In this document: one piece after another, positions 1 through 64,000 of the stretch
How positions within the stretch are numbered: position 1 is the stretch's first letter
How the letters are laid out: every line of letters starts with the position of its first letter
Source: Spizellomyces punctatus DAOM BR117
Taxonomy: Eukaryota
Reading direction: 5' to 3' (one strand)
Length of the DNA stretch: 64,000 nucleotides
Assembly: GCA_000182565.2 (NCBI GenBank)
Contig: KQ257469.1
Made by a program: the position numbers and the translations under genes
The notes under the pieces: model-generated
Database searches by the model: none
What the model saw: only the letters and a program-made list of their open reading frames with translations
Told to the model about the DNA's origin: nothing

Positions 1-424
1 CCCAATCCTCACCAAACGTGGCGCCTACAGTTTCGTCGCCGGCGATCTGCTCCACGACCCCGCCACGGGACATTCGCACTACTCCACCCTCCTTTCCCGG
101 TACCAAATCACCCTCCCCTTCGAATTCACCCGCTCCCATCTCCCCGCCGTTCCCAACCCCTCGTACAAACAAGCCGTGGACAACCACATCCAGCTCTACC
201 ACCAAACCCAACAAAGACTCATCGAACAAAATCGACGGAACCAAGAGGCCCAATTGCAAGCCGTGCGGTGGAGAGCTCAGCAACACAGCACCAGCATGGC
301 GTACCTCGTGGCGAGCACGAACGATAAACAGTGGTGGTGTCATCCGTGTAGCAAGGCGAATTACAATGACGAGAGATGCGCTTGTGGGAGAAGGAGGGAT
401 GGGTCGGGGTGGAATATGTATTGA
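1..424 (+). CDS. 3' end of a gene truncated by the window edge; C-terminal RanBP2-like zinc finger
   Basis: The frame of ORF 176..424 is open back to position 2 (PILTKRGAYSFVAGDLLHDP...). It ends ...QWWCHPCSKANYNDERCACGRRRDGSGWNMY*, a W-x-C-x2-C-x3-N-x5-C-x-C pattern resembling a RanBP2 finger. Confidence 0.6.
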   Translation, partial: PILTKRGAYSFVAGDLLHDPATGHSHYSTLLSRYQITLPFEFTRSHLPAVPNPSYKQAVDNHIQLYHQTQQRLIEQNRRNQEAQLQAVRWRAQQHSTSMAYLVASTNDKQWWCHPCSKANYNDERCACGRRRDGSGWNMY

Positions 425-737
425 CGACTTCTGTTCCAAGAACTACCATGCTCCCGCAAAGTACAAGCAAGCAATGGTTGAAAACTAGCGATATTTTGTG
501 CACCTATCGTAATTCCATCATGTGGGATTTGACTAGGGTTAGGCGTAGAAGAGAATGGCACCTATTAACAATATGTAGATAGAATACACTCGAATTCAAA
601 ACACCGGTAAAAAAAAGCCCCGGTTTCCTACCTGGCAAGTCTTCCAAAGCGAAAGGGAAAACATTGGTGACAAGCTTGACCAATTTCCGAACCTTATGGA
701 AGCAGAAAACAACCGATGATTCAGTCGAAAACAAATA

Positions 738-764
738 TAGGTTAGGGTTAGGGTTAGGGTGGGG
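738..764 (+). repeat. Interstitial telomere-like repeat (TTAGGG)3 with degenerate flanks
   Basis: Sequence tagg-ttaggg-ttaggg-ttaggg-tgggg. A shorter TAGGGTTAGG lies at 534-543. Confidence 0.9.
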
Positions 765-1688
765 ATTACAGGAAGTTTTGAACCTGAATAATAAAGACAA
801 ACACTAATCTCTGTCCCACATGGGTCTAGAGGTGGTAGAACACGCACAAGGAACCCACAAACCCTGGCAAAATCACGAGAACGCATTGCAGATACCTGGG
901 ACGGCTGAAACAGTCTGGCCGCGTCAAGCAGCCGTTCTTTTGTGGCTTTTTTGGATATCGACATGTTTCTGGTATTCCAGAGCCAATTTGGCTTTGTTAT
1001 GATTCATCTAACATGCAAGCTAACACATATCTGTAACACGTGCAGGATAAATATGTCGACGGCTATCTCTTCCAGATCCGAGGATTAGCACTTGGGTCAG
1101 CAGCAAATGCCATAATGGCAGCCATCAACGTGTTGAAATTCCTTCTTGCCCAGTCGGACGAGCCATTCAGGAGGTGTCTGAGGGTAATGCGATTGACGAA
1201 TCGACGGAATAAGGAGCAGACTCTTGCTGATAGGGAAAGGCACTCAGCCATCTAGGAGGACGGACCGATTATTTGTGGGTGCAGGTAACTTGGCGATTGA
1301 CCATGGATTTCCATTATTTACGCGATTTCTGCAACTTGTTCTGACAGAAATGAAAATCTTTGCTTCCAGTTCTTGGAAGCAGTGCATTGTCAAAGAATCA
1401 TCGTGGATGGATTGTGGGAAGGGAGAAGGGGGCAGGAAGGCAACGTCTTAGTTGCAAGAGAGGTGCAGAAATACCGCGGTCGCTTTTTATGCTGCAATTC
1501 TGCCTTCACACAGCAAAGAAGTGCGGCTACTTGCAGATCGAATATTGACGGAAAGCAAGTCCCGCACTTCCCTCCAGAATCATATAGCTGTCATTCATGG
1601 CCGGCACGTGATGGTCGTCAGTTCAGTTCAAGAACAGCCACCTGCGTTTTGTCCCTAGCTCTTGGTAACTGATTATCGCTCACAGTGA

Positions 1689-2910
1689 CTACCAGAACAG
1701 ATTTAGCAATGGGGCCCATGATTCAGTTGAACTGCCGGCTCCCACCTGCTTCCTCCATACGTTCTTATATGAAGCCTCCACCTTTGCATACAACGAAGCA
1801 TTGATTTCTGCTGTTCCTTCAACAAAAATCTGGAGTTTTTCCAGTGCGGACTTTGGTGTTTCACAAACGTCTTCTCCAAAAATGAGCGAAGAACTGAACC
1901 CAATGATACTGCCAACTACAGGTACTTTGCAAGCGACTCCGGTATTCGAAACGTCAGTCTTCAGATGTACGGCAACTTTCATGTAGGCATCTACCGTTGA
2001 AAAGATTTAGTAATGTGCGCACTCTGGTGACGTCAGAGAAAACACTTACAACATTGTTTGCATAGCAGTTCGGCTTCTGCTTCAGCCGTTCCGTCCTTGC
2101 TCTGCCGTGCTTTACGATAGATTACGATCGGATCTTGTATGACTTTATTGCTGACTAGGTCATAATTGTAAGGGAGACCAGCGATGGGCCATTCTTTGTT
2201 CACCAGCTCACTAAAGGGAAGTCTCCGTTAAATGAGTCCTTGATTTGGAAATCAGCCATGTGCCAGTTACTCTCTACGTCTTATAGAAGTTGTGACATGC
2301 AGTGGATAGTAGGAGGCTATGTTCGTGCAGACACGAACATATGCAAGTGGTTCTTATATAGGACATTCAAGATCTCTGGTTACCTACCTCGAATATGGGC
2401 ATCTCGAAAACAATCAAAGAAATTCAATCATTCCACCCTCCCGTGAACCCAGCCGTTGCCGTGGTACTCAAACGAGTTGATCGCACGCATATATGCCCCA
2501 CCTACACGCCCGCCGTGTTCCGACACGTCACCACATCCCCAAAACGGACTTGCAGTAATAACAGTGCCGCTATGCTTGTTATGCTCCACCATGATCTCTT
2601 CCGTGAGATAGGCATTGCCGACTTTGAAACAGAGAAGACCTTCTTTGTACTGAACCGTGCTCACATCTTGGCAATCGATGCAGATCAACTGTTCCAGGTC
2701 ATCCAAATTCAAAACATACTTGAGGCGTTCACCGCGAAATCGAATGCGAGTACGACTCCCGTCTGGATTCTCATGTTCCACCAAGTGATCGTACTTCAGG
2801 GTATCATACGTTTCACAGATCGGCTGAGGATTGTCTGTTGCGTATTCCGCGTTCGCTGCGGTAACACCTGCGAGAATGGAGAGCAGCAAAGCTATTAGCC
2901 ATAGCCGCAA
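1689..2910 (-). pseudogene. Decayed multi-exon secreted protein gene (possibly DUF7029/DUF7223-like)
   Basis: Signal-peptide-like LRLWLIALLLSILAGVTAA lacks an in-frame ATG. There is an in-frame stop at 2428 (reading continues LNFFDCFRD). A GT-AG intron joins LLCKQC/YAYMKVAV. The family assignment rests on loose resemblance only. Confidence 0.4.
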
Positions 2911-3522
2911 ATGCGTTGGGCCAATGCACTGGACCGACGAAGCGGTGAACTCGATCGATGAAATCCGGATTCAGCACACCTCGGCTGTTTGAGACAGGCA
3001 ATGCAGTATCCGTAGTGGGATCACATTTCTCATGACGGTCTTTCATAGCCTGCCGAATGTGCATGACATCATGCTCCATGTAATTCACAACACCAATCCG
3101 GCTCAACAATAGAAGAGTGCATGACCCTTCAAAGCACTATGCCATCGAGAAGCGTTCCTTCGTATTGTCTCCATTGAGAGTGGACTTGTCACGAAGGTAT
3201 CCTGCGCGCAATACTAGCGGCAATAGACAGAGAGCATTGTCAAGCTGTAGCGGTACCTGGTAACAGCATGGCAATTCAGATATATGCGCACCATACCCAT
3301 ATTAGGTGCTCACGTAAGCCACTAGCAAGGGCCGACCATCCGAAAGACATTTGACAACTATGGCAAAGCCCCTCAACGTCATCTTTGAACTTGCGCCTTG
3401 CAATCTCAACAATGAAATGCCTCTCTGCATTTGATTCCCAGGATTTCCCAGAAACGCAAATCGCACAATGTAACCCTCATGGTAACTCATTATTGTGGCG
3501 GGCAGTGGCTTAGTCACCAGAC

Positions 3523-3556
3523 CCCTAACCCTAACCGTAACCCTAACCCTAACCCT
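3523..3556 (+). repeat. Interstitial telomere-like repeat (CCCTAA)5, one CCGTAA variant
   Basis: Sequence ccctaa ccctaa ccgtaa ccctaa ccctaa ccct. Confidence 0.95.
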
Positions 3557-4019
3557 GTTAGCACAAATTCAGGGCTTCCAGAGCCATCTTGGTCTTGTCA
3601 ATAAGTCAATAGCTCACTAAATTATTCAAGTTACTGTCCCATGACAATTTTGATGAAATCAATCAAGTAATTCCAACAAAGTGTGTATTCGCAGGCCGGA
3701 CTTAGTGTCCGGAATTAGCTTTAAATAACAAATAACTTGTACTACTGCTAAGCATGATACACCAATCCATGCTTTTACAAATGCCCGAGCTATGCTACAC
3801 TAAGAATGCAAGATACTAGAATGAACACGTGCATTTGTCCTCGACATTTAAGGTTTGCTGGTGATTGTCCGCTCAATGTGTGATTTTGCGCAGTGATTGC
3901 CATGCAACCTGTGAGGGACTCGTTGACTATTCACAATACTAACTAAGCCTTGGTAACCAACTGGGCTGATCCTACTGACAACACCAAATACGGTAAATTG
4001 ACAGCACTGGCCTGCGTGG

Positions 4020-4034
4020 ACCTCCCCAGTTACA
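4020..4034 (+). promoter_or_regulatory. Candidate zinc-responsive element ACCTCCCCAGTTACA (copy 1, ~170 bp upstream of the Pra1-like ATG)
   Basis: 15/15 identical to 11689-11703, and a 12/15 match to the reverse complement of 8227-8241. Confidence 0.65.
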
Positions 4035-4203
4035 AGCACGCAATCTCCATGTTGTTTTCTCCGATCGTTATTTCTTTTTTTTTTTTTTTTTGGGATTGAG
4101 AAAGGATCAGTATACCTCCTTCAGTTGATAGAGGGATAAAAGAGTGGATCTCTTCAGACAATCCCTTCATCAAACAACCTTCAATCCTCATAGTGAGCTC
4201 AAC

Positions 4204-5034
4204 ATGATCGTAAACCAGTCTAGCATTATTCTCGCTCTTGGCTTGACAGCCGCGGTTGCCACCCCTGTTCGCCGTCAACTCCCACCTTCCACCCGGGTTC
4301 AGATGCATTCCTCCTGCAGTGCTTCCCAAAAGCAAACTCTTAACAAGGCTCTCGACGACATGAACAAACTGACTATCCATGCCACCAAACGCATTCTGGA
4401 CAAAACCTACGAGGACCCTGTGTGAGTTTTGTTTTTCGTTGGAATCATATATGCAGTTCTTGAATATCAGACACGTTGTTTTTAGATACCAGACTTACTT
4501 TGGTAATGGAGAATCTGCCACTGTTGTGGGCTATTACGGAATCCTGACTGCCGGGTGAGCACTTGTTCACCACTCTTCTCTCCTAAAGTATCATCTCTCC
4601 CTAACCCTGAATTCTGAATTCGTTGCACAGCAACCAGGAAGGTGTTCTTTTCCGACGTCGACAACAAATGCTCGCAACCCGGTTGGGCCGGTCACTGGCG
4701 CGGGGAAGTCGCTCCTTTGGAAACCGTCATCTGCCCCCTCTCTTTCAACACGACTGCCCGTAAACCTCTCTCCGCCCTCTGCCAGGACGGAGACCGCTTC
4801 TCGCAACACAAGACCAACTACTTCCTCTCCTCCGATTTGATGCATAGGCTTTTCCATGTACCCCTCATCAACCCCGAGGAACGCGTCGACCACTATGCCT
4901 CCAATTACACTGAGGTCACCGCTCTCGCTGCCGCCGACGGTGATAAGGCCGAACACAATCAGGATTCGTACATGTACTTTGCCTTGGATGCGTACGCCCG
5001 CGATGACGTCAATCCTCCTAATGGATGCGTTTGA
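4204..5034 (+). CDS. PRA1: Pra1/Asp f2/Zps1-family secreted zinc-scavenging protein (HRxxH motif); 3 exons; apparent frameshift at ~4655
   Basis: Signal peptide plus family motifs HSSC, YQTYFGNG, GWAGHWRGE, ETVICPLSF, DLMHRLFH, VDHYA, HNQDSYMYFALDAYA and NGC. Exons are 4204-4421, 4486-4554 and 4631(or 4638)-5034. Confidence 0.9.
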
Positions 5035-7086
5035 TATCGGATAGGGATTGTTGTAGTAGAGGCTTTGGATTCATGAGTTGTAGAAAACGGAGTCGGATAT
5101 AGGGCAGAATATATTTTTTTGTACCGCTTTATAAACTTGTTATATGATGTGCAATAAGTGACTACGTCGAGATTCACAATTGCTTTTGATGCTGATATGG
5201 TGTCATCGAAACAATTCATTTAACCATTCCATTTTGGGTTGAATATATATTTTGTACCAATTGCTGGATTCTCACTGAGTTCTTTTCATTTCACCGTGTT
5301 GTGTGCATTTCAGCTCACAACTTGGGCAATATGACCTCTGCAGATACGTGCCTATGATACAGACATGAGTTACACCTCAATGGGGAGATTGATGCATAGG
5401 AAACTGAGACAGGTTTTTCTCGGACGACTTAGGCATTTACTCCGCTGTCCGTCCAAAGATTCTCATTGATTTTCTTTGGGGTCGGACTGCTTCCAGAACC
5501 TTGGCCGACATCTGATCATTGAGCCGTCTGGAAGAAGGTCATCTGGAATGGTACTTGGAAAGACGACCTGTTCATTCAAGATCGCGGTTCCATTTCGTTC
5601 GCCGCTGTGGTTGCGCTCCCGCTCAGATAAGTACTCTTGACTTGCTGTGACTTCCTTTGAAGAATGCAATTGACTCTCGTTAATAGGAGGTTTTGTTGGA
5701 ACTGTATGAAAAGATTGGTTCCACGAGTACCCTATTGTACACGAGAAAGTTGCATATGCTCTCACACATCAGCTGGTCGAAGCACGAAGTCCCACTAGTA
5801 ATCTAACAGGAAAAGGCGAACGACGGCGAACGACCGCAAGCGACGACGGTGAAACGACCTGCAATATTAGAGAAAAAACCACGGGGTAGATGCCGCCGGC
5901 CAAGGTGTCGTCGCTACTGTGCACATAGGACACCTTTACGACCGCAACACGACTACATGGCGGCAGTGAAAGAGCGAAATTGGATTACGAGGTAACCAAA
6001 TATATGTGCCCTTCTGTGTTATGGGTGTAAGATACGGAGGTACGCGTCCATTGTCTTCCAACAGACGTAACTGAAGCAGCAGAAAGCAGGCCCATGAAAG
6101 TTCTTCCACTTCACAATGCATATGATCGATTTTACTGACCGCCAATCGCGGGGAATTGTTATAGAAATGGTATGTCACTACACACAAAAAGTGAGCACTT
6201 TACGACGCTTCCTCCTCATGCAACACACCATAACAATTCCCAGCCAGCACCGCCAAAATATCTACTGCTTTCACCCCGCCGTCATCTCCTTTCTCTTTCC
6301 CGTCCTCAAACCTATTATCTCCCAACGGTCCAATAATCCTCACACGCTCAACCCCACGTCCTGCGAGGTTGAGCGCGTTGGGTTGAGTTCAGTTATGCAA
6401 TCCCCCCAAAATGTGGAGTGGTACCGATGGATACCAACAAAGATCTGAGTGGGAGTGCAGACAGTAACATGAGACTGTTTTCTGGTGAGACTATATCAAG
6501 AACATCGGAGGCCTTACCTCTAGCCGGCCGGGGAAATCTTTGGCCAAAGTTGTTGGAATGCTTGCGCAGATTTTAGAGAGGAGGGGGGTCTTGCATGGCG
6601 TTGATGTTACTGTGGTGGAAATGGATAATAATAGTGAGTTCATTATGAGGGTCATCCATGCAGGGAGAAGTGCCGTATTTCCTTCCAATGGCCTTTCCGA
6701 TAGAATAGAGTCTGCCGTCGCTGAGATCAACTTCCCAGTACCCGATTTTGCTGCTTGAGGATCGTTACGTACGTCGGATAAATCTTGTGCTTTCCAGCCG
6801 GCGTTGAGGATTTTCATGCACTGTCTTAAGTCCAGCCTGTTTGTGGATCTCATTGCTTTTACATATTCCCACATCCCAGGAATTATGCGCCGTAATGTTG
6901 CCGTAACCGGTCCACCCATTTCAGGGAAACATCAAAGTGCTTTACTCGTTATGTAAGATCTGCTAACAAGCAATACATGAGAACAAAAGGTCAACGATAT
7001 GTCGTCTTTGGGCTGCAAGCGAGTTGCATGAAGCTTACCCGATCAAACATTTCAAGACCATGTTTTACGAGATGTTCCGCTGTTAG

Positions 7087-7110
7087 CCCTCACCCTAACC
7101 CTAACCCTAC
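7087..7110 (+). repeat. Interstitial telomere-like repeat (4 units, 2 variant)
   Basis: Sequence ccctca ccctaa ccctaa ccctac. Confidence 0.85.
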
Positions 7111-8226
7111 GATCATCAAGACACGTTCTCCTGTCCTACAGCCCGCTGGGTCTGGAGAAGGCTTCATAAACGGCTCTCCCTCCGCTCCATAACCATTTTC
7201 ACAACACAGTACTGGACCAGCTCGGACGAATGATTCAACTGCTCGCCAGGGCCATGTGTAAAAAACATTCTTTACCAGTTTCAACCCATTCAAGGAAAAG
7301 CAATCAATTTCCGTATTGTCTGGTAACTGCCGTTTTGGACCAAGTCGACTTCGAGGCCTTTGCACACCTTGCCAGTGGTGGAGGCGGTGTACTGGGGCCT
7401 GATAAATTGAACAGTCCCGGATTGTAGAATGTCATTCAAGTGCTGTTTCTTGATGAGGTGGTGACAAAAGTCGATGAACAGGAATGAGGTTGGCACATGG
7501 AGTCGCTTTGCTGATGAACTCATTTATTTCCCTGATCTCATCCATCCGCCCGTTGACTCCTGGCAAAATCGCCAAAGGAGCTACTCCCCTATCTTGCTGG
7601 ATGAGAACATCAGAACGTGAGCAGAATATCTCTACAGCCGCATTTTAACCATCTTAAATGTGACGTACGTATCATGTTGCGATACGGATGCAATCAGATG
7701 AACAACTATGTAGGTTACGATATTGGCAGCAACCCTTGAAGAGATTCTCTCATCTTGAGTTCTCTAACTAGTCTAAACTAGAAGAAAAACCTCTATTTAT
7801 ACAAACTAGTGCAAAGCACACGTATGGTGATCTGAGGGTGGATCGCATTACCACACATCAGCATTGATATCCACCAAGCTTGTCAGCCACTCGATCCCGT
7901 ACCCGGAAGAGTCTCGTTCGACGACCCAACCACTGCCGTCTTTTATCAACTACCAAATAGCGTCTCTTACGGCCACTGTGAGTAGCGGCAGCCCTCGCAT
8001 ACCGTTTAAGTTGTAGGAGGCGTTTCTACTCTTCGTCACTACAGAGGGAGACAGGATACTTGTTCACCTCAACATAAGAGTCAAGGCAAGGAGGTCATAT
8101 GGGTTTCGGGAGTCACACCAAGAAAAGCGGGTTATGGGGAGTTTGCTTGTTTGGCATTTTGCTTTGGGAAAAAGGGGGAAACGACGGGAAGGTGTGGAGG
8201 GAGATTCAGAGTGCAGTCAGTGAAGG

Positions 8227-8241
8227 TGTAACGGGGAGGGT
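8227..8241 (-). promoter_or_regulatory. Candidate zinc-responsive element variant ACCCTCCCCGTTACA (~190 bp upstream of the COG0523 fusion ATG)
   Basis: The reverse complement matches ACCTCCCCAGTTACA at 12/15. A second weaker copy, CCCTCCATAGTTATA (11/15), lies at 8320-8334. Confidence 0.5.
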
Positions 8242-8433
8242 ACTCACGGTGGCACGGGTCTATCCGTCACGTGCATTGTCGCAATTTAGCACCACACTGT
8301 ACGGGTACAACAAACGAGTCCCTCCATAGTTATATGCGGTGTGCACACTTCAAACTTCTCGTTGCTCCGCTCGTTGTCCACTCCTCCATCTACCAACTTT
8401 ACTGTTCCTTGAATCCTACTACCTGCTCAAAGA

Positions 8434-11327
8434 ATGGTTACCATCGACCGCATCACTCTCGGATGCAATATCGCCACACTCACAGCAAAAGTCACCGCTG
8501 TGAATAAACGCATCGTCAGCGACGACTCACGAAAATCTAACAAGACGGAACCCACAAAAAAGCGAACGCTAATGGAAGTAGAAGTGACCGATCCAACGGG
8601 AAGGATTGTCTTAATATGTTCAGAGAGTGAGTGGCTTTGAATCACGCGCTGCGCTAGTATCTCACCTCATTGTCACTCACGAGGGTTTCTCAGGCTATAC
8701 CTCTGTTGTAAAGTACGGACGTATGATTCATATAACTGGAAGAACTACATGTTACCGTGGGCGCTTGCAAATTCAAGGTCATATTTCACAGACCATCTTC
8801 CATACCTCGGCCGCATGAGGACTAATCTCGCTGTGATGTTGGTTTGCCTTTATAGTGGGTGACAAATGGGGATCGATCCACAAAGCCGCTGGTGGGGAAA
8901 GCTTTGGCTGCTTGGAGTTTTCTGCTGTCAACAACCTCTCTGAATGCGTAAGTTTTGTAATACCGTTCTTTACCTACTCTTTGAGACTATTTTCTGATCT
9001 TGTGTCCGGGTTTAAAGGTTCGTGAATATGGGGTGCTTCTCCTGAACCAAAAGAACACGGGCACGATTGAGTTCCTTCTTGTCCAAAACCATAAAACGCA
9101 CGGCGAGCCTCTCTGGACCGTTCCGACGGAGATCCCCTTCCTTAGAGACACCGAGAAGGACGCAGGTGAGCATATACCAAATTTTTTTTTTACTTTGGGC
9201 GTGGCTTTTACGAAAACAAACATTTGACAATCACAACAGCGACCCGCGCTCTAATCAACGCGACCGCCGTCACCGAATACGCGTTCGCGCTTCTCCATCA
9301 AACTCCTCCCAGCCTCGTTTCTTCCTCTTCGGACAACACGAAGCGATACATTTACATGGGCCTTGTTAACCCACTCATAGCAGATTCCGGGGAACTCGGA
9401 GAAAACGTAGCGTGGTTCACAATGGACATGATAAAAAACGAACAAGTGAAGGTTGAGGAGTGGGTTATCAGTCTTTTGACCGAAGCTTTTGCAGCTAAGC
9501 AAGGCGGCGAGAAGGAAAACATTTCCGCTGTGGTACCCATCCCGCCGAAATCAGTTCCCATCTTAGCAGCACCTCCCAAGAAAAGACTACCCGTGACGGT
9601 CTTATCAGGATTCCTTGGAGGTATGGTAACCATCGCCCGGAGATAATACAGCAATCGGAATACCTTATTCGATTTCAACCAAATTAGCCGGAAAGACCAC
9701 ACTACTGAACTCAATCCTAAACAAAACCCACAATCTCCGTGTTTGTGTCATTGTCAACGACATGGGTGAGATCAATATTGACTCAAAACTCATCGAGAGA
9801 GGTAAATCCTGATGCACGCGTTTCGGTAACGAATACATCCACCGGACCATTCATACTTCTTCGGTATAACACAGAAGGTTTCACCAATACTGATGAAAAG
9901 TTGGTTGAGTTAACAAACGGATGCATATGGTAAGCGAGTAGAATGATACGAAATGAAGATCCGTGTGATACCCACTCCTTACCGTGTACCATTAGCTGTA
10001 CTCTACGAGAAGACTTGCTCGAACAAGTATCCCATCTGGCCTCGCTGAATAAGTTCGACTACCTCCTCATTGAATCTTCCGGTAGGTACCCCTCCGCATA
10101 TCATTGCGTAGTGGCAGAGACTTACAGAACATTGTTATTCATTGATCTGATCTTTTCCTTATATAGGTATCAGCGAACCCCTCCCCGTTGCGGAGACATT
10201 TGAATTTGAAACAGACATTCCCGGTTACAAATCCTTGATGGATGTGGCCAGGCTGGACACGATGGTTACTTTGGTCGACTCGGTATGGCCTGATGCGCTT
10301 ATTGAATTGGCGCTGCTGTTGACATTCTCCTCAAACCAAGGTAAACTTTCTGAATGACTTTTGGACATCGGATACGTTGCGAAAACGCCGCTTGAACAGC
10401 ACATCCACTGATACACGAACGATTGTGGAGTTGCTCCGAGACCAGGTCGAGTTTGCAAATGGTAAGGAATAGGGGGCAGCGGAAAATGGCGCGAGCGTTT
10501 TGCAAACCTGAAGAGTCACACCACACTTTTCTTACAACATCATCATAGTTCTTATTCTTACCAAAACAGATCTTGTTTCCGATGAGTATTTGAATAAACT
10601 CAAAGCTATCGTAAACAGTTTAAACCCTGCAGCGAAGATTCTGTTCTCGTCTCACGGAAACGTAGACCCGCAAGAGATCTTGAATACTGGACTCTTTTCC
10701 CTCGAGAAAGTCAGGAACAACAAAAATTGGCTGCTCGAACCGCGGTGAGTAACTTCACCTCATAGCGACGATAACTGAAAGTGAGCGTAACCGCATGCAA
10801 TCAATTCACAGGGGATCGCACATCCCCGAAACAATCGAATACAACATTACTCATACAGTCTTCACATCCCAAACTCCCTTACACCCCACTCGTTTATGGA
10901 ACCTCGTGCATCGTTCCGACACCATGTCATCAGTCATTCGATCGAAAGGATTCGTTCATTTGGCTACTCAACCCAGGTATCCCGTTACGTGGTCTCACAC
11001 CGGAAATATAACGACCTTTCGTCTCGGTGGTGTGCCATGGGAAACGGAAGAGGATCGATCCCAGTGCTTGGTTTTTATTGGGATTGGGCTGGAGGTGGAA
11101 AAGGTAACGTGCAGCGGATAGACTTCCTTTAACCCATGCTGCTGTTGGTGTGATTGGGCGATATACACTGACGATTGTGATTTTCTTCATTTCTGATCAT
11201 TTTGTGCCTGCTGCAGATTCACAAAGAGCTCGGCAAGTGTTTGTTACGCCGTAAGGAGTTGGCGATGGGCGAAAGATTTTGGTTGAGGGAATTTTATGAT
11301 CCATTTAGGGAGGTTTTACACAAGTGA
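8434..11327 (+). CDS. COG0523 (CobW/YciC/Zng1-family) G3E zinc-chaperone GTPase with N-terminal OB-fold and Nudix-like domains; multi-exon
   Basis: Motifs LPVTVLSGFLGAGKTTLLN (Walker A), VIVND, ELTNGCICCTLREDL (CxCC), DYLLIESSGISEPLPVAETF, DQVEFAN, LTKTDL, and a CobW_C region (RSKGF, ending YDPF). The introns joining exon 1 (ATG 8434) through to the P-loop exon are phase-compatible. Confidence 0.9.
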
Positions 11328-11688
11328 TGGTAACAGTAACCCGAGCGCTTTCTTGTTTGTTTGTATGTTAGCCCTTTATAGTACATCTCAGCTATCCACC
11401 ACCATTGTAGGAAGGATGATAAAATCGCATTTGATAAACGCTATGTATTTGGAGGTTCTCTAGGATATACGGCTACTCGCACAGTAACTTTGACAATAGA
11501 TTATTGAATATGGAGTTGATTTCATTTTGCCATGTCAGGATTAGTGTTGGACATTGTCCGACATGTCTCATTGGGTTTTCAGAAGGTCTCTTGACAAGTT
11601 ACCGTGCGGGGTGTAAAATTCCGAGCTCTATGTTCGCTAAGCCGCGTCATTTCAAACGATTGCGCCATAGCTAAGCCACAAGTCAAGT

Positions 11689-11703
11689 ACCTCCCCAGTT
11701 ACA
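11689..11703 (+). promoter_or_regulatory. Candidate zinc-responsive element ACCTCCCCAGTTACA (copy 2, ~100 bp upstream of the oxidoreductase ATG)
   Basis: Identical to 4020-4034. Confidence 0.65.
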
Positions 11704-11805
11704 GACCCCGAGGGCTACTCAACTTCGTTTCCATCCAGTTATTTCCTTTGCTGATCTGTCCCGTATCAACCACACACAAAGGCATATATCAAATCTCTTT
11801 CCACC

Positions 11806-13826
11806 ATGCAAGAACTACTGGTCATTGGCGCTGGTCCACACGCTCTCGCTCTCCTCGCCACTCTCCTAGAATCTACACCAGACAAGTACCTCGAACACCC
11901 GGAGAACGGTCTCCTCTTCTACCGCACGCGTCCAGATGCTGGAGACTCTGCTCGTACATCCCACCTTCTCCTCGCAAGAGATACTCACTATGATTCCTCG
12001 AGACGACCAAGGAAGACGGACAGAGACGCCGTGGCTCGAGTTTTGAATGGACTTGGCGCCCGTGGTGCCAGATGTTCTGTTCACAAAAAGGATCGAGGAA
12101 TGATTGATGCTCATGTTGATGAAAGAGTTAGAGGACCAGGCTCTTTAAAGACAGGGCTAACAGGTTCTGGTGCTGGTGCGGGGATCTGTCCGCCGGTTGA
12201 ATGGATCAAGGAACACACTCTGGTCCTCGACAAGCTCGGTGGAACAGGGTATGCTGGTGGGAAAGAATGCCGCAAACTAGGAACGTGGATGTCGCTGTGG
12301 AGAAAGCAGATGGAGTTTTTGGTAAGTTAACACACAACGTCAAGTGTTCTCTTGCATAGTGCGAGCTGGAATCCCTGAACTTGATCCTTTCTTCAGCGGG
12401 TGCCGCATCTTCGCAGTCCCATCTCACACCACCCCGACCCTATCGACCGCTCGATTCTATGGCAGTACGCCATGGCAAAGCGACGCACATCAGATGCGGA
12501 CTTGGTTCCATTGCATATTCTCCGTGATCGCTCTTATACCGGACCGTTCATCTTACCCTCTACTGAACTATTCTGGAGTTTCTGCGCGGACTCACTTGTT
12601 AATGGTTTTGGAATAAGAGACCTGGTGCAAAGCGGGGAAGCTGTTGATATTGTCCCGGTTCCATGTGGATGTTCTGTGGACGATAATCAGGACCTTAGTA
12701 ACGAACAAAACGCACAAAGTAAATTCTGCGATCATTTTCGAGTGGAATTTAAGGACGGACGATTGGTGAACGCGCGGAATGTGGTGGTGGCAGTGGGGTC
12801 CAGTTCCTGCGAACGGAATATACCTGCATGGGTAAAGACGTTGCCTCCGGGATATCCCAAGCATTGCCTTTGCCATTGTTTCGACATCGCGTTGGATGAT
12901 GCCACGTACCTAAAGTCCTTTAGTTCAGCAAAGAAAGGGCCGCTCCGGCACAAGTCTGTAGTAATTATTGGAGGAGGAATCACCAGGTAAGACATTGGAG
13001 GAGGGCCGCTGACTTTTTCGCTGCTTGACAGCTCGCTAATCGACCTCACGCCCATGTTCGTTGCAAACAAAAATAGCATTCACGTCTCCCGAACTGCTTT
13101 AGACCTCGGTTGCAACTCCGTTGTGCTCCTCTCCCGTTCCAAGCTCCGCATCCAACCTTTCGACGTCGACGTTCGGTGGGTTGGCCCGCATCGATCCACC
13201 AATATAGCACAATTCTGGTCGGACAATGAGTACCAAAGCCGGGCACACCGCCTTCGTTTGGCCAGATTTCCTCCGAAGGCGGATGAGGCCTACTCTGGGA
13301 GTGGCGCAACGATAACGCATGAAGCAATGGAGCTAGTAAGAGATGACTTGGCTAGCGGCAAGATGAGTGTAACGCAAGAAGTTGAAGTCATTAGTGCAAA
13401 GTGGTATGAGGAGGTTCCGCAACATGGAAAATGGGAATTGCTTTTGAGCAATGGATCGACGATTGCTTGCAATATTATCTGGCAAGTAGTGGTGCTCATT
13501 TACTGTGGAATTGCTAAACACTAACAAGAGCTCATCCACCATATGTTTGCAGGCTCGCAACCGGCACACGCAACACCGTTTCTACTAATACCCTCCTACA
13601 CACCGTCGCCAAACACTACCCCATTCCCATACAAAACGGTCTACCCTCCCTTCGCGAAGATTTATCCTGGTCCCGCAACTGTCCTGGTTTATTTGTCATG
13701 GGATCTTTGGCGGCTCTTCAAGTCGGACGGGGTGCACCGAATTTGATGGGAGGTCGGGCTGCCGCAGGAAGGATCAGTAGAAGTTTGATAGAAAGACTGA
13801 GGAAGGCTTATAGAGCTGGGCAGTAG
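11806..13826 (+). CDS. FAD/NAD(P)-binding oxidoreductase (class B flavoprotein / N-hydroxylase-like fold); multi-exon
   Basis: LLVIGAGPHAL (FAD site), W..Q, HLRSP..HHPDP, PSTELF, VVVAVG, VVIIGGGIT (NAD(P) site), WLATG and LFVMGSLAALQVGRGAPNLMGGR. Stop TAG at 13824-13826. The last intron uses a GC donor (gcaagt, ~13483). Confidence 0.85.
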
Positions 13827-14013
13827 CATTTGGAAAAAGTGTCTAAGGCAGCTATGCCATACGTAATTGTATTCGTTTAAAAATAGAGAGTGAAGTTTCG
13901 AGTGATTCCGGTGTCGTCGTCCAGAAAGAAACCCGAAACCTTTGAAAATGGGGTTCTTCGGTTTACATCGCATGGTTTCTTAGATATTTTGATGATACAA
14001 GATGATCAGTTCA

Positions 14014-14037
14014 TGGTCCAACCCCTGCCCTAACCCT
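14014..14037 (+). repeat. 24-bp direct repeat copy 1 TGGTCCAACCCCTGCCCTAACCCT
   Basis: Identical to 14593-14616; contains a telomere-like CCCTAACCCT. Confidence 0.95.
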
Positions 14038-14540
14038 CTTCTGGGATCTCCATGGGCGCTTCCGCTGGGGGTTCTTCAGTAGGAGGAGGAAAGCCTTTTT
14101 TATGAGCATATCTAACCCTCTGAAGGTACATTCTGGTTCTGATCTGGTCTTCAGTATAGCTTCTTTTACGGGCAAGAAATGGAGTTCTTTTCTTGGTGCC
14201 CATGGCGGCCGGTCTGAACTTCAGAATGTCGATACTTAATGCTGCGCACCAATCCCCAAAAGTAGCCCTCCCATGTACCTAGCAAACACGTAGAACAGAG
14301 CATTTGTGGAATCAGTGGGGATTTTCAACTCCCATAAAATTCTGCAAACAAAATGAAAACGTGCGCTCGTGCCTCATGTAAAAGGGCATTTTAAATCCTG
14401 CACAACCTAAACCAAGAGTCCGACAGTGGTCTTGATAGTGATGAGTCCGCAACATCACGCGGTCATGCAACTTCACTTTAGCATCACAGATCATCTGCGG
14501 AGCCACATGGTGCGCAATCAGGATTGCCAATGCAAAGGAC
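14030..14540 (-). pseudogene. Decayed TnpB/Fanzor-like RuvC C-terminal exon
   Basis: Single frame: FALAILIAHHVAPQMICDAKVKLHDRVMLRTHHYQDHCRTLGLGCAGFKMPFYMRHERTFSFCLQNFMGVENPH*FHKCSVLRVC*VHGRATFGDWCAALSIDILKF...IPEEG*. It has two internal stops (14312, 14279) and is preceded by a CTAAC branch point and TTTTAG acceptor (14541-14565). Motif order resembles the Fanzor2/IS607-TnpB pattern ILIP..V..M..R.ML.W.HY..E..TS..C..D..AA.NI. Confidence 0.5.
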
Positions 14541-14592
14541 CTAAAACGAGAATCAGTCAAGTTAGAAGTGCTTGATCAAATCGATTGAGACG

Positions 14593-14616
14593 TGGTCCAA
14601 CCCCTGCCCTAACCCT
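14593..14616 (+). repeat. 24-bp direct repeat copy 2 TGGTCCAACCCCTGCCCTAACCCT
   Basis: Identical to 14014-14037. Confidence 0.95.
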
Positions 14617-16238
14617 TTATCCATTTAGGCTTGTAACAATAGGCATTATATAGCCTAAATATTTACTCATTGTGTGAGGGTGAAAATAATGACATATGCC
14701 ATACAGGTTTAAATTGCGTGCTTCCTGCCCATCCTCCCACAGCGGTTAGATCTAGCTGATCAGCTTCATCCGCGTCTCTGATTATATGAGATACCAAAAT
14801 GGGGAGTATCGATTCTTTTGATTCGCTATTTTGTATCTGTTGGTATGCAAGCATTGAACCTGCTTTAACACCAGCGCCACTAAGCTTCGGCTATGCTTAA
14901 AAGATGAATACATCGCTACAGGTGGTGAATGTGGTCATGTGCTCCAGCGCCTTCTTCGCTTGATTTTGTGAAGTTTCAAGCGGCATGGATGGTCCTCCAT
15001 CGCTACCCAAATTCTAAGTACTTGCAGATACAGAACCCTTGTGGCACCAGATTGCCGCTATAGCATAATAAACAGCACCGTAAATCCTACCCTCACCCTT
15101 AATCTGTAGACATGCCCGTTCTGCCATAATTACACCGGGAAAGATTTGCGAGGTTTCCGAGGCCCTCTAGCAAGAGTGTCGTGCTAATTTGTAGTGGTAT
15201 AGTGTTTTTACAAACATTTTTATTCATAGTACACCCACCGGCGTCGGCGACCTACACTGGCTCTCGTTCAGGTTGTTCTTTCGATGCGATTCGGGGTTTT
15301 GATCTCTGATGCCACCACGGTAAATCTTATCTTGCCTTGAGCACATGATGCGGGTTGAGCTTAAATCAGCAGATGAGCAGCAAGATAGTCCTTTGAAGTG
15401 AGCCAGCGAAAGGGATGTTTGAGGGTTGCACGTCGCGTGGGTGGTCTTATCACTGCGCTGTTTTGATCATCCCTAGAGATACCCCTGCAAATCCACAACC
15501 TGCGACGAAATCATCGGGCGCAGTAGGACCCAGGTTGTTAACTCCAACCTTTAGGCTCATCGGCATTTTGTTTCCTAAAATTTTGCAACACACCGACAAA
15601 CGACTTGAGAGACTTACAATTACATCCGTCCTATTTTTGAAAGTGTAGATGGCAATATATACGTATATGCCAGCTTACCCATCATGTATAACAAGTTCCA
15701 TGACGCAAGAGACTTGACCGCATACCTGCGCACATATGTGGTCTCGGCATGTTATTGGTCGGATGTGGTTTGCACGGTTCCAGGCGTTTGTTGCCGTTAC
15801 TTCTAAGGCACATGCGTTTGCTGTAGCTACTGTCGAGGACCATAGGTCAAAATCCTTCGCATGTAAAATTCGTTATCTTTTGCCCTGATACAAATAAGAG
15901 GTTTTTGATTCATCCATCGAGTCCATCTCACATCGATAGGGACCCTAGGACATTCAGCTGAAAACTGAGCTTAAAAATCGAGAAAAAAAAATGCCGACCG
16001 GCGCGGCGAAGGAATAAGACACTCAAGTATCAATAATGTATAGCACATGTATATTGTCAGGACCAGACATTGTCAGGGGCGAAGGCAGCCAACCATAATA
16101 TATACAAGATAAAAAACGAAATCCTATGGCCACCGTAGGAGCTGACTACAGTAGAATCCGACAGATGGTATCTATAAAGCGGCGCACCAGCGCCAAGTGT
16201 TTTCCCCACCCCAAAAAAAAGTACCCAATGAAGCGACT

Positions 16239-16748
16239 TTACGCTTCTCGAGCGAGCTCCTGCATAGCTGTCTCTGCATAATGAGTCTCGGCTCTTGCAT
16301 TCCAACGCTTGGACCGTCGCGGCCCATGTTTCTTTGACCGCCTCCTTGATATGCTGCATTCCTCTTCTACGCTGCACTCCACATCGGCCTCTGCCCCGTC
16401 ATTCTTTCCGCGCCAATACATGCTTAATGACCACCGCGGTCGTTTCAACTGTTGCGAAGCGCCCATGTCGCTATGTATCCGTATGCGTGTTTCGGTTTTC
16501 GTTTCAGGGTCCATGTTGCATGGGTCGACGAGGCCCTTGACACCAACACCGTCGTAGGTAGTAGGGTATCGTGAAAGTTGCGGGCCTGGGCAGTTGAAGC
16601 ACGGTTCCTCCTTCTCAGGAGAGGCTGTCAAGTATCCGGTGCCGTTGCACGCGGGACAAATGTCAGCAAGGTCGTCGGCAGACCAAGCAGCAGGTAAAAG
16701 GTAGAGCGTTTCAGTGGATTTGTTGAGAGTTGTCTGAGTTGCCGTCAT
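16239..16748 (-). CDS. Hypothetical protein with a CxxCxGxG/CxxC zinc-binding motif
   Basis: Intact ~169-aa ORF from ATG 16748 containing CPACNGTG...CFNCPG. A TATAAAA lies ~100 bp upstream on the minus strand (~16850). Confidence 0.6.
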   Translation of the reverse strand: MTATQTTLNKSTETLYLLPAAWSADDLADICPACNGTGYLTASPEKEEPCFNCPGPQLSRYPTTYDGVGVKGLVDPCNMDPETKTETRIRIHSDMGASQQLKRPRWSLSMYWRGKNDGAEADVECSVEEECSISRRRSKKHGPRRSKRWNARAETHYAETAMQELAREA

Positions 16749-17799
16749 GCTCAAATTCGAAAGTTACTTGTTCAAAGGGCGATTGCAAGATAAAAAGGTG
16801 TTGTTGTCTGAGGTAAGAAGCGGGGGGGGACGACAGTGTGGCTTGCCTTTTATAGTCCCCACCGACAACCAAATCGCAGGGACGCTTGATAACGTTGACT
16901 CATTTCCGATCATTCTATTTTTAAAGTTGTGGTCACACAAAACAGTTAGAATGTCCTTATGACCACAACGATAATGAACTGCTGCTCAACGGGTCGCCTT
17001 CTGATTGGTGGAAATGCCGGGCGCATACGGCATCAGCAACAGCGTGTCAGAGATTACACAGCACACGTTTTGAGTTTTTTGATTATCAAATTCTTGGCTT
17101 GTCAGAGTTGCTTCCGGTTGGAAACGGGAGGTGAGCTTATTTACGAGATTTTATTGCCGAGCATTGGGCCCCGCGTTATGAACAGAATGTGCCAAGAATA
17201 CGGAGCTTTTCTTGACTTTGTTGCAACGGGAGAGTTTAGATGCTCGGACTTTGGATGAATGCGGAACACATTTATGGGTAAGAACGTCATGAGTAATGGT
17301 TTTTTCATTTTTGCAAAAGACATCCCTTTTTTCGGACCCCAAACGGGATAATAGTTCTTCATGCCAAAAATACTCGTAACTTATAAACAGATGCACATAT
17401 GGTGGTAACAGTTCACTCAGTCTGTCCAACGCGTGCTATGCTGAGAGAAACACAGGAATTCCGGGAACGGGGGAGCTGATATGTCGCGCAATCCCGCTCC
17501 CCTCTTGGCATTTTGACACTTTTTGAATTTTGCATATTAAATTACGTTATGTTGCGATAAGTTTTGCCCAATATTACAATCCAATACATTACAGGTATAT
17601 GTGCAGTAAGGTGCTTCCATCTGAGACTTCAACTTGATATTAAAGTGGAACTGTTTGTTAATGTCGAATGCGCTGAAACAATAATCAATGGTTAGTTACA
17701 TTTGTTGATCCAGTTCCAAAGCTGTTCGCGCATTGATGAGTAACACTGTGTCAACCTATTTCGGTTGATATTGATCATGAGGTTTTAGGTGAACATTAG

Positions 17800-18650
17800 C
17801 CAATTGCAACTAGCACACCCTCACCGATGCATTTGTAACTGGTGGGCGGATCGTACGTTATGCAGGATGGGAGTTCTAGGCTTTTGATCCGCTTGCTGTG
17901 CAGTCCCTGACAGTGAAACCGCCACATTCTACCAGCGGCAAGCCTCTCATTGGGTAACTTGCCAGCAGTTTGCGTTAAATATCGGACCGAAACGTATCGC
18001 AAAAGGTTAATCGGTATTCAGCAGCGGAAGTTTTCATGCAGCATCCTAGATAGAGATTGAAACTGCTTCGCGATCACAGGTACTACCTTTACCTCCTCGG
18101 AGACAAGTAACAAAAAGCATTAACATGCGTTGAGTTTTTATCGTTAAGTAAGAGTTACATTAACTATTCCCAATTCGCCAATGGTATTAGGAAATTGCTC
18201 ATCGCTGCTTCCCCACCATTCTATGATGGGAACCTGCAATTTTATTGCGGTTCGCCTAAAGAACCGGTGTTTATCAGCAGCAACCCTTGACGCTTCGTCC
18301 ATCGCCAAAATATATACTCTGGATCTTGAGATATGAGCCAGATGAAGCTGGCGTTTTGCTATTGCAATGGGCACGCACCACTGAACGTATATCAATTCCC
18401 ACAGGATTGACAGCCAGAATGATACTGCTTCGCCAATGTTGCAGTGTCCCTTCGCTGATCTCTTCAAGCATGTTGACACAATTTGCAATTTCCGCCGTGC
18501 ATCATCTGATATCCTTGGCTACTTGCGCCCATGAGACTACCTTAAACATAAGAAGAGAATGCTGCAAACGTTTAACATCGAAACTGCTGTCGGTCCGAAT
18601 TTTTCAGTATTGGAGTTCACGATACCAGAGAATACCTCCCAAGTCTCCAT
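17800..18650 (-). pseudogene. Decayed coding remnant, possibly ankyrin-repeat protein
   Basis: Fragmented frames. AMDEASR...VPIIEWWGSS and SAKGHCNI resemble fungal ankyrin-like AMD.AS..GH...LEWW repeats. Many stops and frameshifts. Confidence 0.3.
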
Positions 18651-20509
18651 AAGGGGTGAATTCGTTGAATAGGATACTCTCAGCGTCGTGAGTTTGATGT
18701 AGTGCGTAGTTCCAGCTGCTCAGTGGAGGGGGGCTCAAACATTGATCGCTTGCTTGTAGACCTGGTTTTGGTTACAAGCTGCCCTGCAACATATAGCAGG
18801 GTCCTTGTGTGCCGCAGAGTCTCGCGATGCAAGTGTCGAGCTCAGCTCCAGGATCCGTGTGAGAATGTGGTTCCCAAACATGGCAATTTGGAACGAGAGT
18901 TTGGACTGGTGAAATTGTTTCTCAAGAATTTAAATTATCACCTCAGTTCCGTCCTATGAACGTGGTGATAGGTTTCCAGATATGTGTACGACTAACATGA
19001 AGCTGTCACGGTTCTCGTCAGGGATGTGCTCCACGGTCAGCTCCGTAGGTTCCAAACTCTAATTAGACGTCACATGAAATCTAGTACCTACCGAGGGGAC
19101 ACTTGTTGTCGTGAAGCCATACGCTCATAGATGGTGGACGCAGCGCAATATGGAGTTGCAGCCTTAGCTACGGTTCCTGTGCGCGAGGGTTTATAAATAT
19201 CATGTAAGCTACCCCACTGTGTACTCTGCTTTTGTCGACCTCTTTGAGATCCAGAGTTAGCATCAAATTGCCACTAGAATATCTTCGTCGACTTCATGTA
19301 CTCCCTCCTTTGATGGGAAAGGCTGGGTCAGGAATAGTGTGAGCTATCGTTCTGCAGATGGCTGTACATACTTGAATCGCAAACAGATGGAAGCATTGTT
19401 ATTAGGAAGAAGGATATCCGTCTTACTGCTCTCACCACTTCAACAAGCAGTCCAATCAATCAATCACAATCGATCTTGCGTTACAGCATCAGCTTTCCAT
19501 CATTGAAGCAACTACGTTCTCCATGACGCTTTTCGTTGCGCCTTCTTCACTCTTACTCCGTGCATGATGTCTTTATCGGTTTACCTTCCGAGAGACGTCT
19601 CATGCTAACATTATCCTTATCTCATCTACAGGGGCCAACTGTCAATGCTACTTGCATCGCAACTGATTGTCACATTATCCGCAGTTCGCGACAAAGGCTA
19701 GATGACACGCTCCCTGGAAAAAAGACACTCCCCCAGAGAAAACAATTTATCATTGTACATCGCCGTTTGCCTTGGAGTGTAATCCCATCCGTCAGTAAAT
19801 TGGAGGACCCTCACGCTGAGGGTAAATCAGTCGTAGAAATAATAATTATTTAAAGGATTCGTTAAAAGACTTCGGAAGTTGTTTCAGAGATTCGTCATGT
19901 GTATCATGGCGTGCACGTCGAACATCAAAATTCTATAGCTGCAGACGAACGACTATCGTTTTCCTGTATCTTTTCGTCATGCAATGATTGTTGATCCAAT
20001 GGCGATGCTTCCAAGAAGTCAGCAACAGCCACACATGACGAACTTGAATCCCCCACATGTTTGTCGCCCGAATTATGCCCGATTCAGGCTTGTCAATCAT
20101 GTCTTCGTCCACCCTACAACCTTTATGCTTAAGGTTGCCTCAACCTAAACAGCGAGCGAATGAGGCAAAGCTGGCAGATAGGGTCCTGCCAGACATGCAA
20201 CAGAAGGGAAATAATATTTGCATCCATTAGTCCGACACTACATACTCAAGATACTACATCTGGCGCTAGCTCTCTTTGTCGGTCAGATACGACGACGGTA
20301 CTGTCTTCACCTGTTGCCAATGGGTTCATTTAAGAGGAGGGGTCGGGAGACAGTTGACGCAAACTAAACCCTAACTGATCAACTGCTGCTTTCAAATCCC
20401 ATGAATAACGCGCGCGTCCTGACGCGCTTGGCCACGGGCAATCCATACACGATCCTTTCATCGGTTTTTATCCATCCTTCTGTGCTTGAACAGCTCTGCG
20501 AATTGCACG

Positions 20510-23500
20510 ATGATTTGTCGTAGCAATATGTTACCCTTCCGGATGTGGAAGGTTTCTTTCTTCCTTCTCGTGCTTTATTGTTTCCATGTCTCGGCTATGT
20601 TTGGTACGCCTTACCTGTAATTGAACTGATCTTCATCTTCATCTGAAACGTATCCTTCAGCTTCCCGACGGGTGTCCCCCGATGCAAGCATTCCTGATGT
20701 CTTCTTTTGTACGTATCTGTGTATTTCTTGTTCTTTCATCAAATGAGCAAGCAACGTCTACGTTTGACTCACACTGCCGACCCTTCAGATAATTATACCG
20801 TTCCCATTCCTGGCCTCTCCAAGACGGTTACCGATGTAACATGCTTACTTACCATACCAAAGCTGAGCTACAAACTGACAAGACTTGGAAAAGCATACAC
20901 GGACTCAAAATTGGGTCGTGCGGTGGTGTGCACAATGATGGATGCTCAAGAAACGTGGGTGATGATAGTCGCCGGGGTTGCTTGTAGGAGTAATTTGCTG
21001 ACTGGATGTGGTAAGGTCGCTTACACTTGCAGGGTTGGATGTGAAGTCTCCAACTGGAGCACCCCTGTTGAGTAAGCCAGTTGATGTCTGGTACGGCTCT
21101 CCTGTTCGAGGTAAGGCCACAGAACAATAATCTACGGCCTCCCATATTCCGACGCTCATCGCAAGTACTTTGTCACTTTAAGCGACACGAATATGCAACG
21201 GATATGGGCTGCAAGCCATGCAAGGTGGAATTGACGGTATAGATTGTCTTTTGCTTTGAAGAAATATTTTTCAAGAATGCCGTGACGAAAGTCTTGATAG
21301 ATTTCTCCGATATATCGATGACCGCGCCTGGCGCTGATAGCACAAAATTCTGTAAGGATACCGCAAATGCGCGCAAAACCTATGGCGCGGAAGGATGGAC
21401 AGCCATCAATCGATATTTCAAGAGTAGCGATACAGCCGTTTCGTCCAAGACCCAGGCGAGATTTCTCGACTGTTACGGTTTATGTGGATCTTCCCCTTAT
21501 GGTATGTACATTATTTTACTTGCTAGATACTCCGCACATATACGCGTATTTTGATTGTCCATTCTCTAACCTTAATGACAGTGAAGAGATATCGCAACAA
21601 GCGATGCCAGCGTTTGGCCCTAAACTTTCCAATTCCGTTTATTGCAAATGAAGTCCCCATAAACCTTTACTCCGGATCGGTCGCCCCATTATCGTCAACA
21701 ATGGACAGTACCACCGCACCATGGTCGATTCAACAAGCTTGTGGGATGGACGCAAGGACGGGAAGGTTGACGGCGAATTGTTTGAATGTACAACAACCCT
21801 ATTCGGTTCTTTCTCCTTTCTTTCAAAGGACAACGACCGTAGGAACAGATATTGTGTTAAACTTGTTTGATTCCGGCGACAATCCAGCCACAATATTTGA
21901 CGATTTGGCCGGATTCTACGCTATGAGCGCAACTGGTGGGGCCCTTGTTTCAATGCGATTGCTATCGTTGGCGAATATCTCAATCGGCACTGCCAGGTAC
22001 TGTTAATCTTTATGTCGACAATACCATCAACCGCATTACCCCTGGAACCGCCTTTGCGACATCCCTTGACGCCATTTTTCTATATAATAAACAAATCACA
22101 AATGTTAACGTCATAATGCAATCGTCGGGTAATACTTCAATCGATACGACTCGTTGTGATGCGTTCAACAGCATGTTGGAAACGTACTTGCCCGTCGCGA
22201 GTTTGAAGAGCTGCGGAACCGGAAGGTCAAGTTTGCCTGCTTGGAGTTGTAAGGTTGTCGATACTTCGACGGGACAAATGATAACGGCATCGATGTTTAA
22301 GCCAGCAAGGCTGGTGACTACAAATGTAGTGGGTAGCGGGAACCTTTACGAAATTGGTAGGCCCTAAGTCATTCATGAACAAATCATCGATGCACCCCTC
22401 ATATCCTATATTAGTGGACTACAGAAACATAACTGTAACAATCGGCTCTCGTACATCCACACAATATGCAAATCCATCCTCAGGCTACGAGTATCGCTTT
22501 ACTGAGCCGTGCGCTCCCGGGGAAAGCTTGATTGTCAACATACCCTACCCGGCCCTCTTACTCCAAAATGCAAGCACGTCTCTTGCGCGCACCGCAATCA
22601 AGCCGTCATCCCAACCTCCTACTTTGACCGTACTTCCGAGCATCACATATAAAGAACTCGTCAGCGACAGTGCGAAAGATGCTGGGGTATTGGTGGGCAC
22701 AGTTGAAACCACCGACCAAGGCATGTTGATAGCATTTGAATTGAATGACCGAGGGTTTATCGGCGAGACCAGTGTGAAATTACAACTGCCCTACAGTGTT
22801 GTTTATGGTACGTAATATCACTTGTTTACGCATTTCAGTGCATATCTCACTGGAACTTCAGGGACGGGACCCAAAACGGTGAATGCATCGACTACCACCG
22901 AATTCACACTGACCTGCGGAGTGCTACCAAAACATAATATCCAGGATATTTCTGAGAAAGCAGATTCTCTACGCACCACCTTTCATGAAATTCGAAATCG
23001 TAGCGACACATTAAAATCTGTGGAATTTGATGGTAATATCGCTACATTTCGTGCTCACTTGATCCCTACGACTACCCTTTCTAACTTGAAACTCCAGTAA
23101 CTACACACAGAGTTCAAGGTCTAAGTGCCTCCCCAGCTCCCACGAAGCTCGGAACAATGCAATTCCTGGCTGCATCATCTTTGTTCACTATCTTTCAAGA
23201 CCTCCCACCAAATTCTCTAACCCTGCCATCAAGCGCTCTGGAACAAAATTCCATCCGTCGCCACACCCTCGTCTATCCATCTGAATTGACCTCTGCGGTC
23301 AATCTTCAAGTCACTTCACTGGACAGCTTGATCTCCGGACTCGGACTATTGCAGAGAGTTGGAGATTTAAGAACCAAGGGTATCGAGAGCCAATTTCGAT
23401 GGTTTGCCGAACAGATGGGAAGCAAAATCGACAAGCAAAGTGTGTCGAGCATTGAATTACCGGCTGTATGGACTGTGAAGATGGATGTTGGAATGGTTGG

Positions 23501-26119
23501 TATCCTCGTATATCATCTGAACAAGAAGTAAAGCTTGCTGATTGGTGGTCATATTTCAGCTTGCTATTATCTCTCTTCAATGGTCCCTAACGACTGGCAT
23601 CACAACAGATGTACATCCTACCGAGTTCATGCTTCTTGTGGGCTTGATCGAATGGATCCGTCTTGTGTATGGTTGTCCGGTCATCGTCGTTGGTGATTTC
23701 CAGGACGAATTTCGTTGGGTAGGTATACCAAAAGCCGTTTGAAATAACATTTTTACTACGCATATTAAGACTGTTCATGTTGAGAACAGCTCGCTTCACC
23801 AACTGGTTTCAAAGGTCCCGGAACTGCTTTTGGAACATCATGGTTAAAGAATCTGTTTCAATACGCTGTTAATGGCGTAGAGTTGGATTTGAATGTTGTT
23901 GGGTAAGTTGGCCTGCCTAGGAAAACACTGTTCAGCCGCTGGAATTGCCTATACACATCACTCGTCTAGGAACCTTTGGCCATTACGTACGACATACACT
24001 GCACAAATGATTCGCAGCAGAACTGCCACAAGACCGGCATCCGGAAATTGGTTTGATCATGTCTGGTAAGATATCTGGATTGTGCATACATTCAAGCACA
24101 CAGCCTGTTCATTCAGAGAATATCTTTGCTCTCAGGCTCCCCTTTTCTCCGATAGCGAGCAAAGTAAAGCCACAAGTTGTCAATCGACTGAACGTAAACA
24201 TGGTTGTAAACGGGAGCATGGTCGACGCAGCAGCGAGGGCCTTAGGGAACTGTTCTATTGGCCCAGAGGCTTCTTCCAGGTTCGTTGACTTGTATTGACT
24301 TTCCCTGAAAGATGTAGTTGAGTCCATTAACCGTAGCTGTTTAATAGCCGAGAATTCTCCAACCACATGCCTATAGTTTACGACATAGCGTGGAACACTG
24401 GGTCAGCGCCTAGCCCCTCGTTCTCACTCGTGTCCCTGAACATGGCCTTCTTCGATGTGACTGGTTCAACCCGACTGGACTATTTACGCCCATATAAATT
24501 CGGTGCCGACTACGAAACTTTGAGCGGAAATGGATTCACGGGAGACCTGCTCTGGACCAAGCTCACCAATCGTCTTAAAGCATATCTCGCAAATTTTGAC
24601 CTAGTAGCCACGCAGTCAGAAAGCGAACTGGTTCGCGTTAAAGCTGCCAAACCCTTCATCAGTGGATTCGAGTACTCGAACAAGGATGTAAATTACAAAG
24701 GTGTATACATCAGAAAGAAGGAAGCAAAAGTCCAGAGTGGTGGAACATCTACATGTTCTGTTATCAACTATAGTTGGGATGGCTCTGCCACAGTGACTAC
24801 CACAGTGGACGCCGACCCCGACAACGTCGAGGAAATGATTGCGGCTGCTCGCGATGGGGCATCCACTCCGACCAACACCAACCCTACACTTCTCGCATGC
24901 GGCTTCTGGGCATTATCCAAACCTGGCACAACAAGCTCGTCGGACCGTCCATTTATTTTGATCAATGTACATGATCGACCCGGTTACTTTGCACTAAGTC
25001 GCGACGGAAATTTGGCCATTGATTCAAGGTCAACCACGGTGCTGCGCCAGGCGTTATATGCTATTTGTTTGTCGCTTAAGGCTCAGAGTGGGCGAGGTGG
25101 GTTGGATTGTGGGGTCAGCGACAATGTTGAGCAGAAGATTTCAATGTTCTTTGTGGTATGCCTGCATCAAATTCTCTTTGTCCATTCTGTTTTTGACATC
25201 TGCATTTCCGTTTGATAGGGAGACTGGAACAATCAGGATTTTTCACGCGCTGTTCCCAAGCCAAACACCACAGATTGGAGAACACAAATGGAAAACACAT
25301 TTAAGACAAGAACTGCTAAATTCGAAGCTGCCATGTATGATTCAAATTTCACTGAAGTCAATCCGGTGCTGATAAAGTATCTTTATACCAGAGCCAAGCA
25401 AATGAATCTGCAGTGTCCCCTTGCGAAAGTGTTTATTCCGGGAGACACGAACAGTCGCGGATCCAACAATCTGAACTGTGACAATTTTGAACAACGTGTT
25501 CCCTACGCAACTACTGCGAAAGGACAGTTTTACGTAGGTTGCCACCAAAAGACAACATTTCTTTGGGTCATCCCAGCTTACATGTCGTTGCAAGGATTTT
25601 TTGTTCTATTGCGGCCCAAACACCATTACAATCCTTGACAGCAAAATCGACAGTAACTTAGGATACTGGGGCGGGAACGCCTGCAACACTTCTGGACTTG
25701 ACCCCTTACAGGCGGATAATTGTGCAAGTACGGACGTTCCTGGTGAGCTAGATGGAATCAGCGACCATCGGGCTGTGAGGATTAAGATCGGGGATGAAAT
25801 GGCCGGGGCAGAGGTGGAACCGGTGCAGCCCACTATTGGTGATCCCGGTCAAAGTGCACAAGAAGGGACTTCAACGTCTTCTCATGTTGAGGTAAGGTTT
25901 GGAACATAAAGGTTACAGCATCAATGCTCAACAAACTTCTTTGTGATTTTTTCTCTATAGTCTCAAACTGCAACTCCCACTGATGATGTTAGTACATCAG
26001 GCGATAGTGTAACAGATATATCAAGTGTTACGCAGATGCCAACAGAGACGCCGACCGAAATACCGACTGAGACGCCAACAGGGTCACCGATAGAGACGTC
26101 AATTAGCGCCTCCGCTTGA
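20510..26119 (+). CDS. Large secreted protein with an exonuclease/endonuclease/phosphatase (EEP) domain and Ser/Thr-rich tail; multi-exon, exon structure not fully resolved
   Basis: Signal peptide MWKVSFFLLVLYCFHVSA. EEP motifs occur in order: SLVSLN (~24424), DLVATQSE (~24598), ILINVH (~24955), PGDTN (~25438) and SDHRAV (~25760). An earlier PVIVVGDFQ lies at ~23677. TETP repeats precede the TGA at 26117-26119. Confidence 0.6.
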
Positions 26120-26252
26120 TCTCAAATAGAACAACTTTACAATGCGCCTGAGATGGTTTCTAGCAATGAATTTCATTTTGTTCAAACCGATGACATTAAG
26201 TTCCATTTTCCCCAAGCGTCATTGTGTTGCGCGAGATGGCCCCCTGAGTCAA

Positions 26253-27079
26253 TCATTGACCTGCCTCAGTTGCCACACTGACCGACGTAGCTGTCGTCGC
26301 TGGCTCACTAACTCCCTGGAGCGCACTCTGTATGTCTGTACCCGTAACTTGGCATTCAGGTAATTTGGACAATCTCCACATAAGCTGCTGCATAGCAGTT
26401 TCGTTCCCCTTGACGTAGTCGACTGCCGTATTGAACGGAAGGCTATTAGGAGAACTGAATGCTGAAATTTTCCATACACTATTTACCCAAGAGTGTGAAG
26501 TTCGCTATTTCTTCTTCTGTTACGCTAGTCTGCGATCCATATGAACAGATGAAGCCCTGAGCACGTCTCACGGCATCCATATATTGCCGCCCTGATATCG
26601 CATATCCATCAAGATTTGTGCATCAGGGAAACAGTCACAAGATCGGATGTACTCACTAAAATTCCTCAGCTCATTCCGAAGAGCCTTATTTCCTTCGGTA
26701 CAATTGTATGCCTTTCCCAGCACCAATCCAGTACTATTCCGGCGAGCGACTACGGGATTCAATGATGTCAGATGATGCTTGACGTCCACGAGAGGCGGAT
26801 GTTGCCCAATCAATACATGCGTTTTTCAGAGTCATGTAGGCGGTCGACTTGGGGTTTCCACACCGGGTCTTCTGGATCCTTGCATTTATGCTTGGTTCTA
26901 CATGGAATCAGTGTTATGATCAAGTGCACAAGAAGCTGCTCTGATATTCGATGTGCTTACAGGGTATCATAGTCAGTAGTGACCACCGTGTCAGAATGCT
27001 CCACGTATATCGGCTTTTTCTTGGCAGCATGAACCAAGGTGAATAGAATGAGGAGGATTGATAAAACAGAGTAACGCAT
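26253..27079 (-). CDS. Small secreted hypothetical protein, multi-exon (possible internal stop near 26568)
   Basis: Signal peptide MRYSVLSILLILFTLVHA followed by a gtaagc donor. Later exons read KCKDPEDPVW, NSTGLVLGKAYNCTEG and LPFNTAVDYVKG...EAGQ*. Confidence 0.5.
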
Positions 27080-27276
27080 CTGGATTTTGAAGATAAAGAA
27101 TGTTTTAGATATATCTAATGGTGCAAAGTAGGAAGGTACTGCGCAAAACCGCTGATTAAGCAAGTCGCGACCCTCAATTTGATGACCTCACGCGCTCCTT
27201 TTAAGATTTCTGTCCGAACTTGTCCGATTGGCTTACCTCGTCGCCTAATGATACTTGAGATCTCACTCATATTATA

Positions 27277-28098
27277 ATGAATAGTATGGAGGAACCTGCG
27301 GAGAGCTCACATTTTATTACTGTCGTCTCGGAGGTTGTCACATCAGATGTCGATAGTAATACTGTCCCCCAAATGTTTCCAGTTCAGTACCATGCACGGG
27401 CAAATTGGATATGGTTAATTCAAGTACTTGTGGTCCTTCTCTGGTCGATATCACAAAAAAGGATATTTCCCGCTCCCCTCAGCGCACCCTACGTCCTTGC
27501 CTTGCGACAATTCCTCTATCTGAATCTTGTCTCACATGCCATCTTTTATGTCTGCGAGCTCCTTTTCACCTCAATAGTTGTTTCCCTCCCAGCCATGGCA
27601 GCACACCACGTTGCTTCAATCCTCCTCTTCTGGTTCATCTACCGGGAGCCTGCGTGCGTCTCCGTGTCATGTTTGCTGCCCTTTGTTTTGCATGCACTCT
27701 CGTGGATATGCGGAGATACCGGCCCAGGGAATACGCTCCTTGCCTTCTATAACCTTTGCTTTCTTGGGTGTTGTCTTGCATCGATCTACCGAAATCCGTC
27801 GGAGGGCCATATAACAGATCTAGTGCCGCTGACGGGTGTCCTCATTGTAGCCTGCAATGGAGTATCTTACTGTGTGCTGTAAGTTGGAGGTGCATGGTGT
27901 GTCCCACGTGAGCTCGCCTTCTAACCTACACACAGCCATGAAGGTGCATTGTGCTTGCCTATCCGTTTCGCCCATTTCCCCATTTTCCAGCGATCTCTAG
28001 AGATGTTCGTTCTAATCGGTGCGCTGACGTTGGCGGTACGGTGGTGTGGATCTCGGACTTCTGTAATGGGTGGCAGTAGCGTGAAAAAAGTTGGATAA
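27277..28098 (+). CDS. Polytopic membrane protein, TLC (TRAM/LAG1/CLN8)-like; 2 exons
   Basis: About 6-7 hydrophobic segments and an AHHVAS motif. An intron at ~27879-27935 leads to the last exon ending KKVG*. Confidence 0.6.
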
Positions 28099-28189
28099 GG
28101 TATAAAGATGCAACATAGGTAGGGTTGCGCTGAAATTACATCAATTATGTATTTCCGGCCAATATTCTCTGTTGTTCTTTATTTTACAT

Positions 28190-31100
28190 TCAAACTATCA
28201 AAGTAGACATTGCCAAGTCCATTCCAGTATTCGTAACCATAGCGGTTGTCACCTGGCCGTTCTGTCGTATATACACGATCGTGAGAGCCTCCCGCAAATT
28301 CATTGCCGGCCCACATCCTGCCTGAGTAAGGGTGCTTTTACACTGCAAAAGCAAATCCGTGTATCCATCACCATCCACATCTCCTTGTACTGATGCTCTC
28401 CATGTTTGCCCCGCATGGATTTCGAGTGATAGCTCTAGCAGTGTCACTGACGATGAAATGGAAGTCAAAGCTTGCTCTGGAACAAAAAGGGATGCCCTGT
28501 TCGGCACCGCAAGCCCCTGAATGCTGAATCGGCAAATGTTGGCGGTGCAAGCAAAGCCAAGTACACCTAATGAATCCCATACTCCCAATCCAACTGGGGT
28601 TCCCGAAGCAGAGAAAGTGTTTGCTTGGCAAGACTGGACGAACGGAAAATCTCGATGAGCAGTTTGGCGAAGTTCATTACCGTTCGTAGCGTACTTACTT
28701 GGTCGTAGTCATTGTCGGCCATAACGCAAACGGTGATTGAAGAGCCTCCATCAATGGGTCCGCCAGCCTTGGTTGCCCAAAAGGTATCTAAAATATCATT
28801 ACCATCTAGGTCCGCAAATCCGACCAAGGCTCGATCAGGGCAAATGCTTTGGTCTGGACCCTTTAAAGTTTGCAATTGGAGGCCAGGGCGATATACAATG
28901 GCGTACGCTCCAACCGAATCCTTTGTAATGTAGTCGAAAGTACCATCTTGGTTGTAGTCCCTGTAAATAGATAAATGAGGAGGTTATGTGATGCAGCAAT
29001 AGTATTCTAACTTACCCGACTGATGAGATAGTTTTGGAAGCAGCTATAGTTAACCACGTATTACTGGTACTAAAGGTAGACGACCAACTTGAATAAGTTG
29101 TTAACTGGTCGGTGGTGTTCGTCTTATATCCGAGTACGTCTGCGCGGCCATTTTGATCAAGATCCAAGAATGCGGGTGATACCCAGTTGTTGTACAGCGC
29201 ATACTGCCCAGGTTTCGCAACATCGAAATCGATTGTATGGAGTGCAGCGTCATATGTAGTTGGTACGATAGTCCACTGTGCGGAACCTTTAAAACGTGCA
29301 AAAATATAAGGGGTGACAACCGCAGCAACGAGGTCCTGATCGGGAAGCAACGTTGCAGTGACCACAGAGGAGCCGAACAACGTCGCCACGTCCGCAGACG
29401 GGGTCAGAGCCATAAAGAGGGCGCTGGTATCCAAGTACCTCGCGTATTTCCACCCAAGTGCCAGAACGAGGGTTGCAGGAGGGGATATGACCGTCGTGCT
29501 GTCATTACCAACGACACTGTACGTATATGTCGAGACTGGTAGGACAGTAATACCTAGATTGGTGGGTATATTTGTTGCCACCACTTGGAGAGTGGTGGTG
29601 GACTCGTCAAATCCGTCCACGGTAACGGTAGTAGAGCCAGCAGTTCGCGTTAAAACATAAGCGTCATAGCCAACCACGACCCGTGGGGTGGGAATAGATA
29701 CGGTTGCACTTAGCCATGCGTCGTTGGTTCCTTTAACAGTGACCCAAACGGGAACCGGAACTGTCATCCTGTCGGCTGGAATTGTTGTGGAGAGGATACT
29801 GCCATTTGATACTGACTTATATGGCATAATATCAATTGCTCCCTGCACTGATCCAATTGCCAGCTACCATCGAGATTCATTGTTATACAGGCGGCATTAT
29901 GACCCGAAGTGCTTATGAGCTTACCTCGTACTGATAAATACGTGATCGTCCTGGCACAAAACCACTCCATTGCACCACACGACCATAATTCGCGAGGGAA
30001 ACCTGAGCACCAGCTGCATTTGGCGGACTGGTATCAACAAGTATACTAGTAACGTCGATCGTTGAGAGTAGCGCGTTATTCACTGCCCTGACAGTGAGGT
30101 AGATCTCCAACAGACCCGATACATTGACGAGACTCGCTGTGACCTGGCTGTCTTGCGTAAAACTCCAACCCAGCAAATCACTACGATTTACGGCCGTCCC
30201 GAGCGCCCACTCGTAATACGCGATGTCGGATCCATCATCCATGGCCTCCCACGTAAGAGTAAGGTGCCCATCGCTGGTTGCTCCAACAGGTTGTCCAGCT
30301 CGCATGAACGTGAGGTTCCCAAGAACCGGCGGCGTCTGATCGATCGTTAAACCACGAGTCCAAAGTACCGAACCTAAGCCGGCCCGATTTACGGCTCGTA
30401 AAGCAATGTAATACGATGCCGGCGTCGTGAGAGGAGCTGGAGCAATAGATCCCGGGGTAGCTGCGGTTGGGACAGTCGCGTTCGCTGGTTTTATGCAAGT
30501 CATATTACTGCTACTTGGTACATAGCCATCATTGCAGACGCAATGGTAACTGCCGATGTCGTTTACACATGTCTGCAAAGAAGAATGGACCCATATTATT
30601 AAAGGATATAGATGTCAAAAGCTCTCATCAACTTACAGTGGTTCTGAAATCACAGCTGTTGATACCCTACGATAATGAAAGACGTGTTTCGTAAAACAAG
30701 TGCTATAATGTCTTACGAGAGCGTGACTGTCGCATACCTCAGCGCATTCATCAATGTCTACACATTCCAAACCACTACGCCGGAATCCATCGTTGCAGAC
30801 AGTGGTGTACGACTCTGTTGGAGACGTTAAACTCGATACGCATTTTCCATTAGCCGGGTTAGGACCAGTAGGTCCAGAACACCAGTCGATTCCAACACAA
30901 TACCCTCTCTTCGAGAACAAAGCGTTTGTGTAACACCATGGCCTGATGTCGTCTGCGTATGTGCACTCCGTGTAGAGTTTTCCTTGATAGTAGAATGGAA
31001 ACACACATGTTTCGCCGGTGACAGTTTTGCGAGGCGCACAATAATCTGTTCTGGATAACTGACTAGGAACGCTGCTGTTTGATACCAGCGGACACCATGG

Positions 31101-34100
31101 AATAGGCAACTCTGCCCGGAAGGTAGCAGCTCCAAGTGCATCAAGCCCGTAGATCGGGGCTTTAGTAATTTTGTCACGAGTAAAGCAGAGGGATCCTGAC
31201 GCCAACCGACTGTTGCTCATTAGCGTGGGCATGCAAACGCACCCAGCAGGTGCGGTTGTTGTTGCAGACGTATAAACGAAGAAGGGTAGATTGATCTCGG
31301 CACATCGGGATGCGCACACGTCCAGAGAAATATCCCGGTAAGATTTGGTTTGCGGGAAAGCTAACGTCGCTTGCGAAAGGATTGTTGTGTAATTATTCGT
31401 AGCTAGCGCAATATGAAGGACTTGCGAAAGGTCCCCGAACGACCAGCATCCTTGGAAACTGTACCCTGGAGCAGATGGAGCTACATCAGGCTTAACGCCA
31501 GGAGCGCATGACGAATAGGTTGTTCCATTGACCGTAAATGGGCCCAAGCAGGTCTCATTTAAGTTAATAGTCTGGCGCGGCAGCATTTGTCGTACAGCGG
31601 TCGCACAGGTCGGCCCACTCCAGTTCGGTGGGCAGGAACACATATTGGGCCCGATACACACACCCCCATTTTGACACGCTATTGAGCAGGTAAAGCCGGT
31701 AAGTCCAGATACGCTGAGTTGAACAGTCACTGCCTTTGCCGACAAAACCGCGATATAAACCTCTCCTTTCAGAGATGGGATAGAGATGGCGCACTGCAGA
31801 GACTGTGCCGGCATACACTTAGCAATCGCAACGGGGCTCGCTGTACACGAGGGGAAGGCAACTAGCCACATTCGAGACGGTTGCGATGCCGAACTTGATA
31901 AAACAAATGGTTCGCCCGTCGCCGTTATCTTGTACCAGCGGGCGAGACGAGGAGTGTTCACCATGCGAGTAGTTCGTGGGTCTTCGTCAATATCTTTTGA
32001 GGATATCGATGCGTTCAGTGGGGCTGATGAAGTAAGGACAGCTGCTCCAGCACACCCAGTTTTGGGGTCAGGCAGTACACACCCATCAGTACCGATGCCG
32101 GTACCAACGGTTCCTGGTGGACAACGACATTCATGGCCTCCGTAAGTATCCACGCACGTGGCATTACTATGGCAATTGTTGGAAGTCTGTCACATATACG
32201 AAGTTAGGAATGCAGCAAGTAAGGGGCTTCATCATCACAACTTACCATGCACTCGTTTACATTTACGCAAGTCCATTGATCCATAGCGGTAAACCCTGGG
32301 TTGCAGTTACATCTATAGCTTCCTGGAACATTCTCGCAACGGCCCGCCAAACCACATGGATTTGAGGCACACTCATCGATATCAATACAGCCGCTTTGCT
32401 CGAGCTCTCCGGTAGCAGAATAAGGATTGCCGGTATACCCAGGTGGGCATTCACAGAGATAGGATCCCGGAATGTTTCTACAAGTAGCACCTGTGGCACA
32501 CATAGACACATTGTAGGAAGCAGCAATACCACATTCATCTAAAAATCAGTCGAGGGAGAACGGTAAATTCGTTAATAACTGAAGTTTGACATTCATTTGC
32601 ACTGAGAGTCCGTACCAATATCTTCACAGTCGAACTGGTATCCACTGCCTAAAGGAAAGGAACTTTGGTTGAATATCTTGGATGATAAACTTTAGCCTTA
32701 ACAACCGTGTCGCATTACCTCCATAGCCAGGCTGACATGTGCAGATGTACTGTAAGTTATACCTATTTGCTACAGCAAGAGTCTGATTTGATACTGGAAA
32801 GTTGACATCTTCCCGCTTGGTACAACTCGCTAAAGGTGAGCAACCACCTTGCTCGGCGGATAAATCACACCAATTTCGCGAATATATGTATGACTCCAAT
32901 GTAATGTTTGTGAGCCTTCCAAGTCGGATTAACTCAGAGTCTGTGGACGTAAGTGGCTGTGACCATTGAGAAGGAACGCAGGGTACGTCCGACGTGGCGT
33001 CGTTGCAAGTTTGCGTCCAATTCTCCACATTAATACGAGTTAAGTTGAGGACATCGTACTTCTCAATAACCGTTGAGATTCCAATTTCGTAATAATCAAT
33101 TCCAGAATCAGGATCTAGGAAGGGATCGCCATGGTTGCATCCATAGCTGGCATTCGGTGGCCCAGGGAAGGTGGTGCTGGAAAACACCATCGATGCTGTA
33201 GATGCCAATTTACGGACCGCTAGACATAACGCAGGAAATTAGAATGATCAGCTCTCATCCTCGTTGTTTTGTAATATCACTGACTTACCCCATAACCGGA
33301 ACAACGGAGCCAGTTTCGGAAGACCTTGAATCCCTGCCGTTCCAACGAACAGGCCAGGAAGCTGGGAGGAGCCTACGACCAATCCTGCGTCGTCGGTGAC
33401 CGTTACCTGGGTTGTTCCTTCGCGAACAGTCACACTGTAGGTGAGATAAACTGAAGTCGGGTCCTGAGAGAAGTCCACCTCCGCCCCTCGTAAAGATTTA
33501 TCGCCCGGTTTTGCTGCCCACATGTACACTGATGGCTTATCCAAAGCCAGAATTTGGATTCCAATGGCATTATATGGCCAGCTGTTGTTGAAGTAATAAT
33601 TGCTTTGAGTTTCAAAGCTTCGCTCCACGACAGGAATATTACTATCTGTCAATATGATGCTGCTAGCAGCCCCGTAGGTTGGACTCGCTTTGAAGCGGAA
33701 GGAAAAGCTTCCACCGGAAATCGAAACGTTGGAAACTACTTCACATCCACGCGTGAGATGTTCATCAGCCGAGTCGGTTGCTGCGACTAGCGTAAGGCGA
33801 TTTGAAGCAAAGGTTGCACAGCTTGGGGAAAACACAATTCTCGCATCATCCAATCCAAAATCGGTCGTCAGACTTGACGAGATACTCCAACGAGCAGACG
33901 CTCCCGATGTAAAAGTGTCAACATTAGGTTGACATGGACTTTCACCAACGGATTCCGCCCAAGTGAGGGCCACAGAGTTGTTGCTGGCAGTATAGGCCAT
34001 ATTTACGGATGGGTCATACCCTTGTTTTACAGTTCCAAGAATGGGTGGTGTCACATCCACGTGCAGCGGAACACTCGCTGAATACGAAGTGAGACCTGCA

Positions 34101-37100
34101 TTGTTCACAGCTTTGATGAGAATTCGATGCGTACCACTGCAAAGGATGGACGATTAGTTTAAAACTATTCAGAGTTACTGCAGAAAATGCGGACCATTCA
34201 CACCTTTCTGTTAGTGGAGCGGCAATATCAATTGAACTAGTGGTGTTGAGATCACTTCCAACAGAGGAGAACGGGACGGTGAGGAGATCAGGATTGTCCA
34301 ATGCCATAGAGACGGGATCCTCTGCCGAATCACGTCGTCTCAACTGTCCGGTGCTGTTTTCAGCTGGTGGTTCCAGCATCACGGCGTACTGTATGTCTTG
34401 AATATCGCCTCCAAAATCCCCCAAGTTTATCTATCGTAAAGAGGTGTTAACAGAGAATACAACAAAATTCAGATGAACATGCATCGAGATTACCGTCATA
34501 CTTCCAGAAGCCGCCTGCCAGCTCTCTGTCGCATTCTCAGCTTGCCCGGAAAACGCAATTACTAAGGGCGCCGGCTGTGTGTTATTAACAATAAATCCTA
34601 GACTTTTAGTAATAGTGCCCTGAGCGTTCAGATCTGTCGCACGAACAAAAGCGTAATATTCGCTTCGATTGCCTCCGATTTCCGTGACGTTCAAAGACAA
34701 TCCCGTGAAGTTAAACATCACAGCATTAGGGTCCACATGAGTGAAATTCACAATGTAACTCTGGCTGTTGGATGAATCCGCGGAGCTTGATAGTGCGACA
34801 TCGATGGCGAGTGGTGACCAGACCGATGTGATACCCCGCCATTGAATATTCACTGTGTCTGTGGATACTTGAGATGTGGCAGTGGTTATGCCCAAGCCAT
34901 TGTCAATCCACACCTCTCCGACGGTTGGAGGATCTCTGGAGGCGATACTTGAGATGGAGTTGTCAAACAAAATTGCGGAACAGTAAGCTCACCTCAGTCC
35001 AATAACAAAACCAGGAGAAACACCAGTAACAATGTCACCAGTGCAAGAAGTCGCCTGTACAGTCACATAATATGTTGTGTATGGCTTCAATTCGGTAGAA
35101 ATCCACGCAGTAAAGTTTCGTGTGAGGCCTGCATCCGTCCAGATCAAAATGTTTGCAGCCCCGTCGCTTATTAAATAATCTGTTCCAACCGCATATCTAT
35201 AATTCACCACAAAACAGGTATCCGAGGAGAAGTCCTCCCAAGAAGCGGACACCGTATGGGGATCGTTCTGGAAAGACTGCTGAATCCCTGGCAGCGGGCC
35301 ATCCCAGACTTTCCCAGCTTTAGCAGGTGAATGGACAATCGTGACTGCATCGCTTACAGCCGGTACCGCGTTCGACATTCCGAAGCTATTGAAAGCCTTG
35401 ACTATGACAACGTAGCTTCTCATTGGGACGAGTCCGAGGTTTGCTGCTACGATTTCCGTCTCCGTAGTGGAGGTGACTGGCCATACAACTGCGTTCGTAA
35501 GATTATCTTTGATCCACCATTGATACTCCGCGATGGGGCACGGATGAGTGAACTTCCATGCCGCAGACAGGACGTTTCTGTCTTTTTGGAATCCACTGCT
35601 AGCACTTGTGGAGTACACCGATACGGGCATTGGACCATTGTCCACTACCCCCAGAGGTGACGACGTGGCCTGAGCAGAAAGTCCCGCTCCATTGACAGCC
35701 CGTACCACGATCACTATTTGACTTCCTGGTCTGGGAGCAACATCTAATTGTAGGGTTGCCGTTGTAGCAGTTCCAACGTCCTTCCACTTAAGCAAGAATG
35801 CCTGACCTTGGTACTCTTTCACGGCAACCCTATAGCGCGCAATGCCGCTCTCGGCATCAGTAAAGGCACCGTCCCACGACGCAACGATATTGTTCGTTCC
35901 TCGATGACAATCAATGACGTTTCGGGGTAGCGCCGATGCTGATGATGTAAAGTTTATCCCTTCGACCTCCGAAAGAAAAAGAATCTTGTCGTACTTGGTA
36001 TCTGGTGGTGTCCTATCAATCGAGAGAACGGTGTAGGCCGATGAAGACATTCCCACGCTGTTTGTACCAGTAACAGTCACGAAATACTGCGAGGATGGCG
36101 TTTCTAGGTAAACAAATGCAGGATCAAATACGTAAGAGTTTCCAACGACGGTCTTAGGAGTAAGAATTTCAACCCCGCCAGTTGTTGTGCCCAGAGACAC
36201 TGTGACATTAGCAACAGCACTTTCCGGGTCTACGAAAGCACTCCAAGAGCAGCTGAAAGGCAGTCGCGGAGTAACAATAGCTGAGGAGCACCCGAAGTCG
36301 GTGGGCGCAACCGGTGGGGTGGCGTCCACAACTAGATGGTTGCTGTAAACTGTTGAGGACGTGCCTGTGATACTGTCTACAGCGCTGCATTTGGCAAAAC
36401 TTGCTGTTCCGTATGGTATACTACTAATATTTGCTAGGAAGGCAACTGAATATTGCTCAGTTGCTGGAAACTGCGATACCGTGAGTGGAAAAACGTCGTC
36501 TGTGTCAAATCTCCCAATGGACACTTGAAGTGAGTCGAATCCTTCGCTTCCCAAGCCTGTGCTTGCTGCGCACGTAACCTTAATTTGGTTTACACTCGCA
36601 TTTGATACGTAGCTTGAGCCATCGGCCAGCTGGAGAGTGGGCTCTTTAAAACGGTATCAGAATGCTTCAGCATAACGGCGCTGACCCTATCCTTCAGTGT
36701 GCAGAAACTTACCAAAAGGAGCCTCATACGCGACCCTGAACCCAGCTGAAGTTGAGCTCACTTTTTCAGTAAAGGTGTCAGGGCCCGTCGTGCCAAATGT
36801 TCCGTAAACCGTAATAAAGTAGGTCACATTTGGCTGCAGTGCGCTCGATGGATAATTGATGAACCCGGAAGAGTTCTTGGAAGGATATACAAGGTACGCA
36901 GATGTTTCCTGAACAACGTCGGTGGAGTTGGGCGTCGTTCCCATACTCCACGTGTACAATGCTCCGGCAAAAAAATGCTTGAACCCCTGGAAGTTGATCA
37001 GTCGTAGTTAGTCTCTCCACTAACCCATAACAGTGAGCTCTCTTCCTTACATTGAAGGTAGCCGTTACTAAATCACGCTCAATTTGGATCCTTGTTTCGA

Positions 37101-40100
37101 CGTTTGGCATAAACCCATCCCAGACGGTTCCCGGTTTTGCGCCGGGGACAATCTTCACACACCCAGATTCATGCAAGACAGATTCTAAACCAGCAACATT
37201 TCGTGCGTATACTAAAAACCAAGTTAATTAAGCTTTCACTTGCTAACGTCATCCTTGAATTCATACCAGTCATGCAATATGTCTGGTTTGCTGCCAGATC
37301 CATTGGATAAGCTATGAATGTACTGGAGGGCTCAACAGCTATGAATCCATTTGTGTAATTGGTGGAGCCGGTCTCATCACTGAACGAAACGAAGATATTT
37401 GTGATAGGGACAATGGTTTTCTGAAATGGAGCAAAGATTGTGAGGGAATTCTAAAACTTTCAAGCAACCTTGTCCGATGCGCACCTGATAAGAGAACCAG
37501 CCTCGCAATGCGTCGTTATTGGTTGAGAAACGCAGCGAAGGTGTTCCCAAAGCAACAGACCCCACACCACTTGCGAGAAGTACCGGTGGTAATGTTGCAA
37601 TTGTAATTTCAAACCCGACTCTGGTCGAAAGACCAGCTCGGTTAACAGCGCTAACGAAGACGGTGTAGCTGTTGAACTCTTTCAATGGTGGGTTGGCAGT
37701 GATGGTACATCCTGAACTTGTAATATTAGCCGTAGCTCCCGGCACGGCAACCAAGTCCGGATCCAATATCCAGCAAGCAAGTGCATTACTTGCGAGACCT
37801 AAAATGCGGGTGAGTGTCCTATTGAAAATACACTTTGGCGCGAATCTCATTGCTGCCAGACCTGATTCGGGCTCGTCCCATTCCCAATCAATGGTAAAAG
37901 TCGCTGGTGTTTGAATGTACGTCGTTGTCCCATAGACGCTATTTCCTCGATAATTGAGGAACTTCAACAACGGTGGTGTCTCATCTGGGACGCGAATATT
38001 GAGGGAGAACAGCTTATGACATTACTGAATGGAATGTTGCACCTACCGACGGTGACATTTCCTGTTGTTGCAACAGCAGTATTGCGAGTTCCCGCAGCAT
38101 TGTATGCAGTAACCACTGCGTAAAACGTTTGCCCCTGGGATATTGGTGCACCGTACAGAACCGCGTTGGTTCGAGTCGGTAGGGCATAGTCCACGATAGT
38201 TTCGGGATAGAGGATAGCTCCTATGATGCATTATCAATTAGAAACACTGTGATGTTAAACACCCTTTAACAGACTACATGTTAATACCTGTGTTGCTATC
38301 CAATAGCTGGATTGTATACTTTAATAAGCCAGATTCGTCATCTGAACTAGAGGTCCAGTTCAAGGTGACAAATAACCGCTGATTTTGGAAAATGCCGTTT
38401 CCGCCCGTAAGTATCTTTGCTTCAAAGGGTGTTGGACCAGTGATATCGATGATTGCTGAGCGGATATTGAGAGATTTTAGGACGAAGTATCTCGAGAAGG
38501 GTACTCTATTATGAACTTACTTCCACGCGAACTGGCAACGGAGTACTTCGAATCAGGTCCATTATCATTCCACGCTCGTACGTTAGCAAATACGATCGAA
38601 TCTGCCAGCAGCGGTGAGGAGATCCCGTACTCAGTGTATTCATAATAACGTCGCTCACCTTGCGGAACAGTAACCTTCGTTACAGGAAGACAGGCTTGCG
38701 AATCCCATCTTCCAACCTCCGTCCAATCCATAATGTCTGTTTGCTCTGGTAGAGTTCCAAAGGACACGTCAATACGCCCGATTCCACTCACGGCAGACTG
38801 CGGTATCCTCTTTTAGTAAAAATACCGTGCAACAAGGTTGGATGCAACATAGACCTTACCACAAAGCTTGTCCATGAGCAACAGAGTGTCTGGTTGCTGT
38901 CAATGTAATCATCCTGCGTCCAAAGAGTAGCCCCATCAAAAACAGTTCCTGGGGTTGGGGGGTAGAAATCAACTGCACTAATATCCGTGAAACCAGTGTC
39001 AGTTAGCACGTCAGTGTGAAGAGAAATATGTATATGAAAGTACTTGCATAGGACGCTCGGTTGACAAAGCAAAGAAATTGCCAGCATTGTCGGCAATTTG
39101 AAGTTGTCCTACAAGACAATGTTGCACAATAAGCGCCTTGCCTTCAGCAATGTGATTACTTTCAAACCTATACCATAAAGCAATTTCCCGTTCAACTTTT
39201 CATCAACTGTAATTGTGTAGTTCTGAATGCCCGGGGTCGCACTGGGATCAAGTGTTATGTAACCAGTATATCTCGGAGTGTATCCTAAAAATCATTTGTG
39301 AGGCAAGCAAGTCGTTCAAAGGAGCAACATCATAATAACAGTACCATCACCCAGTCCAACGTTGATATACTTCACGCCGGACAAATTATCAGAGTAATTA
39401 AATGATAATACAATGTCTCCAAGTGAGCCAGGTTCGGTGCTGGGAGCGATGCTGATGCCACCGGTTGGAGGCGTCGCTGGCAAGGAGAGTGTCCCATCAG
39501 TTTGAGCTTGTCCAATTATTCAATGTCACCTGAATACATACCGTCAACAACGTATCCGTTTCTGCAGCGAAGGGTTTTCAAACCAACCCAGTTTGTTGCT
39601 TGAATGCAAATTGTGTGATTACCCTCTGGTAGCTCATATCCGCTCAGGGACATGGCGATATCCTGTAATCAAACGTCAAATGGGGTGTGCTTGATCCTTT
39701 GTATCGAATCTAACTTACGGCTCCTCCGGGACCCGGTACAATAAAGTTGGTCCACCCATTGTAAGGCATCCAGGAATCGACATCAACTGGTATCAGATCC
39801 GCATCTATGTCATTTGGCCCAATTGCGAAATTCCAAGCCGCAATATCCGTTTCATTGTCAATAAATCCATTGAAATTGAAGAAGACTGACTAATTGAGTC
39901 ATAAGAGATTCTCTGTAAAACTTCTTGTCATTTAGTTCCCCAATAGCACTAACAATCCCTACCGATTGTGCGTTTGTTGCTTCCCAGTCACGCCGAAACT
40001 TCTGTCCGAAATAAAGGCTCCCTAGGTCTGGAGGAGTCACATCCACCTACGAAAAGAACCAGTGAGTGGAAATGTACTTATCGGTGCACCGCATCGACGT

Positions 40101-43100
40101 AATGGACCGAACTATTTGTCTCTCACTTACCATGGTGCCTTTTGATTGAACTGACGAGACGTATCCCAGTGTATTTGTCGCCTGAATAGCCAGGTAATAT
40201 GTTTTTCCATGCTCAAGTGTCAAGCCGGGAAATGTGAGTCTCCCCATTGTAGCATTTGCATCTAACTTCATCCACGGAACCGTATCATTGAGGGCACCTT
40301 CCTGCTTGCTTGTGCCTACCGCACATAAAATTTCTCTGAGAGGAGTGGCATCTTTGATGCTGTAGGCAAACGACAATTTATCGACCAATGGCTGCAGTGC
40401 GGTACCATTCCGCTGAAGATCAACCTCGGTTGTGAAGGCTCGTAGATTTTTGCGTTGAACTACCCAAGTTTCATTTTCTCCGATGGAGAATTCGAACTCA
40501 GACGGCTGCGTCAGGTCAGTTTCCCAGATATTGATAATTGGGGGCGATAGATCCCATAAAACTTTGGTCGATGCTGTGGTTTCTAGTCCTTGCTGATTTT
40601 TGGCGGTGATAGTGACATACAAGTCAATCTCATCAAACCACTCTTTATCGGTAGGACCGGGGAATGTTAAACTCTCCCCTTGGTCTCTAGGGACTGTTGA
40701 GCGTGGAATGATGCTTGTATCTCCTGGTCCCCACCCCACGCCCACGCTAGGAAAACAAGCGTTTTAGCCTTTTCGCCCAAGTCACTGTGTGAACTTGCAA
40801 TTTATGACAAACCTAATTTCGGCAATTCCTGACTCTCCATCGTGTGCAGCAAAGCGAGTAAACAATAACGGGTTCACCGGGGTCAGACCAACTACCTGTT
40901 GCGCTAATAATTGGTCGATAATTGGTGGGGTTCTGTCAGCCAACGTTCCGCTCGCATCTGATATTGTGAGAGCTCCAGGTGCAGGACAGGTATCCAGCAC
41001 ACGAATCTTGATCGTAGATAGCCTAAACAATATGAATGTGAGATGCGTGGTTCGGGGGTCTAATCGTAAGCATCTGAAATCCTACGCGAATCTGACGATG
41101 GTGACCCTCCAGGTAATGTCGAAAAAGAAGAAGTCTATGGTTACTATGATAGCAATCTCGATGGCAAGTGGAACAATCTCCACATTAATCTATGTAAAAT
41201 TAAAACAATTAGCAGCTGATTGTCACAGAACAAGTTCAACCGGGCGGCCTTACATCGATACAAGTTCCAATTGGGAAGTTTGACAGCGGAAAGTGGACTG
41301 TTATCGGCACATGCGTGTCTGCAACAATCCCAGTAACCTGCAATCCAACGCTCGCGATAAAGATGTCAAGCGAAAGACTACCGGATACCGAAATCGCGAA
41401 AGCTGGAATAACGGTGGGTTCTAACGTCATTCCCATCAGACAGACGCGCATTCCCGCTTGTATCCCCAGAATAGCGTCAAAGTCCCTGATTTTCCGCGAA
41501 AAGGACACATTCGTTAGTAAAAATGCGTGTAAGGTAGTAACAAGAAAACAGATATTTCTACGCACAATTCAAACGTCACGGGTACCATGCCTCCAACAAG
41601 AATTGTTTTCTCCGCGTGGAAAATATTGATGCTCTTCCTGAATTCCGGGAGCATACCACCTGCGCAGAGCTCCTGAGCGTTCTCGAATTCATCGTCGATA
41701 CATACGTTCGGAACGTTCACCGGAAACCCGCTGAAGGACGCTCTTCGTGCAAGGGAAACTGCGTGGGAATCAGGTTCATCGAATTCCAGGGCTCTTCGTG
41801 CTTTTGAGCTCTTTTTAGGCTTTGTTTTAGATTTACCACTCTTGTCTGCCTCCTTTTTAGCATCGAGAGCATCCGCTAGATCCTGTTGGTTCAGAGCTTG
41901 CTTGCCTATGATGGGGGTCTGAGGGACATAGCTGCGCCCGAGAATCGTTAACAAATAATAGTTGGGGTTCGGATTGAACCCGGACAGAATGGTGGGAATC
42001 CGACGGGGCAGACTGAACAGTGCATAAGTAAATTGAGTACGAAGCGCAGCAACACATGGAGAAAGGTATACTTACTATTTTCCGGGATCTAGCCATACGT
42101 TAGGATCTCTCTTATCCTGAATACTCAGGTGGATCTCGGAACCTTTAGGTGCCGCAATGGAATCTCCTCTTTTGACCTTTGTTTTACCAACGACTACGTT
42201 GAGGTCGACTAAAGGAGTCACCCGATTGATTATAATATTGTAGTTGCTTAGACTATGGTAGTGCATTTTAAGAAACGAGTAAGTCAGCGGATAGCACAGA
42301 ATTACATATCGCTGTCAACCCACCTGCCGTCAGTTACAGAAAGAATAAGCGCCCCATCATCAGCCCTGCTGAGTGTCCCGTCAAGCGGAGCCACGATCTC
42401 TTCTCTTCCCTCCACATCTAGGAAACTGCCGTTGTACTTTTTATCCAACATGGCGCTGGGAAACGCCATCGGTGCACCGTTATTATCCGCGGCGACTCGA
42501 TTAGGGAACGGTTGGTCAAATTTGGGTCCGAACACGCTACCGAGGTACTTCTTGAGTTCTAGAAAAAGGCCATTCATATAAATCCCAAGTATTTAGGACG
42601 GAATGAACTGAGCAAAGTTACCATTGTGTGTAGCACTGAGCTTTCCCATAGTAAGCTTGAAGTTCCGATACGCCTCAGCAATATTCCTTTGAGCAGCTTG
42701 AATGCTTTCGCTTGTCGTGTTATATAATTGCACGCTGGGTTGGACAAAGTCGAGTAATATGGGCTTCGACGCAGCGAGCGCTAGAAGCTGATCCAGGAAC
42801 TCGTGTTCAACGTCAGGCAGCATTCCCTCCAAAGCTTCGACGGAAAGGAGCGATTTGAGTGTCTCGAGCACCTTTTCGACCTGCCCTAAACCGGACTGGA
42901 TGCCCTGTTGTTTGCGAAATAAATGTGAGTTCTTATCGAGCGTATGTGTAGCGAAAGAAGTGTTGATCAAACCTCAATTCCGTGGACGATCGTGTTGTCA
43001 GCTTGCGCGGGACAATTCAGCACATTGTCAACACCCGCAGAAACATCGCCAAATCCTTGTGCCACATTCGCCAAGACATCGTCAATCCCATCAACTACCT

Positions 43101-46100
43101 TGGAATTCAGCTGCTTAGCAGAAGCTTTCACTTGAGCTTCCAAATACCCAAAAAAGTTTATAATGTTGAGCATATCAGATTCATCCGCAGGATCGCTGGG
43201 TACCGTGACGTTATTCAACCCAAAAGAGAAATCGGCTAGGCCAAAGGCACCCTGCGACGGGAAATTCGCAATCAAATGTTCCATGGCCGTAAATTTGGAC
43301 ACCAGAACATCGAATGCGTTGAGGGCATCTTGATAAGTCTTTGTGAAAGGACTGGTGACCTTGTCAATACCTTAAAAAGCTCTTAGAGTTAGATCGTAGA
43401 GAGTGACCTACTAGAAATAGTACTCACCTCTGAGAAACGCAGATTTGATGTTCGCTAGATCGGATAACTTAAAATTCTTGATCATATCGAGATCATACCC
43501 GACTTTTGCATATAATTTTAGTTGAGCATCCTAAACCAAGACACTCAGCATTAAGACACGGGTCAAAGAGTTACTATCAAGAATACGTACAAAAATAGTA
43601 GCTTCGGTATATCCACCGATATCAAAATAAAGAAACGCCTGTGCGCTATTGTTAATGTCTATCGTCAATTGAGTTCGCAGAACGGATAGAAAGAGATTGA
43701 TTTTGTTTTTGAAATTGACCAAGGCTCGAACTCCAACCACGCTGGGTCCTGTCGAGGAATGACATCAGACATGCGATAGATGCTCGTTTCTGTCGACGAT
43801 GATAACTTGCCATATCTCTGTTCCCAAAAGTACTTTGGGGTTTCCATGTTTAACTCGATAGACGTAGAGGTGAGTGACATGGAAACCAACCCTCTGGCTC
43901 GTAAAGCGCGGCGAGACAGGCCCATGTCGGTAGTTCCATTCATGACTCTTTCAAACCTATCTTCGTCACTTTGAAGAATATGCTTCAGTTCTTCCGCGCC
44001 TTCAATGACTTCTTCAAACGATATGCTACGCTTGTGCTTCTTATATGCTGCATGTGCAGCGGAACGCACACCGTCATCTCCTTCCGTCGCGGCAAGTATG
44101 AGAATATCTTCGATATCCGATCCATGATAAGATCCGAGCGACCTTATTGCACTCGCTCGCACAATTTCTGGGAAATGATTCGAAGTTACTTCGCTTCGCT
44201 TCAGATGGGAAAGGAGCACTGGGATAGATTTATTGTGTGCGGCATTTCCCAACGCTAGGAGAAGAGTGCCGTGGTAAGCAGCAGCATGGCTAACGTCGAT
44301 AACTTCGTCGTCAAAATCTCTCTTTGACTTTGCCCGGTCCGAGTTTAGTACATGATATTGACTATGATCGACTTCCGCGACCATTTCATGGAGGGTTGAA
44401 ACCAATTGTTCTCCTAGAGCGGTATCATTCTTCTCAAAGCTTTTCTGCGCCATCAGTCCAAGCGCTAGAGCAGCGTGTTGCTGAACATTTTCAGTTTCCT
44501 CTTGATAGCTTCCGTTGAATGTTGAATACTTTGTAAGCTCTTCAACTATCTCTGCAACTACCTTGGTAGGCTTGGCGCAGCGGGAAATCCCTTGGAGCGC
44601 AGTCGCCAGCGTCTCTTCAGGAACGTCACGACGAGACCGAGCCCCAAAAGTCTCTGCAAGAATTGTCTCGCCAACATTGGTGAAGGCTGTACATACTTCC
44701 GCTGCAAGATCCACAGCAACATATGCGACATCAGTGTGGACATACTGGGACAAAAGCTTCTGAACAGCAATGGCAGCTTGATTCTGATCGAGGCTTAGCA
44801 GTGCTTTACGTGCTCGTGCAAAGCATTGCGCTTTTTCGCCGCGTGTATGGTGTTTACGACTGTGTAGAACAGAAGAGTCATAGCACTCCATGCTCTCAGC
44901 CACGATGTTCATAACGGTTTCGAGAGGCACGGTTTTGGCGGCAATTTCGGTGGACAAGGATATCCTGACAATGTTTGCTGGCGTCGCGATAGTATGTGCA
45001 TCCTTAGTGGACCTTGTATGTAAGAGTTTGAGTGCAGTAGAGCCGGTAGCACTCATCAATAGATGCGCATCTTCAGTGCTGCGTTTCTCGACACCTGATG
45101 AGAAAAAACTTAGCGAACTACACGGGAGGACATATTCATGAAAATGCCCTAACCTCCAAAGTTGCCTCGCACACCAGCGCTTCCTTCGGACGAGACATGG
45201 TCTGTAATGACAACGCTGTGAATCTCATGCGTCTCTGGATGCTTCTCTATGATTTTTTCGTGATCATGCGTAAAGCGATCTTGCTCTGCTGTCTCTGCGT
45301 CATCGGCCTCGTCTCGCCGCGTTAACATCCGCTTGGTGAACCTTAGGTTGCTGGTGGCTGTGCTGGTGCCAACAGAGTACGCAGCATCATGACGCCCGCT
45401 CATGTCTGTCTCTGTAGTGTTGAAGTCGGCAGATCTTAATTTCTTCTCTTCATCGTATAATTTAGCTGAAAATAGGTTTGCGATGCTATTTGAAATACGA
45501 AATTGAAGTCGCGCTTCGATAGATTTCCAAACTGAACTTTGTAGGCACTTGTATGCACTTACGCCTTTTTGATGTTTAAGACCCCGCGTAACTCATCCGG
45601 GTCACTGAAAACTTCCTCCACGATGCCTGAATCGGACACGGCAAATCCAAACCAGTGCAAATTGAAATCATAATCCGTCGGTGTTTCTGAGCGCTTGATA
45701 CCTCCCTCTGGCAGTGGAGCAGTTACGATTATGCGGGGATGGCCAATGAAGACGAATTGGCATAGGGTGCGGTTGGCTTCGTCAGTATCATAAGGTTTGA
45801 TTGTGAATTTGGCATCAAGCTTCATTTCGGCATTGCTATCCAAAATTTTGAAGTTACAGTTAACGGGGAGGAAACCCTATCTACTATGTCGATAATGAAT
45901 ATAGACTGGTGGACTCACCCATTCTTATGTGCCGGTTTAACTGATAGTTCTGGACCCGAATTCAATATCGTCTTGCTCATATCAGATATGGATTCCACTT
46001 GAGTGGAAATAGAGTACTGATAACTCTTTCCAATCTGGAAATGGGCTGCATAGACATGGCTAGCAGAACAGGCCCAAAATGCGAGCAACAATAACAACTT

Positions 46101-46166
46101 GATGACGGGACGTTGAGAAATGATGATCGGCCTCTTTCGAGGCTCTCTCGTCTGCGTCGAGCACAT
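28190..46166 (-). CDS. Giant secreted multidomain protein A: signal peptide, vitellogenin/large-lipid-transfer-like N-terminus, many FN3-like repeats, ConA-like domain, Ca-EGF repeats, FN2 and WSC domains, C-terminal FG-GAP/VCBS repeats
   Basis: Collinear minus-strand exons over 18 kb. LLT-like: [31 protein letters not shown]3-like: repeated D-x-E-S-G-I and DxTPP. EGF: DIDEC...C.N..GSY.C.C. FN2: [20 protein letters not shown]...PWC...[35 protein letters not shown]. No C-terminal TM segment. Confidence 0.8.
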
Positions 46167-46775
46167 TTCTCAAAGCTTTGAGTAATGCGCCCGATCTAGG
46201 TATGAGCCTTTCTGGAGCTACGATTAAGACTGGAGTAGAGATCACTGGCGTGTAAAAGATATGGGGAAACTCGAGGTTATTGGAAAGCGCGTCTGCCATG
46301 GAATCGCGTCCAATGCACTGAACACACGAACACTCTCCTTGCATCCCTCATCCCGCGGAATTTCGAACTTAACTCATGGATTCGTCACACTGTCTCCCAA
46401 AAGGAGGTCCATATGGATATCCTGAATTAAGAATTTTTTTCCCTGAATTCCCACCCAATATTCACTAAGCCTTCAAACCAGCATTAGACATCCTTCAAAT
46501 GCAAAATGCACATTGGCTCCCAACTTACATTTCATTGTTCATTGTTAAACATCGTTAACTTAGAATCGAACAATACGATCTATCTGAATCGTGCTATTTT
46601 CAGATAAATATGGAGAAAATTGGGGGATGGACTTTCTGCAGACCTCCAAATCCGGTCTATCGGTTCTGGACCTGCTGCGAGCTTAAATACCTTAGGTAGG
46701 GGGGTAAACCTTCATCGTCCACATAGAGTTCTTTCTGAAAGTAGACGTTGAGTTACCCCCCAGGACTAATCTAAT

Positions 46776-47905
46776 ATGCCAACTTGTGCAGTATTCCCGG
46801 CGCGTTCGACGCTCGTATTCGTCCTTTCATGGATTGTTCTAACTTTGGGAACGATATCGGAATCGGCGACACTGTCTGCTGCAAGCACACGGCAAAAGAC
46901 TCTCCATATATCGACATGGTCCATACCATCAAGTTGTACCCCAAGCGGTCAAACGCCGCTGTATACCCCAGATACAGTCTATCTTATCGACACTTGCGTA
47001 TTCATGGGAGAGAATTACGCAACGGGGTCGACGCCCGCCATGTACTGGTACGGACAGTACAAATGGACTGCAAAAACCGGAACAGTTGAGAAAGTGCAGT
47101 GTCTCGATTCAGGTTGTACCGTCTGTGCAGACCCGATTGTAGTGGAGCAAGGTGTCGGTGTAGGACCATGCGCGGCGAAAGGACTGGTGCTGGATGAGGC
47201 TTGGAATGCCACGAAAGCCGGACTACCTCGGTCAGTATAATGCTTTTTAATGACGCCAACGTTATTCAATAATCCTAATATCTTTATAATGTCTATAGTC
47301 CATATATCAACAACACGGACGTCTTCGTGCAATCATTTCTGCTCTCAGCAAAAGATACTGCTACATATGTAGTTACAGGCACCTTTGATCCATTTTATCG
47401 GAACTGCACCTCTGTGTTGACAGACATGTGGGGTATTTCAGAAGTTCGACCTCTTCTTGCCGGGACGTCCCTCCTAAACACATACCTATGCAAGACCGGG
47501 AGATGCGACATCGGAACGGATTCGTGCCGGTTAGCATACTCTGCCAGCGCATTTAACGACGTGACTCTGCAACAATATAATGCGTCCGTGAACGACCCTA
47601 TACCCGCCGTACAAGTTGAGACATCAGAAGATGGCTGGGGAGTATATGATAGCGGTGTGCTGCTGGGCCAGAGTCAAAATGTTTGGCCCATTTACTTGGC
47701 ACATTTGGCTAACAACGACACGGAGTTACCAACGCCGACTTCAACATACCTACCAACGCCTACGTCAACTTTTGATGCCAACAGTACCAATGGCACGGTT
47801 AATGGCACGACGACCAATTCGAGTCCTCAAGGCCGTAGTCTTAGCATTATTCACTCCATAGTGCTAATCGCTTTGACATCCGCAATCATCCAGTTTGTTC
47901 TGTAG
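46776..47905 (+). CDS. Secreted, probably GPI-anchored Cys-containing surface protein; 2 exons
   Basis: N-terminal hydrophobic signal, CLDSGCTVC, a Thr/Pro stalk (LPTPTST x2), N-glycosylation sequons and a hydrophobic C-terminus SIIHSIVLIALTSAIIQFVL*. Confidence 0.75.
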
Positions 47906-48245
47906 ATCACGATATACCTTAGACTAGATATCAGAATTCATAGGATGTTGCAAGTTCTCTCTTGTTCCCTTATTCATCCTACATACCATAACAAAGGAGT
48001 GGGTGCTTTTAGTGTAGAATCTAGTCACAGGAGAGATATGTCTTGTGAATATATAGACTGTCAGAGGTTCTGTTTCTGTGGCCACTCATGAGTATTTCAT
48101 AATGATATTAAGCTGCACCTGCTTCCGACAGTACAAATTAGATGCATTACATCTAGCACCGCACCAGTGGCAGAAATCTATTGTCCCTGACTCTATACCC
48201 TCGCCGTCGCGCATCCCGGTTTCCGGGTCTCAGTCTCGTGACCTC

Positions 48246-49680
48246 TTAGGCAATCTCTTCATGAGGCGCCTGCTCGGCAGCAGCAATTGTTGCCGGGATT
48301 GCAGGTGCTCCTGACTTTTCATCCTTTACGATCTTATCCTTTACATTCGTGTTTGCACTGCTTCTCCCCCTTTCATTTCGCCACCGATGCAAGACGTATA
48401 CTAAACCACAGGCTAGAAGAATGCATACGACGGATAGCGGAACGGCAACGCCCACACCCACTTTAGTTCTAGCGGTGGAAACTTCTTGATCGACATAAAG
48501 CTTGAATGCCTCTGATGACATGTTAAAGTCAGTGGTGGGCGTAACAAGAACGGTGGAGGTTATGGTAAGTGGACTAGCCGTCGCGGTCGTCGTTGCAGTA
48601 GTTGTTGTGACCGGGTTTGGGTTTTCGATTGCATACGCCCTGACGATGCCGTCTTGCGATCCAGTAATCAGAAGATTTCCCATAACCGCAACGGCGGAGG
48701 CTTTCTTATTAACGTCATCGGTGGCTGCATATCGTCGACCCAACACCCCAGACGCAACATCGTACTGTAAGACAGTGTTTTGCAAAGTCGTATTGGCAGC
48801 GGGCCAAAACCATACTGGTCCAATGCCAATGGCCGGGCCTAACCCGGGAATAGGCAGGGTGGCAATCTGCGTTAAAGTTTCGGTTGCGGAATCCCAGGCA
48901 TACAAGTTCTCGGGTGTGACAATATACGGGGAGTTTGGGATCGCTTTTAACGTGCCAATGTCGTCTGGCGCTATTAAGGTGTCCTTACATGCTGTTTGGT
49001 TTAGCTGGTTACACGCAAGAATAGTCCCAGATCCAGGAAGCTTGGGGCCAATGAACAGGGTCGTACCAATGGAGGCCACAGCGGCTGGGTACGTCCTATC
49101 AATGTTCTATTAGTAAGATTGTCAGCAAGTTGTAGCGAAATGAAACTTACACAGCAGCTGTTCCCAGAGGATCCCCAACGTATGTTCCAAAAACGCTTTG
49201 AGTTTGGCCTCCCGTCGCATTGTTTGGATTGAACGTGTATACTCCATCACCTGCACCGACATACACCATGGAGCCTCCGGTAGCTAGACTATAGGTAGGC
49301 CTTTGGCCAGTTGGCGTGTCCCAATGGCCCGTGACTGTGCAGCTCATTAGATCCCAGACCCATACTCCTGCTGGTCCGTCAGGTAAAGTCGTTATCTGAT
49401 CTGTTGTAAATAGCATTTTATTGTAGATGAAGGCATCTGCAGCTCCCGGTTTCTGATTGACGCTGCCAGTTGATTGGCAGATACGTTGCGCGGTGAAGGT
49501 GGTGGGGGAGGTTTGAGAGATTTTGTAAACGTACAGATTGCCACCGACCGTCGCTCCTGTTGTGATAGAAAGGATGTTACCCTGCGTTGCAAGGGTTGTG
49601 ACTTCGAGTCCATCAGTAGTTATTGGTGGGGAGAAAGTGATGGGTGGGTTGGTAGATGGACGAGGATCTTGTGCACTCAT
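48246..49680 (-). CDS. Single-pass membrane protein with beta-propeller (WD40-like) ectodomain and Thr-rich stalk; 5' end uncertain
   Basis: Two large exons (49147-49680, 48246-~49097). WD-like VWVWDL and LITGSQDGIVRAY, a Thr-rich stalk, TM segment VGVGVAVPLSVVCILLACGLVYVL followed by basic HRWR, and a short cytoplasmic tail. Confidence 0.7.
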
Positions 49681-50224
49681 GTTTCAAGCTTGCTTTTGCT
49701 TCCGCAAGCTCAAGATGAAGATAAAGCTTGAGACTTTTGTGCTTTTCCTTTAATAGATAAAAAAGTAAGACTTGGGAGCTCCCAATATCCAGCTCTTACT
49801 GTCGGATCTTTGCTGCCCGGGCATCTTCAATAGGTAGAAAGACTTCCGCGGACTTTTTGCTTATCTAATGTGCATATAACCGGAATGAATGTGGAAATGT
49901 TAAAAGCCGCGCGCGCCAAAAGGGGAATAAAATAAGCTTTGGACATTCCCACGCATGTGGAAAGATACTCGGGGGTTAGTCCCTTGGGAGACAACATGTG
50001 TTAATCACCAATATTAATTACTAGACAACCCCTAGAACGTATGTTAACTCGTATGGAATCGTTCTTGCATTTCTATCGCGGGTCGCTGATCGCAGTAAAG
50101 GGCCGTGTCTTGGCGAGATCTCTCTTTGCTTTGCTTTGGTCCACCTGCATCGTAGTTTATCGTTTCGTTTTTGTTTGATATCGACGCATTGGAATCCTAT
50201 TCGCTAACGTTGGGATCGGTCGTC

Positions 50225-53200
50225 ATGATGCGCAGCGGCGCCAAGGAAGCAAGGCATGCGCGACCCCAGGGTTATCATGTCTTGACGCTCTTCCTGGCCA
50301 TCCTTTTGCCTTCTCTCGTTCGTGCTGGTGGCGGAGGAGGAGGACCTCCCCCGACCAAAACAACCATCAAATGTTATGGATATTACGATTTCCGTACTGT
50401 TAATTGTCCAGCTCCCTATTGTGGAGGTTACTCGGTAGCACGGCCCCGCATGACGCTGAATGATGGTCAGCCATGGGAATGTACAAATTCTTTGGGAAAA
50501 TATTATTGGGCAACGGAAGATGTTGGATGCCGGAGATGTAATTGCGCTACTGCTACTACGTAAGTAGTACCGCGTTCTGCGCGTTTCAAGGATCCAAATG
50601 ACTTGCCAGAGATGAAGCTAACACTTTCAAAGTACAGGAGTTCCTTGCGCTGGTTCGGTTTGCAATGGGGGAAGACGTACTGATGCTGTAGGAGGCTTTG
50701 ATGCTGCATGCTCCATAACGACGCAACGCCCAATTGTCACCTGCACGCCAGTGGTATCGCTTACGAATGGAAATAATTTTGAGGAATCCAACCCGGATCT
50801 CTTTGGGTAAGTAACTACAATATGGTGTCGATTTAGACGTAGCGCGATACCCCAATACTAACGTTGAGATGCAGATTCAAGACTGCGACCGTGTATGGGT
50901 GTTCAGGAACAGTCAACAGTAACGCGTGCAATACTGCGGGAACATGTACCTGCAAGTTCCCTTGGACTTATGGACCTGCTTGGCGATGTGCTGCTTGTAA
51001 GCTTTCTAGAGCATTGCATAACTAGATGACTTCCGAACCAAGCCCTCACTAATTGTTCGAATACCGTTTACAGATATCGCACCAGGCATCAGTTTGCTGG
51101 CTCCTTTCTCTGCCCAGCTACCTGTTGGCTCTCTGTCTGTGGCGTGGATTGATCCATGGCGTCCGCAACTGTCTTTAAGTGTGGGTAAACCATATCCAGC
51201 TCCTCACCGCAGTTGCAAGATACCGCATTACTCACGCGATGATGTTCCCGCAGTGGTACGAATATGTTTTTGGCGGATACAGCAATATTATATTCGATGG
51301 TGGATCACCACCCGGTACGATTTGAATTCTGTTGCACTAACCTGAGCGGTGACTAAGGCTTTTGGCAATTAGCGTCTACCACCCAATGGCCGGTTCTCTC
51401 GCGTACATTTAAGTTTGTCAAAATATCAACCGGACAAGAGTACATATTCACAAACAGCCCGCCTTCAAATGTACAATGCCCGACACGCGTTGCTCGTGCC
51501 TTTTGGTGGACCTGCAACTTTGCCAACTGGGAACCCGTCGGTTTATGGGCTCAGATTAACGCTGCGACGCCGCAACCAAGCGTAATATCAATGGCATTGT
51601 ATGTTGGAATGACCTCTTCGGTTGGGAAATCCACCTGGCAATCAGTAGGAACATTTGATTTTGTGCCCCCAGGTTATAGCTGCTGCGGTCTTTTTGTGTC
51701 TCCAATATTGCGATCTTATTCTTTTGTTCTTTTTTTGCAGATCCTTATCAATGGTTATTGACGCATGACAAACCATCTGTTAATTACGGATCGCCTTTGT
51801 TCATAGATGATCGGCTTTCTTTGGGAACTGCCGCCACAGCGTTAAACCTGTTGTCTGTATCAACAACCAAGACCTGGACAGTTCCCCAAGATCGGAATAC
51901 CGCCAAACTGTCATACTCCCTTTCCTGTGTTCCGCAGCCTGTCAACCGTCCTGCACCTTCTGATCCGGAGTTCGCTGGAAGTGACGCAGCTCCTATGATC
52001 TTGGAAGTTGATATGCTGGGATTCATCAATCCACTTCGTACAAACTTTTCTTTGCTTCCGAATGTGTCGGAGGCGTCGTGTGTTGTCAGCGGGATAGCAC
52101 TCAACCTCAAGGGATTGAGTCCTGATAATGTGTTTGGAGGATCAACCCCAAGCAACGATCTGTACATCGCGTTGCTCAAGGTTGGACCAGTAGTAATTGA
52201 CGCACTGCGGGATGTAAGTTCAGTTTGGTTTCGTTTCTACTGCGATACTCTTCTTCAACTTCATTGCTCACATTTTTTGAACGACGGCAGGCACAAGGCG
52301 ACCTTCCTTTAGATAGTTTCGGGATTAATAATACAAACCGATTCTATTGGACAAAATCGGACTCCCTTTATGCATCATGGCATTTGGCATTTCAAGGAAA
52401 TAGTAAAGTAATGAAGTTCATGCAAGATAAAACCTCAAAGTTTCGGGGTATTGGAAATGATGCTACCGGTATAGTTCAACATACCGTTAAAGAGGTAAGT
52501 TGCATCTACGCTAGCGCTGACTCGCTTAGCCCATCGTTCTAATGCGCATTTTTGCATGGTCAAGGCTCTGTATATTGATGCTACTTCGCAACAACCTCTC
52601 CTGGATTACATAATTCTACCGCCAAATGCCGGCACATTGCCGCTGACTACTTTGAGGGGCTGTAATAGCTCCTTGGGCACTCTCTTCCCAGGCTTAAATG
52701 GAGCACCGGCTTGCACTATTTCAACAAAGATCCTGCCGGGAAATACCGAGGAATTCACCTTTAGCGACAGTAATGTGTTGACAGCACTTTCCGAGTGCCG
52801 GGATGTTGGCACATTATATCAATGCGTCGATTGCTTTCACTGCGTTTTCCGGTCAACTGTCACTGCGTTTGATGCTGCTGCTAATTCCGTTTGGCAAGAA
52901 TCTTACGGTGTGTATTACGACGGGACGGACCCCAACATTGCGTCAATGATATTCCCGTCCAAGAAAGCGTACTTGGGCATGTACTGGTACGGTGACCTTA
53001 AGGACATGAAGATTGACACCAGAATATACGAGCCGGAGTCAGCCTTGTCAAGCATCGCACTGAACATTGGTGTAGCGGATTTCGTGGCTCGAGACAGTCA
53101 GATTGCAAATTTTTACGGCACATATCCAATCCTTCAGCGTTTGAACAAGACAGATGGATCGCTGCTTGCCATAGCGGATGGATGGTCCGGGTTTTCCTTG

Positions 53201-56200
53201 CATGAACAGATATATAATGTAGAAATTGCGGTCCGCAACATTCCCGGTTTTTCCACCTCCAAGTCCGCACGGGTCATTCCGGACGCAACCCCGCCAAGAG
53301 TTGGTTCTGTCAAGGCGCAGCAACTCATATATAATCCCGAAAGTGCTGATCCACTGAAGATATCGGCAGTGGGATTTGTTGACACTGAGAGTGGTGTGAG
53401 AGATTATTATGTGGCCTATAAGGTTGACACCAATCTTCACTGCGCAAAGAAGAACTTTGTCTGGCCGCCGGAATCTGGGAGTGGTTGGCAGCTTGTTCCT
53501 GATGCAGCGGTTGACAGATATGACGATATGGGTGCGAAACCCAGTCAGACCTTTAACATCACGTTGGGCCAAAATCAAACGCAATCAGGAATGCTGTATG
53601 TAGCAGTTGCTGCAGTCAATCATGCGATTTCACCGTACGGAGCAGTTCAGAAGAGTGCAACAGTGACGTGCGGCTGGCCTATTGTGTTGGTAAGTTGGGC
53701 AAAATTGGTTGATAATTGTTGAGAACTTCATGATGTCGTTTACGCTCATTTTCAATTTGTAGGATAATGGAGTGCCCACTGTGTACGTGAAAAGTCTTAT
53801 CGTTGACAATGACATGACCTTCAGTACCGAGGAAAATAGATGGATGGTCAACCGTGTAGTCAATCTTACCTGGGCCGCTTTACATATTCCTGGCGTTTCA
53901 TATTACAATGTCAGCTTGGCGGTTGACTCGGTCCATATTGCTGACTATTCAGGAATACGATACGACTCGGATACCATCCTTTTCCAATCCCCGGCGGCTA
54001 TACCTGTGGACTCTAATTTCACGGTGGCGATCACAGCTGTCAACTACGCTGGGATGGTTGTCGGTCCAAAGATTGTGTCGATCATTGTTACAACTCCTGA
54101 ACCTGATCTCAGTACTTGTGCCTCGGCGGTTATTGTATCGCCTAATGACCCGTCGCCCGGAGTTGGAACAATAAAAGTCGACTGGACACGTTGTGTGTCC
54201 CCTACCGAAGACGTGGATCACTGGAATTATTATGTTTTACCCGTTGGTTCTGAGATTAATAGCACGCTAACCGGTACCACTGTATCGGCAAATATTACTG
54301 AAATTACGGTTCCGGTCCAGCACGGTCCTCATTCGATGGTTAAAGTATGCATTGCGGGTTATCAGCTCGATGGAAATGTCACCAGCGCTTTTTGTAGTTC
54401 ACCAGCAGTTGTGGACACTACGCCGCCGATCCCGTCTGGAAGTGTGCGAGACTTGCATCCGGTGTTCGGTGTGCCTGTTCAGACTTCAGTGAACGCAACA
54501 GCGCTACGTTTTGGGTAAGTATGGGTGTGTTGCAAATATGTGCAAGTAACTTAGTAAATCTTTTGAATTTATAGATGGGATGCCTGGATAGACGCCGAGA
54601 CTATTCTCTCCAATTACACTCTCACCCTCGTATGCAACAATAACACGATTGGAGAGCCCGTCACACTGCCTGCAAATCAGCAGGAGTATACGTTCATGAC
54701 GAACCAGACCGACACTTTCCTTAACTATACAGGTGTCGTACTTCGGCCGGGGGATTTTTGCTATGGGAAAGTGTATGCGACCAATGTGGCAGGGCTATCC
54801 AGTGAGCCTGTCAGGTCACCAGGAGTGAAAATCGTCAACATTGAGGTCACCGAGCAACCAGGTTTGAAAGTTCTAGATGGAGTTTCGGTTAGCACGAACG
54901 CTGCTACACTCCACTTGTGAGTTTTCCTCTTTGGGCAACTTTCCTGAGAACATGTATATCTGAGCTGATCTTTTACTTTGCAACCATTACAGCTTTCCTG
55001 CGCTCCCGGATGCAACTTTCCATGTAATGTGGAACGGCTTCAGATCCTACGCAGATTTGCACAATCTTACCTACGAAGTGAGAATCACTAATCCGACAAA
55101 TCCATCTTCAGTCAATACATACGCGTTTGAAAAAACATTGGACGCCGTCCTTCCGTTACCGAGCAGTGCCGGCGCATACTTGCTCAATCTTAATCTGGTA
55201 GACTCAGGGACGGTGATATCGACTGTTACCTCGAATGAGGAAATTGTGGTACTTTCGGAAGGGCCCGTCAGAACTCCTCCGCTCACCCCAACCAATAACT
55301 ATTGCGAAATCCATTTGAATGAGAAAGACGGCAACAGAAGCCTTGGCGACTCGTTGCTTAAGGCATATTGGCCCCCATTTGAGGATCCGTTCGGTATTAT
55401 CCAGTATCTGCAAGTCGCCTTTAGACAAAAGAACCACCCAACGTTTTTTTCTGAATGGACGGATGCTCGGGCGAATGCAACCGACACTGAGTTTGTGGGA
55501 ACGGTTAGTTGGCCGTACGGGGTACCCGAGGTATTGTGGTCGCAAGACATGGAATGCGTTGTGGAAGCTGTCGATTTACTCGGCAACCGCACGCAATTTA
55601 TCATGCCCGGTTGGCTATCTGAATATCCGTGGTTTCAACCTACAGCCGTTGATGTATCGAGTTGGACGGTTATCGGGAAGCCCAAGGGTGGGGACGACTA
55701 TAGTTTCTTTGAGGATGTCTCGGTAACGCCAAATAGCAGCTATGCCATCGGATGGGCTGGGTTCCCTGCATTTGCTGCTGGTGGAGAGACGCTGGCAACC
55801 CTTTCGTACAGTGTGGGCGACAATGCAAGTGCCCAAGCACCCAACTACTTTGACAACATAATTCCGACGACGCAGGTTGATATCGCCAATGCAATGATAA
55901 TACTCTACAGCACGAAGGTGCTGGATAATCCGATCCCGTTTTACGTTTTCCAAATTCCGAATTTTGTTCTTCCGACATATCACACAGGTTAGCCGTTATT
56001 AATGTCTTGCAAAAAGTAATCGCTGGCTTGAAACTGACTATCGTTATAGTATACGCATGCGTTACGGTCACTCAACTTGCATCAGGGAATTCCACTGTTG
56101 CTTGCACTGATGGTATTATGTACAGTCCTACCCCGCCGGTGCAAGGAACAGTTTCACTGAATAATGCACACGGGTTTGTGACCTCTTCCACATCGTTGAC

Positions 56201-59200
56201 GATATCGTGGGGTGGATTCTATGTCAATGGATGGCCCAACACGGATGATAAAGGAATTGCCTATTTTGCTTGGGGCGTTGGAAGTTACCCCGGTTGGGAT
56301 GATGTTGTGTGAGTTTGATGATGTGTGAGAGCGTCCGAAATCAGTGCTAATTTCTGCTTTTCAATATAGGTCGACTCGTCAGGCGTCAAGCTTGCAACAA
56401 ATTGGAATGGCACTTGGATTGAATCTCCTTAACGGCGAGACCTTGTACGCCACGGTTACTGCTTACAGCCACGCTGGTCTGGGTACCACATCCATATCGC
56501 CGGCAGTCATTGTTGACTATACCGGTCCAGTTTCGGACGCAGGAATTACCTCCATAAGCGTTGTCCGTAACACAGATGGATCCTATAATGTGCGAGCTAT
56601 GTGGGATACTTTTGACGACTTGGAAAGTTCAGTCGTATCTGTAGGATGGATAATCGAAACGGAATATGGGCTGCAGGATGTAGTGCCGTTGACTCCCACC
56701 GATACACCCATATTCGCGACCGGCAAATCGCTTACATTGTCGTCTGGCGTTGAGTACATTGCTCGGGTAGTTGCCACAAATGGAGCGGGTTTGACCCAAG
56801 AAGTGACACGCTCCTTTGAAGTCGACAACATTGTTCGAATCGTGTATGTAGCCAGCGACGGGCCGGAAGGCGCATGGAGTCCTTACACTGGATTAGCATC
56901 AAAGTATTCCTTTTCTTGGGAAGTTACTGGTCATCCATCGTACTTCCTTGTTGCCGTAGGGACCAGGGCAAAGCAGCACGATGTTGAAGGATGGGTACGA
57001 CTCAGTGGCTCCGCAAGGCAATTCGACCTGGATTTGAGTGATACAAGCTTCACAGATGGAGAGACGCTCTATGGTACAGTTTACGCTTTCGATGCGAATG
57101 GAGTGTTGGCGGATCAAGCGACAACGTCCGGCAAGATCATAGACTCCAGTCCACCTGCCATTGGAAAGGTGGTGCATGGTGCAATCCCTTACATACATCA
57201 GCCTTTTGTGGACTCTGTCGATCATATCACAGCATCTTGGTCCGGGTTCACGGATGCGGATAGTGGAATCGCTCTTTACGAAGTTTGCGTGGATTCATCT
57301 CCAGTTGCAAATGGAACTCTACCGTGCAGCAACCTTGATTGGAAGCCCGTGAATGACAGAATTTCCCAGATGCATTTGGTTATGGAACATCTCATGACGA
57401 TAGGTTCCACATACTATGTCAAGGTAACCGTTAATGAATTGCTCATATATTTTGTCGCGCATTTAAGCTCACAAATGCTGGTTCCAGGTGAAAGCGACCA
57501 ATGGCGCCGGATTGTTCACAGTTGGGGTGTCACCTCCTATTCTGATAGATGCTGGTGTACCATCAGGAGGCAGTGTTACCGTTGGCTTTCCGTCGCAGGA
57601 TAGTAATTTTACGTTGATGACATCGCATTCTGATCAGCTTTATTATCTGGACAGAACAGGTATGGTGCCTACCTTTCTGCATTTGAAACATGTTCACGAT
57701 CATAGTGATAACGGTCATCTTTCAGTTATTCAGATTACTTGGGACTTCTCCACGGCCCCAATATCAGGAATTGCAAACTATGATGTCGGACTTTATGAAA
57801 AGTATACCAGCATGCGCATGACACCTCCGACGACAGTTCCAGGTGGAATAAATTCCTGGACCTTTACTGCCGCAACAGGGGATTTCACTCTGGAAGAGGG
57901 TCGTGAATATGTGGCAGTGGTGCTAGCAACCAGTGGCTCTCGTGTTGTGGGCGAAGTCAAGTCAAGGTCTTTCATGGTTGATTCAACAGCGCCCCCGGCA
58001 GGAGCCGTTGATGTTACTTTCTTGGGCGCTGTGCCTAGGGCTAGCTCTACCAGTGCAGCTACGTTCGGCGTCAGCAGTTCTGGAGTCGCCTCAAGCATCT
58101 CTTCCGGTATTAGCAATTCCGGAGTCGCATCTAGCATCTCTTCCGGCATTAGCAGTTCCGGAGTCGCATCAAGCATCTCTTCTGGCATTAGCAATTCCGG
58201 ATTTGCATCAAGCATCTCTTCCGGCGTCAGCAGTTCCGGAGCTGCATCAAGCATCTCTTCCGGCGTCGGCAATTCCGAAGCCAGCTCAAGTATCTCGTCC
58301 GATAACATCAGTGTAACTGAATCTGACTCGAATGGTACCCCCTCCCCTACAATTCCGACGAGCTCCCAATCAGGTAGCGACTCGGCGGCGATGACCGATT
58401 ATCAATCCAGCTCTACCATTTCGCCTTTGAGCACCCCAAGCATACTACCTGATCTTACCAATTTCCGCGTAAATTTCCAAGGATTCTCAGATGCCGCATC
58501 TGGGGTTGTCCTGTACAGAGTGGATGTGAGTGTGACATTTCATACCTGCTTGTTGTCAAGCGGACAGCTTATCGCCTATTTTGCTAGGTCGGACTTCATC
58601 CTTACGGCGCGCAAGTCGCAACCGTGGAAGTGAACGACACTTGTGAGACTTGTTCTGCAATTTTCTCCGCAGAATTACGCAACAGGGCAATGTATTTTGC
58701 AACAGGTTTGCTTCTTGCTCTGCTACTCGTACGCCTTTGCTTAACTTTCTAATCTTTCGGAAAAGTTTACGCACGGGACGCTGCCGGGTTGTGGTCTCGT
58801 CCAGCTACGAACGGCCGTGTGTATAGCGCAAATGGTGATGTTTTGGTACAAACCACGACCAATCCACCCTTTCAATGGACCATTGACGCCGCGTTGCCGA
58901 CCGTGCTCGACTTTGTTGCCCAAAATGGTTCTGCAATCACGCTCACAGGCCGAGGTCTGAATAACTTTATAATTTCAGGAGATGGCGCTATACAGCCGAA
59001 TTTCACTTGCCTTTATACCCTTGACGCGGCGACAGATTCGACATCTATATCAACGTCACTCTCTCTGAGCGACCGCGCCGAAGCTCAAATATTGTGTCAA
59101 GTACCAGATCTTGGGTTGGGAAATGTCACTACCTGGGTGAACTTGACAGTGGTTCCTACGGACGCGGTGTACGGCACGTCTTCAATGATCTGGCTGCAGC

Positions 59201-62038
59201 ATATGCGTAAGTTTCAAACTTTCGAGAAAAGAAAGTGTTTCCAGAGGTCAGCATAATGATAGATACTTCAACTCTCCATTTGTAGGGCGGCCCGTTGAAA
59301 GCACATCCTGGAGAACAAATAGTACACCTACGATCGGTTTGGCTTCCAGCGATCCCGCTTACCGTCTCACACCATGGACCTGGGCGATAACATGGCCGAA
59401 TGATTTCACGGATGCCGCCTATTATCAGATTGAAAGCTTCAACAACGTGTTTGCTGTTACATCTGGTCGCTCAACCTCTGCCCTTTTTACGATTGATGCC
59501 TTGAGTACATTAGCTGTGTTTGCACAAGCAGGTCCCTTCCAGTGGACAGTATGTGCGTTCTTCTACGGTGACCGGACTGAAAGTGTGACTCGACGTGACT
59601 GTATTCAATCAACCCCAGTTCATGTGGATCTCACCATGCTCCAAATCAACCCACTTGTGAACGCCGGATACGATAGTGCTATTCCCACTGCGGTTCGAAT
59701 AGTAGGCTATGGATCCGACGTTGGGTTTGAGTATGAGACGGTTCAATTTCAAGATAATACCACCCGTATCACCGCAAACTGGACAGACTCCTTCATCTTC
59801 CCTCCAACAAGTGCAAAGCAAGTGGCGCGGTTTGATATCTTTGCAGGCTACAAACCTTACGAAACAGCAAGTCAGATGTTCATTGTAGGCTCCGCACCTA
59901 CGCTGACAAACGTCTCGTTTGATGCGGCACTCGTACCAGGTGTGCCATATTATGTAACGGTTGTAGCATGGGATAACACTGGGCTTCCGAGTATACATAC
60001 TTCCGCGCCATTGACTTGCGACATAACGCCCCCAACTGTGTACGTAGCTTGCATTGTTTGAATGGTTGGCCACAGATTTGCAAACTGACTTACAATTATT
60101 TGTCTGCTAGTGGTACGATCTATGATGGGAGTTTGACATCTGTTTCTACCACGGCATATCAAGCGATTACCACAGAATTGCAAGCTTATTGGCGTGGATT
60201 CGTTGACTCTGAGACCGTACTAAAACAATACGAGTACCAAATTTGTTTGGACAATAGTACTTGCGTCGGAGCTCCACGATCGGCGGGGATGCACACCAGA
60301 GCGAAGGTGACAGATCTTCAGCTAGAGCATGGGCAGCATTACCATTTCCGCTTGAAGGTAAATTATCTGTTTGCATAACCTATGGTCAGCAAGCGCTAAT
60401 GTGTTCCATTGCCGGTATTGTAGGCGCAGAATGCCGCTGGTCATTGGACGAGCACCGTCTTCTCACGGGGAGTGACGATCGACACGACTCCACCCGTAGT
60501 TCAAAGTGTTCGATTTGGAAATGGTGGACCCGTAGCAATTGCAAACGATCCAACCTTCGCCCTGAATTGGCATTTTACGGACCCCGAATCACCTATCGTT
60601 GAATATGAAGTACAAATCGGAACAACGAACGGAGGACCTCAAATCCTTCCTTTGACGTCCCTCTCCACCCAAACTTCGCTTCCACTCTCTGGGCTACACC
60701 TTGAGCATGGAACGTACTTGTATGCATCTGTGATAGCGAAGAATGCTGCTGGGTTGACCACAGTCGCACATAGCTCCCCTGTTATGATTGACTTGACTCC
60801 GCCAAAAGTTGTGGGAACGATAGTGGCTTTCAATGACATGAACTTCGTGCAAGGAGTTGGAAGCGTGGAAGTTGTGGCCACTTGGGATAACGTTTTTGTG
60901 GATGGGCATTCTGCAATTGTTGAATATCAGGTCAGTTACTCTAGCTAGACTCACAAATCTGGTCGGTTACAATTGGTATTAGCTGCCATTGCTGACTCGC
61001 TTGATGGTTTGTTAGTATGCGGTTGGGAAAGTCGGACAACCCACATATTTCATGAATTTCACCAGCGTCAACACAAATGTGTCGATTCCATCTGGCACGC
61101 TGATCACGGTGGGCGATGGTGACCGAGTGACTGTTTCCGTCAAAGCTGTTAATCAAGCTGGTTTATCCATCATGGCGACATCCGCGGTAAACATCAAATT
61201 GATCGTTGTTTAACCAATTGCCGAATCGCTAATTACGTTTAATCCAGGCGGTTGGGTTCACGAACAGCCCACCATCCTCGTTCACCATCCAACTGTTGGA
61301 CCCTAGTTTGCGAACGCTGACTACATACTACGACGGAGTCTATTACATTCGTTCGGCGGCAGATCTCTACATAAGACTTGTAGGACTAAGTGATCTTACA
61401 AGTGGAATCGCATATCTGGAGATGCAATTGAACAAACTTGGAGATACGACGCCCGTGTTTGATTGGACACGGTTCAACGCTAGTAACGAAGTGAAATTGA
61501 ATGCACCTGTGGTGGAAATTGGTGTACCACTCAGCGTTTCGGTGAGGGCTACTAATCGAGTGGGATTGACAGCCAACGCACAAAGCGATTTGTTTATCGT
61601 AACGCCTGGACCTCCAGACCCTGGTACGGTTGGCAATTCTTCTGTCCTCTTCTCCGTCTTCGTCAGTTCAAATGATATTGACCCACATCCATCTCTTCTG
61701 GTACCACTGTAGCAACGGTGCAGTTGTCGTGGAACCTGGACACAACCCCGTATAGCATTGCAACACTTATTACCGGTCCGCAAATTTCCAACGCAACTGG
61801 ACCGCTTACCTATACGCTAGGAGTTTTCTCCAGTCGGACTATTTCGGCATTTAATGTCTACCCACGGTCAACGATAACAGTTCCCGGCAACGGAAGCAGC
61901 CTCTCGATTGACATCCCACTCCCTGCTGGCATATCAGCTTACCGAACTAATTTTACAGCTGTTCTTGAGGCAACAAACCTGGTTGGAGATAGCAGGACGG
62001 TTGTAACACTTTTGGAAGGACTTGCCGGGCCAATTTGA
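50225..62038 (+). CDS. Giant secreted multidomain protein B: signal peptide, Cys-rich/EGF-like N-terminus, many FN3-like repeats, Ser-rich tandem repeat, IPT/TIG-like domain
   Basis: Signal VLTLFLAILLPSLVRA and a Cys-rich start. FN3-like units repeat: GFVDTESGVRDY, FDDLESSV, GFTDADSGIALYEV, FTDPESPIVEYEV, DxTPP. IPT-like PTVLDF..GSAITLTGRGL..ILCQVP at ~58895-59110. Ends LEGLAGPI* with no TM segment. Confidence 0.8.
58067..58300 (+). repeat. Coding minisatellite: 6 x 39 bp (13-aa G[VI]S[SN]SGVASSISS)
   Basis: Unit ggcgtcagcagttctggagtcgcctcaagcatctcttcc; alternating AGT/AAT codons give a 78-bp higher-order period. Confidence 0.95.
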
Positions 62039-62369
62039 ACTGGGAAGAGTATGATAGATTTTGTATATATACGTGGGGAACAGACCGGCAACTACAGACG
62101 GTCCGCGTGGAGGGCAGACGCGACGGAAGGTTCCTCTGTGCGAAAGCTCGGTTGCACCTGTATTGTAAACTTAAAAATGCCTCCACAATAAATATGTTTA
62201 TATCAGAACTAGGTTGCAAAATGTGCTCCAATAACAGATGTCCGGGGGATGTTGTACCCTGGCAGGTGTACAATAGGCAATCTACTCCTGCTTCCTGATG
62301 GGTATGACGCTCCTTTAAATAAGATACTGGTATGATTATCAATGTGAAAAGAAGTCCTATATTGTAGCC

Positions 62370-64000
62370 CTATTCGGCCAGAAAACGGTGTATCAACTGT
62401 ACAGAACACGATCCCTCCCCAACTGCACTAGCAACACGCTTGACGTTTCCGGACCTCAAATCGCCAACGGCGAAGACACCTGGAAGCGTAGTTTCATATA
62501 GCATTGGCTGCCGTTTCCGCTTCCAACCTGCTGCGTGCAGCTTTTCGGGGGTAATGTCCGATCCCGTCTTCAAACGATTGCAAAATTGGGTTAGTAATGT
62601 GATCGAAAGTCTATAGTGAAGCGACAATGTTCACCTGAACGAAGCCTTTCTCGTCGATTGCTATCGAACAGCCGCGAAGCCAATCTGTATTGGGTTCAGC
62701 TCCAGCCATGCAGAAGATGATTGAAATGGGGTGCGTTTCTCGCTGCTTTGTCTCGTTATTCTCCCAAGTGATAGCTTCCAGTTGAATACCGTTTTTTTTC
62801 GACAAATGGAGCTCAACAAGTTCGGTATGAGTATGCACGACAATCTTTGGCGTTGCTAGTACGTTTATGGACGTGTTCAAGCTCATTCCTGTGAATGAGA
62901 AAAAACTGCACGACTTACCCTCGATACGCTGGACCAGATACTTCGACATGGTAGCGGACTAGGGGTAAGAAAAGATCAGGACTGCAAAGACATCTATGTT
63001 TGCGGCATCAATAACTGACCAGCCCAGAACCACGAACAAGCATATGGACCTACAAATAATGTGTCAAGTTTCGCTGTCTTCCAGTGGCGATAAATGATGA
63101 ACATACCTTTGCTACCGATTTGCTTAAAAATACCGCGGCTTGCCCGGCACTGTTAGCACCACCAATTATGGCGACCTCCTTGCCCTCACACAGCCTCGCC
63201 TCCAGTCCAGTTGCAGAATAAAATATTGCGATACCCTCAAGCTCCTCCCAATGTGGTATATGGGTTAATCGACGATACTTGGCCCCGGACGCGATGATAA
63301 TGGTTCGCGCTTTTAATGACTGTTTGTCGTGGAGATGAACCCTGTAAAGAGTACCAGGACCAGCTTCCAACTGTTGAGCTTTGGCTGGAATAATGAACTT
63401 GGCGCCGAACTTCATGGCTTGCAGAGTGCCTGCCTGAGCCAAGTCTTGGCCAGATATGCCAAGGGGGAACCCTATGGAAGGAAATATTCAATTGCACCTT
63501 GCAGACAGGAACATGTATCGATCGGTATTTACCGAGATAGTTTTCAATCTGAATTTGGCTAGTTCAGTTCAAGGGAGTGAGCATACAATAAATTACGACT
63601 AGACTATACCTTTGACGATGACCCTGCCTGTCCGCCTGGCGCTTCCTGCTCGACCATGGCCGTGCTCAACCCTTCGCTTGCAGCATAAACTCCAGCAGCC
63701 AGTCCTGCTGGGCCTTTGGAAAAAGAATTACTATTTCGAGCTTGGGCAGTTGCCGCATCCACTAAGCGTGGTAATGCAACGTACCTGCTCCAACAATAAT
63801 TGTCTCATGCACGGTTTCCTCATCGACGTCGGATGTAATTCTCAGGTATTGAGCCAGCTCACAAACTGACGGGCACCTGAGGACATCTTTACCATGTCCA
63901 ATGACAAGCGGCAGATCCTCTTCAGATACACCGAAATGGTTGAGCTGTGGGCAAGAAATGTTGGTAAGACGGGTTTCCATTCTTATAACATGCACGGCCA
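62370..64000 (-). CDS. Bacterial-type thioredoxin-reductase-like flavoprotein lacking the CxxC motif; multi-exon, 5' part outside the window
   Basis: [84 protein letters not shown] and [28 protein letters not shown]. Interrupted by several GT-AG introns. Confidence 0.88.

Follow-up and report, generated by a model that had tools for sequence, protein, structure and literature searches.

The question raised by this locus is whether an exact 15-mer recurring upstream of a Pra1-like gene and a flavoprotein gene, within the 64,000 nucleotides of DNA of the soil chytrid Spizellomyces punctatus analysed here (the window), is a zinc-responsive element, and if so which protein might read it. Both copies (4020-4034 and 11689-11703) were found, ~170 and ~100 bp before the ATG codons at 4204 and 11806, as was the 12/15 inverted copy (8227-8241) that an earlier note had reported before a COG0523 gene; the further 11/15 copy (8320-8334) was read from the sequence. 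The description of the flanks as unrelated was borne out by pairwise comparison of 22 sites, which had on average 15.4 of 60 flanking letters in common (maximum 26). What had been missed were the boundaries and one copy: the full element is 18 bp, GAGT-ACCYY-MNNR-GTTRY, of which the 15-mer is a fragment (four extra letters lie on the 5' side), and a fifth copy occupies 3904-3921 (-). The 8227 copy is an in-register variant (ACCCT) and no three-mismatch decay product.

Table 1. Element copies, genes and transcript in the window, and the candidate regulator encoded elsewhere in the genome.
Feature	Position	Strand	Particulars
Copy Pra1-a, GAGTCCCTCACAGGTTGC	3904..3921	-	24.6 bits (23.5 with gene left out of matrix); 282 bp before Pra1 ATG
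Copy Pra1-b, GTGGACCTCCCCAGTTAC	4016..4033	+	22.3 bits; 170 bp before Pra1 ATG; contains first 15-mer
Pra1/Aspf2-like secreted zincophore gene	4204..5034	+	PF13933 HRXXH, E 1e-43, last exon; introns inferred from sequence
Spliced antisense transcript	7700..9976	-	7 introns; as mapped, spans promoter and 5' half of COG0523 gene
Copy COG-a, GAGTACCCTCCCCGTTAC	8228..8245	-	18.7 bits (13.1 with gene left out); 188 bp before COG0523 ATG
Copy COG-b, GAGTCCCTCCATAGTTAT	8316..8333	+	20.2 bits; 100 bp before COG0523 ATG
COG0523 GTPase gene, predicted N-terminal extension	8434..11327	+	PF02492, PF07683; PF21473 weak, E 0.008
Copy Flavo1, AAGTACCTCCCCAGTTAC	11685..11702	+	24.4 bits; 103 bp before flavoprotein ATG; contains second 15-mer
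FAD/NAD(P)-binding flavoprotein gene P0121	11806..13826	+	609 aa; uncharacterised family
P0036, predicted Zap1/ZafA ortholog	G000:C11, ~161.2-163.0 kb		Eight fingers; PF21816 Zap1_zf1 twice above cut-off

A PRA1 orthologue in S. punctatus is mentioned in a passage of PMC3386192. The N-terminal extension of the COG0523 product gave a weak OB-fold match, and its C-terminal exon a best NCBIfam match to ZigA (E 3e-20) that lay below cut-off; the 3' introns of the gene were present in cDNA as six GT..AG joints from 9928 onward, the 5' part being inferred. The antisense transcript was evident from CT..AC joints in the spliced contigs of run X6, from the same strain as the window, with one stranded read at the last joint, and reached a minus-strand depth of 81 across 7710-8163 (run X16); no start-to-stop frame of note was present in it, the longest stop-free stretch being 120 codons. 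In the one run that bears on expression, for which zinc status is not given, the 3' end of the COG0523 gene had a depth of 15.9, and the Pra1 and flavoprotein genes were near silent. Two ChIP runs of unstated target (X17 and X18) yielded no usable signal.

Across the genome the element, with an information content of ~21 bits, was recorded as 18 copies at eight promoters, 69-938 bp upstream of eight metal-acquisition gene sets: the Pra1 zincophore, the COG0523 fusion, two paralogous flavoproteins, two ZIPs of Zrt1-like type, the divergent nicotianamine synthase (NAS)/ThrE pair and an OPT transporter of putative YSL type. A minus copy followed by a plus copy 71-112 bp away was a frequent arrangement. 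Five letters were invariant in all 18 sites (C6, C7, G14, T15 and T16), A17 was present in 15, and A5 and G13 in 12 each; position 9 was C in 16/18, position 10 was always A or C, and A occurred at position 11 in one site and at position 12 in three. A Myb-type reading of CAGTTA was rejected, positions 12-13 being variable and most of the information lying in the left half.

The expectation that ZIP genes would carry the element held for both Zrt1-like genes (six and one strong sites), which like Pra1 have a site within ~1.2 kb upstream, and weakly for one ZupT/Zrt3-like gene (15.9 bits); at the other two of the five ZIP loci, one ZupT-like and one of another kind, no site was present. The parallel expectation for other COG0523 genes failed in all three (at most 9.4 bits), and control promoters of the iron permease FTR1 (6.9 bits) and seven other OPTs (at most 8.8 bits) likewise lacked it. 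Exon pieces of the element-bearing OPT (C23) matched PF03169 above cut-off and TIGR00728/TIGR00733 below it, with no match to the peptide-OPT model, and its N-terminal motif groups it with three of the seven other OPTs; these four we take to be YSL-type. PDB searches returned no match for the flavoprotein or the OPT pieces, and for NAS only 3o31 at E 0.01. A motif-independent link between the flavoproteins and zinc is suggested by their cyanobacterial relatives, which appear to lie in zinc-starvation gene clusters: at 53 of 80 such loci, COG0523, CobW_C, ZnuA or ZnuB was encoded within 5 kb. An FAD oxidoreductase probably also stands next to COG0523 in an Anabaena operon.

As to the protein that reads the element, P0036 has eight fingers, with CWCH2 pairs at the N terminus and a conserved ZF4-ZF8, in a layout and with recognition helices of the Zap1/ZafA type when compared by eye with Additional file 6 of PMC2837044; judged by its sequence, it is the predicted Zap1/ZafA ortholog. 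Orthologs in Spizellomyces sp. 'palustris', Powellomyces, Gaertneriomyces and Fimicolochytrium have the same helices. Atlas searches returned unnamed fungal C2H2 clusters for the regulator, and no cluster named Zap1 or YSL. The P0036 helices fit both ends of the site. On an antiparallel reading, assigned from the C2H2 code, ZF8 (R-P-D-Q-V-A-R) would contact GAG, ZF7 (E-S-S-N-L-T-K) KAC and ZF6 CYY, ZF5 would span a loose middle, and ZF4 (Q-R-Q-K-V-M-R) would contact (G)GT and probably TA. The motif expected from P0036 binding is GAGTACCYYMNNRGTTRY. The code fails at position -1 of both ZF4 and ZF5. The chytrid site would be longer than those of yeast and Aspergillus because P0036 retains both the ZF4 and ZF8 helices, of which ZF4 is altered in A. 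fumigatus; the ZF8 of C. albicans and that of S. cerevisiae are degenerate. Another zinc-finger gene, at C14:437 kb, was rejected as regulator, having three fingers, which we take to be of Crz1 type, and a site 1.3 kb away.

With a probability of about 0.8, we therefore read the element as the predicted binding site of P0036, through which metal-acquisition promoters would be activated at low zinc. By analogy with yeast and Aspergillus, a fall in zinc would lead P0036 to activate these promoters, and hence to more Pra1, ZIP uptake, COG0523 chaperone and flavoproteins, together with synthesis and transport of a nicotianamine-type chelator. The zinc-regulon part of the earlier proposal appears sound; the lineage-specific regulator that it invoked does not, since the genome encodes a Zap1/ZafA ortholog.

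That another, lineage-specific factor reads a genuine zinc-regulon site is unlikely, the candidates being a two-finger C2H2 gene (C20:134.7 kb) or an Azf1-like protein as in Rhizopus. In favour of this view, a site lies 80 bp ahead of the ATG of the two-finger gene, whereas no site was present in the 417-bp promoter of P0036 itself (L058:2984-3400; best 0.4 bits, with none of at least 11 bits in all of L058), and in its middle the element is unlike the ZafA and yeast sites. However, two C2H2 fingers read ~6-7 bp, a reach too short for 18 bp; both ends align in register with Zap1-family sites from the literature, and the ZF7/ZF8 helices predict GAG-KAC. The precedent is Znf1 of Rhizopus microsporus, a C2H2 protein that binds and activates zrt1, zrt3 and zrg17 under zinc depletion (PMC12638772); with 2009 peaks, it is called Zap1-like by family, yet its best JASPAR column is Azf1 rather than Zap1 (PMC12638772), and another zinc-finger class may therefore serve some early-diverging fungi. 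Rhizopus is such a fungus, but belongs to the Mucoromycota and is not a chytrid. Further against a private factor, the same frame was enriched upstream of unrelated ZIP genes: the ZafA pattern occurred at 48 metagenomic ZIP loci 16 times upstream and once downstream, and one locus (L127) had two full-length sites, likewise as a minus/plus pair. The chytrid matrix at 12 bits or more was matched in 1/48 foreign upstream regions against 1/42 downstream, and the chytrid-type left half was not enriched there (2 versus 4); a Pra1 scan of metagenomes for sister chytrids found no relatives among 142 stretches.

Quite improbable, too, is that P0036 reads the site in response to a different signal, such as general metal starvation, or with the opposite sign at some promoters, for example via the COG0523 antisense transcript. 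NAS, OPT and the flavoprotein might act on iron or other metals, a strong antisense RNA runs over the promoter of the COG0523 gene, and ZafA also represses some genes (PMC6070888); but FTR1 is without a site, and Pra1, the Zrt1-like ZIPs and the cyanobacterial neighbours indicate zinc.

The remaining question is whether the sites exceed chance. In the window the 15-mer at up to three mismatches gave four matches against 1.46 expected, a count reached in 4/100 shuffles, and ~4 repeated 15-mer pairs are expected by chance per 64 kb (5e-4 within three 300-bp promoters), so that the repeat alone is a weak observation. Genome-wide statements derive from IUPAC pattern searches and fetched loci rather than a whole-genome matrix scan. 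On this basis the exact 15-mer occurs only twice in the 24.1-Mb genome, and at up to one mismatch four times against three for a reversed control; a blind search with one mismatch led to the ZIP promoter bearing six copies. A 14-mer built from the window and that promoter had 72 further genome matches, of which four carried the unsearched 5' GAGT (expected 0.28, p 2e-4), these being at NAS/ThrE, OPT, a flavoprotein paralogous to the one in the window, and an ABC transporter. Under a matrix from the window and the C3 ZIP only, seven held-out sites scored 17-27 bits against a background maximum of 14.3 bits in 49 kb. The expectation for sites of at least 22 bits is 1.4 per genome; 13/18 reached this under the full matrix, a partly circular count, and 5/7 held-out sites reached ~22 under the discovery matrix. 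Loose patterns were not enriched in bulk (77 versus 165, 31 versus 26, 58 versus 59), and in one pattern search 14/26 matches lay outside the eight promoters, several within coding exons; the exon sites (tubulin, dynein, Kelch, paraoxonase, REJ protein) were put down to chance, which probably also accounts for a one-mismatch copy at C2:390439 (<11 bits). That the sites reflect chance, a dispersed repeat, a core-promoter element or mere resemblance to splice sites is scarcely credible, even though the copy at 8228 overlaps a GTGAGT at which an antisense intron has its used 5' splice site, given the unrelated flanks, the gathering of 18 sites at eight functionally linked promoters, and a GT directly 5' of only 1/18 sites.

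If the P0036 reading is correct, the Zap1/ZafA circuit would extend back to chytrids, and three published motifs of dissimilar appearance would be united in a finger-by-finger scheme in which the protein predicts the site. It would also yield a short regulon, notable first for a possible set of genes for nicotianamine synthesis, export and uptake, which would be a candidate zincophore route based on a small molecule. The regulon would further include a flavoprotein, as yet uncharacterised, with ties to zinc starvation in both fungi and cyanobacteria, and a chytrid would gain short promoters that are candidates for zinc-repressible expression. More tentatively, and as something that we consider possible but doubtful, Zap1 might control a nicotianamine-type zincophore cycle beside Pra1 (synthesis by NAS, export by the ThrE-family protein and re-import of the zinc complex by the YSL-type OPT), with the flavoproteins as a second zinc-starvation function shared with cyanobacteria, and the 18-bp site might lie near the ancestral fungal ZRE, the sites of yeast and Aspergillus having derived from that ancestor as ZF8 or ZF4 contacts were lost. 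Searches of the open-licence literature turned up no account of a chytrid ZRE, nor of a zinc regulon with NAS and YSL in any fungus. The likeness to the plant nicotianamine system, with ENA1 export and YSL uptake of metal-nicotianamine (PMC10341464), and to bacterial opine-type zincophores consists in a synthase, an exporter-family gene, an OPT-family transporter and what would be one metal signal; the predicted chytrid set differs in that the candidate exporter is of the ThrE family and the genes are unlinked except for NAS/ThrE.

Comparison with published sites contradicts the view that only an ACCT end is held in common. Aligned in register, the element has the frame ACCYY-N4-GT and both ends, ACC and (G)GT, of the S. 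cerevisiae Zap1 ZRE (ACCTTNAAGGT, PMC2688839; also written ACCYYNAAGGT) at equal spacing; the latter is 11 bp only, and its AA middle is not kept, so that the strict ZRE is absent. The C. albicans Zap1/Csr1 ChIP motif 1, ACCTTGGTGGTTA (Nobile 2009, PMC2688839), shows the same register, ACCYY-N4-GTTA, and sits at PRA1 and ZRT genes; up to 12/13 of its letters are matched, as at C20:134818, the 3' end GGTTA is found in the chytrid element, and the ZF4 helices are similar (QKQKLIR versus QRQKVMR). It differs in its middle (G-G-T-G versus M-Y-N-R), in a 5' GAGT flank that the motif as published does not include, ZF8 being degenerate there, and in that the CSR1 promoter is itself among those bound; zafA has a site at its own promoter as well (PMC6070888), unlike the gene for P0036. 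The A. fumigatus ZafA motif, DYYVYCARGGTVYYY (Vicentefranqueira 2018, PMC6070888), reads RRRB-ACCYT-GRBR-RH on the opposite strand, and its targets include aspf2 and the zrf genes (PMC6070888). Real ZafA sites (PMC6070888, Table 3) are matched at up to 12/15 letters, as between that of AFUA_5G12780 and the chytrid copy OPT-3, and the GAG/AAG flank and the ZF8 helix RPDQ..R are common to both. However, the core CARGGT, essential for ZafA and reading ACCYTG on this strand, occurs in 0/18 chytrid sites, none having G at position 10, the GTTA end is absent from the motif as given for ZafA, and the ZF4 (QKSKLQG) and ZF5 (RQATLER) helices differ; neither 'nicotianamine' nor 'oligopeptide' appears in the main text of PMC6070888. 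Judged from these alignments, the lineage-specific part of the site is its middle only, and the element is a variant of the known Zap1-family site, the new part being the predicted regulon.

Both exact 15-mers and the inverted copy were present at the positions given in the earlier note, and the 11/15 copy was seen in the sequence at 8320. Taken alone, this observation is of modest strength: four matches were recorded in the window against 1.46 expected, and about four repeated 15-mers are expected by chance in any 64 kb. The exact 15-mer occurred only twice in the 24.1-Mb genome, and one of two extra one-mismatch copies was located 114 bp before a Zrt1-like ZIP gene on contig C3.

That ZIP promoter contained six related sites, all on one strand, from which the pattern ACCTC-N4-GTTAY was proposed; a genome count of 77 matches (72 new) versus 165 with a reversed control indicated no bulk excess. 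Sixteen of the 72 were extracted, picked by spacer similarity ahead of annotation, and four carried a 5' GAGT that formed no part of the search pattern and is also present in the window and ZIP sites; these were the only carriers among all 72 (expected 0.28, p 2e-4). One of the four adjoined a divergent pair made up of a nicotianamine synthase gene (NAS; PF03059, E 6e-44) and a ThrE-family gene; the other three neighboured genes for an OPT transporter, for an ABC transporter and for a protein distantly paralogous to the window flavoprotein (E 2e-19, about 30% identity). Further copies (second, third) were found next to the NAS and OPT sites, as was a fifth window copy at 3904. The resultant 18-bp element, GAGT-ACCYY-MNNR-GTTRY, holds 20.9 bits (18 sites, eight promoters). 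With a matrix built on the window and C3 ZIP alone, seven held-out sites scored 17.1-27.1 bits; leave-one-gene-out scores were 9.0-28.6, and the background maximum in 49 kb was 14.3 bits. In four promoters a minus-strand copy precedes a plus-strand one by 71-112 bp, and the 12-letter core common to the minus-strand members of three pairs hints at a fixed paired architecture.

Element copies and other features, in window coordinates unless a locus or contig is named
Feature	Position (strand)	Remarks
Element, Pra1	3904..3921 (-); 4016..4033 (+)	
Element, COG0523 fusion	8228..8245 (-); 8316..8333 (+)	
Element, flavoprotein	11685..11702 (+)	
Core CCCTCACAGGTT	3904; L013:3415; L027:3807	same in minus-strand members of three pairs
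Tandem element copies	L032:1479-1518 (C3:531289, 531311)	22 bp apart, long intergenic region; nearest downstream frame without convincing family match
Small two-finger C2H2 gene	L052:1420-1518 (G000:C20:134.7 kb, -)	has a site 80 bp before its ATG
C5 ZIP and JmjC sites	L006:4065; L026:3166	10 further 3' letters in common
Antisense RNA	7700-9976 (-)	spliced, 7 introns, depth 81; covers COG0523 promoter and 5' half
COG0523 N-terminal extension	8434-9600	weak OB-fold match (PF21473, E 0.008); middle part without family
180-codon frame	2431-2970 (-)	divergent from Pra1; signal-peptide-like stretch, Cys/His residues; no Pfam or NCBIfam match; RNA (1000-3600) on plus strand, opposite to frame
Reads with several differing letters	3583-3667	pile-up in each of three runs; a diverged second copy of the stretch may lie elsewhere in the genome
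(CCCTAA)n, short interstitial telomere-like runs	740-761; 3523-3556; 7091-7110	intergenic; also in introns of C3 ZIP gene (L004)
Exact direct repeat, 24 bp	14014-14037; 14593-14616	telomere-like end
Tandem array, period ~39 bp	58066-58270	inside long frame

The enrichment at ZIP and other COG0523 genes envisaged in the earlier note was partly borne out: it extended to the two Zrt1-like ZIPs (six strong sites at the C3 gene, one at the other) and, more weakly, to a ZupT/Zrt3-like ZIP (15.9 bits, 58 bp before the ATG), and not to two other ZIP promoters (6.2 and 1.3 bits) or the three other COG0523 promoters (<=9.4 bits). The element was also absent from the promoters of FTR1 (best 6.9 bits) and seven other OPT genes (<=8.8 bits). 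A motif that we take to be YSL-like is common to the N-termini of four of the eight OPT proteins (L140, L141, L144, L027), only one of whose genes has the element. When the genome was searched with the element pattern, 14 of 26 matches fell outside the eight promoters, at least five of them in coding exons, and looser patterns matched as often as controls. Three more genes are candidates because a site is near their ATG: an ABCG transporter gene at 249 bp, a JmjC gene at 28 bp and the C2H2 gene on C20, which has a Cys/His-rich tail and is a possible secondary regulator. Since the NAS/ThrE sites are 240 and 311 bp from ThrE versus 536 and 607 bp from NAS, and one OPT site is closer to a divergent uracil-DNA glycosylase gene than to OPT, NAS and OPT are only candidate targets of those sites. 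In Neurospora, NAS shows zinc induction.

One RNA run (stranded, 3'-biased, 6% read, growth conditions unstated) gave depths of 0.1-0.8 in the Pra1 bins, 0-0.2 in the flavoprotein gene body (last bin 1.9) and 15.9 at the COG0523 3' end, which fits repression of two of the three genes, Pra1 and flavoprotein, in rich medium and proves nothing. No sense joint was observed upstream of 9928, so the COG0523 fusion is only predicted. The abundant antisense RNA, whose translation gives no long frame and whose last intron begins on the 8228 element copy, could be a regulatory transcript.

Cyanobacterial members occur in the flavoprotein family, which has 963 representatives and shows weak matches to Pyr_redox_2 and Lys/Orn oxygenase. 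The best 80 of 346 cyanobacterial loci all matched the window protein, and 53 of these 80 had COG0523, CobW_C, ZnuA or ZnuB within 5 kb, other neighbours being HemB (12), FolE (4), HisI (3), ThrS (2) and the Zur-repressed all3515 protein (2); these genomes are related, and the counts do not represent independent events. This neighbourhood supports the zinc link independently of the motif. Metagenomes provided 321 ZIP loci of eukaryotes; of the best 80, the 48 with at least 700 bp upstream contained the published ZafA pattern 16 times upstream versus once downstream. In a second count (72 loci without duplicates, 46 having 500 bp upstream; patterns picked after the first count), RRGKACCYT was found 28 times upstream, 2 downstream and 4.5 in shuffles, and ACCYY-N4-GTTA 8, 3 and 1.4 times; the chytrid-type left half was not enriched (2, 4 and 3.1). 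Locus L127, which is agaricomycete-like by our reading and was excluded from these counts because of its short flank, carried GAGT-ACCCT-CACA-GTCAC (minus) and GAGG-ACCCT-GCCA-GTTAC (plus) 63 bp apart. The site frame is common to fungi and its middle lineage-specific.

The predicted Zap1/ZafA ortholog P0036, whose locus on C11 was reached via a short helix pattern, comprises 502 aa with eight zinc fingers (ZF), matches Zap1_zf1 twice over the cut-off, and is kept in 12 other early-diverging fungal proteins by alignment. In other fungi the ZF4 helix is QRQKLIR/QKQKLIR (S. cerevisiae, C. albicans) or QKSKLQG (A. fumigatus), five of the seven species have ESSNL.K in ZF7, ZF8 is RPDQ..R in Ustilago, Cryptococcus and Aspergillus and degenerate in both yeasts, and ZF5 varies between species (PMC2837044 Additional file 6). 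The P0036 helices are QRQKVMR (ZF4), ESSNLTK (ZF7) and RPDQVAR (ZF8). Under the Zif268 code, as we assume it, ZF8 would read G-A-G, then G/T, and ZF7 K-A-C; position 4 of the element is G or T in 17 of 18 sites, and T15 and positions 16-18 found no explanation in the code. Helix comparison and code together point to a chytrid site uniting the Aspergillus 5' flank with the Candida 3' end, its variable middle presumably covered by the variable ZF5. The element was absent from P0036's own promoter.

The earlier note had proposed a lineage-specific zinc-sensing regulator; position, targets and the Zap1/ZafA protein match instead favour a real cis-element, the Zap1/ZafA zinc-response element (ZRE) in a chytrid variant, over a site for a regulator of a new kind. 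To this reading we assign a probability of roughly 0.8, the weight of the finding resting on the predicted regulon and finger-to-base scheme. Neither a chytrid ZRE nor a fungal NAS/YSL zinc regulon was found in the open-licence literature. Published work mentions an S. punctatus PRA1 orthologue (PMC3386192), fungal NAS with Chytridiomycota entries (PMC10248798), and the Rhizopus C2H2 factor Znf1, which drives zrt1, zrt3 and zrg17 under zinc depletion and has Azf1 as best JASPAR column (PMC12638772).

In C. albicans, motif 1 of Zap1 reads ACCTTGGTGGTTA, and the ZRE of yeast is ACCTTNAAGGT, its specificity residing mostly in ACC and GGT (PMC2688839); the ZafA site is DYYVYCARGGTVYYY with an essential CARGGT core, Table 3 including ACTCCCAAGGTACTC (PMC6070888). 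The last, on the other strand, matches one chytrid OPT copy (OPT-3) at 12 of 15 letters. All these sites align with the chytrid element in one frame, contrary to the view that only the ACCT end is shared; the GGT end had been overlooked because both copies first noted have A at position 13. The element lacks the strict ZafA core and the AA middle of the yeast ZRE, and strict membership in either consensus fails; by position, targets and protein match, it would nevertheless work like a ZRE.

What the first reader, a model, noticed from the sequence alone, without database searches (positions are those of the whole stretch)
8434..9620. OB-fold + degenerate Nudix domain fused to the N-terminus of a COG0523 GTPase
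Seen: exons 8434-8626, 8694-8777, ~8856-8947, ~9018-9165 and ~9240-9620 splice in frame into the Walker A exon (one donor, GTCATA, is weak). The first ~125 aa (AKVTAV...EVEVTDPTGRIVL...RGRLQIQVGDKWGSI...NNLSE) resemble small SSB-like OB-fold proteins with the D.TG.I and DKWG.I...NNLS signature. The next ~130 aa (YGVLLL...EFLLVQ...WTVPTE...DTEKDAATRALINAT) have Nudix topology but lack the REUxEE glutamates. Established: eukaryotic Zng1 uses an N-terminal extension to dock its client MetAP1. Inference: this fusion may aim zinc delivery or sensing at nucleic-acid or nucleotide-bound clients. I do not know this architecture from characterised proteins.
Basis: partly seen in the sequence, partly recalled or inferred. 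Interest (0 to 1): 0.75.

Follow-up and report, generated by a model that had tools for sequence, protein, structure and literature searches.

The report
OB–dead-Nudix module on a zinc-chaperone GTPase
A chytrid fungus gene joins a DNA/RNA-binding-type OB fold and a catalytically dead Nudix fold to a metal-chaperone GTPase, and the same uncharacterised three-part protein also occurs in other chytrids, green algae and dinoflagellates.

Summary
The window is Spizellomyces punctatus. The public protein SPPG_08211 ("partial", 451 aa) is exactly the last 451 residues of that model. The junction between the Nudix-like part and the CobW GTPase lies inside one uninterrupted exon, so it does not depend on splicing.

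Both folds were confirmed on the Geranomyces orthologue (66% identical):
- The AlphaFold2 model has pLDDT 84.7.
- Residues 125-265 match Ap4A hydrolase (Z 15.8).
- Residues 1-127 match the Arabidopsis OB protein 1wjj (Z 12.3) and RPA/SSB OB folds.

The catalytic Nudix glutamates are lost: REUXEE reads RALINA, and Glu15 is Ala in 13 of 13 relatives. The GTPase is complete and ZigA-like.

The architecture is not unique. A profile search of 1.84 billion proteins found it in three chytrid orders, chlorophycean algae and a dinoflagellate. I found no characterised member.

The function is inferred. I read the N-terminal pair as a flexibly tethered, non-catalytic recognition module that selects the chaperone's client or site. 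Nucleic-acid binding is plausible but weakened, because only 1 of 3 base-stacking aromatic residues of SSB is kept. The RNA reads could not test the 5' exons.

The parts
8434..8626 (+). Exon 1 (aa 1-64): start codon and first half of the OB fold, including the 'D-P-T-G-R-I' strand. The N-terminus MVTIDRITLG is conserved in orthologues.
   Evidence: A stop at 8410-8412 lies upstream in frame. Pfam Ssb-like_OB E 0.0081, 16.8 bits, below the gathering score of 24. P0002, P0003 and P0004 start with the same residues.
8694..8777 (+). Exon 2 (aa 65-92): OB strands 'VVKYGRMIHITGRTTCYRGRLQIQ'. It is followed by the weak donor GTCATA.
   Evidence: 67% identical to P0002 with no gap at either junction.
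8856..8947 (+). Exon 3 (aa 93-123): last OB strand and C-terminal tail ('GDKWGSI...NNLSE').
   Evidence: The 'DKWG.IE' and 'NNLS' stretches align to the Arabidopsis OB protein 1wjj.
9018..9165 (+). Exon 4 (aa 124-172): first half of the Nudix-like domain. It holds two strands, a His-containing loop (QNHKTHGEP) and the start of the degenerate Nudix box (…RDTEKDA).
   Evidence: Fold of the orthologue.
9240..9499 (+). Exon 5, first part (aa 173-259): the rest of the Nudix-like domain. The Nudix-box helix reads R-A-L-I-N-A where enzymes have R-E-U-x-E-E.
   Evidence: Orthologue model residues 125-265 match Ap4A hydrolase 1kt9_A at Z 15.8, rmsd 2.2 Å over 126 residues.
9500..9586 (+). Exon 5, middle (aa ~260-288): Pro/Ala/Lys-rich linker (…AVVPIPPKSVPILAAPPKK). 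Its length varies among relatives.
   Evidence: alignments with P0002, P0003 and P0004 show large length differences here. The full-length orthologue model has pLDDT below 50 at residues 272-285.
9587..9620 (+). Exon 5, end (aa 289-299): first strand of the CobW GTPase ('RLPVTVLSGFLG'), in the same uninterrupted exon as the Nudix-like half.
   Evidence: The NCBIfam ZigA match starts at P0001 residue 78, which is model residue 289.
9688..10744 (+). Exons 6-11 (9688-9801, 9875-9929, 9996-10081, 10167-10282, 10341-10461, 10549-10744): the CobW/COG0523 GTPase domain. It carries Walker A GAGKTT, GCICC across the exon 7/8 junction, 'LLIESSG' and 'LTKTD'.
   Evidence: Pfam cobW on exon 6: E 3.2e-10, 40.3 bits. 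Identical to the public protein P0001.
10812..11327 (+). Exons 12-13 (10812-11103, 11217-11327, stop TGA 11325-11327): CobW_C domain and C-terminus.
   Evidence: The precomputed Pfam domains of P0001 include PF07683. Intron 11104-11216 is confirmed by 6 spliced RNA reads.

Best explanation
This is one gene of Spizellomyces punctatus encoding a 662-aa, three-part protein.

Shown:
- Residues 1-123 form an SSB/RPA-type OB fold. Its closest relative is the plant-type 'Ssb-like OB' protein 1wjj.
- Residues ~124-260 form a Nudix fold that keeps the structural residues of the Nudix box (Asp/Glu at position 6, Arg14) but has lost all three catalytic glutamates, so it should not hydrolyse nucleotides.
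- A ~30-residue Pro/Ala/Lys-rich tether follows.
- The rest is a complete ZigA-like COG0523 (CobW) GTPase with P-loop, CxCC metal site and CobW_C domain.
- The gene belongs to a conserved, uncharacterised eukaryotic COG0523 subfamily (chytrids, chlorophycean algae, dinoflagellate-type sequences). The public annotation of this locus lacks the first 211 codons.

Inferred:
- The GTPase works as other COG0523 proteins do, as a GTP-dependent metal (probably zinc) chaperone.
- The OB plus dead-Nudix pair is a non-catalytic recognition module on a flexible tether. It chooses where or to whom the metal is delivered, in the way that the N-terminal extension of Zng1 selects MetAP1.
- My odds for the ligand of that module: single-stranded nucleic acid and/or a nucleotide-type ligand (cap, ApnA or ADP-ribose-like) about 0.4; a protein client about 0.3; an allosteric small-molecule sensor about 0.2.
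For: Gene structure:
- 13 exons, all introns GT..AG and 58-113 nt, with one terminal stop. P0001 is the exact C-terminal 451 residues of the model.
- The Nudix-like/CobW junction lies inside exon 5.
- There are no gaps at junctions 1-5 against P0002, at 66% identity.

Conservation:
- The profile of the N-terminal module found 21 proteins (E <= 1e-3) among 1.84 billion representatives.
- Pfam cobW is present in the same polypeptide in P0002, P0003, P0004, P0007, P0010, P0017, P0018 and P0025.
- Names: Geranomyces, Borealophlyctis, Dinochytrium, Irineochytrium, Edaphochlamys, Volvox, Tetrabaena, Haematococcus, Symbiodinium. The chytrids fall in three orders.

OB fold:
- PDB profile hits: 1wjj E 1.8e-14 (3.1e-4 without P0020); Sulfolobus SSB 5e-7 (2e-3 without P0020).
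- Fold matches: 1wjj Z 12.3, RPA OB domains Z 11.6-12.0; Foldseek 1o7i E 6.4e-6, hSSB1 4oww_B TMt 0.77.

Nudix fold:
- The AlphaFold2 model has pLDDT 84.7.
- 1kt9_A Z 15.8, and NrtR Z 13.5; Foldseek 1ktg E 4.3e-6.
- Pfam NUDIX is above its gathering score in P0015 (29.2 bits), P0022 (26.2) and P0017 (22.0).
- 16 of 27 PDB profile hits are Nudix-fold proteins.

Dead active site: position 15 is Ala in 13 of 13 rows, position 19 is never Glu, and position 18 is Glu in only 3 of 13.

GTPase: NCBIfam ZigA 444 bits, against CobW 160, YjiA-type 126 and MRF 113; motifs read.

Tether: pLDDT below 50 at residues 272-285 of the full-length orthologue model, and the linker length varies widely.

Precedent for extra domains choosing the partner of a COG0523 protein:
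- N-terminal extensions of cytosolic ZNG1 and MAP1 (passages of PMC10642216).
- The CobW/WW protein CBP1/ZNG3 bound to the zinc-finger regulator CIA5 (passages and sections 8-9 of PMC13368412).
Against: - No transcript evidence covers exons 1-11. RNA run X7 gave zero + strand depth over 8023-9996 and only confirmed the last intron.
- The folds were modelled on the Geranomyces orthologue, not on the window protein itself, because a spliced sequence could not be submitted.
- The window's own exons do not reach any Pfam gathering score for OB or Nudix. Neither does P0002.
- Canonical ssDNA stacking residues are mostly absent. The SsoSSB W56 equivalent is never aromatic in any row that covers it (Ser in the window and P0002; Pro or Arg elsewhere). 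The W75 equivalent is Arg or Lys in all rows. Only the F79 equivalent is usually aromatic (the role of these residues is from passages of PMC5027503).
- The closest OB relative, 1wjj, is itself titled a hypothetical protein.
- No metal, GTPase, ligand or partner data exist for any member. Zinc specificity is assumed from the ZigA likeness, and the ZigA score (444) is under the equivalog cut-off (600).
- The full-length model is poor outside the N-terminal module (pLDDT 68.8, pTM 0.50), so nothing can be said about contacts between the module and the GTPase.
Confidence: 0.6

Rival explanations
1. Allosteric sensor. The dead Nudix domain, with or without the OB fold, binds a small nucleotide signal such as Ap4A, ADP-ribose or NAD-derived molecules and switches the GTPase or metal transfer on or off. 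On this view the module does not dock to a client.
For: The best structural neighbours are Ap4A hydrolases (Z 15.8 and 14.9) and ADP-ribose-binding Nudix domains. These include NrtR, a regulator solved with ADP-ribose bound (3gz8, Z 13.2; 3gz5, Z 13.5), and the regulator AraR (Z 12.5). The structural Nudix-box residues are kept while the catalytic ones are lost, which is the pattern expected for a binder.
Against: No ligand-pocket residues could be checked, because coordinates are not returned. The linker is long, disordered and variable in length, which fits a tethered adaptor better than a tight allosteric coupling. This rival does not explain the obligatory OB partner.
Confidence: 0.2
2. 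Protein adaptor. Both N-terminal folds have been re-used as protein-protein interaction surfaces, as Nudix-fold mL46 is a structural ribosomal protein. They bind a zinc-requiring protein client with no nucleic acid or nucleotide involved.
For: Two of three base-stacking aromatic residues of SSB are missing. Nudix-fold structural proteins appear among the matches: mL46, and mitoribosome chains 8a22_AH and 6ywe_6 at Z 11.4-11.5. Known eukaryotic COG0523 partners are proteins: MetAP1 (passages) and CIA5.
Against: The W75 position is invariably basic and the F79 position is mostly aromatic, so part of a nucleic-acid face is retained. The OB fold is closest to SSB/RPA-type domains. No candidate partner is known.
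Confidence: 0.25
3. Annotation artefact. The OB/Nudix-like exons and the CobW exons belong to two neighbouring genes or to separately transcribed units, and the in-frame join is accidental.
For: The public model SPPG_08211 starts inside exon 5 and is flagged partial. In Irineochytrium the OB part and the Nudix-like part are annotated as two adjacent genes, HK101_001907 and HK101_001906. No RNA read covers the 5' exons.
Against: Exon 5 has no stop between the Nudix-like half and the P-loop strand. There is no in-frame start for a separate Nudix-like or CobW protein that would give a whole domain; the annotated Met cuts the Nudix fold. The same order in one polypeptide is predicted independently in chytrids, algae and a dinoflagellate-type protein. 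Irineochytrium P0006 ends by reading on past 'RLQVQ', the place of the exon 2 donor in the window, which I read as a likely missed splice site.
Confidence: 0.05

Closest known systems
ZigA-type COG0523 zinc metallochaperone GTPases (NCBIfam NF038288)
   Same: The GTPase half matches this model best: 444 bits, E 3.5e-133, over profile positions 1-318 of 390, and nearly full length in relatives P0004 and P0017. P-loop, CxCC, switch and CobW_C are all present.
   Different: The score is below the equivalog cut-off of 600. This protein is eukaryotic, and it carries a ~290-residue OB + Nudix-like N-terminal extension that the 390-position ZigA model does not cover (the match begins at model residue 289). 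There is no His-rich stretch between the GTPase and the C-terminal domain in the window protein.
Eukaryotic Zng1/ZNG1 (MetAP1 activator) and other COG0523 proteins with partner-selecting extra domains (Chlamydomonas CBP1/ZNG3, CobW + WW)
   Same: The logic is the same: a COG0523 engine plus an appended element that picks the partner (passages of PMC10642216; PMC13368412; search listing of PMC12891040).
   Different: The appended element here is two globular folds (OB + dead Nudix), not a short extension or a WW domain. Orthology to ZNG1 was not tested because no ZNG1 sequence was available to the tools. The partner is unknown.
Ssb-like OB proteins (Pfam PF21473; Arabidopsis F20O9.120, PDB 1wjj; Sulfolobus SSB 1o7i; human SSB1 in SOSS1, 4oww)
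   Same: Same five-strand OB topology with shared 'D.TG' and 'DKWG.IE' stretches. Fold matches are Z 12.3 to 1wjj and TMt 0.77 to 4oww_B.
   Different: Pfam gathering scores are not reached. Only one of three SSB stacking aromatic residues is retained. The domain is fused rather than free-standing.
Nudix hydrolases of the Ap4A-hydrolase type, and non-catalytic Nudix domains (NrtR, AraR, MutY C-terminal domain, mL46)
   Same: Same alpha/beta/alpha fold: Z 15.8 to 1kt9_A, 13.5 to NrtR, 12.5 to AraR, and 11.4-11.9 to MutY/MUTYH C-terminal domains. That the latter group is non-catalytic is my recollection, not a tool result.
   Different: REUXEE reads RALINA, so it is not a hydrolase by the family's own signature. 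No wHTH or glycosylase partner domain is present. It is joined to an OB fold and a GTPase instead.

Membership tests
COG0523 / CobW G3E GTPases | Pfam cobW (PF02492) nucleotide-binding domain above its gathering score | tested here: met
   Exon 6 alone scores 40.3 bits against a cut-off of 20.7, E 3.2e-10. PF02492 is precomputed for P0001, which is identical to the model's C-terminal 451 residues.
COG0523 / CobW G3E GTPases | Walker A GxxGxGKT, CxCC metal motif between switch I and Walker B, and a CobW_C domain | tested here: met
   GFLGAGKTT, GCICC, LLIESSG and LTKTD were read in the spliced model. PF07683 is precomputed for P0001. The motif definitions follow section 9 of PMC13368412.
ZigA (NCBIfam NF038288, equivalog) | Whole-protein score at or above the curated cut-off of 600 bits | tested here: not met
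   444.3 bits for P0001, 476.2 for P0004 and 472.9 for P0017. It is the best-scoring model by far, so the protein is 'ZigA-like' but not a ZigA equivalog.
Zng1/ZNG1 subfamily | Placement in the ZNG1 clade and the MetAP1-docking N-terminal extension | not tested
The N-terminus here is an OB fold from residue 1.
Nudix superfamily (fold) | alpha/beta/alpha Nudix fold | tested here: met
   Tested on the orthologue P0002 (residues 1-265): 1kt9_A Z 15.8, rmsd 2.2 Å over 126 residues, and most of the top 50 rows are Nudix proteins. Foldseek 1ktg_A E 4.3e-6. The window protein itself was not foldable as a spliced sequence.
Nudix hydrolases (Pfam PF00293, enzymes) | Nudix box GX5EX7REUXEEXGU with the catalytic glutamates | tested here: not met
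   In the window, positions 15, 18 and 19 are Ala, Asn and Ala. Position 15 is Ala in 13 of 13 rows, position 19 is never Glu, and position 18 is Glu in 3 of 13 (mapping from the alignment to Nudix hydrolase 1). The box consensus itself is recalled.
Nudix hydrolases (Pfam PF00293, enzymes) | Pfam NUDIX gathering score (21.1 bits) | tested here: not met
   No NUDIX hit for the window exons or for P0002/P0003 at E <= 10. The score is met only by the distant relatives P0015 (29.2), P0022 (26.2) and P0017 (22.0).
Ssb-like OB fold (Pfam PF21473) / SSB-RPA OB domains | OB-fold barrel of SSB/RPA type | tested here: met
   Orthologue model residues 1-127: 1wjj Z 12.3, Rpa1 8aa9_B Z 12.0, 3e0e Z 11.9, 4gnx_C Z 11.6. 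Profile against PDB: 1wjj E 3.1e-4 without the stand-alone OB row.
Ssb-like OB fold (Pfam PF21473) / SSB-RPA OB domains | Pfam gathering score (24 bits) | tested here: not met
   16.8 bits for exon 1, which is only half of the domain. 15.5 bits for P0002 residues 1-265.
Ssb-like OB fold (Pfam PF21473) / SSB-RPA OB domains | Base-stacking aromatic residues (SsoSSB W56, W75, F79) that mediate ssDNA binding | tested here: not met
   The window has Ser, Arg and Tyr at these positions. The W75 position is Arg or Lys in all rows. The role of these residues is from passages of PMC5027503. Actual nucleic-acid binding is not testable with these tools.

The most novel reading that the evidence does not exclude
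This may be a previously unrecognised class of eukaryotic metallochaperone that reads nucleic acid or a nucleotide mark. The OB fold and the dead Nudix fold would together recognise single-stranded RNA/DNA ends or a nucleotide-type tag (cap, ApnA or ADP-ribose-like). They would bring a zinc-loading GTPase to zinc-dependent nucleic-acid machinery. This would couple zinc allocation directly to RNA/DNA metabolism or to nucleotide stress signals.

A further twist concerns the distribution. The family is found in chytrids, which include algal and dinoflagellate parasites, and in chlorophycean algae and dinoflagellates. That pattern may reflect gene transfer between parasites and hosts rather than ancient inheritance.
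Probability: 0.2. Interest if true: 0.8.

Novelty: new variant of a known kind. Interest (0 to 1): 0.55.

Why it matters
The main open question for COG0523 metallochaperones is which clients they serve and how they find them. In what I read here, partners were named for only three cases: Zng1 with MetAP1, CBP1/ZNG3 with CIA5, and the bacterial MRF GTPase, which is described as recruiting a ribosome hibernation factor.

This subfamily carries its presumptive targeting device as two recognisable, foldable domains. The question therefore becomes a direct bench test: what do the OB fold and the dead Nudix fold bind? Spizellomyces punctatus is, to my recollection, a genetically tractable chytrid, and volvocine algae also have the gene.

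There is also an annotation gain. The public model of this locus lacks its first 211 codons, and several relatives are split or truncated by gene callers, which hides the architecture from domain surveys.

Tried and rejected
- RNA support for the fusion. The look-up of sequencing runs listed no RNA holder. The one raw-read RNA run of the species (X7) behaves like a 3'-end library: nearly all laid reads are first mates of 60 nt, and + strand depth lies only over 10843-11547. It could confirm only intron 11104-11216, and it gives no verdict on exons 1-11. X1 and X2 are colinear with the genome including introns, so they are DNA-like. X8 laid nothing.
- Whole genome. None is held for this window, so paralogues, including a canonical Zng1, could not be counted.
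- Word-based homology searches. 'Longer' found 2 of 1218 candidates, 'near' 2 of 7554 and 'shorter' 0 of 1304. Stand-alone short forms therefore did not appear by this route. The exhaustive profile search later found short fragments.
- Pfam on single exons. Exons 2-5 gave nothing at E <= 1. The seventh query (10812-11104) was one base out of frame through my slip, so its blank means nothing.
- ESM Atlas (leads only). For the Nudix-like part, 14 of 30 hits were NUDIX-named clusters and 16 were unnamed, mostly viral, all at about 0.95. For the OB part, the hits were PF21473 clusters at 0.84, below the 0.9 level.
- Rejected hits. P0016 (a clam C163B-like protein, eight short repeats matching profile positions 75-100) was judged spurious and left out of all alignments. 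P0020 (Planopodium, a tandem stand-alone OB protein) was kept in A2 but removed for A3, so that the OB result would not be circular.
- Is it Chlamydomonas ZNG3/CBP1? No. That protein is described as CobW + WW, with no mention of OB or Nudix (0 occurrences in PMC13368412; 0 in the bioRxiv paper). The 1,784-aa Cre12.g536900 named there might be the algal orthologue of P0010 (1,577 aa), but that rests on length alone.
- Supplements of PMC10642216 (6 files searched) hold none of the accessions or 'Spizellomyces'. Figure-based supplements (similarity network, alignments) of that paper and of PMC13368412 were not seen and could place this subfamily.
- Earlier findings of this scan: three look-ups returned nothing.
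- Complex prediction was not used. I make no claim that the module binds the GTPase or any named partner.
Full report
**What the window is.** The exon 5 translation is 100% identical to NCBI protein SPPG_08211, 'partial', of Spizellomyces punctatus DAOM BR117 (P0001, 451 aa). This is a chytrid of the order Spizellomycetales. The region has about 47% G+C and short introns.

**The observation.** I rebuilt the gene from the sequence.
They join in frame to the Walker A exon 9688-9801.
- Eight further exons complete the gene: 9688-9801, 9875-9929, 9996-10081, 10167-10282, 10341-10461, 10549-10744, 10812-11103 and 11217-11327. The CDS is 1989 nt, giving 662 aa with a single terminal stop.
- All twelve introns are GT..AG and 58-113 nt long. 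Intron 2 has the weak donor GTCATA.
- P0001 is exactly the last 451 residues of the model. The public annotation therefore starts at an internal Met inside exon 5 and lacks 211 codons.
- The ATG at 8434 is preceded by an in-frame stop at 8410-8412. The first ten residues, MVTIDRITLG, are identical at the N-terminus of the Geranomyces and Borealophlyctis proteins.
- Exon 5 is one open frame from the second half of the Nudix-like domain through a linker into 'RLPVTVLSGFLG', the first strand of the GTPase. That junction is independent of any splice prediction.

**Is the fusion real?** The model aligns with Geranomyces variabilis HDU88_001700 (P0002, 622 aa) at 382 identities over 577 columns. There is no gap at any of the first five exon junctions, including the one with the weak donor.
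- I built a profile of the N-terminal 260 residues (alignment A1) and ran it over 1.84 billion representative proteins. It gave 21 hits at E <= 1e-3, 6 at <= 1e-10 and 2 at <= 1e-30.
- I set aside one hit as spurious (P0016, a clam repeat protein). P0020 is a stand-alone tandem OB protein.
- Of the remainder, P0002, P0003, P0004, P0007, P0010, P0017 and P0018 carry Pfam cobW in the same polypeptide. So does the cluster member P0025. The other hits are 123-369-aa fragments.
- Names:
  - Chytrids: Geranomyces, Borealophlyctis, Dinochytrium, Irineochytrium. Together with Spizellomyces they span three orders.
  - Green algae: Edaphochlamys, Volvox africanus, V. carteri, Tetrabaena, Haematococcus.
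  - Dinoflagellate: Symbiodinium natans.
- Gene callers often break the locus:
  - In Irineochytrium the OB and Nudix-like parts are adjacent 'genes' HK101_001907 and HK101_001906.
  - The Borealophlyctis model skips OB exons 2-3 and the P-loop.
  - The Geranomyces model has seven extra residues inside the P-loop.
- Independent prediction of the same order in lineages this far apart, plus the exon 5 continuity, makes an accidental join very unlikely.

**Transcript evidence is weak.**
- The only raw-read RNA run of the species (X7) is biased to 3' ends. Plus-strand depth is 11-25 over 10984-11406 and zero over 8023-9996.
- Six spliced reads confirm intron 11104-11216. Nothing in it tests exons 1-11.
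- The same run shows minus-strand reads at depth 5-13 over 9151-9573, next to a T10 run (9182-9191) in intron 4. I read this as oligo-dT priming on an antisense RNA or on DNA, but it is unexplained.

**The OB fold.**
- Sequence evidence on single proteins is sub-threshold:
  - Exon 1: PF21473, E 0.0081.
  - P0002: PF01336, E 0.0014.
  - P0002 against PDB sequences: Sulfolobus SSB, E about 0.02.
- The family profile is significant. Arabidopsis F20O9.120 (1wjj) scores E 1.8e-14 and Sulfolobus SSB 5e-7. After removing the stand-alone OB row P0020 to avoid circularity, these are still 3.1e-4 and 2e-3.
- An AlphaFold2 model of P0002 residues 1-265 with the 25-row alignment A2 has mean pLDDT 84.7 and pTM 0.65. 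It shows six strands over residues 12-105.
- Foldseek returns Sulfolobus SSB 1o7i (E 6.4e-6), 1wjj and hSSB1 in SOSS1 (4oww_B, TMt 0.77).
- The Foldseek-independent search gives 1wjj Z 12.3 (rmsd 3.3 Å, 115 residues, model 1-127) and RPA/Teb1 OB domains at Z 11.6-12.0.
- A caveat for function concerns the three aromatic residues that stack on ssDNA bases in SsoSSB (W56, W75, F79; passages of PMC5027503).
  - The window has Ser, Arg and Tyr at these positions.
  - Across the family the W56 position is never aromatic.
  - The W75 position is always Arg or Lys.
  - The F79 position is Tyr, Phe or His in most rows.

**The Nudix-like fold.**
- No single-sequence hit exists for the window or for P0002.
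- In the profile search, 16 of 27 PDB hits at E <= 10 are Nudix-fold proteins over profile positions ~103-228. They include Nudix hydrolase 1, Ap4A and Ap6A hydrolases, MutT, RenU, NudJ and mL46. Each is individually insignificant (E 0.055-1.9).
- Three distant family members pass Pfam NUDIX's own threshold: P0015 29.2 bits, P0022 26.2 and P0017 22.0, against a cut-off of 21.1. P0017 has NUDIX (373-492), cobW (544-747) and CobW_C (794-910) in one chain.
- The model shows the alpha/beta/alpha arrangement over residues 128-264.
- It matches C. elegans Ap4A hydrolase at Z 15.8 (rmsd 2.2 Å, 126 residues), with many further Nudix entries at Z 11.4-14.9. Foldseek gives E 4.3e-6.
- I mapped the Nudix box through the alignment to Nudix hydrolase 1. 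The result is Asp at position 6, Arg14, then Ala15, Leu16, Asn18, Ala19.
- Among the 13 rows that cover the box, position 15 is Ala in 13, position 19 is never Glu, and position 18 is Glu in only the 3 dinoflagellate-type rows. Arg14 is invariant and position 6 is always Asp or Glu.
- The scaffold of the box is therefore kept and its chemistry is gone throughout the family.

**The GTPase.**
- P-loop GAGKTT, GCICC, LLIESSG, LTKTD and CobW_C are all present.
- NCBIfam ranks ZigA first: 444 bits, E 3.5e-133, below the 600-bit equivalog cut-off. Next are CobW (160), the YjiA-type PRK11537 (126) and the ribosome-hibernation-factor-recruiting GTPase MRF (113).
- The only solved relative found by sequence is YjiA.
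- I call the protein ZigA-like. Orthology to Zng1 was not testable here.

**Linker.**
- About 30 Pro/Ala/Lys-rich residues separate the module from the GTPase. The stretch is much longer in Dinochytrium and Edaphochlamys.
- In the full-length P0002 model it has pLDDT below 50 at residues 272-285. That model is otherwise mediocre (pLDDT 68.8, pTM 0.50), partly because of errors in the P0002 gene model.

**How it most likely works.**
- Shown: the domain order, the folds (on the orthologue), the dead Nudix box, the intact GTPase motifs and the conservation.
- Inferred: the GTPase is a GTP-dependent metal chaperone, probably for zinc. The OB plus dead-Nudix pair is a tethered, non-catalytic recognition module that selects the client or site.
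- Extra domains deciding the partner of a COG0523 protein have precedent. One is the N-terminal extensions of cytosolic ZNG1 and MAP1 (passages of PMC10642216). Another is the CobW/WW protein CBP1/ZNG3, bound to the zinc-finger regulator CIA5 (PMC13368412: passages and sections 8-9; PMC12891040: search listing only).
- What the module binds is open. The rivals are a nucleotide-sensing allosteric switch, a pure protein adaptor, and an annotation artefact. They are weighed in their own sections of this report.

**Comparison and novelty.**
- I searched the paper library for these term sets:
  - COG0523 + Nudix (5 papers).
  - COG0523 + domain architecture + fungi (1 paper).
  - COG0523 + eukaryotes + phylogenetic + ZNG1 (6 papers).
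  - CobW / OB-fold / Nudix, any two terms (36 papers, 15 listed).
  - Spizellomyces + CobW (2 papers).
- None describes this architecture. The library omits most subscription journals, and figure supplements were not visible.
[quoted passage not shown] A protein of this kind would therefore pass unnoticed.
- The closest OB relative, 1wjj, is titled a hypothetical protein. My recollection is that it is At4g28440. A search on that name gave 9 papers, none with the gene in title or abstract (listing only).
- I rate the finding a new variant of a known kind: a COG0523 metallochaperone with a new, conserved, two-domain N-terminal module. It is not unique to this genome, and no member is characterised.

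Noticed in passing
window 9151-9573 (minus strand); T10 run at 9182-9191: In RNA run X7, reads of the strand opposite to the gene reach depth 5-13 over exon 5 and intron 4, directly beside a T10 run. This could be an antisense RNA primed internally by oligo-dT, or DNA carry-over. The sense strand has zero depth there.
   Followed up: partly
window 8434-9350: The public gene model (SPPG_08211, 'partial') begins at an internal Met in exon 5. The first 211 codons (OB fold and most of the Nudix-like domain) are not in the public protein. No other S. punctatus protein covering them appeared.
   Followed up: yes
P0005/P0006 (Irineochytrium), P0003 (Borealophlyctis), P0002 (Geranomyces): Relatives are broken by gene callers. 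In Irineochytrium, adjacent locus tags HK101_001906 and HK101_001907 split the module. The Borealophlyctis model lacks OB exons 2-3 and the P-loop. The Geranomyces model has 7 extra residues inside the P-loop and a truncated CobW_C.
   Followed up: partly
window 9090-9116 (loop QNHKTHGEP); P0002 residues 149-164: The loop before the Nudix box is His-rich in the chytrid-type rows: 6 of 16 residues in Geranomyces, 3 of 12 in Borealophlyctis, 2 of 9 in the window, 2 of 13 in Dinochytrium, and 2 of 11 in the unnamed P0011. It is not His-rich in the dinoflagellate-type rows. It may be a displaced metal-binding stretch, since the window protein has no His-rich linker between the GTPase and CobW_C.
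   Followed up: partly
family distribution: The family was seen only in chytrids, chlorophycean algae and dinoflagellate-type sequences. Chytrids include parasites of such algae (recalled). PMC9667741 (passages) lists several Chlamydomonas and Volvox genes whose proposed donor is S. punctatus. Transfer versus patchy retention was not tested.
   Followed up: no
P0010 (Edaphochlamys, 1577 aa); P0017 and P0021; P0022 (Symbiodinium, 1993 aa): Other lineages add further parts. The algal protein has a long Ala-rich C-terminal extension, and a His/Asp-rich stretch between the GTPase and CobW_C. The dinoflagellate-type proteins have an extra ~280-residue N-terminal region. The Symbiodinium model also contains photolyase and tubulin-tyrosine-ligase domains and no cobW hit, which is probably a merged gene model.
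   Followed up: no
window 7600-8022 (minus strand) and 11806 onward (plus strand): Upstream lies the 3' end of a well-expressed minus-strand gene. Its depth reaches 170, and poly(A)-type loose ends appear at 7694. Downstream, a plus-strand gene starts at ATG 11806 with a 'VIGAGPH' dinucleotide-binding-type N-terminus. Neither was analysed.
   Followed up: no

What the first reader, a model, noticed from the sequence alone, without database searches (positions are those of the whole stretch)
28190..46166. Animal-like giant lipid-transfer/adhesion protein in a fungal-type genome
Seen: an 18-kb gene. Its N-terminal region (46166 to ~41200) shows vitellogenin/MTP/apolipophorin-like hallmarks: F..GK.Y.Y, LNIKK, ETDMSG, and a helical region with LLALGNA. 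It continues into FN3-like D.ESGI repeats, a ConA-like segment, Ca-EGF repeats, FN2, WSC and FG-GAP repeats. Established: large lipid transfer proteins and FN2 are classically described from animals. Inference: an ancient opisthokont extracellular module lost from Dikarya, or an intron-acquiring horizontal transfer; possibly a zoospore coat, adhesive or lipid carrier.
Basis: partly seen in the sequence, partly recalled or inferred. Interest (0 to 1): 0.8.

Follow-up and report, generated by a model that had tools for sequence, protein, structure and literature searches.

The report
Giant chytrid protein with vitellogenin-like head
A soil chytrid fungus encodes a 5053-residue secreted protein whose front end is predicted to fold like the yolk and lipoprotein carriers of animals, followed by a long chain of adhesion-type modules, so this fold is not confined to animals.

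Summary
The 18-kb gene is real. It is SPPG_08216 of the chytrid Spizellomyces punctatus: minus strand, 46166 to 28190, 44 exons, 5053 aa, annotated "uncharacterized".

An AlphaFold2 model of aa 1-1163 gives a beta-barrel, a helical solenoid and a beta-sheet. Its best solved-structure matches are large lipid transfer proteins (LLTPs): lipovitellin, MTP, honeybee vitellogenin and apoB-100 (Foldseek E 4e-14 to 1e-7; VIA Z 15-20). By sequence the link is weak: Pfam Vitellogenin_N scores 16 bits against a cut-off of 24, and a family HMM finds no LLTP among PDB sequences.

A conserved long-stranded beta domain follows, and its best match is the MTP A-sheet (Z 9.3, marginal).

Downstream lie at least 17 FN3-like repeats, cbEGF modules, one FN2 and four FG-GAP-like loops. 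WSC and ConA-like segments got no support from sequence searches, and their folds were not tested.

Relatives are 12 of 1.84 billion representatives, and every named one is a chytrid. Best reading: a secreted giant surface or matrix protein with a divergent LLTP head. Lipid binding is inferred, and the origin is unresolved.

The parts
28190..46166 (-). Whole coding region of SPPG_08216 (P0001, 5053 aa), 44 exons, stop codon at 28190-28192
   Evidence: P0001 maps in 44 exact blocks, 5050 of 5053 residues. Own splice model. 100% match. Names.
46047..46166 (-). aa 1-40: basic N-region plus hydrophobic core ([14 protein letters not shown]). Probable signal peptide.
   Evidence: Read from the sequence. 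pLDDT is below 50 for aa 1-39. The relative P0004 has a classical leucine-rich N-terminus. No signal-peptide predictor was run.
44958..46043 (-). aa 42-330: LLTP-type N-terminal beta-barrel (spans introns 1-3)
   Evidence: Strands 47-329 in the model. apoB-100 beta-barrel 9bd8_A: Z 19.9, rmsd 5.2, 322 aligned. Relatives P0004 and P0007 hit Vitellogenin_N profile positions 89-166 at aa 136-214, below threshold.
43893..44924 (-). aa 342-685: helical solenoid of the LLTP module (HEAT-like)
   Evidence: Helices 342-685. Pfam HEAT_2 28.4 bits, and Vitellogenin_N profile 388-521 at 15.6 bits. The LLTP rows span the barrel and the helices together.
43492..43886 (-). aa 688-778: beta-sheet after the helices (C-sheet-like)
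   Evidence: Strands 688-778. The lipovitellin alignment runs from model 42 to 759, chain 17 to 887.
42515..43464 (-). aa 788-1041: four long helices. An insertion not seen in the solved LLTPs matched here.
   Evidence: Helices 788-834, 860-914, 920-952 and 980-1036. It matches only designed or generic helical bundles (Z 13-14). With the next domain it resembles EnvC 8tzl_E (Foldseek E 1.2e-3, prob 1.00, TM 0.21).
42078..42466 (-). aa 1058-1163: LytM/peptidase-M23-like barrel, probably non-catalytic
   Evidence: LytM 2b0p_A and 4zyb_A: Z 9.7, rmsd 3.5, 103 aligned of 129-133. Foldseek 4zyb_A: E 2.4e-3, prob 1.00, TM(target) 0.53. Pfam Peptidase_M23 in relative P0008: 17.6 bits against 28.7. 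The family alignment shows no conserved His/Asp at the expected metal sites (motif positions recalled).
41679..42011 (-). aa 1164-1275: low-confidence, Lys/Ser-rich linker
   Evidence: pLDDT below 50 for model-2 residues 138-255. Sequence.
40968..41660 (-). aa 1282-1443: strongly conserved domain of very long beta-hairpins. Candidate LLTP A-sheet.
   Evidence: Strands of 15-22 residues, pLDDT about 60-75. MTP 6i7s: Foldseek E 8.8e-4, prob 1.00, 163 columns. VIA Z 9.3, rmsd 5.2, 157 aligned, model 260-421 to MTP 722-886. Many invariant columns in the family. The ESM Atlas gave no named look-alike.
34073..40940 (-). aa 1453-3290: array of FN3-like repeats
   Evidence: The first repeat has an FN3 fold: neogenin 7ne1_B, Z 10.5, rmsd 2.5, 97 aligned. 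Pfam fn3 42.6 bits on exon 34989-36656. An iterated HMM finds 13 copies in this stretch, out of 17 in the protein.
Identity not established.
   Evidence: No Pfam hit at E<=5. 0 PDB sequence hits at E<=10. Not folded.
32079..32869 (-). aa 3669-3863: cluster of EGF / calcium-binding EGF modules
   Evidence: EGF_CA 55.3 bits with 2 stretches, cEGF, EGF_3. The family profile hits NELL2 at 4e-26, plus uromodulin, Notch and fibrillin.
Cys-containing, identity not established.
   Evidence: No WSC hit in Pfam at E<=5. No WSC chain in the PDB sequence search; best hit 0.19, unrelated. Not folded.
30897..31007 (-). aa 4221-4257: fibronectin type II module
   Evidence: Pfam fn2 34.6 bits against 22.2, profile 1-42 of 42; 35.4 bits in P0014. 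Fibronectin FN2 chains hit by the family profile at 0.0013-0.013.
30495..30881 (-). aa 4263-4346: further cbEGF modules (spans two introns)
   Evidence: EGF_CA 28.5 bits on 29913-30614 and cEGF on 30633-32189. Best EGF_CA stretch of P0014 is at aa 4103-4145, which equals P0001 aa 4304-4346.
29699..30530 (-). aa 4335-4591: three more FN3-like repeats
   Evidence: Iterated repeat HMM: hits at aa 4335-4390, 4426-4492 and 4520-4591.
28193..29674 (-). aa 4600-5053: C-terminal region with four FG-GAP/VCBS-like calcium loops. No hydrophobic anchor is evident.
   Evidence: FG-GAP 20.9 bits against 22.1, and FG-GAP_3 16.9. FG-GAP_3 20.9 in P0014. Relative P0010: FG-GAP 22.7 bits. Loops listed. The hydropathy scan finds no C-terminal membrane segment.
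28152..28152 (-). Probable polyadenylation site, 38 nt past the stop codon
   Evidence: Loose poly-T ends at 28152 in 4 RNA reads of run X8. The read pile (depth about 16) is confined to 27900-28520.

Best explanation
This is one genuine gene for a secreted, roughly 550-kDa modular extracellular protein of a chytrid.

Shown by predicted fold:
- The first ~780 residues form a very divergent member of the large-lipid-transfer-protein fold: N-terminal beta-barrel, helical solenoid, C-sheet.
- The module is interrupted by a lineage-specific insertion. This is a four-helix stretch, a LytM/M23-type barrel that has lost the usual metal ligands, and a Lys-rich flexible linker.
- A conserved sheet of very long hairpins follows. 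Its best match is the lipid-binding A-sheet of MTP.

Inferred:
- The C-sheet and the A-like sheet together enclose a hydrophobic cavity that holds lipid or another apolar ligand, as in vitellogenin, MTP and apoB.
- The LytM-like barrel acts as a binding module, not as a peptidase.
- The ~16 FN3-like domains form a long stalk.
- The distal cbEGF, FN2, FN3-like and FG-GAP-like modules give calcium-dependent attachment to the cell surface, wall or substrate.
- The protein therefore works as a surface or matrix adhesin, or tether, that carries a ligand-binding LLTP head.

The family is old within chytrids and has expanded there.
For: Gene:
- 44 exact exon blocks.
- One intron (34936-34992) is confirmed by a spliced RNA contig, and there is a poly(A) signature at 28152.
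- Independently annotated full-length relatives of 5133 aa (Phlyctochytrium arcticum) and 5027-5053 aa (four Geranomyces variabilis assemblies) align along the whole length.

LLTP head (model mean pLDDT 69, with most 10-residue blocks of the barrel and helices at 74-92):
- Foldseek: the 11 best PDB matches are all LLTPs. These are 1lsh 3.7e-14, 6i7s 1.2e-13, 9ens 2.3e-11, and apoB-100 from 2.7e-11 to 1e-7. The next match is 9.4e-4 at prob 0.38.
- VIA second look: six LLTP chains lead with Z 17.1-19.9 and 322-532 aligned residues spanning model 37-759.
- The Foldseek-independent scan of 48,161 chains puts lipovitellin, apoB and bee vitellogenin at ranks 1-3 and MTP at rank 7.

Sequence hints:
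- Collinear sub-threshold Vitellogenin_N hits on the barrel (relatives P0004, P0007) and on the helices (window exon).
- The unnamed fragment P0012 passes the cut-off (25.3 against 24).
- The ESM Atlas nearest clusters for P0004 aa 1-800 are vitellogenins (0.90, 192 of 256 features).

Other parts:
- Insert and A-like sheet.
- Stalk and distal modules.
- Secretion: hydrophobic N-terminus, and no internal or C-terminal membrane helix apart from a beta-strand stretch at aa 1395.
Against: Sequence evidence for LLTP membership is weak.
- Pfam Vitellogenin_N is below its cut-off in the window protein (16 bits against 24).
- A profile of five family N-termini found no LLTP among 177,635 PDB sequences at E<=10. 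It found only HEAT-like designed repeats at 0.0016.

Structural caveats.
- Global TM-scores to LLTPs are low (0.19-0.30) and rmsd values are high (8-23 A).
- HEAT-like designs reach Z 14-16 on the helices alone.
- Both models rest on only 11 sequences. pTM is 0.38 and 0.28.
- The A-sheet match is marginal (Z 9.3, rank 32), from a domain with pLDDT about 60-75. It has no support from the ESM Atlas.
- The two sheets were never modelled in one piece, so a closed cavity is not shown.

No lipid, localisation or expression-stage data exist here. RNA coverage outside the 3' end is sparse, so a single full-length transcript is not demonstrated.
Confidence: 0.72

Rival explanations
1. The head keeps the LLTP fold but no longer carries lipid. 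With its LytM-like insert it serves as a recognition or binding module for cell-wall material (for example bacterial peptidoglycan or glucan). This would resemble the pattern-recognition roles reported for some animal vitellogenins and lipophorins. The whole protein would then be a capture or adhesion device for microbes or substrate.
For: There is a LytM fold without conserved metal ligands, as in non-catalytic LytM domains such as EnvC. The insertion sits where the solved LLTPs matched here run on from C-sheet to A-sheet. The adhesion-type distal modules point the same way. The binding of microbial wall components by animal vitellogenins is recalled and appears only in the abstract starts listed.
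Against: The most conserved part of the N-terminal half is the A-sheet-like domain, which argues that the sheet pair still matters. No binding data exist. The metal-site positions of LytM were assigned from recalled motifs.
Confidence: 0.3
2. The N-terminal likeness is convergent or generic: a beta-barrel placed next to HEAT-like repeats, not homologous to animal LLTPs.
For: No significant sequence link to solved LLTPs. Pfam is below threshold. HEAT-like designs score Z 14-16 on aa 337-712. Bacterial HEAT_2 clusters also carry partial Vitellogenin_N matches.
Against: Only LLTPs match the barrel, helices and following sheet together and in the same order, starting at the mature N-terminus (model 37-42 to chain 17-41). 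The apoB barrel alone gives Z 19.9 at rmsd 5.2. Sub-threshold Pfam hits fall collinearly on both the barrel and the helices in different family members. The ESM Atlas points to vitellogenins.
Confidence: 0.08
3. The 18-kb model is a chimera: two or more neighbouring genes (for example an LLTP-like gene and an FN3/EGF adhesin gene) merged by the annotator.
For: RNA reads laid here are too sparse to bridge the gene. A shorter annotated isoform, P0014, starts at Met202. The S. sp. 'palustris' model is visibly over-extended at its 3' end.
Against: The same head-to-tail architecture and length recur in independently annotated genomes of three genera. All 43 introns are short. The exons chain without a stop and without an intergenic-sized gap. 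The only poly(A) signature seen lies after the final stop.
Confidence: 0.05
4. The gene, or its LLTP/EGF/FN2 parts, reached chytrids by recent horizontal transfer from an animal.
For: LLTP, FN2 and cbEGF are best known from animals (recalled; the abstract start of PMC1783640 in the listing speaks of LLTPs 'in animals'). No relatives were found in other fungi.
Against: Identity to animal LLTPs is only 10-14% in structural alignments. There are 43 introns and an ordinary local GC of 0.45-0.50. At least ten 50%-identity clusters of relatives exist in chytrids, with paralogues at 26-29% identity. The phmmer search of 1.84 billion representatives returned no animal protein at E<=0.001.
Confidence: 0.04

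Closest known systems
Vitellogenin / lipovitellin (PDB 1LSH; honeybee vitellogenin 9ENR/9ENS)
   Same: Secreted. The N-terminal beta-barrel, helical solenoid and following beta-sheet come in the same order from the mature N-terminus (Z 17.7-19.9, 500-532 aligned residues).
   Different: Identity is 14%. Pfam Vitellogenin_N is below the cut-off. A helical + LytM-like + Lys-rich insertion precedes the A-like sheet. Pfam found no von Willebrand D domain. About 3600 further residues of FN3-like, EGF, FN2 and FG-GAP-like modules follow. The host is a fungus.
Microsomal triglyceride transfer protein large subunit (PDB 6I7S, 8EOJ)
   Same: Barrel + helices match (Foldseek 1.2e-13; Z 15.1-17.1). The conserved domain at aa 1282-1443 has as its best match the MTP C-terminal sheet, residues 722-886.
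   Different: MTP is an ~890-residue ER-lumenal subunit paired with PDI (recalled). Here the module heads a 5053-residue multidomain protein, and the match of the second sheet is marginal (Z 9.3).
Apolipoprotein B-100 N-terminal region (PDB 9BD1, 9BD8, 9E9R)
   Same: This is the best-fitting barrel (Z 19.9, rmsd 5.2, 322 aligned). Both are giant secreted proteins.
   Different: The rest of apoB is an amphipathic belt around a lipid particle (recalled). Here the rest is a string of globular adhesion-type domains.
EnvC / LytM-domain proteins (PDB 8TZL chain E; LytM 4ZYB, 2B0P; lysostaphin 4LXC)
   Same: Long helices are followed by an M23-type barrel. As in EnvC, the usual metal-binding residues are not conserved (EnvC property recalled).
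   Different: Those are bacterial cell-wall proteins. Here the unit is embedded inside a eukaryotic LLTP module. The global fit to EnvC is poor (TM 0.21).
Animal matrix and surface proteins built from cbEGF, FN2, FN3 and FG-GAP modules (NELL, fibrillin, Notch, fibronectin, integrin alpha)
   Same: cbEGF runs match NELL2, uromodulin, Notch and fibrillin (4e-26 to 1e-9). The FN2 module matches the full Pfam profile. FN3 fold. FG-GAP-like calcium loops.
   Different: This combination and order of modules was found only in the chytrid relatives. No transmembrane segment or integrin-type tail is present.

Membership tests
Large lipid transfer protein superfamily (vitellogenin / MTP / apoB / apolipophorin) | N-terminal beta-barrel starting at the mature N-terminus | tested here: met
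   Predicted strands at aa 47-329. apoB barrel 9bd8_A: Z 19.9, rmsd 5.2, 322 aligned. LLTP alignments start at model 37-42 against chain 17-41. This rests on a predicted structure.
Large lipid transfer protein superfamily (vitellogenin / MTP / apoB / apolipophorin) | Helical solenoid directly after the barrel, then the C-sheet | tested here: met
   Helices 342-685 and strands 688-778. Lipovitellin aligns over model 42-759, 532 residues, Z 19.9.
Large lipid transfer protein superfamily (vitellogenin / MTP / apoB / apolipophorin) | Second (A) sheet that closes the lipid cavity with the C-sheet | tested here: inconclusive
   The domain at aa 1282-1443 matches MTP 722-886 with Z 9.3, rmsd 5.2, 157 aligned, and Foldseek 8.8e-4. 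Model confidence is only 60-75. It was modelled apart from the C-sheet. The Atlas gave no named look-alike.
Large lipid transfer protein superfamily (vitellogenin / MTP / apoB / apolipophorin) | Significant match to Pfam Vitellogenin_N (PF01347) | tested here: not met
   15.6-16.2 bits against a cut-off of 24 on the window's exon. Relatives score 15.1 and 19.7 bits. Only the unnamed 374-aa fragment P0012 passes (25.3 bits). A family HMM finds no LLTP among PDB sequences at E<=10.
Large lipid transfer protein superfamily (vitellogenin / MTP / apoB / apolipophorin) | Binds and carries lipid | not testable with these tools
   Needs purified protein and lipid analysis.
Peptidase M23 / LytM domain | M23 barrel fold | tested here: met
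   LytM 2b0p_A and 4zyb_A: Z 9.7, rmsd 3.5, 103 of 129-133 residues. Lysostaphin: Z 9.6. Foldseek prob 1.00, TM(target) 0.53-0.55. The Pfam hit is sub-threshold and only in relative P0008.
Peptidase M23 / LytM domain | Zinc ligands (H-x3-D and H-x-H motifs; recalled) | tested here: not met
   In the family alignment the expected first position is Tyr. The last motif reads IH(L/V)SI in four rows and has no His in the other rows that cover it. Assignment of columns is by eye from recalled motifs, so this is provisional.
Fibronectin type III | FN3 sandwich fold and Pfam fn3 match | tested here: met
   Pfam fn3 42.6 bits against 25. The first repeat matches neogenin, DCC and fibronectin FN3 with Z 9.9-10.5 and rmsd 2.1-2.5. 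17 repeat copies by iterated HMM.
Calcium-binding EGF (EGF_CA) | Pfam EGF_CA above the cut-off, in tandem | tested here: met
   55.3 bits on exon 32204-32545. 74 bits in 4 stretches in P0014. NELL2, Notch and fibrillin hits.
Fibronectin type II | Full-length Pfam fn2 match with the four cysteines | tested here: met
   34.6 bits against 22.2, profile 1-42 of 42. Cysteines at aa 4221, 4235, 4245 and 4257.
FG-GAP / VCBS repeat | Pfam FG-GAP above the cut-off; repeated calcium loops | tested here: inconclusive
   20.9 bits against 22.1 here, and 22.7 in relative P0010. Four D-x-D/N-x-D/N-G loops. A propeller fold was not modelled.
WSC domain | Pfam WSC match or WSC fold | tested here: inconclusive
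   No Pfam hit at E<=5. No WSC chain in the PDB sequence search. Fold not modelled.
Concanavalin A-like lectin/glucanase | Pfam match (Laminin_G and related) or jelly-roll fold | tested here: inconclusive
   No Pfam hit at E<=5. 0 PDB sequence hits at E<=10. Fold not modelled.

The most novel reading that the evidence does not exclude
The chytrid family is a vertically inherited, pre-metazoan branch of the large lipid transfer proteins. If so, the barrel-solenoid-sheet lipid carrier was already present in the opisthokont ancestor and was lost from most fungi. In chytrids it survives as the ligand-loading head of a giant surface adhesin. There it is uniquely split by a LytM-type insertion that couples lipid or apolar-ligand capture to binding of wall material.
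Probability: 0.25. Interest if true: 0.8.

Novelty: new variant of a known kind. Interest (0 to 1): 0.62.

Why it matters
Large lipid transfer proteins (vitellogenin, apoB, MTP, apolipophorin) are treated as an animal invention. Their origin is an open question.

A fungal family with the same three-part head would push the fold outside animals. It is too divergent for Pfam but clear at the fold level. It also offers an outgroup for reconstructing how the lipid cavity arose.

The architecture is unusual in two ways. An LLTP module is interrupted by a bacterial-type LytM barrel. It is then fused to about 3600 residues of FN3, cbEGF, FN2 and FG-GAP-like modules, which are usually associated with animal extracellular matrix.

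S. punctatus can be grown and, as far as I recall, genetically transformed. The role of such a protein at the zoospore or sporangium surface is therefore testable.

If the head turns out not to bind lipid, the finding is still a documented case of LLTP-fold reuse as a recognition module.

Tried and rejected
- The search for homologous proteins, three searches, none informative. The 519-aa exon with 'longer', the family alignment A4 with 'near', and P0001 region 1276-1450 with 'shorter' all returned nothing. They did not return even known family members of the allowed lengths. I read these as lack of sensitivity or crowding, not as absence.
- Family profile A3 against PDB sequences. It was swamped by EGF matches because the long rows became profile positions. 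I repeated it with the N-terminal-only alignment A4. That found no LLTP, only HEAT-like designs.
- ESM Atlas on the A-sheet-like domain, using P0005 aa 955-1124. Only unnamed clusters at 0.85-0.86, so no lead.
- PDB sequence searches for the WSC-like and ConA-like segments. Nothing relevant.
- Literature, search listings only:
  - 'large lipid transfer protein' + fungi + vitellogenin: 10 papers, all on animals or unrelated.
  - Spizellomyces + vitellogenin: 0 papers.
  - 'large lipid transfer' + non-metazoan + vitellogenin: 0 papers.
  - LLTP / apolipophorin / unicellular / origin: 12 of 39 listed, none on non-animal LLTPs.
  - Vitellogenin_N / PF01347: 25 of 48 listed, all on animals.
  No paper was opened and supplements were not seen. 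A mention of fungal LLTP-like proteins in unopened or unsearched papers is possible.
- No whole genome is held for this window, so paralogues elsewhere in the genome could not be counted.
- An HMM of the family head against all ORFs of the window hit only this gene's own exons. The neighbouring FN3-repeat gene shows no such head within the window.
- RNA runs. X9 laid nothing. X2 consists of unspliced contigs, presumably DNA. X8 covers mainly the 3' end. Transcript continuity therefore could not be tested.
- Earlier-findings look-ups returned nothing.

Full report
**What is there.**
The window is eukaryotic DNA with an even GC of 0.45-0.50. On the minus strand between 46166 and 28190, many open frames follow one another, separated by short gaps.

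A splice-chaining script (GT..AG introns, no in-frame stop) linked them into one reading frame of about 5100 codons. A full HMMER scan of 1.84 billion representative proteins with the largest exon (519 aa, 43665-45224) returned a 100% identical protein of 5053 aa, P0001. Its sources name it XP_016604351.1 / SPPG_08216, 'uncharacterized protein' of Spizellomyces punctatus DAOM BR117, a chytrid of the order Spizellomycetales.

P0001 maps back onto the window in 44 exact blocks, 5050 of 5053 residues. The other three are split codons. It runs from the ATG at 46166 to the last codon at 28193, followed by the stop. The coordinates of the finding are therefore right.

An annotated shorter isoform, P0014 (4852 aa), is P0001 from Met202 on. 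It would lack the signal peptide and part of the barrel.

**Is it one gene?**
The RNA evidence I could lay is thin.
- A 3'-biased RNA run of the same species label piles up only at 27900-28520. It has poly-T loose ends at 28152, which indicates a poly(A) site 38 nt past the stop on the minus strand.
- A root metatranscriptome holds four near-identical contigs. One carries a joint that removes 34936-34992 (CT..AC, which is GT..AG on the minus strand), exactly one of the modelled introns. Another contig (45874-46108) runs 45 nt into intron 1, so it is unspliced.
- None of this bridges the gene.

The stronger argument is comparative. Independently annotated proteins of 5133 aa (Phlyctochytrium arcticum) and of 5027-5053 aa (four assemblies of Geranomyces variabilis) align with P0001 from end to end. 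I put the chimera reading at about 5%.

**The N-terminal head.**
Pfam gives only a sub-threshold Vitellogenin_N hit on the helical exon (15.6-16.2 bits, cut-off 24, profile 388-521), plus HEAT_2. Relatives add collinear sub-threshold hits on the barrel part of the profile: P0004 and P0007 at aa 136-214 against profile 89-166. One unnamed 374-aa metagenomic fragment passes the cut-off.

A profile of five family N-termini found no LLTP among PDB sequences at E<=10. By sequence alone the claim would therefore fail.

I then folded aa 1-1163 of P0001 with an alignment of ten relatives. Mean pLDDT was 69.1, pTM was 0.38, and most blocks of the barrel and helices scored 74-92. The model has these elements:
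- a beta-barrel (aa 47-329);
- a helical solenoid (aa 342-685);
- a beta-sheet (aa 688-778);
- four very long helices (aa 788-1041);
- a small beta domain (aa 1071-1151).

The fold searches gave the following.
- Foldseek against the PDB: 12 matches at E<=0.001, and the best 11 are all large lipid transfer proteins. These are lipovitellin 1LSH (3.7e-14), MTP 6I7S (1.2e-13), honeybee vitellogenin 9ENS/9ENR (2e-11 to 8e-11), MTP 8EOJ (7.9e-10) and five apoB-100 entries (2.7e-11 to 1e-7). The twelfth is an unrelated IFT-A chain at 9.4e-4 with probability 0.38.
- VIA re-alignment: six LLTP chains lead with Z 17.1-19.9 and 322-532 aligned residues spanning model 37-759. HEAT-like designs follow at Z 16 or below and cover only aa 337-712.
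- The Foldseek-independent scan of 48,161 representative chains ranks lipovitellin, apoB and bee vitellogenin first to third, and MTP seventh.
- The ESM Atlas, asked with relative P0004 aa 1-800, also points to vitellogenin clusters (0.90, 192 of 256 features).

There are caveats. Global TM-scores are low (0.19-0.30), because domain orientations differ and the model is long. The alignment is shallow. Helical repeats alone can give Z near 14. Taken together I put the LLTP-fold reading at about 0.9. I count it as a divergent member by fold, not by Pfam's criterion.

After the C-sheet the chain does not continue into the second sheet, as it does in the solved LLTPs matched here.

First come four long helices and a barrel. 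Together these weakly resemble EnvC, a bacterial coiled-coil + LytM protein (8TZL chain E: E 1.2e-3, probability 1.00, but TM 0.21).

A second model used the S. sp. 'palustris' orthologue P0013 aa 1065-1608, which is 94% identical to P0001 there. Mean pLDDT was 60.1. It confirms the M23/LytM fold of P0001 aa 1058-1163: LytM Z 9.7, rmsd 3.5, 103 of 129-133 residues aligned, and lysostaphin Z 9.6. Foldseek gave probability 1.00.

In the family alignment the positions where I expect the zinc ligands are not conserved. The H-x3-D and H-x-H motifs are recalled, not taken from a call. The domain is therefore probably a binding module rather than a peptidase.

A Lys/Ser-rich stretch of low confidence follows (aa 1164-1275). 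After it comes the most conserved part of the whole N-terminal half (many invariant columns). This is a sheet of hairpins with strands of 15-22 residues (aa 1282-1443).

For that sheet, MTP is the only specific solved match. Foldseek gives E 8.8e-4, probability 1.00, 163 columns. VIA gives Z 9.3, rmsd 5.2, 157 residues, aligned to MTP 722-886, which from memory is the lipid-binding C-terminal sheet. This is marginal, and the ESM Atlas gave no named look-alike.

I read it as a probable A-sheet. On that reading the LLTP module is complete but split by an insertion. I did not model both sheets together, so a closed cavity is an inference.

**The rest of the protein.**
- The repeat that begins at aa 1453 has an FN3 fold (neogenin, DCC and fibronectin: Z 9.9-10.5, rmsd 2.1-2.5). 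Pfam fn3 scores 42.6 bits on exon 34989-36656.
- An iterated HMM seeded with the first repeat finds 17 copies in P0001 between aa 1479 and 4591.
- cbEGF modules are clear.
- One FN2 module matches the whole Pfam profile (34.6 bits).
- The C-terminal 450 residues hold four FG-GAP-like calcium loops. Pfam is just under its cut-off here and just over in relative P0010.
- A hydropathy scan shows no membrane anchor. The only strongly hydrophobic stretch (aa 1395) lies in predicted strands of the A-like sheet.
- The 'WSC' and 'ConA-like' segments found no support in Pfam at E<=5 or in PDB sequence searches.

**Relatives.**
Of 1.84 billion representatives, 12 scored E<=0.001, 11 scored E<=1e-10 and 4 scored E<=1e-30.

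The ten best are all chytrids:
- S. punctatus;
- P. arcticum, filed under Chytridiales in the NCBI taxonomy;
- G. variabilis and G. michiganensis, both Spizellomycetales (for the former).

The other two are unnamed fragments. Several Geranomyces clusters are only 26-29% identical to P0001 over the head, so the family is old and has duplicated. No animal protein was reached by phmmer.

This does not decide between ancient inheritance and an old transfer. It does argue against a recent one.

**How it most likely works.**
Shown: a secretory-type N-terminus, an LLTP-fold head with a LytM-like insert, an FN3-like array and distal cbEGF/FN2/FG-GAP-like modules, all in one open reading frame.

Inferred: the head holds lipid or another apolar ligand between two sheets. 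The LytM-like barrel binds rather than cleaves. The FN3 array acts as a stalk. The distal modules mediate calcium-dependent attachment. The protein would then be a surface or matrix adhesin, or tether, with a ligand-binding head.

I give the architecture about 0.9, lipid binding about 0.4, and the rival 'recognition module for wall material' about 0.3.

**Novelty.**
My five literature searches (listings and abstract starts only) found nothing on LLTP-like proteins in fungi or in Spizellomyces. The public record calls the protein uncharacterized.

I rate it a new variant of a known kind. It has an LLTP fold outside animals, a unique insertion, and a unique fusion to adhesion modules.

Noticed in passing
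window 54156-60945 (+ strand): A second large gene, or gene part, lies on the opposite strand to SPPG_08216. Its open frames resemble the FN3-like repeat region of the Geranomyces paralogues P0008 and P0009 (blastx down to 8e-52) and, more weakly, P0001. Pfam fn3 scores 25.7 bits on 60424-60945. The family-head HMM finds no LLTP-like head for it within the window.
   Followed up: partly
window 46770-47240 (+ strand): An open frame has a Met followed by a hydrophobic, signal-peptide-like stretch. It starts about 610 bp upstream of, and divergent from, the ATG of SPPG_08216. This suggests a shared bidirectional promoter region. Whether it belongs to the FN3-repeat gene further right is unknown.
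   Followed up: no
window 26313-26750 (- strand): This stretch matches residues 5040-5142 of P0013, the 5161-aa model of Spizellomyces sp. 'palustris' (51% identity, 3e-28). That part of P0013 lies beyond the end of P0001. The 'palustris' model therefore probably runs on into the downstream gene.
   Followed up: partly
window 45560-46166 (first two coding exons): The annotated isoform P0014 is exactly P0001 from Met202 on. It would lack the signal peptide and about half of the beta-barrel. Whether this reflects a real internal start is unknown.
   Followed up: partly
window 45874-46108: An RNA-library contig from a root metatranscriptome (run X1, one differing letter) reads 45 nt into modelled intron 1 without splicing. 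This could be intron retention, pre-mRNA or contaminating DNA. The same run holds a correctly spliced contig at 34935/34993.
   Followed up: no
ESM Atlas result for P0004 aa 1-800: Bacterial clusters (mostly Myxococcota and Pseudomonadota) of HEAT_2 proteins appear among the look-alikes. In these clusters 40-70% of members also carry a Pfam Vitellogenin_N match. This is probably the helical part only, but it is worth a look for the deep origin of the LLTP solenoid.
   Followed up: no
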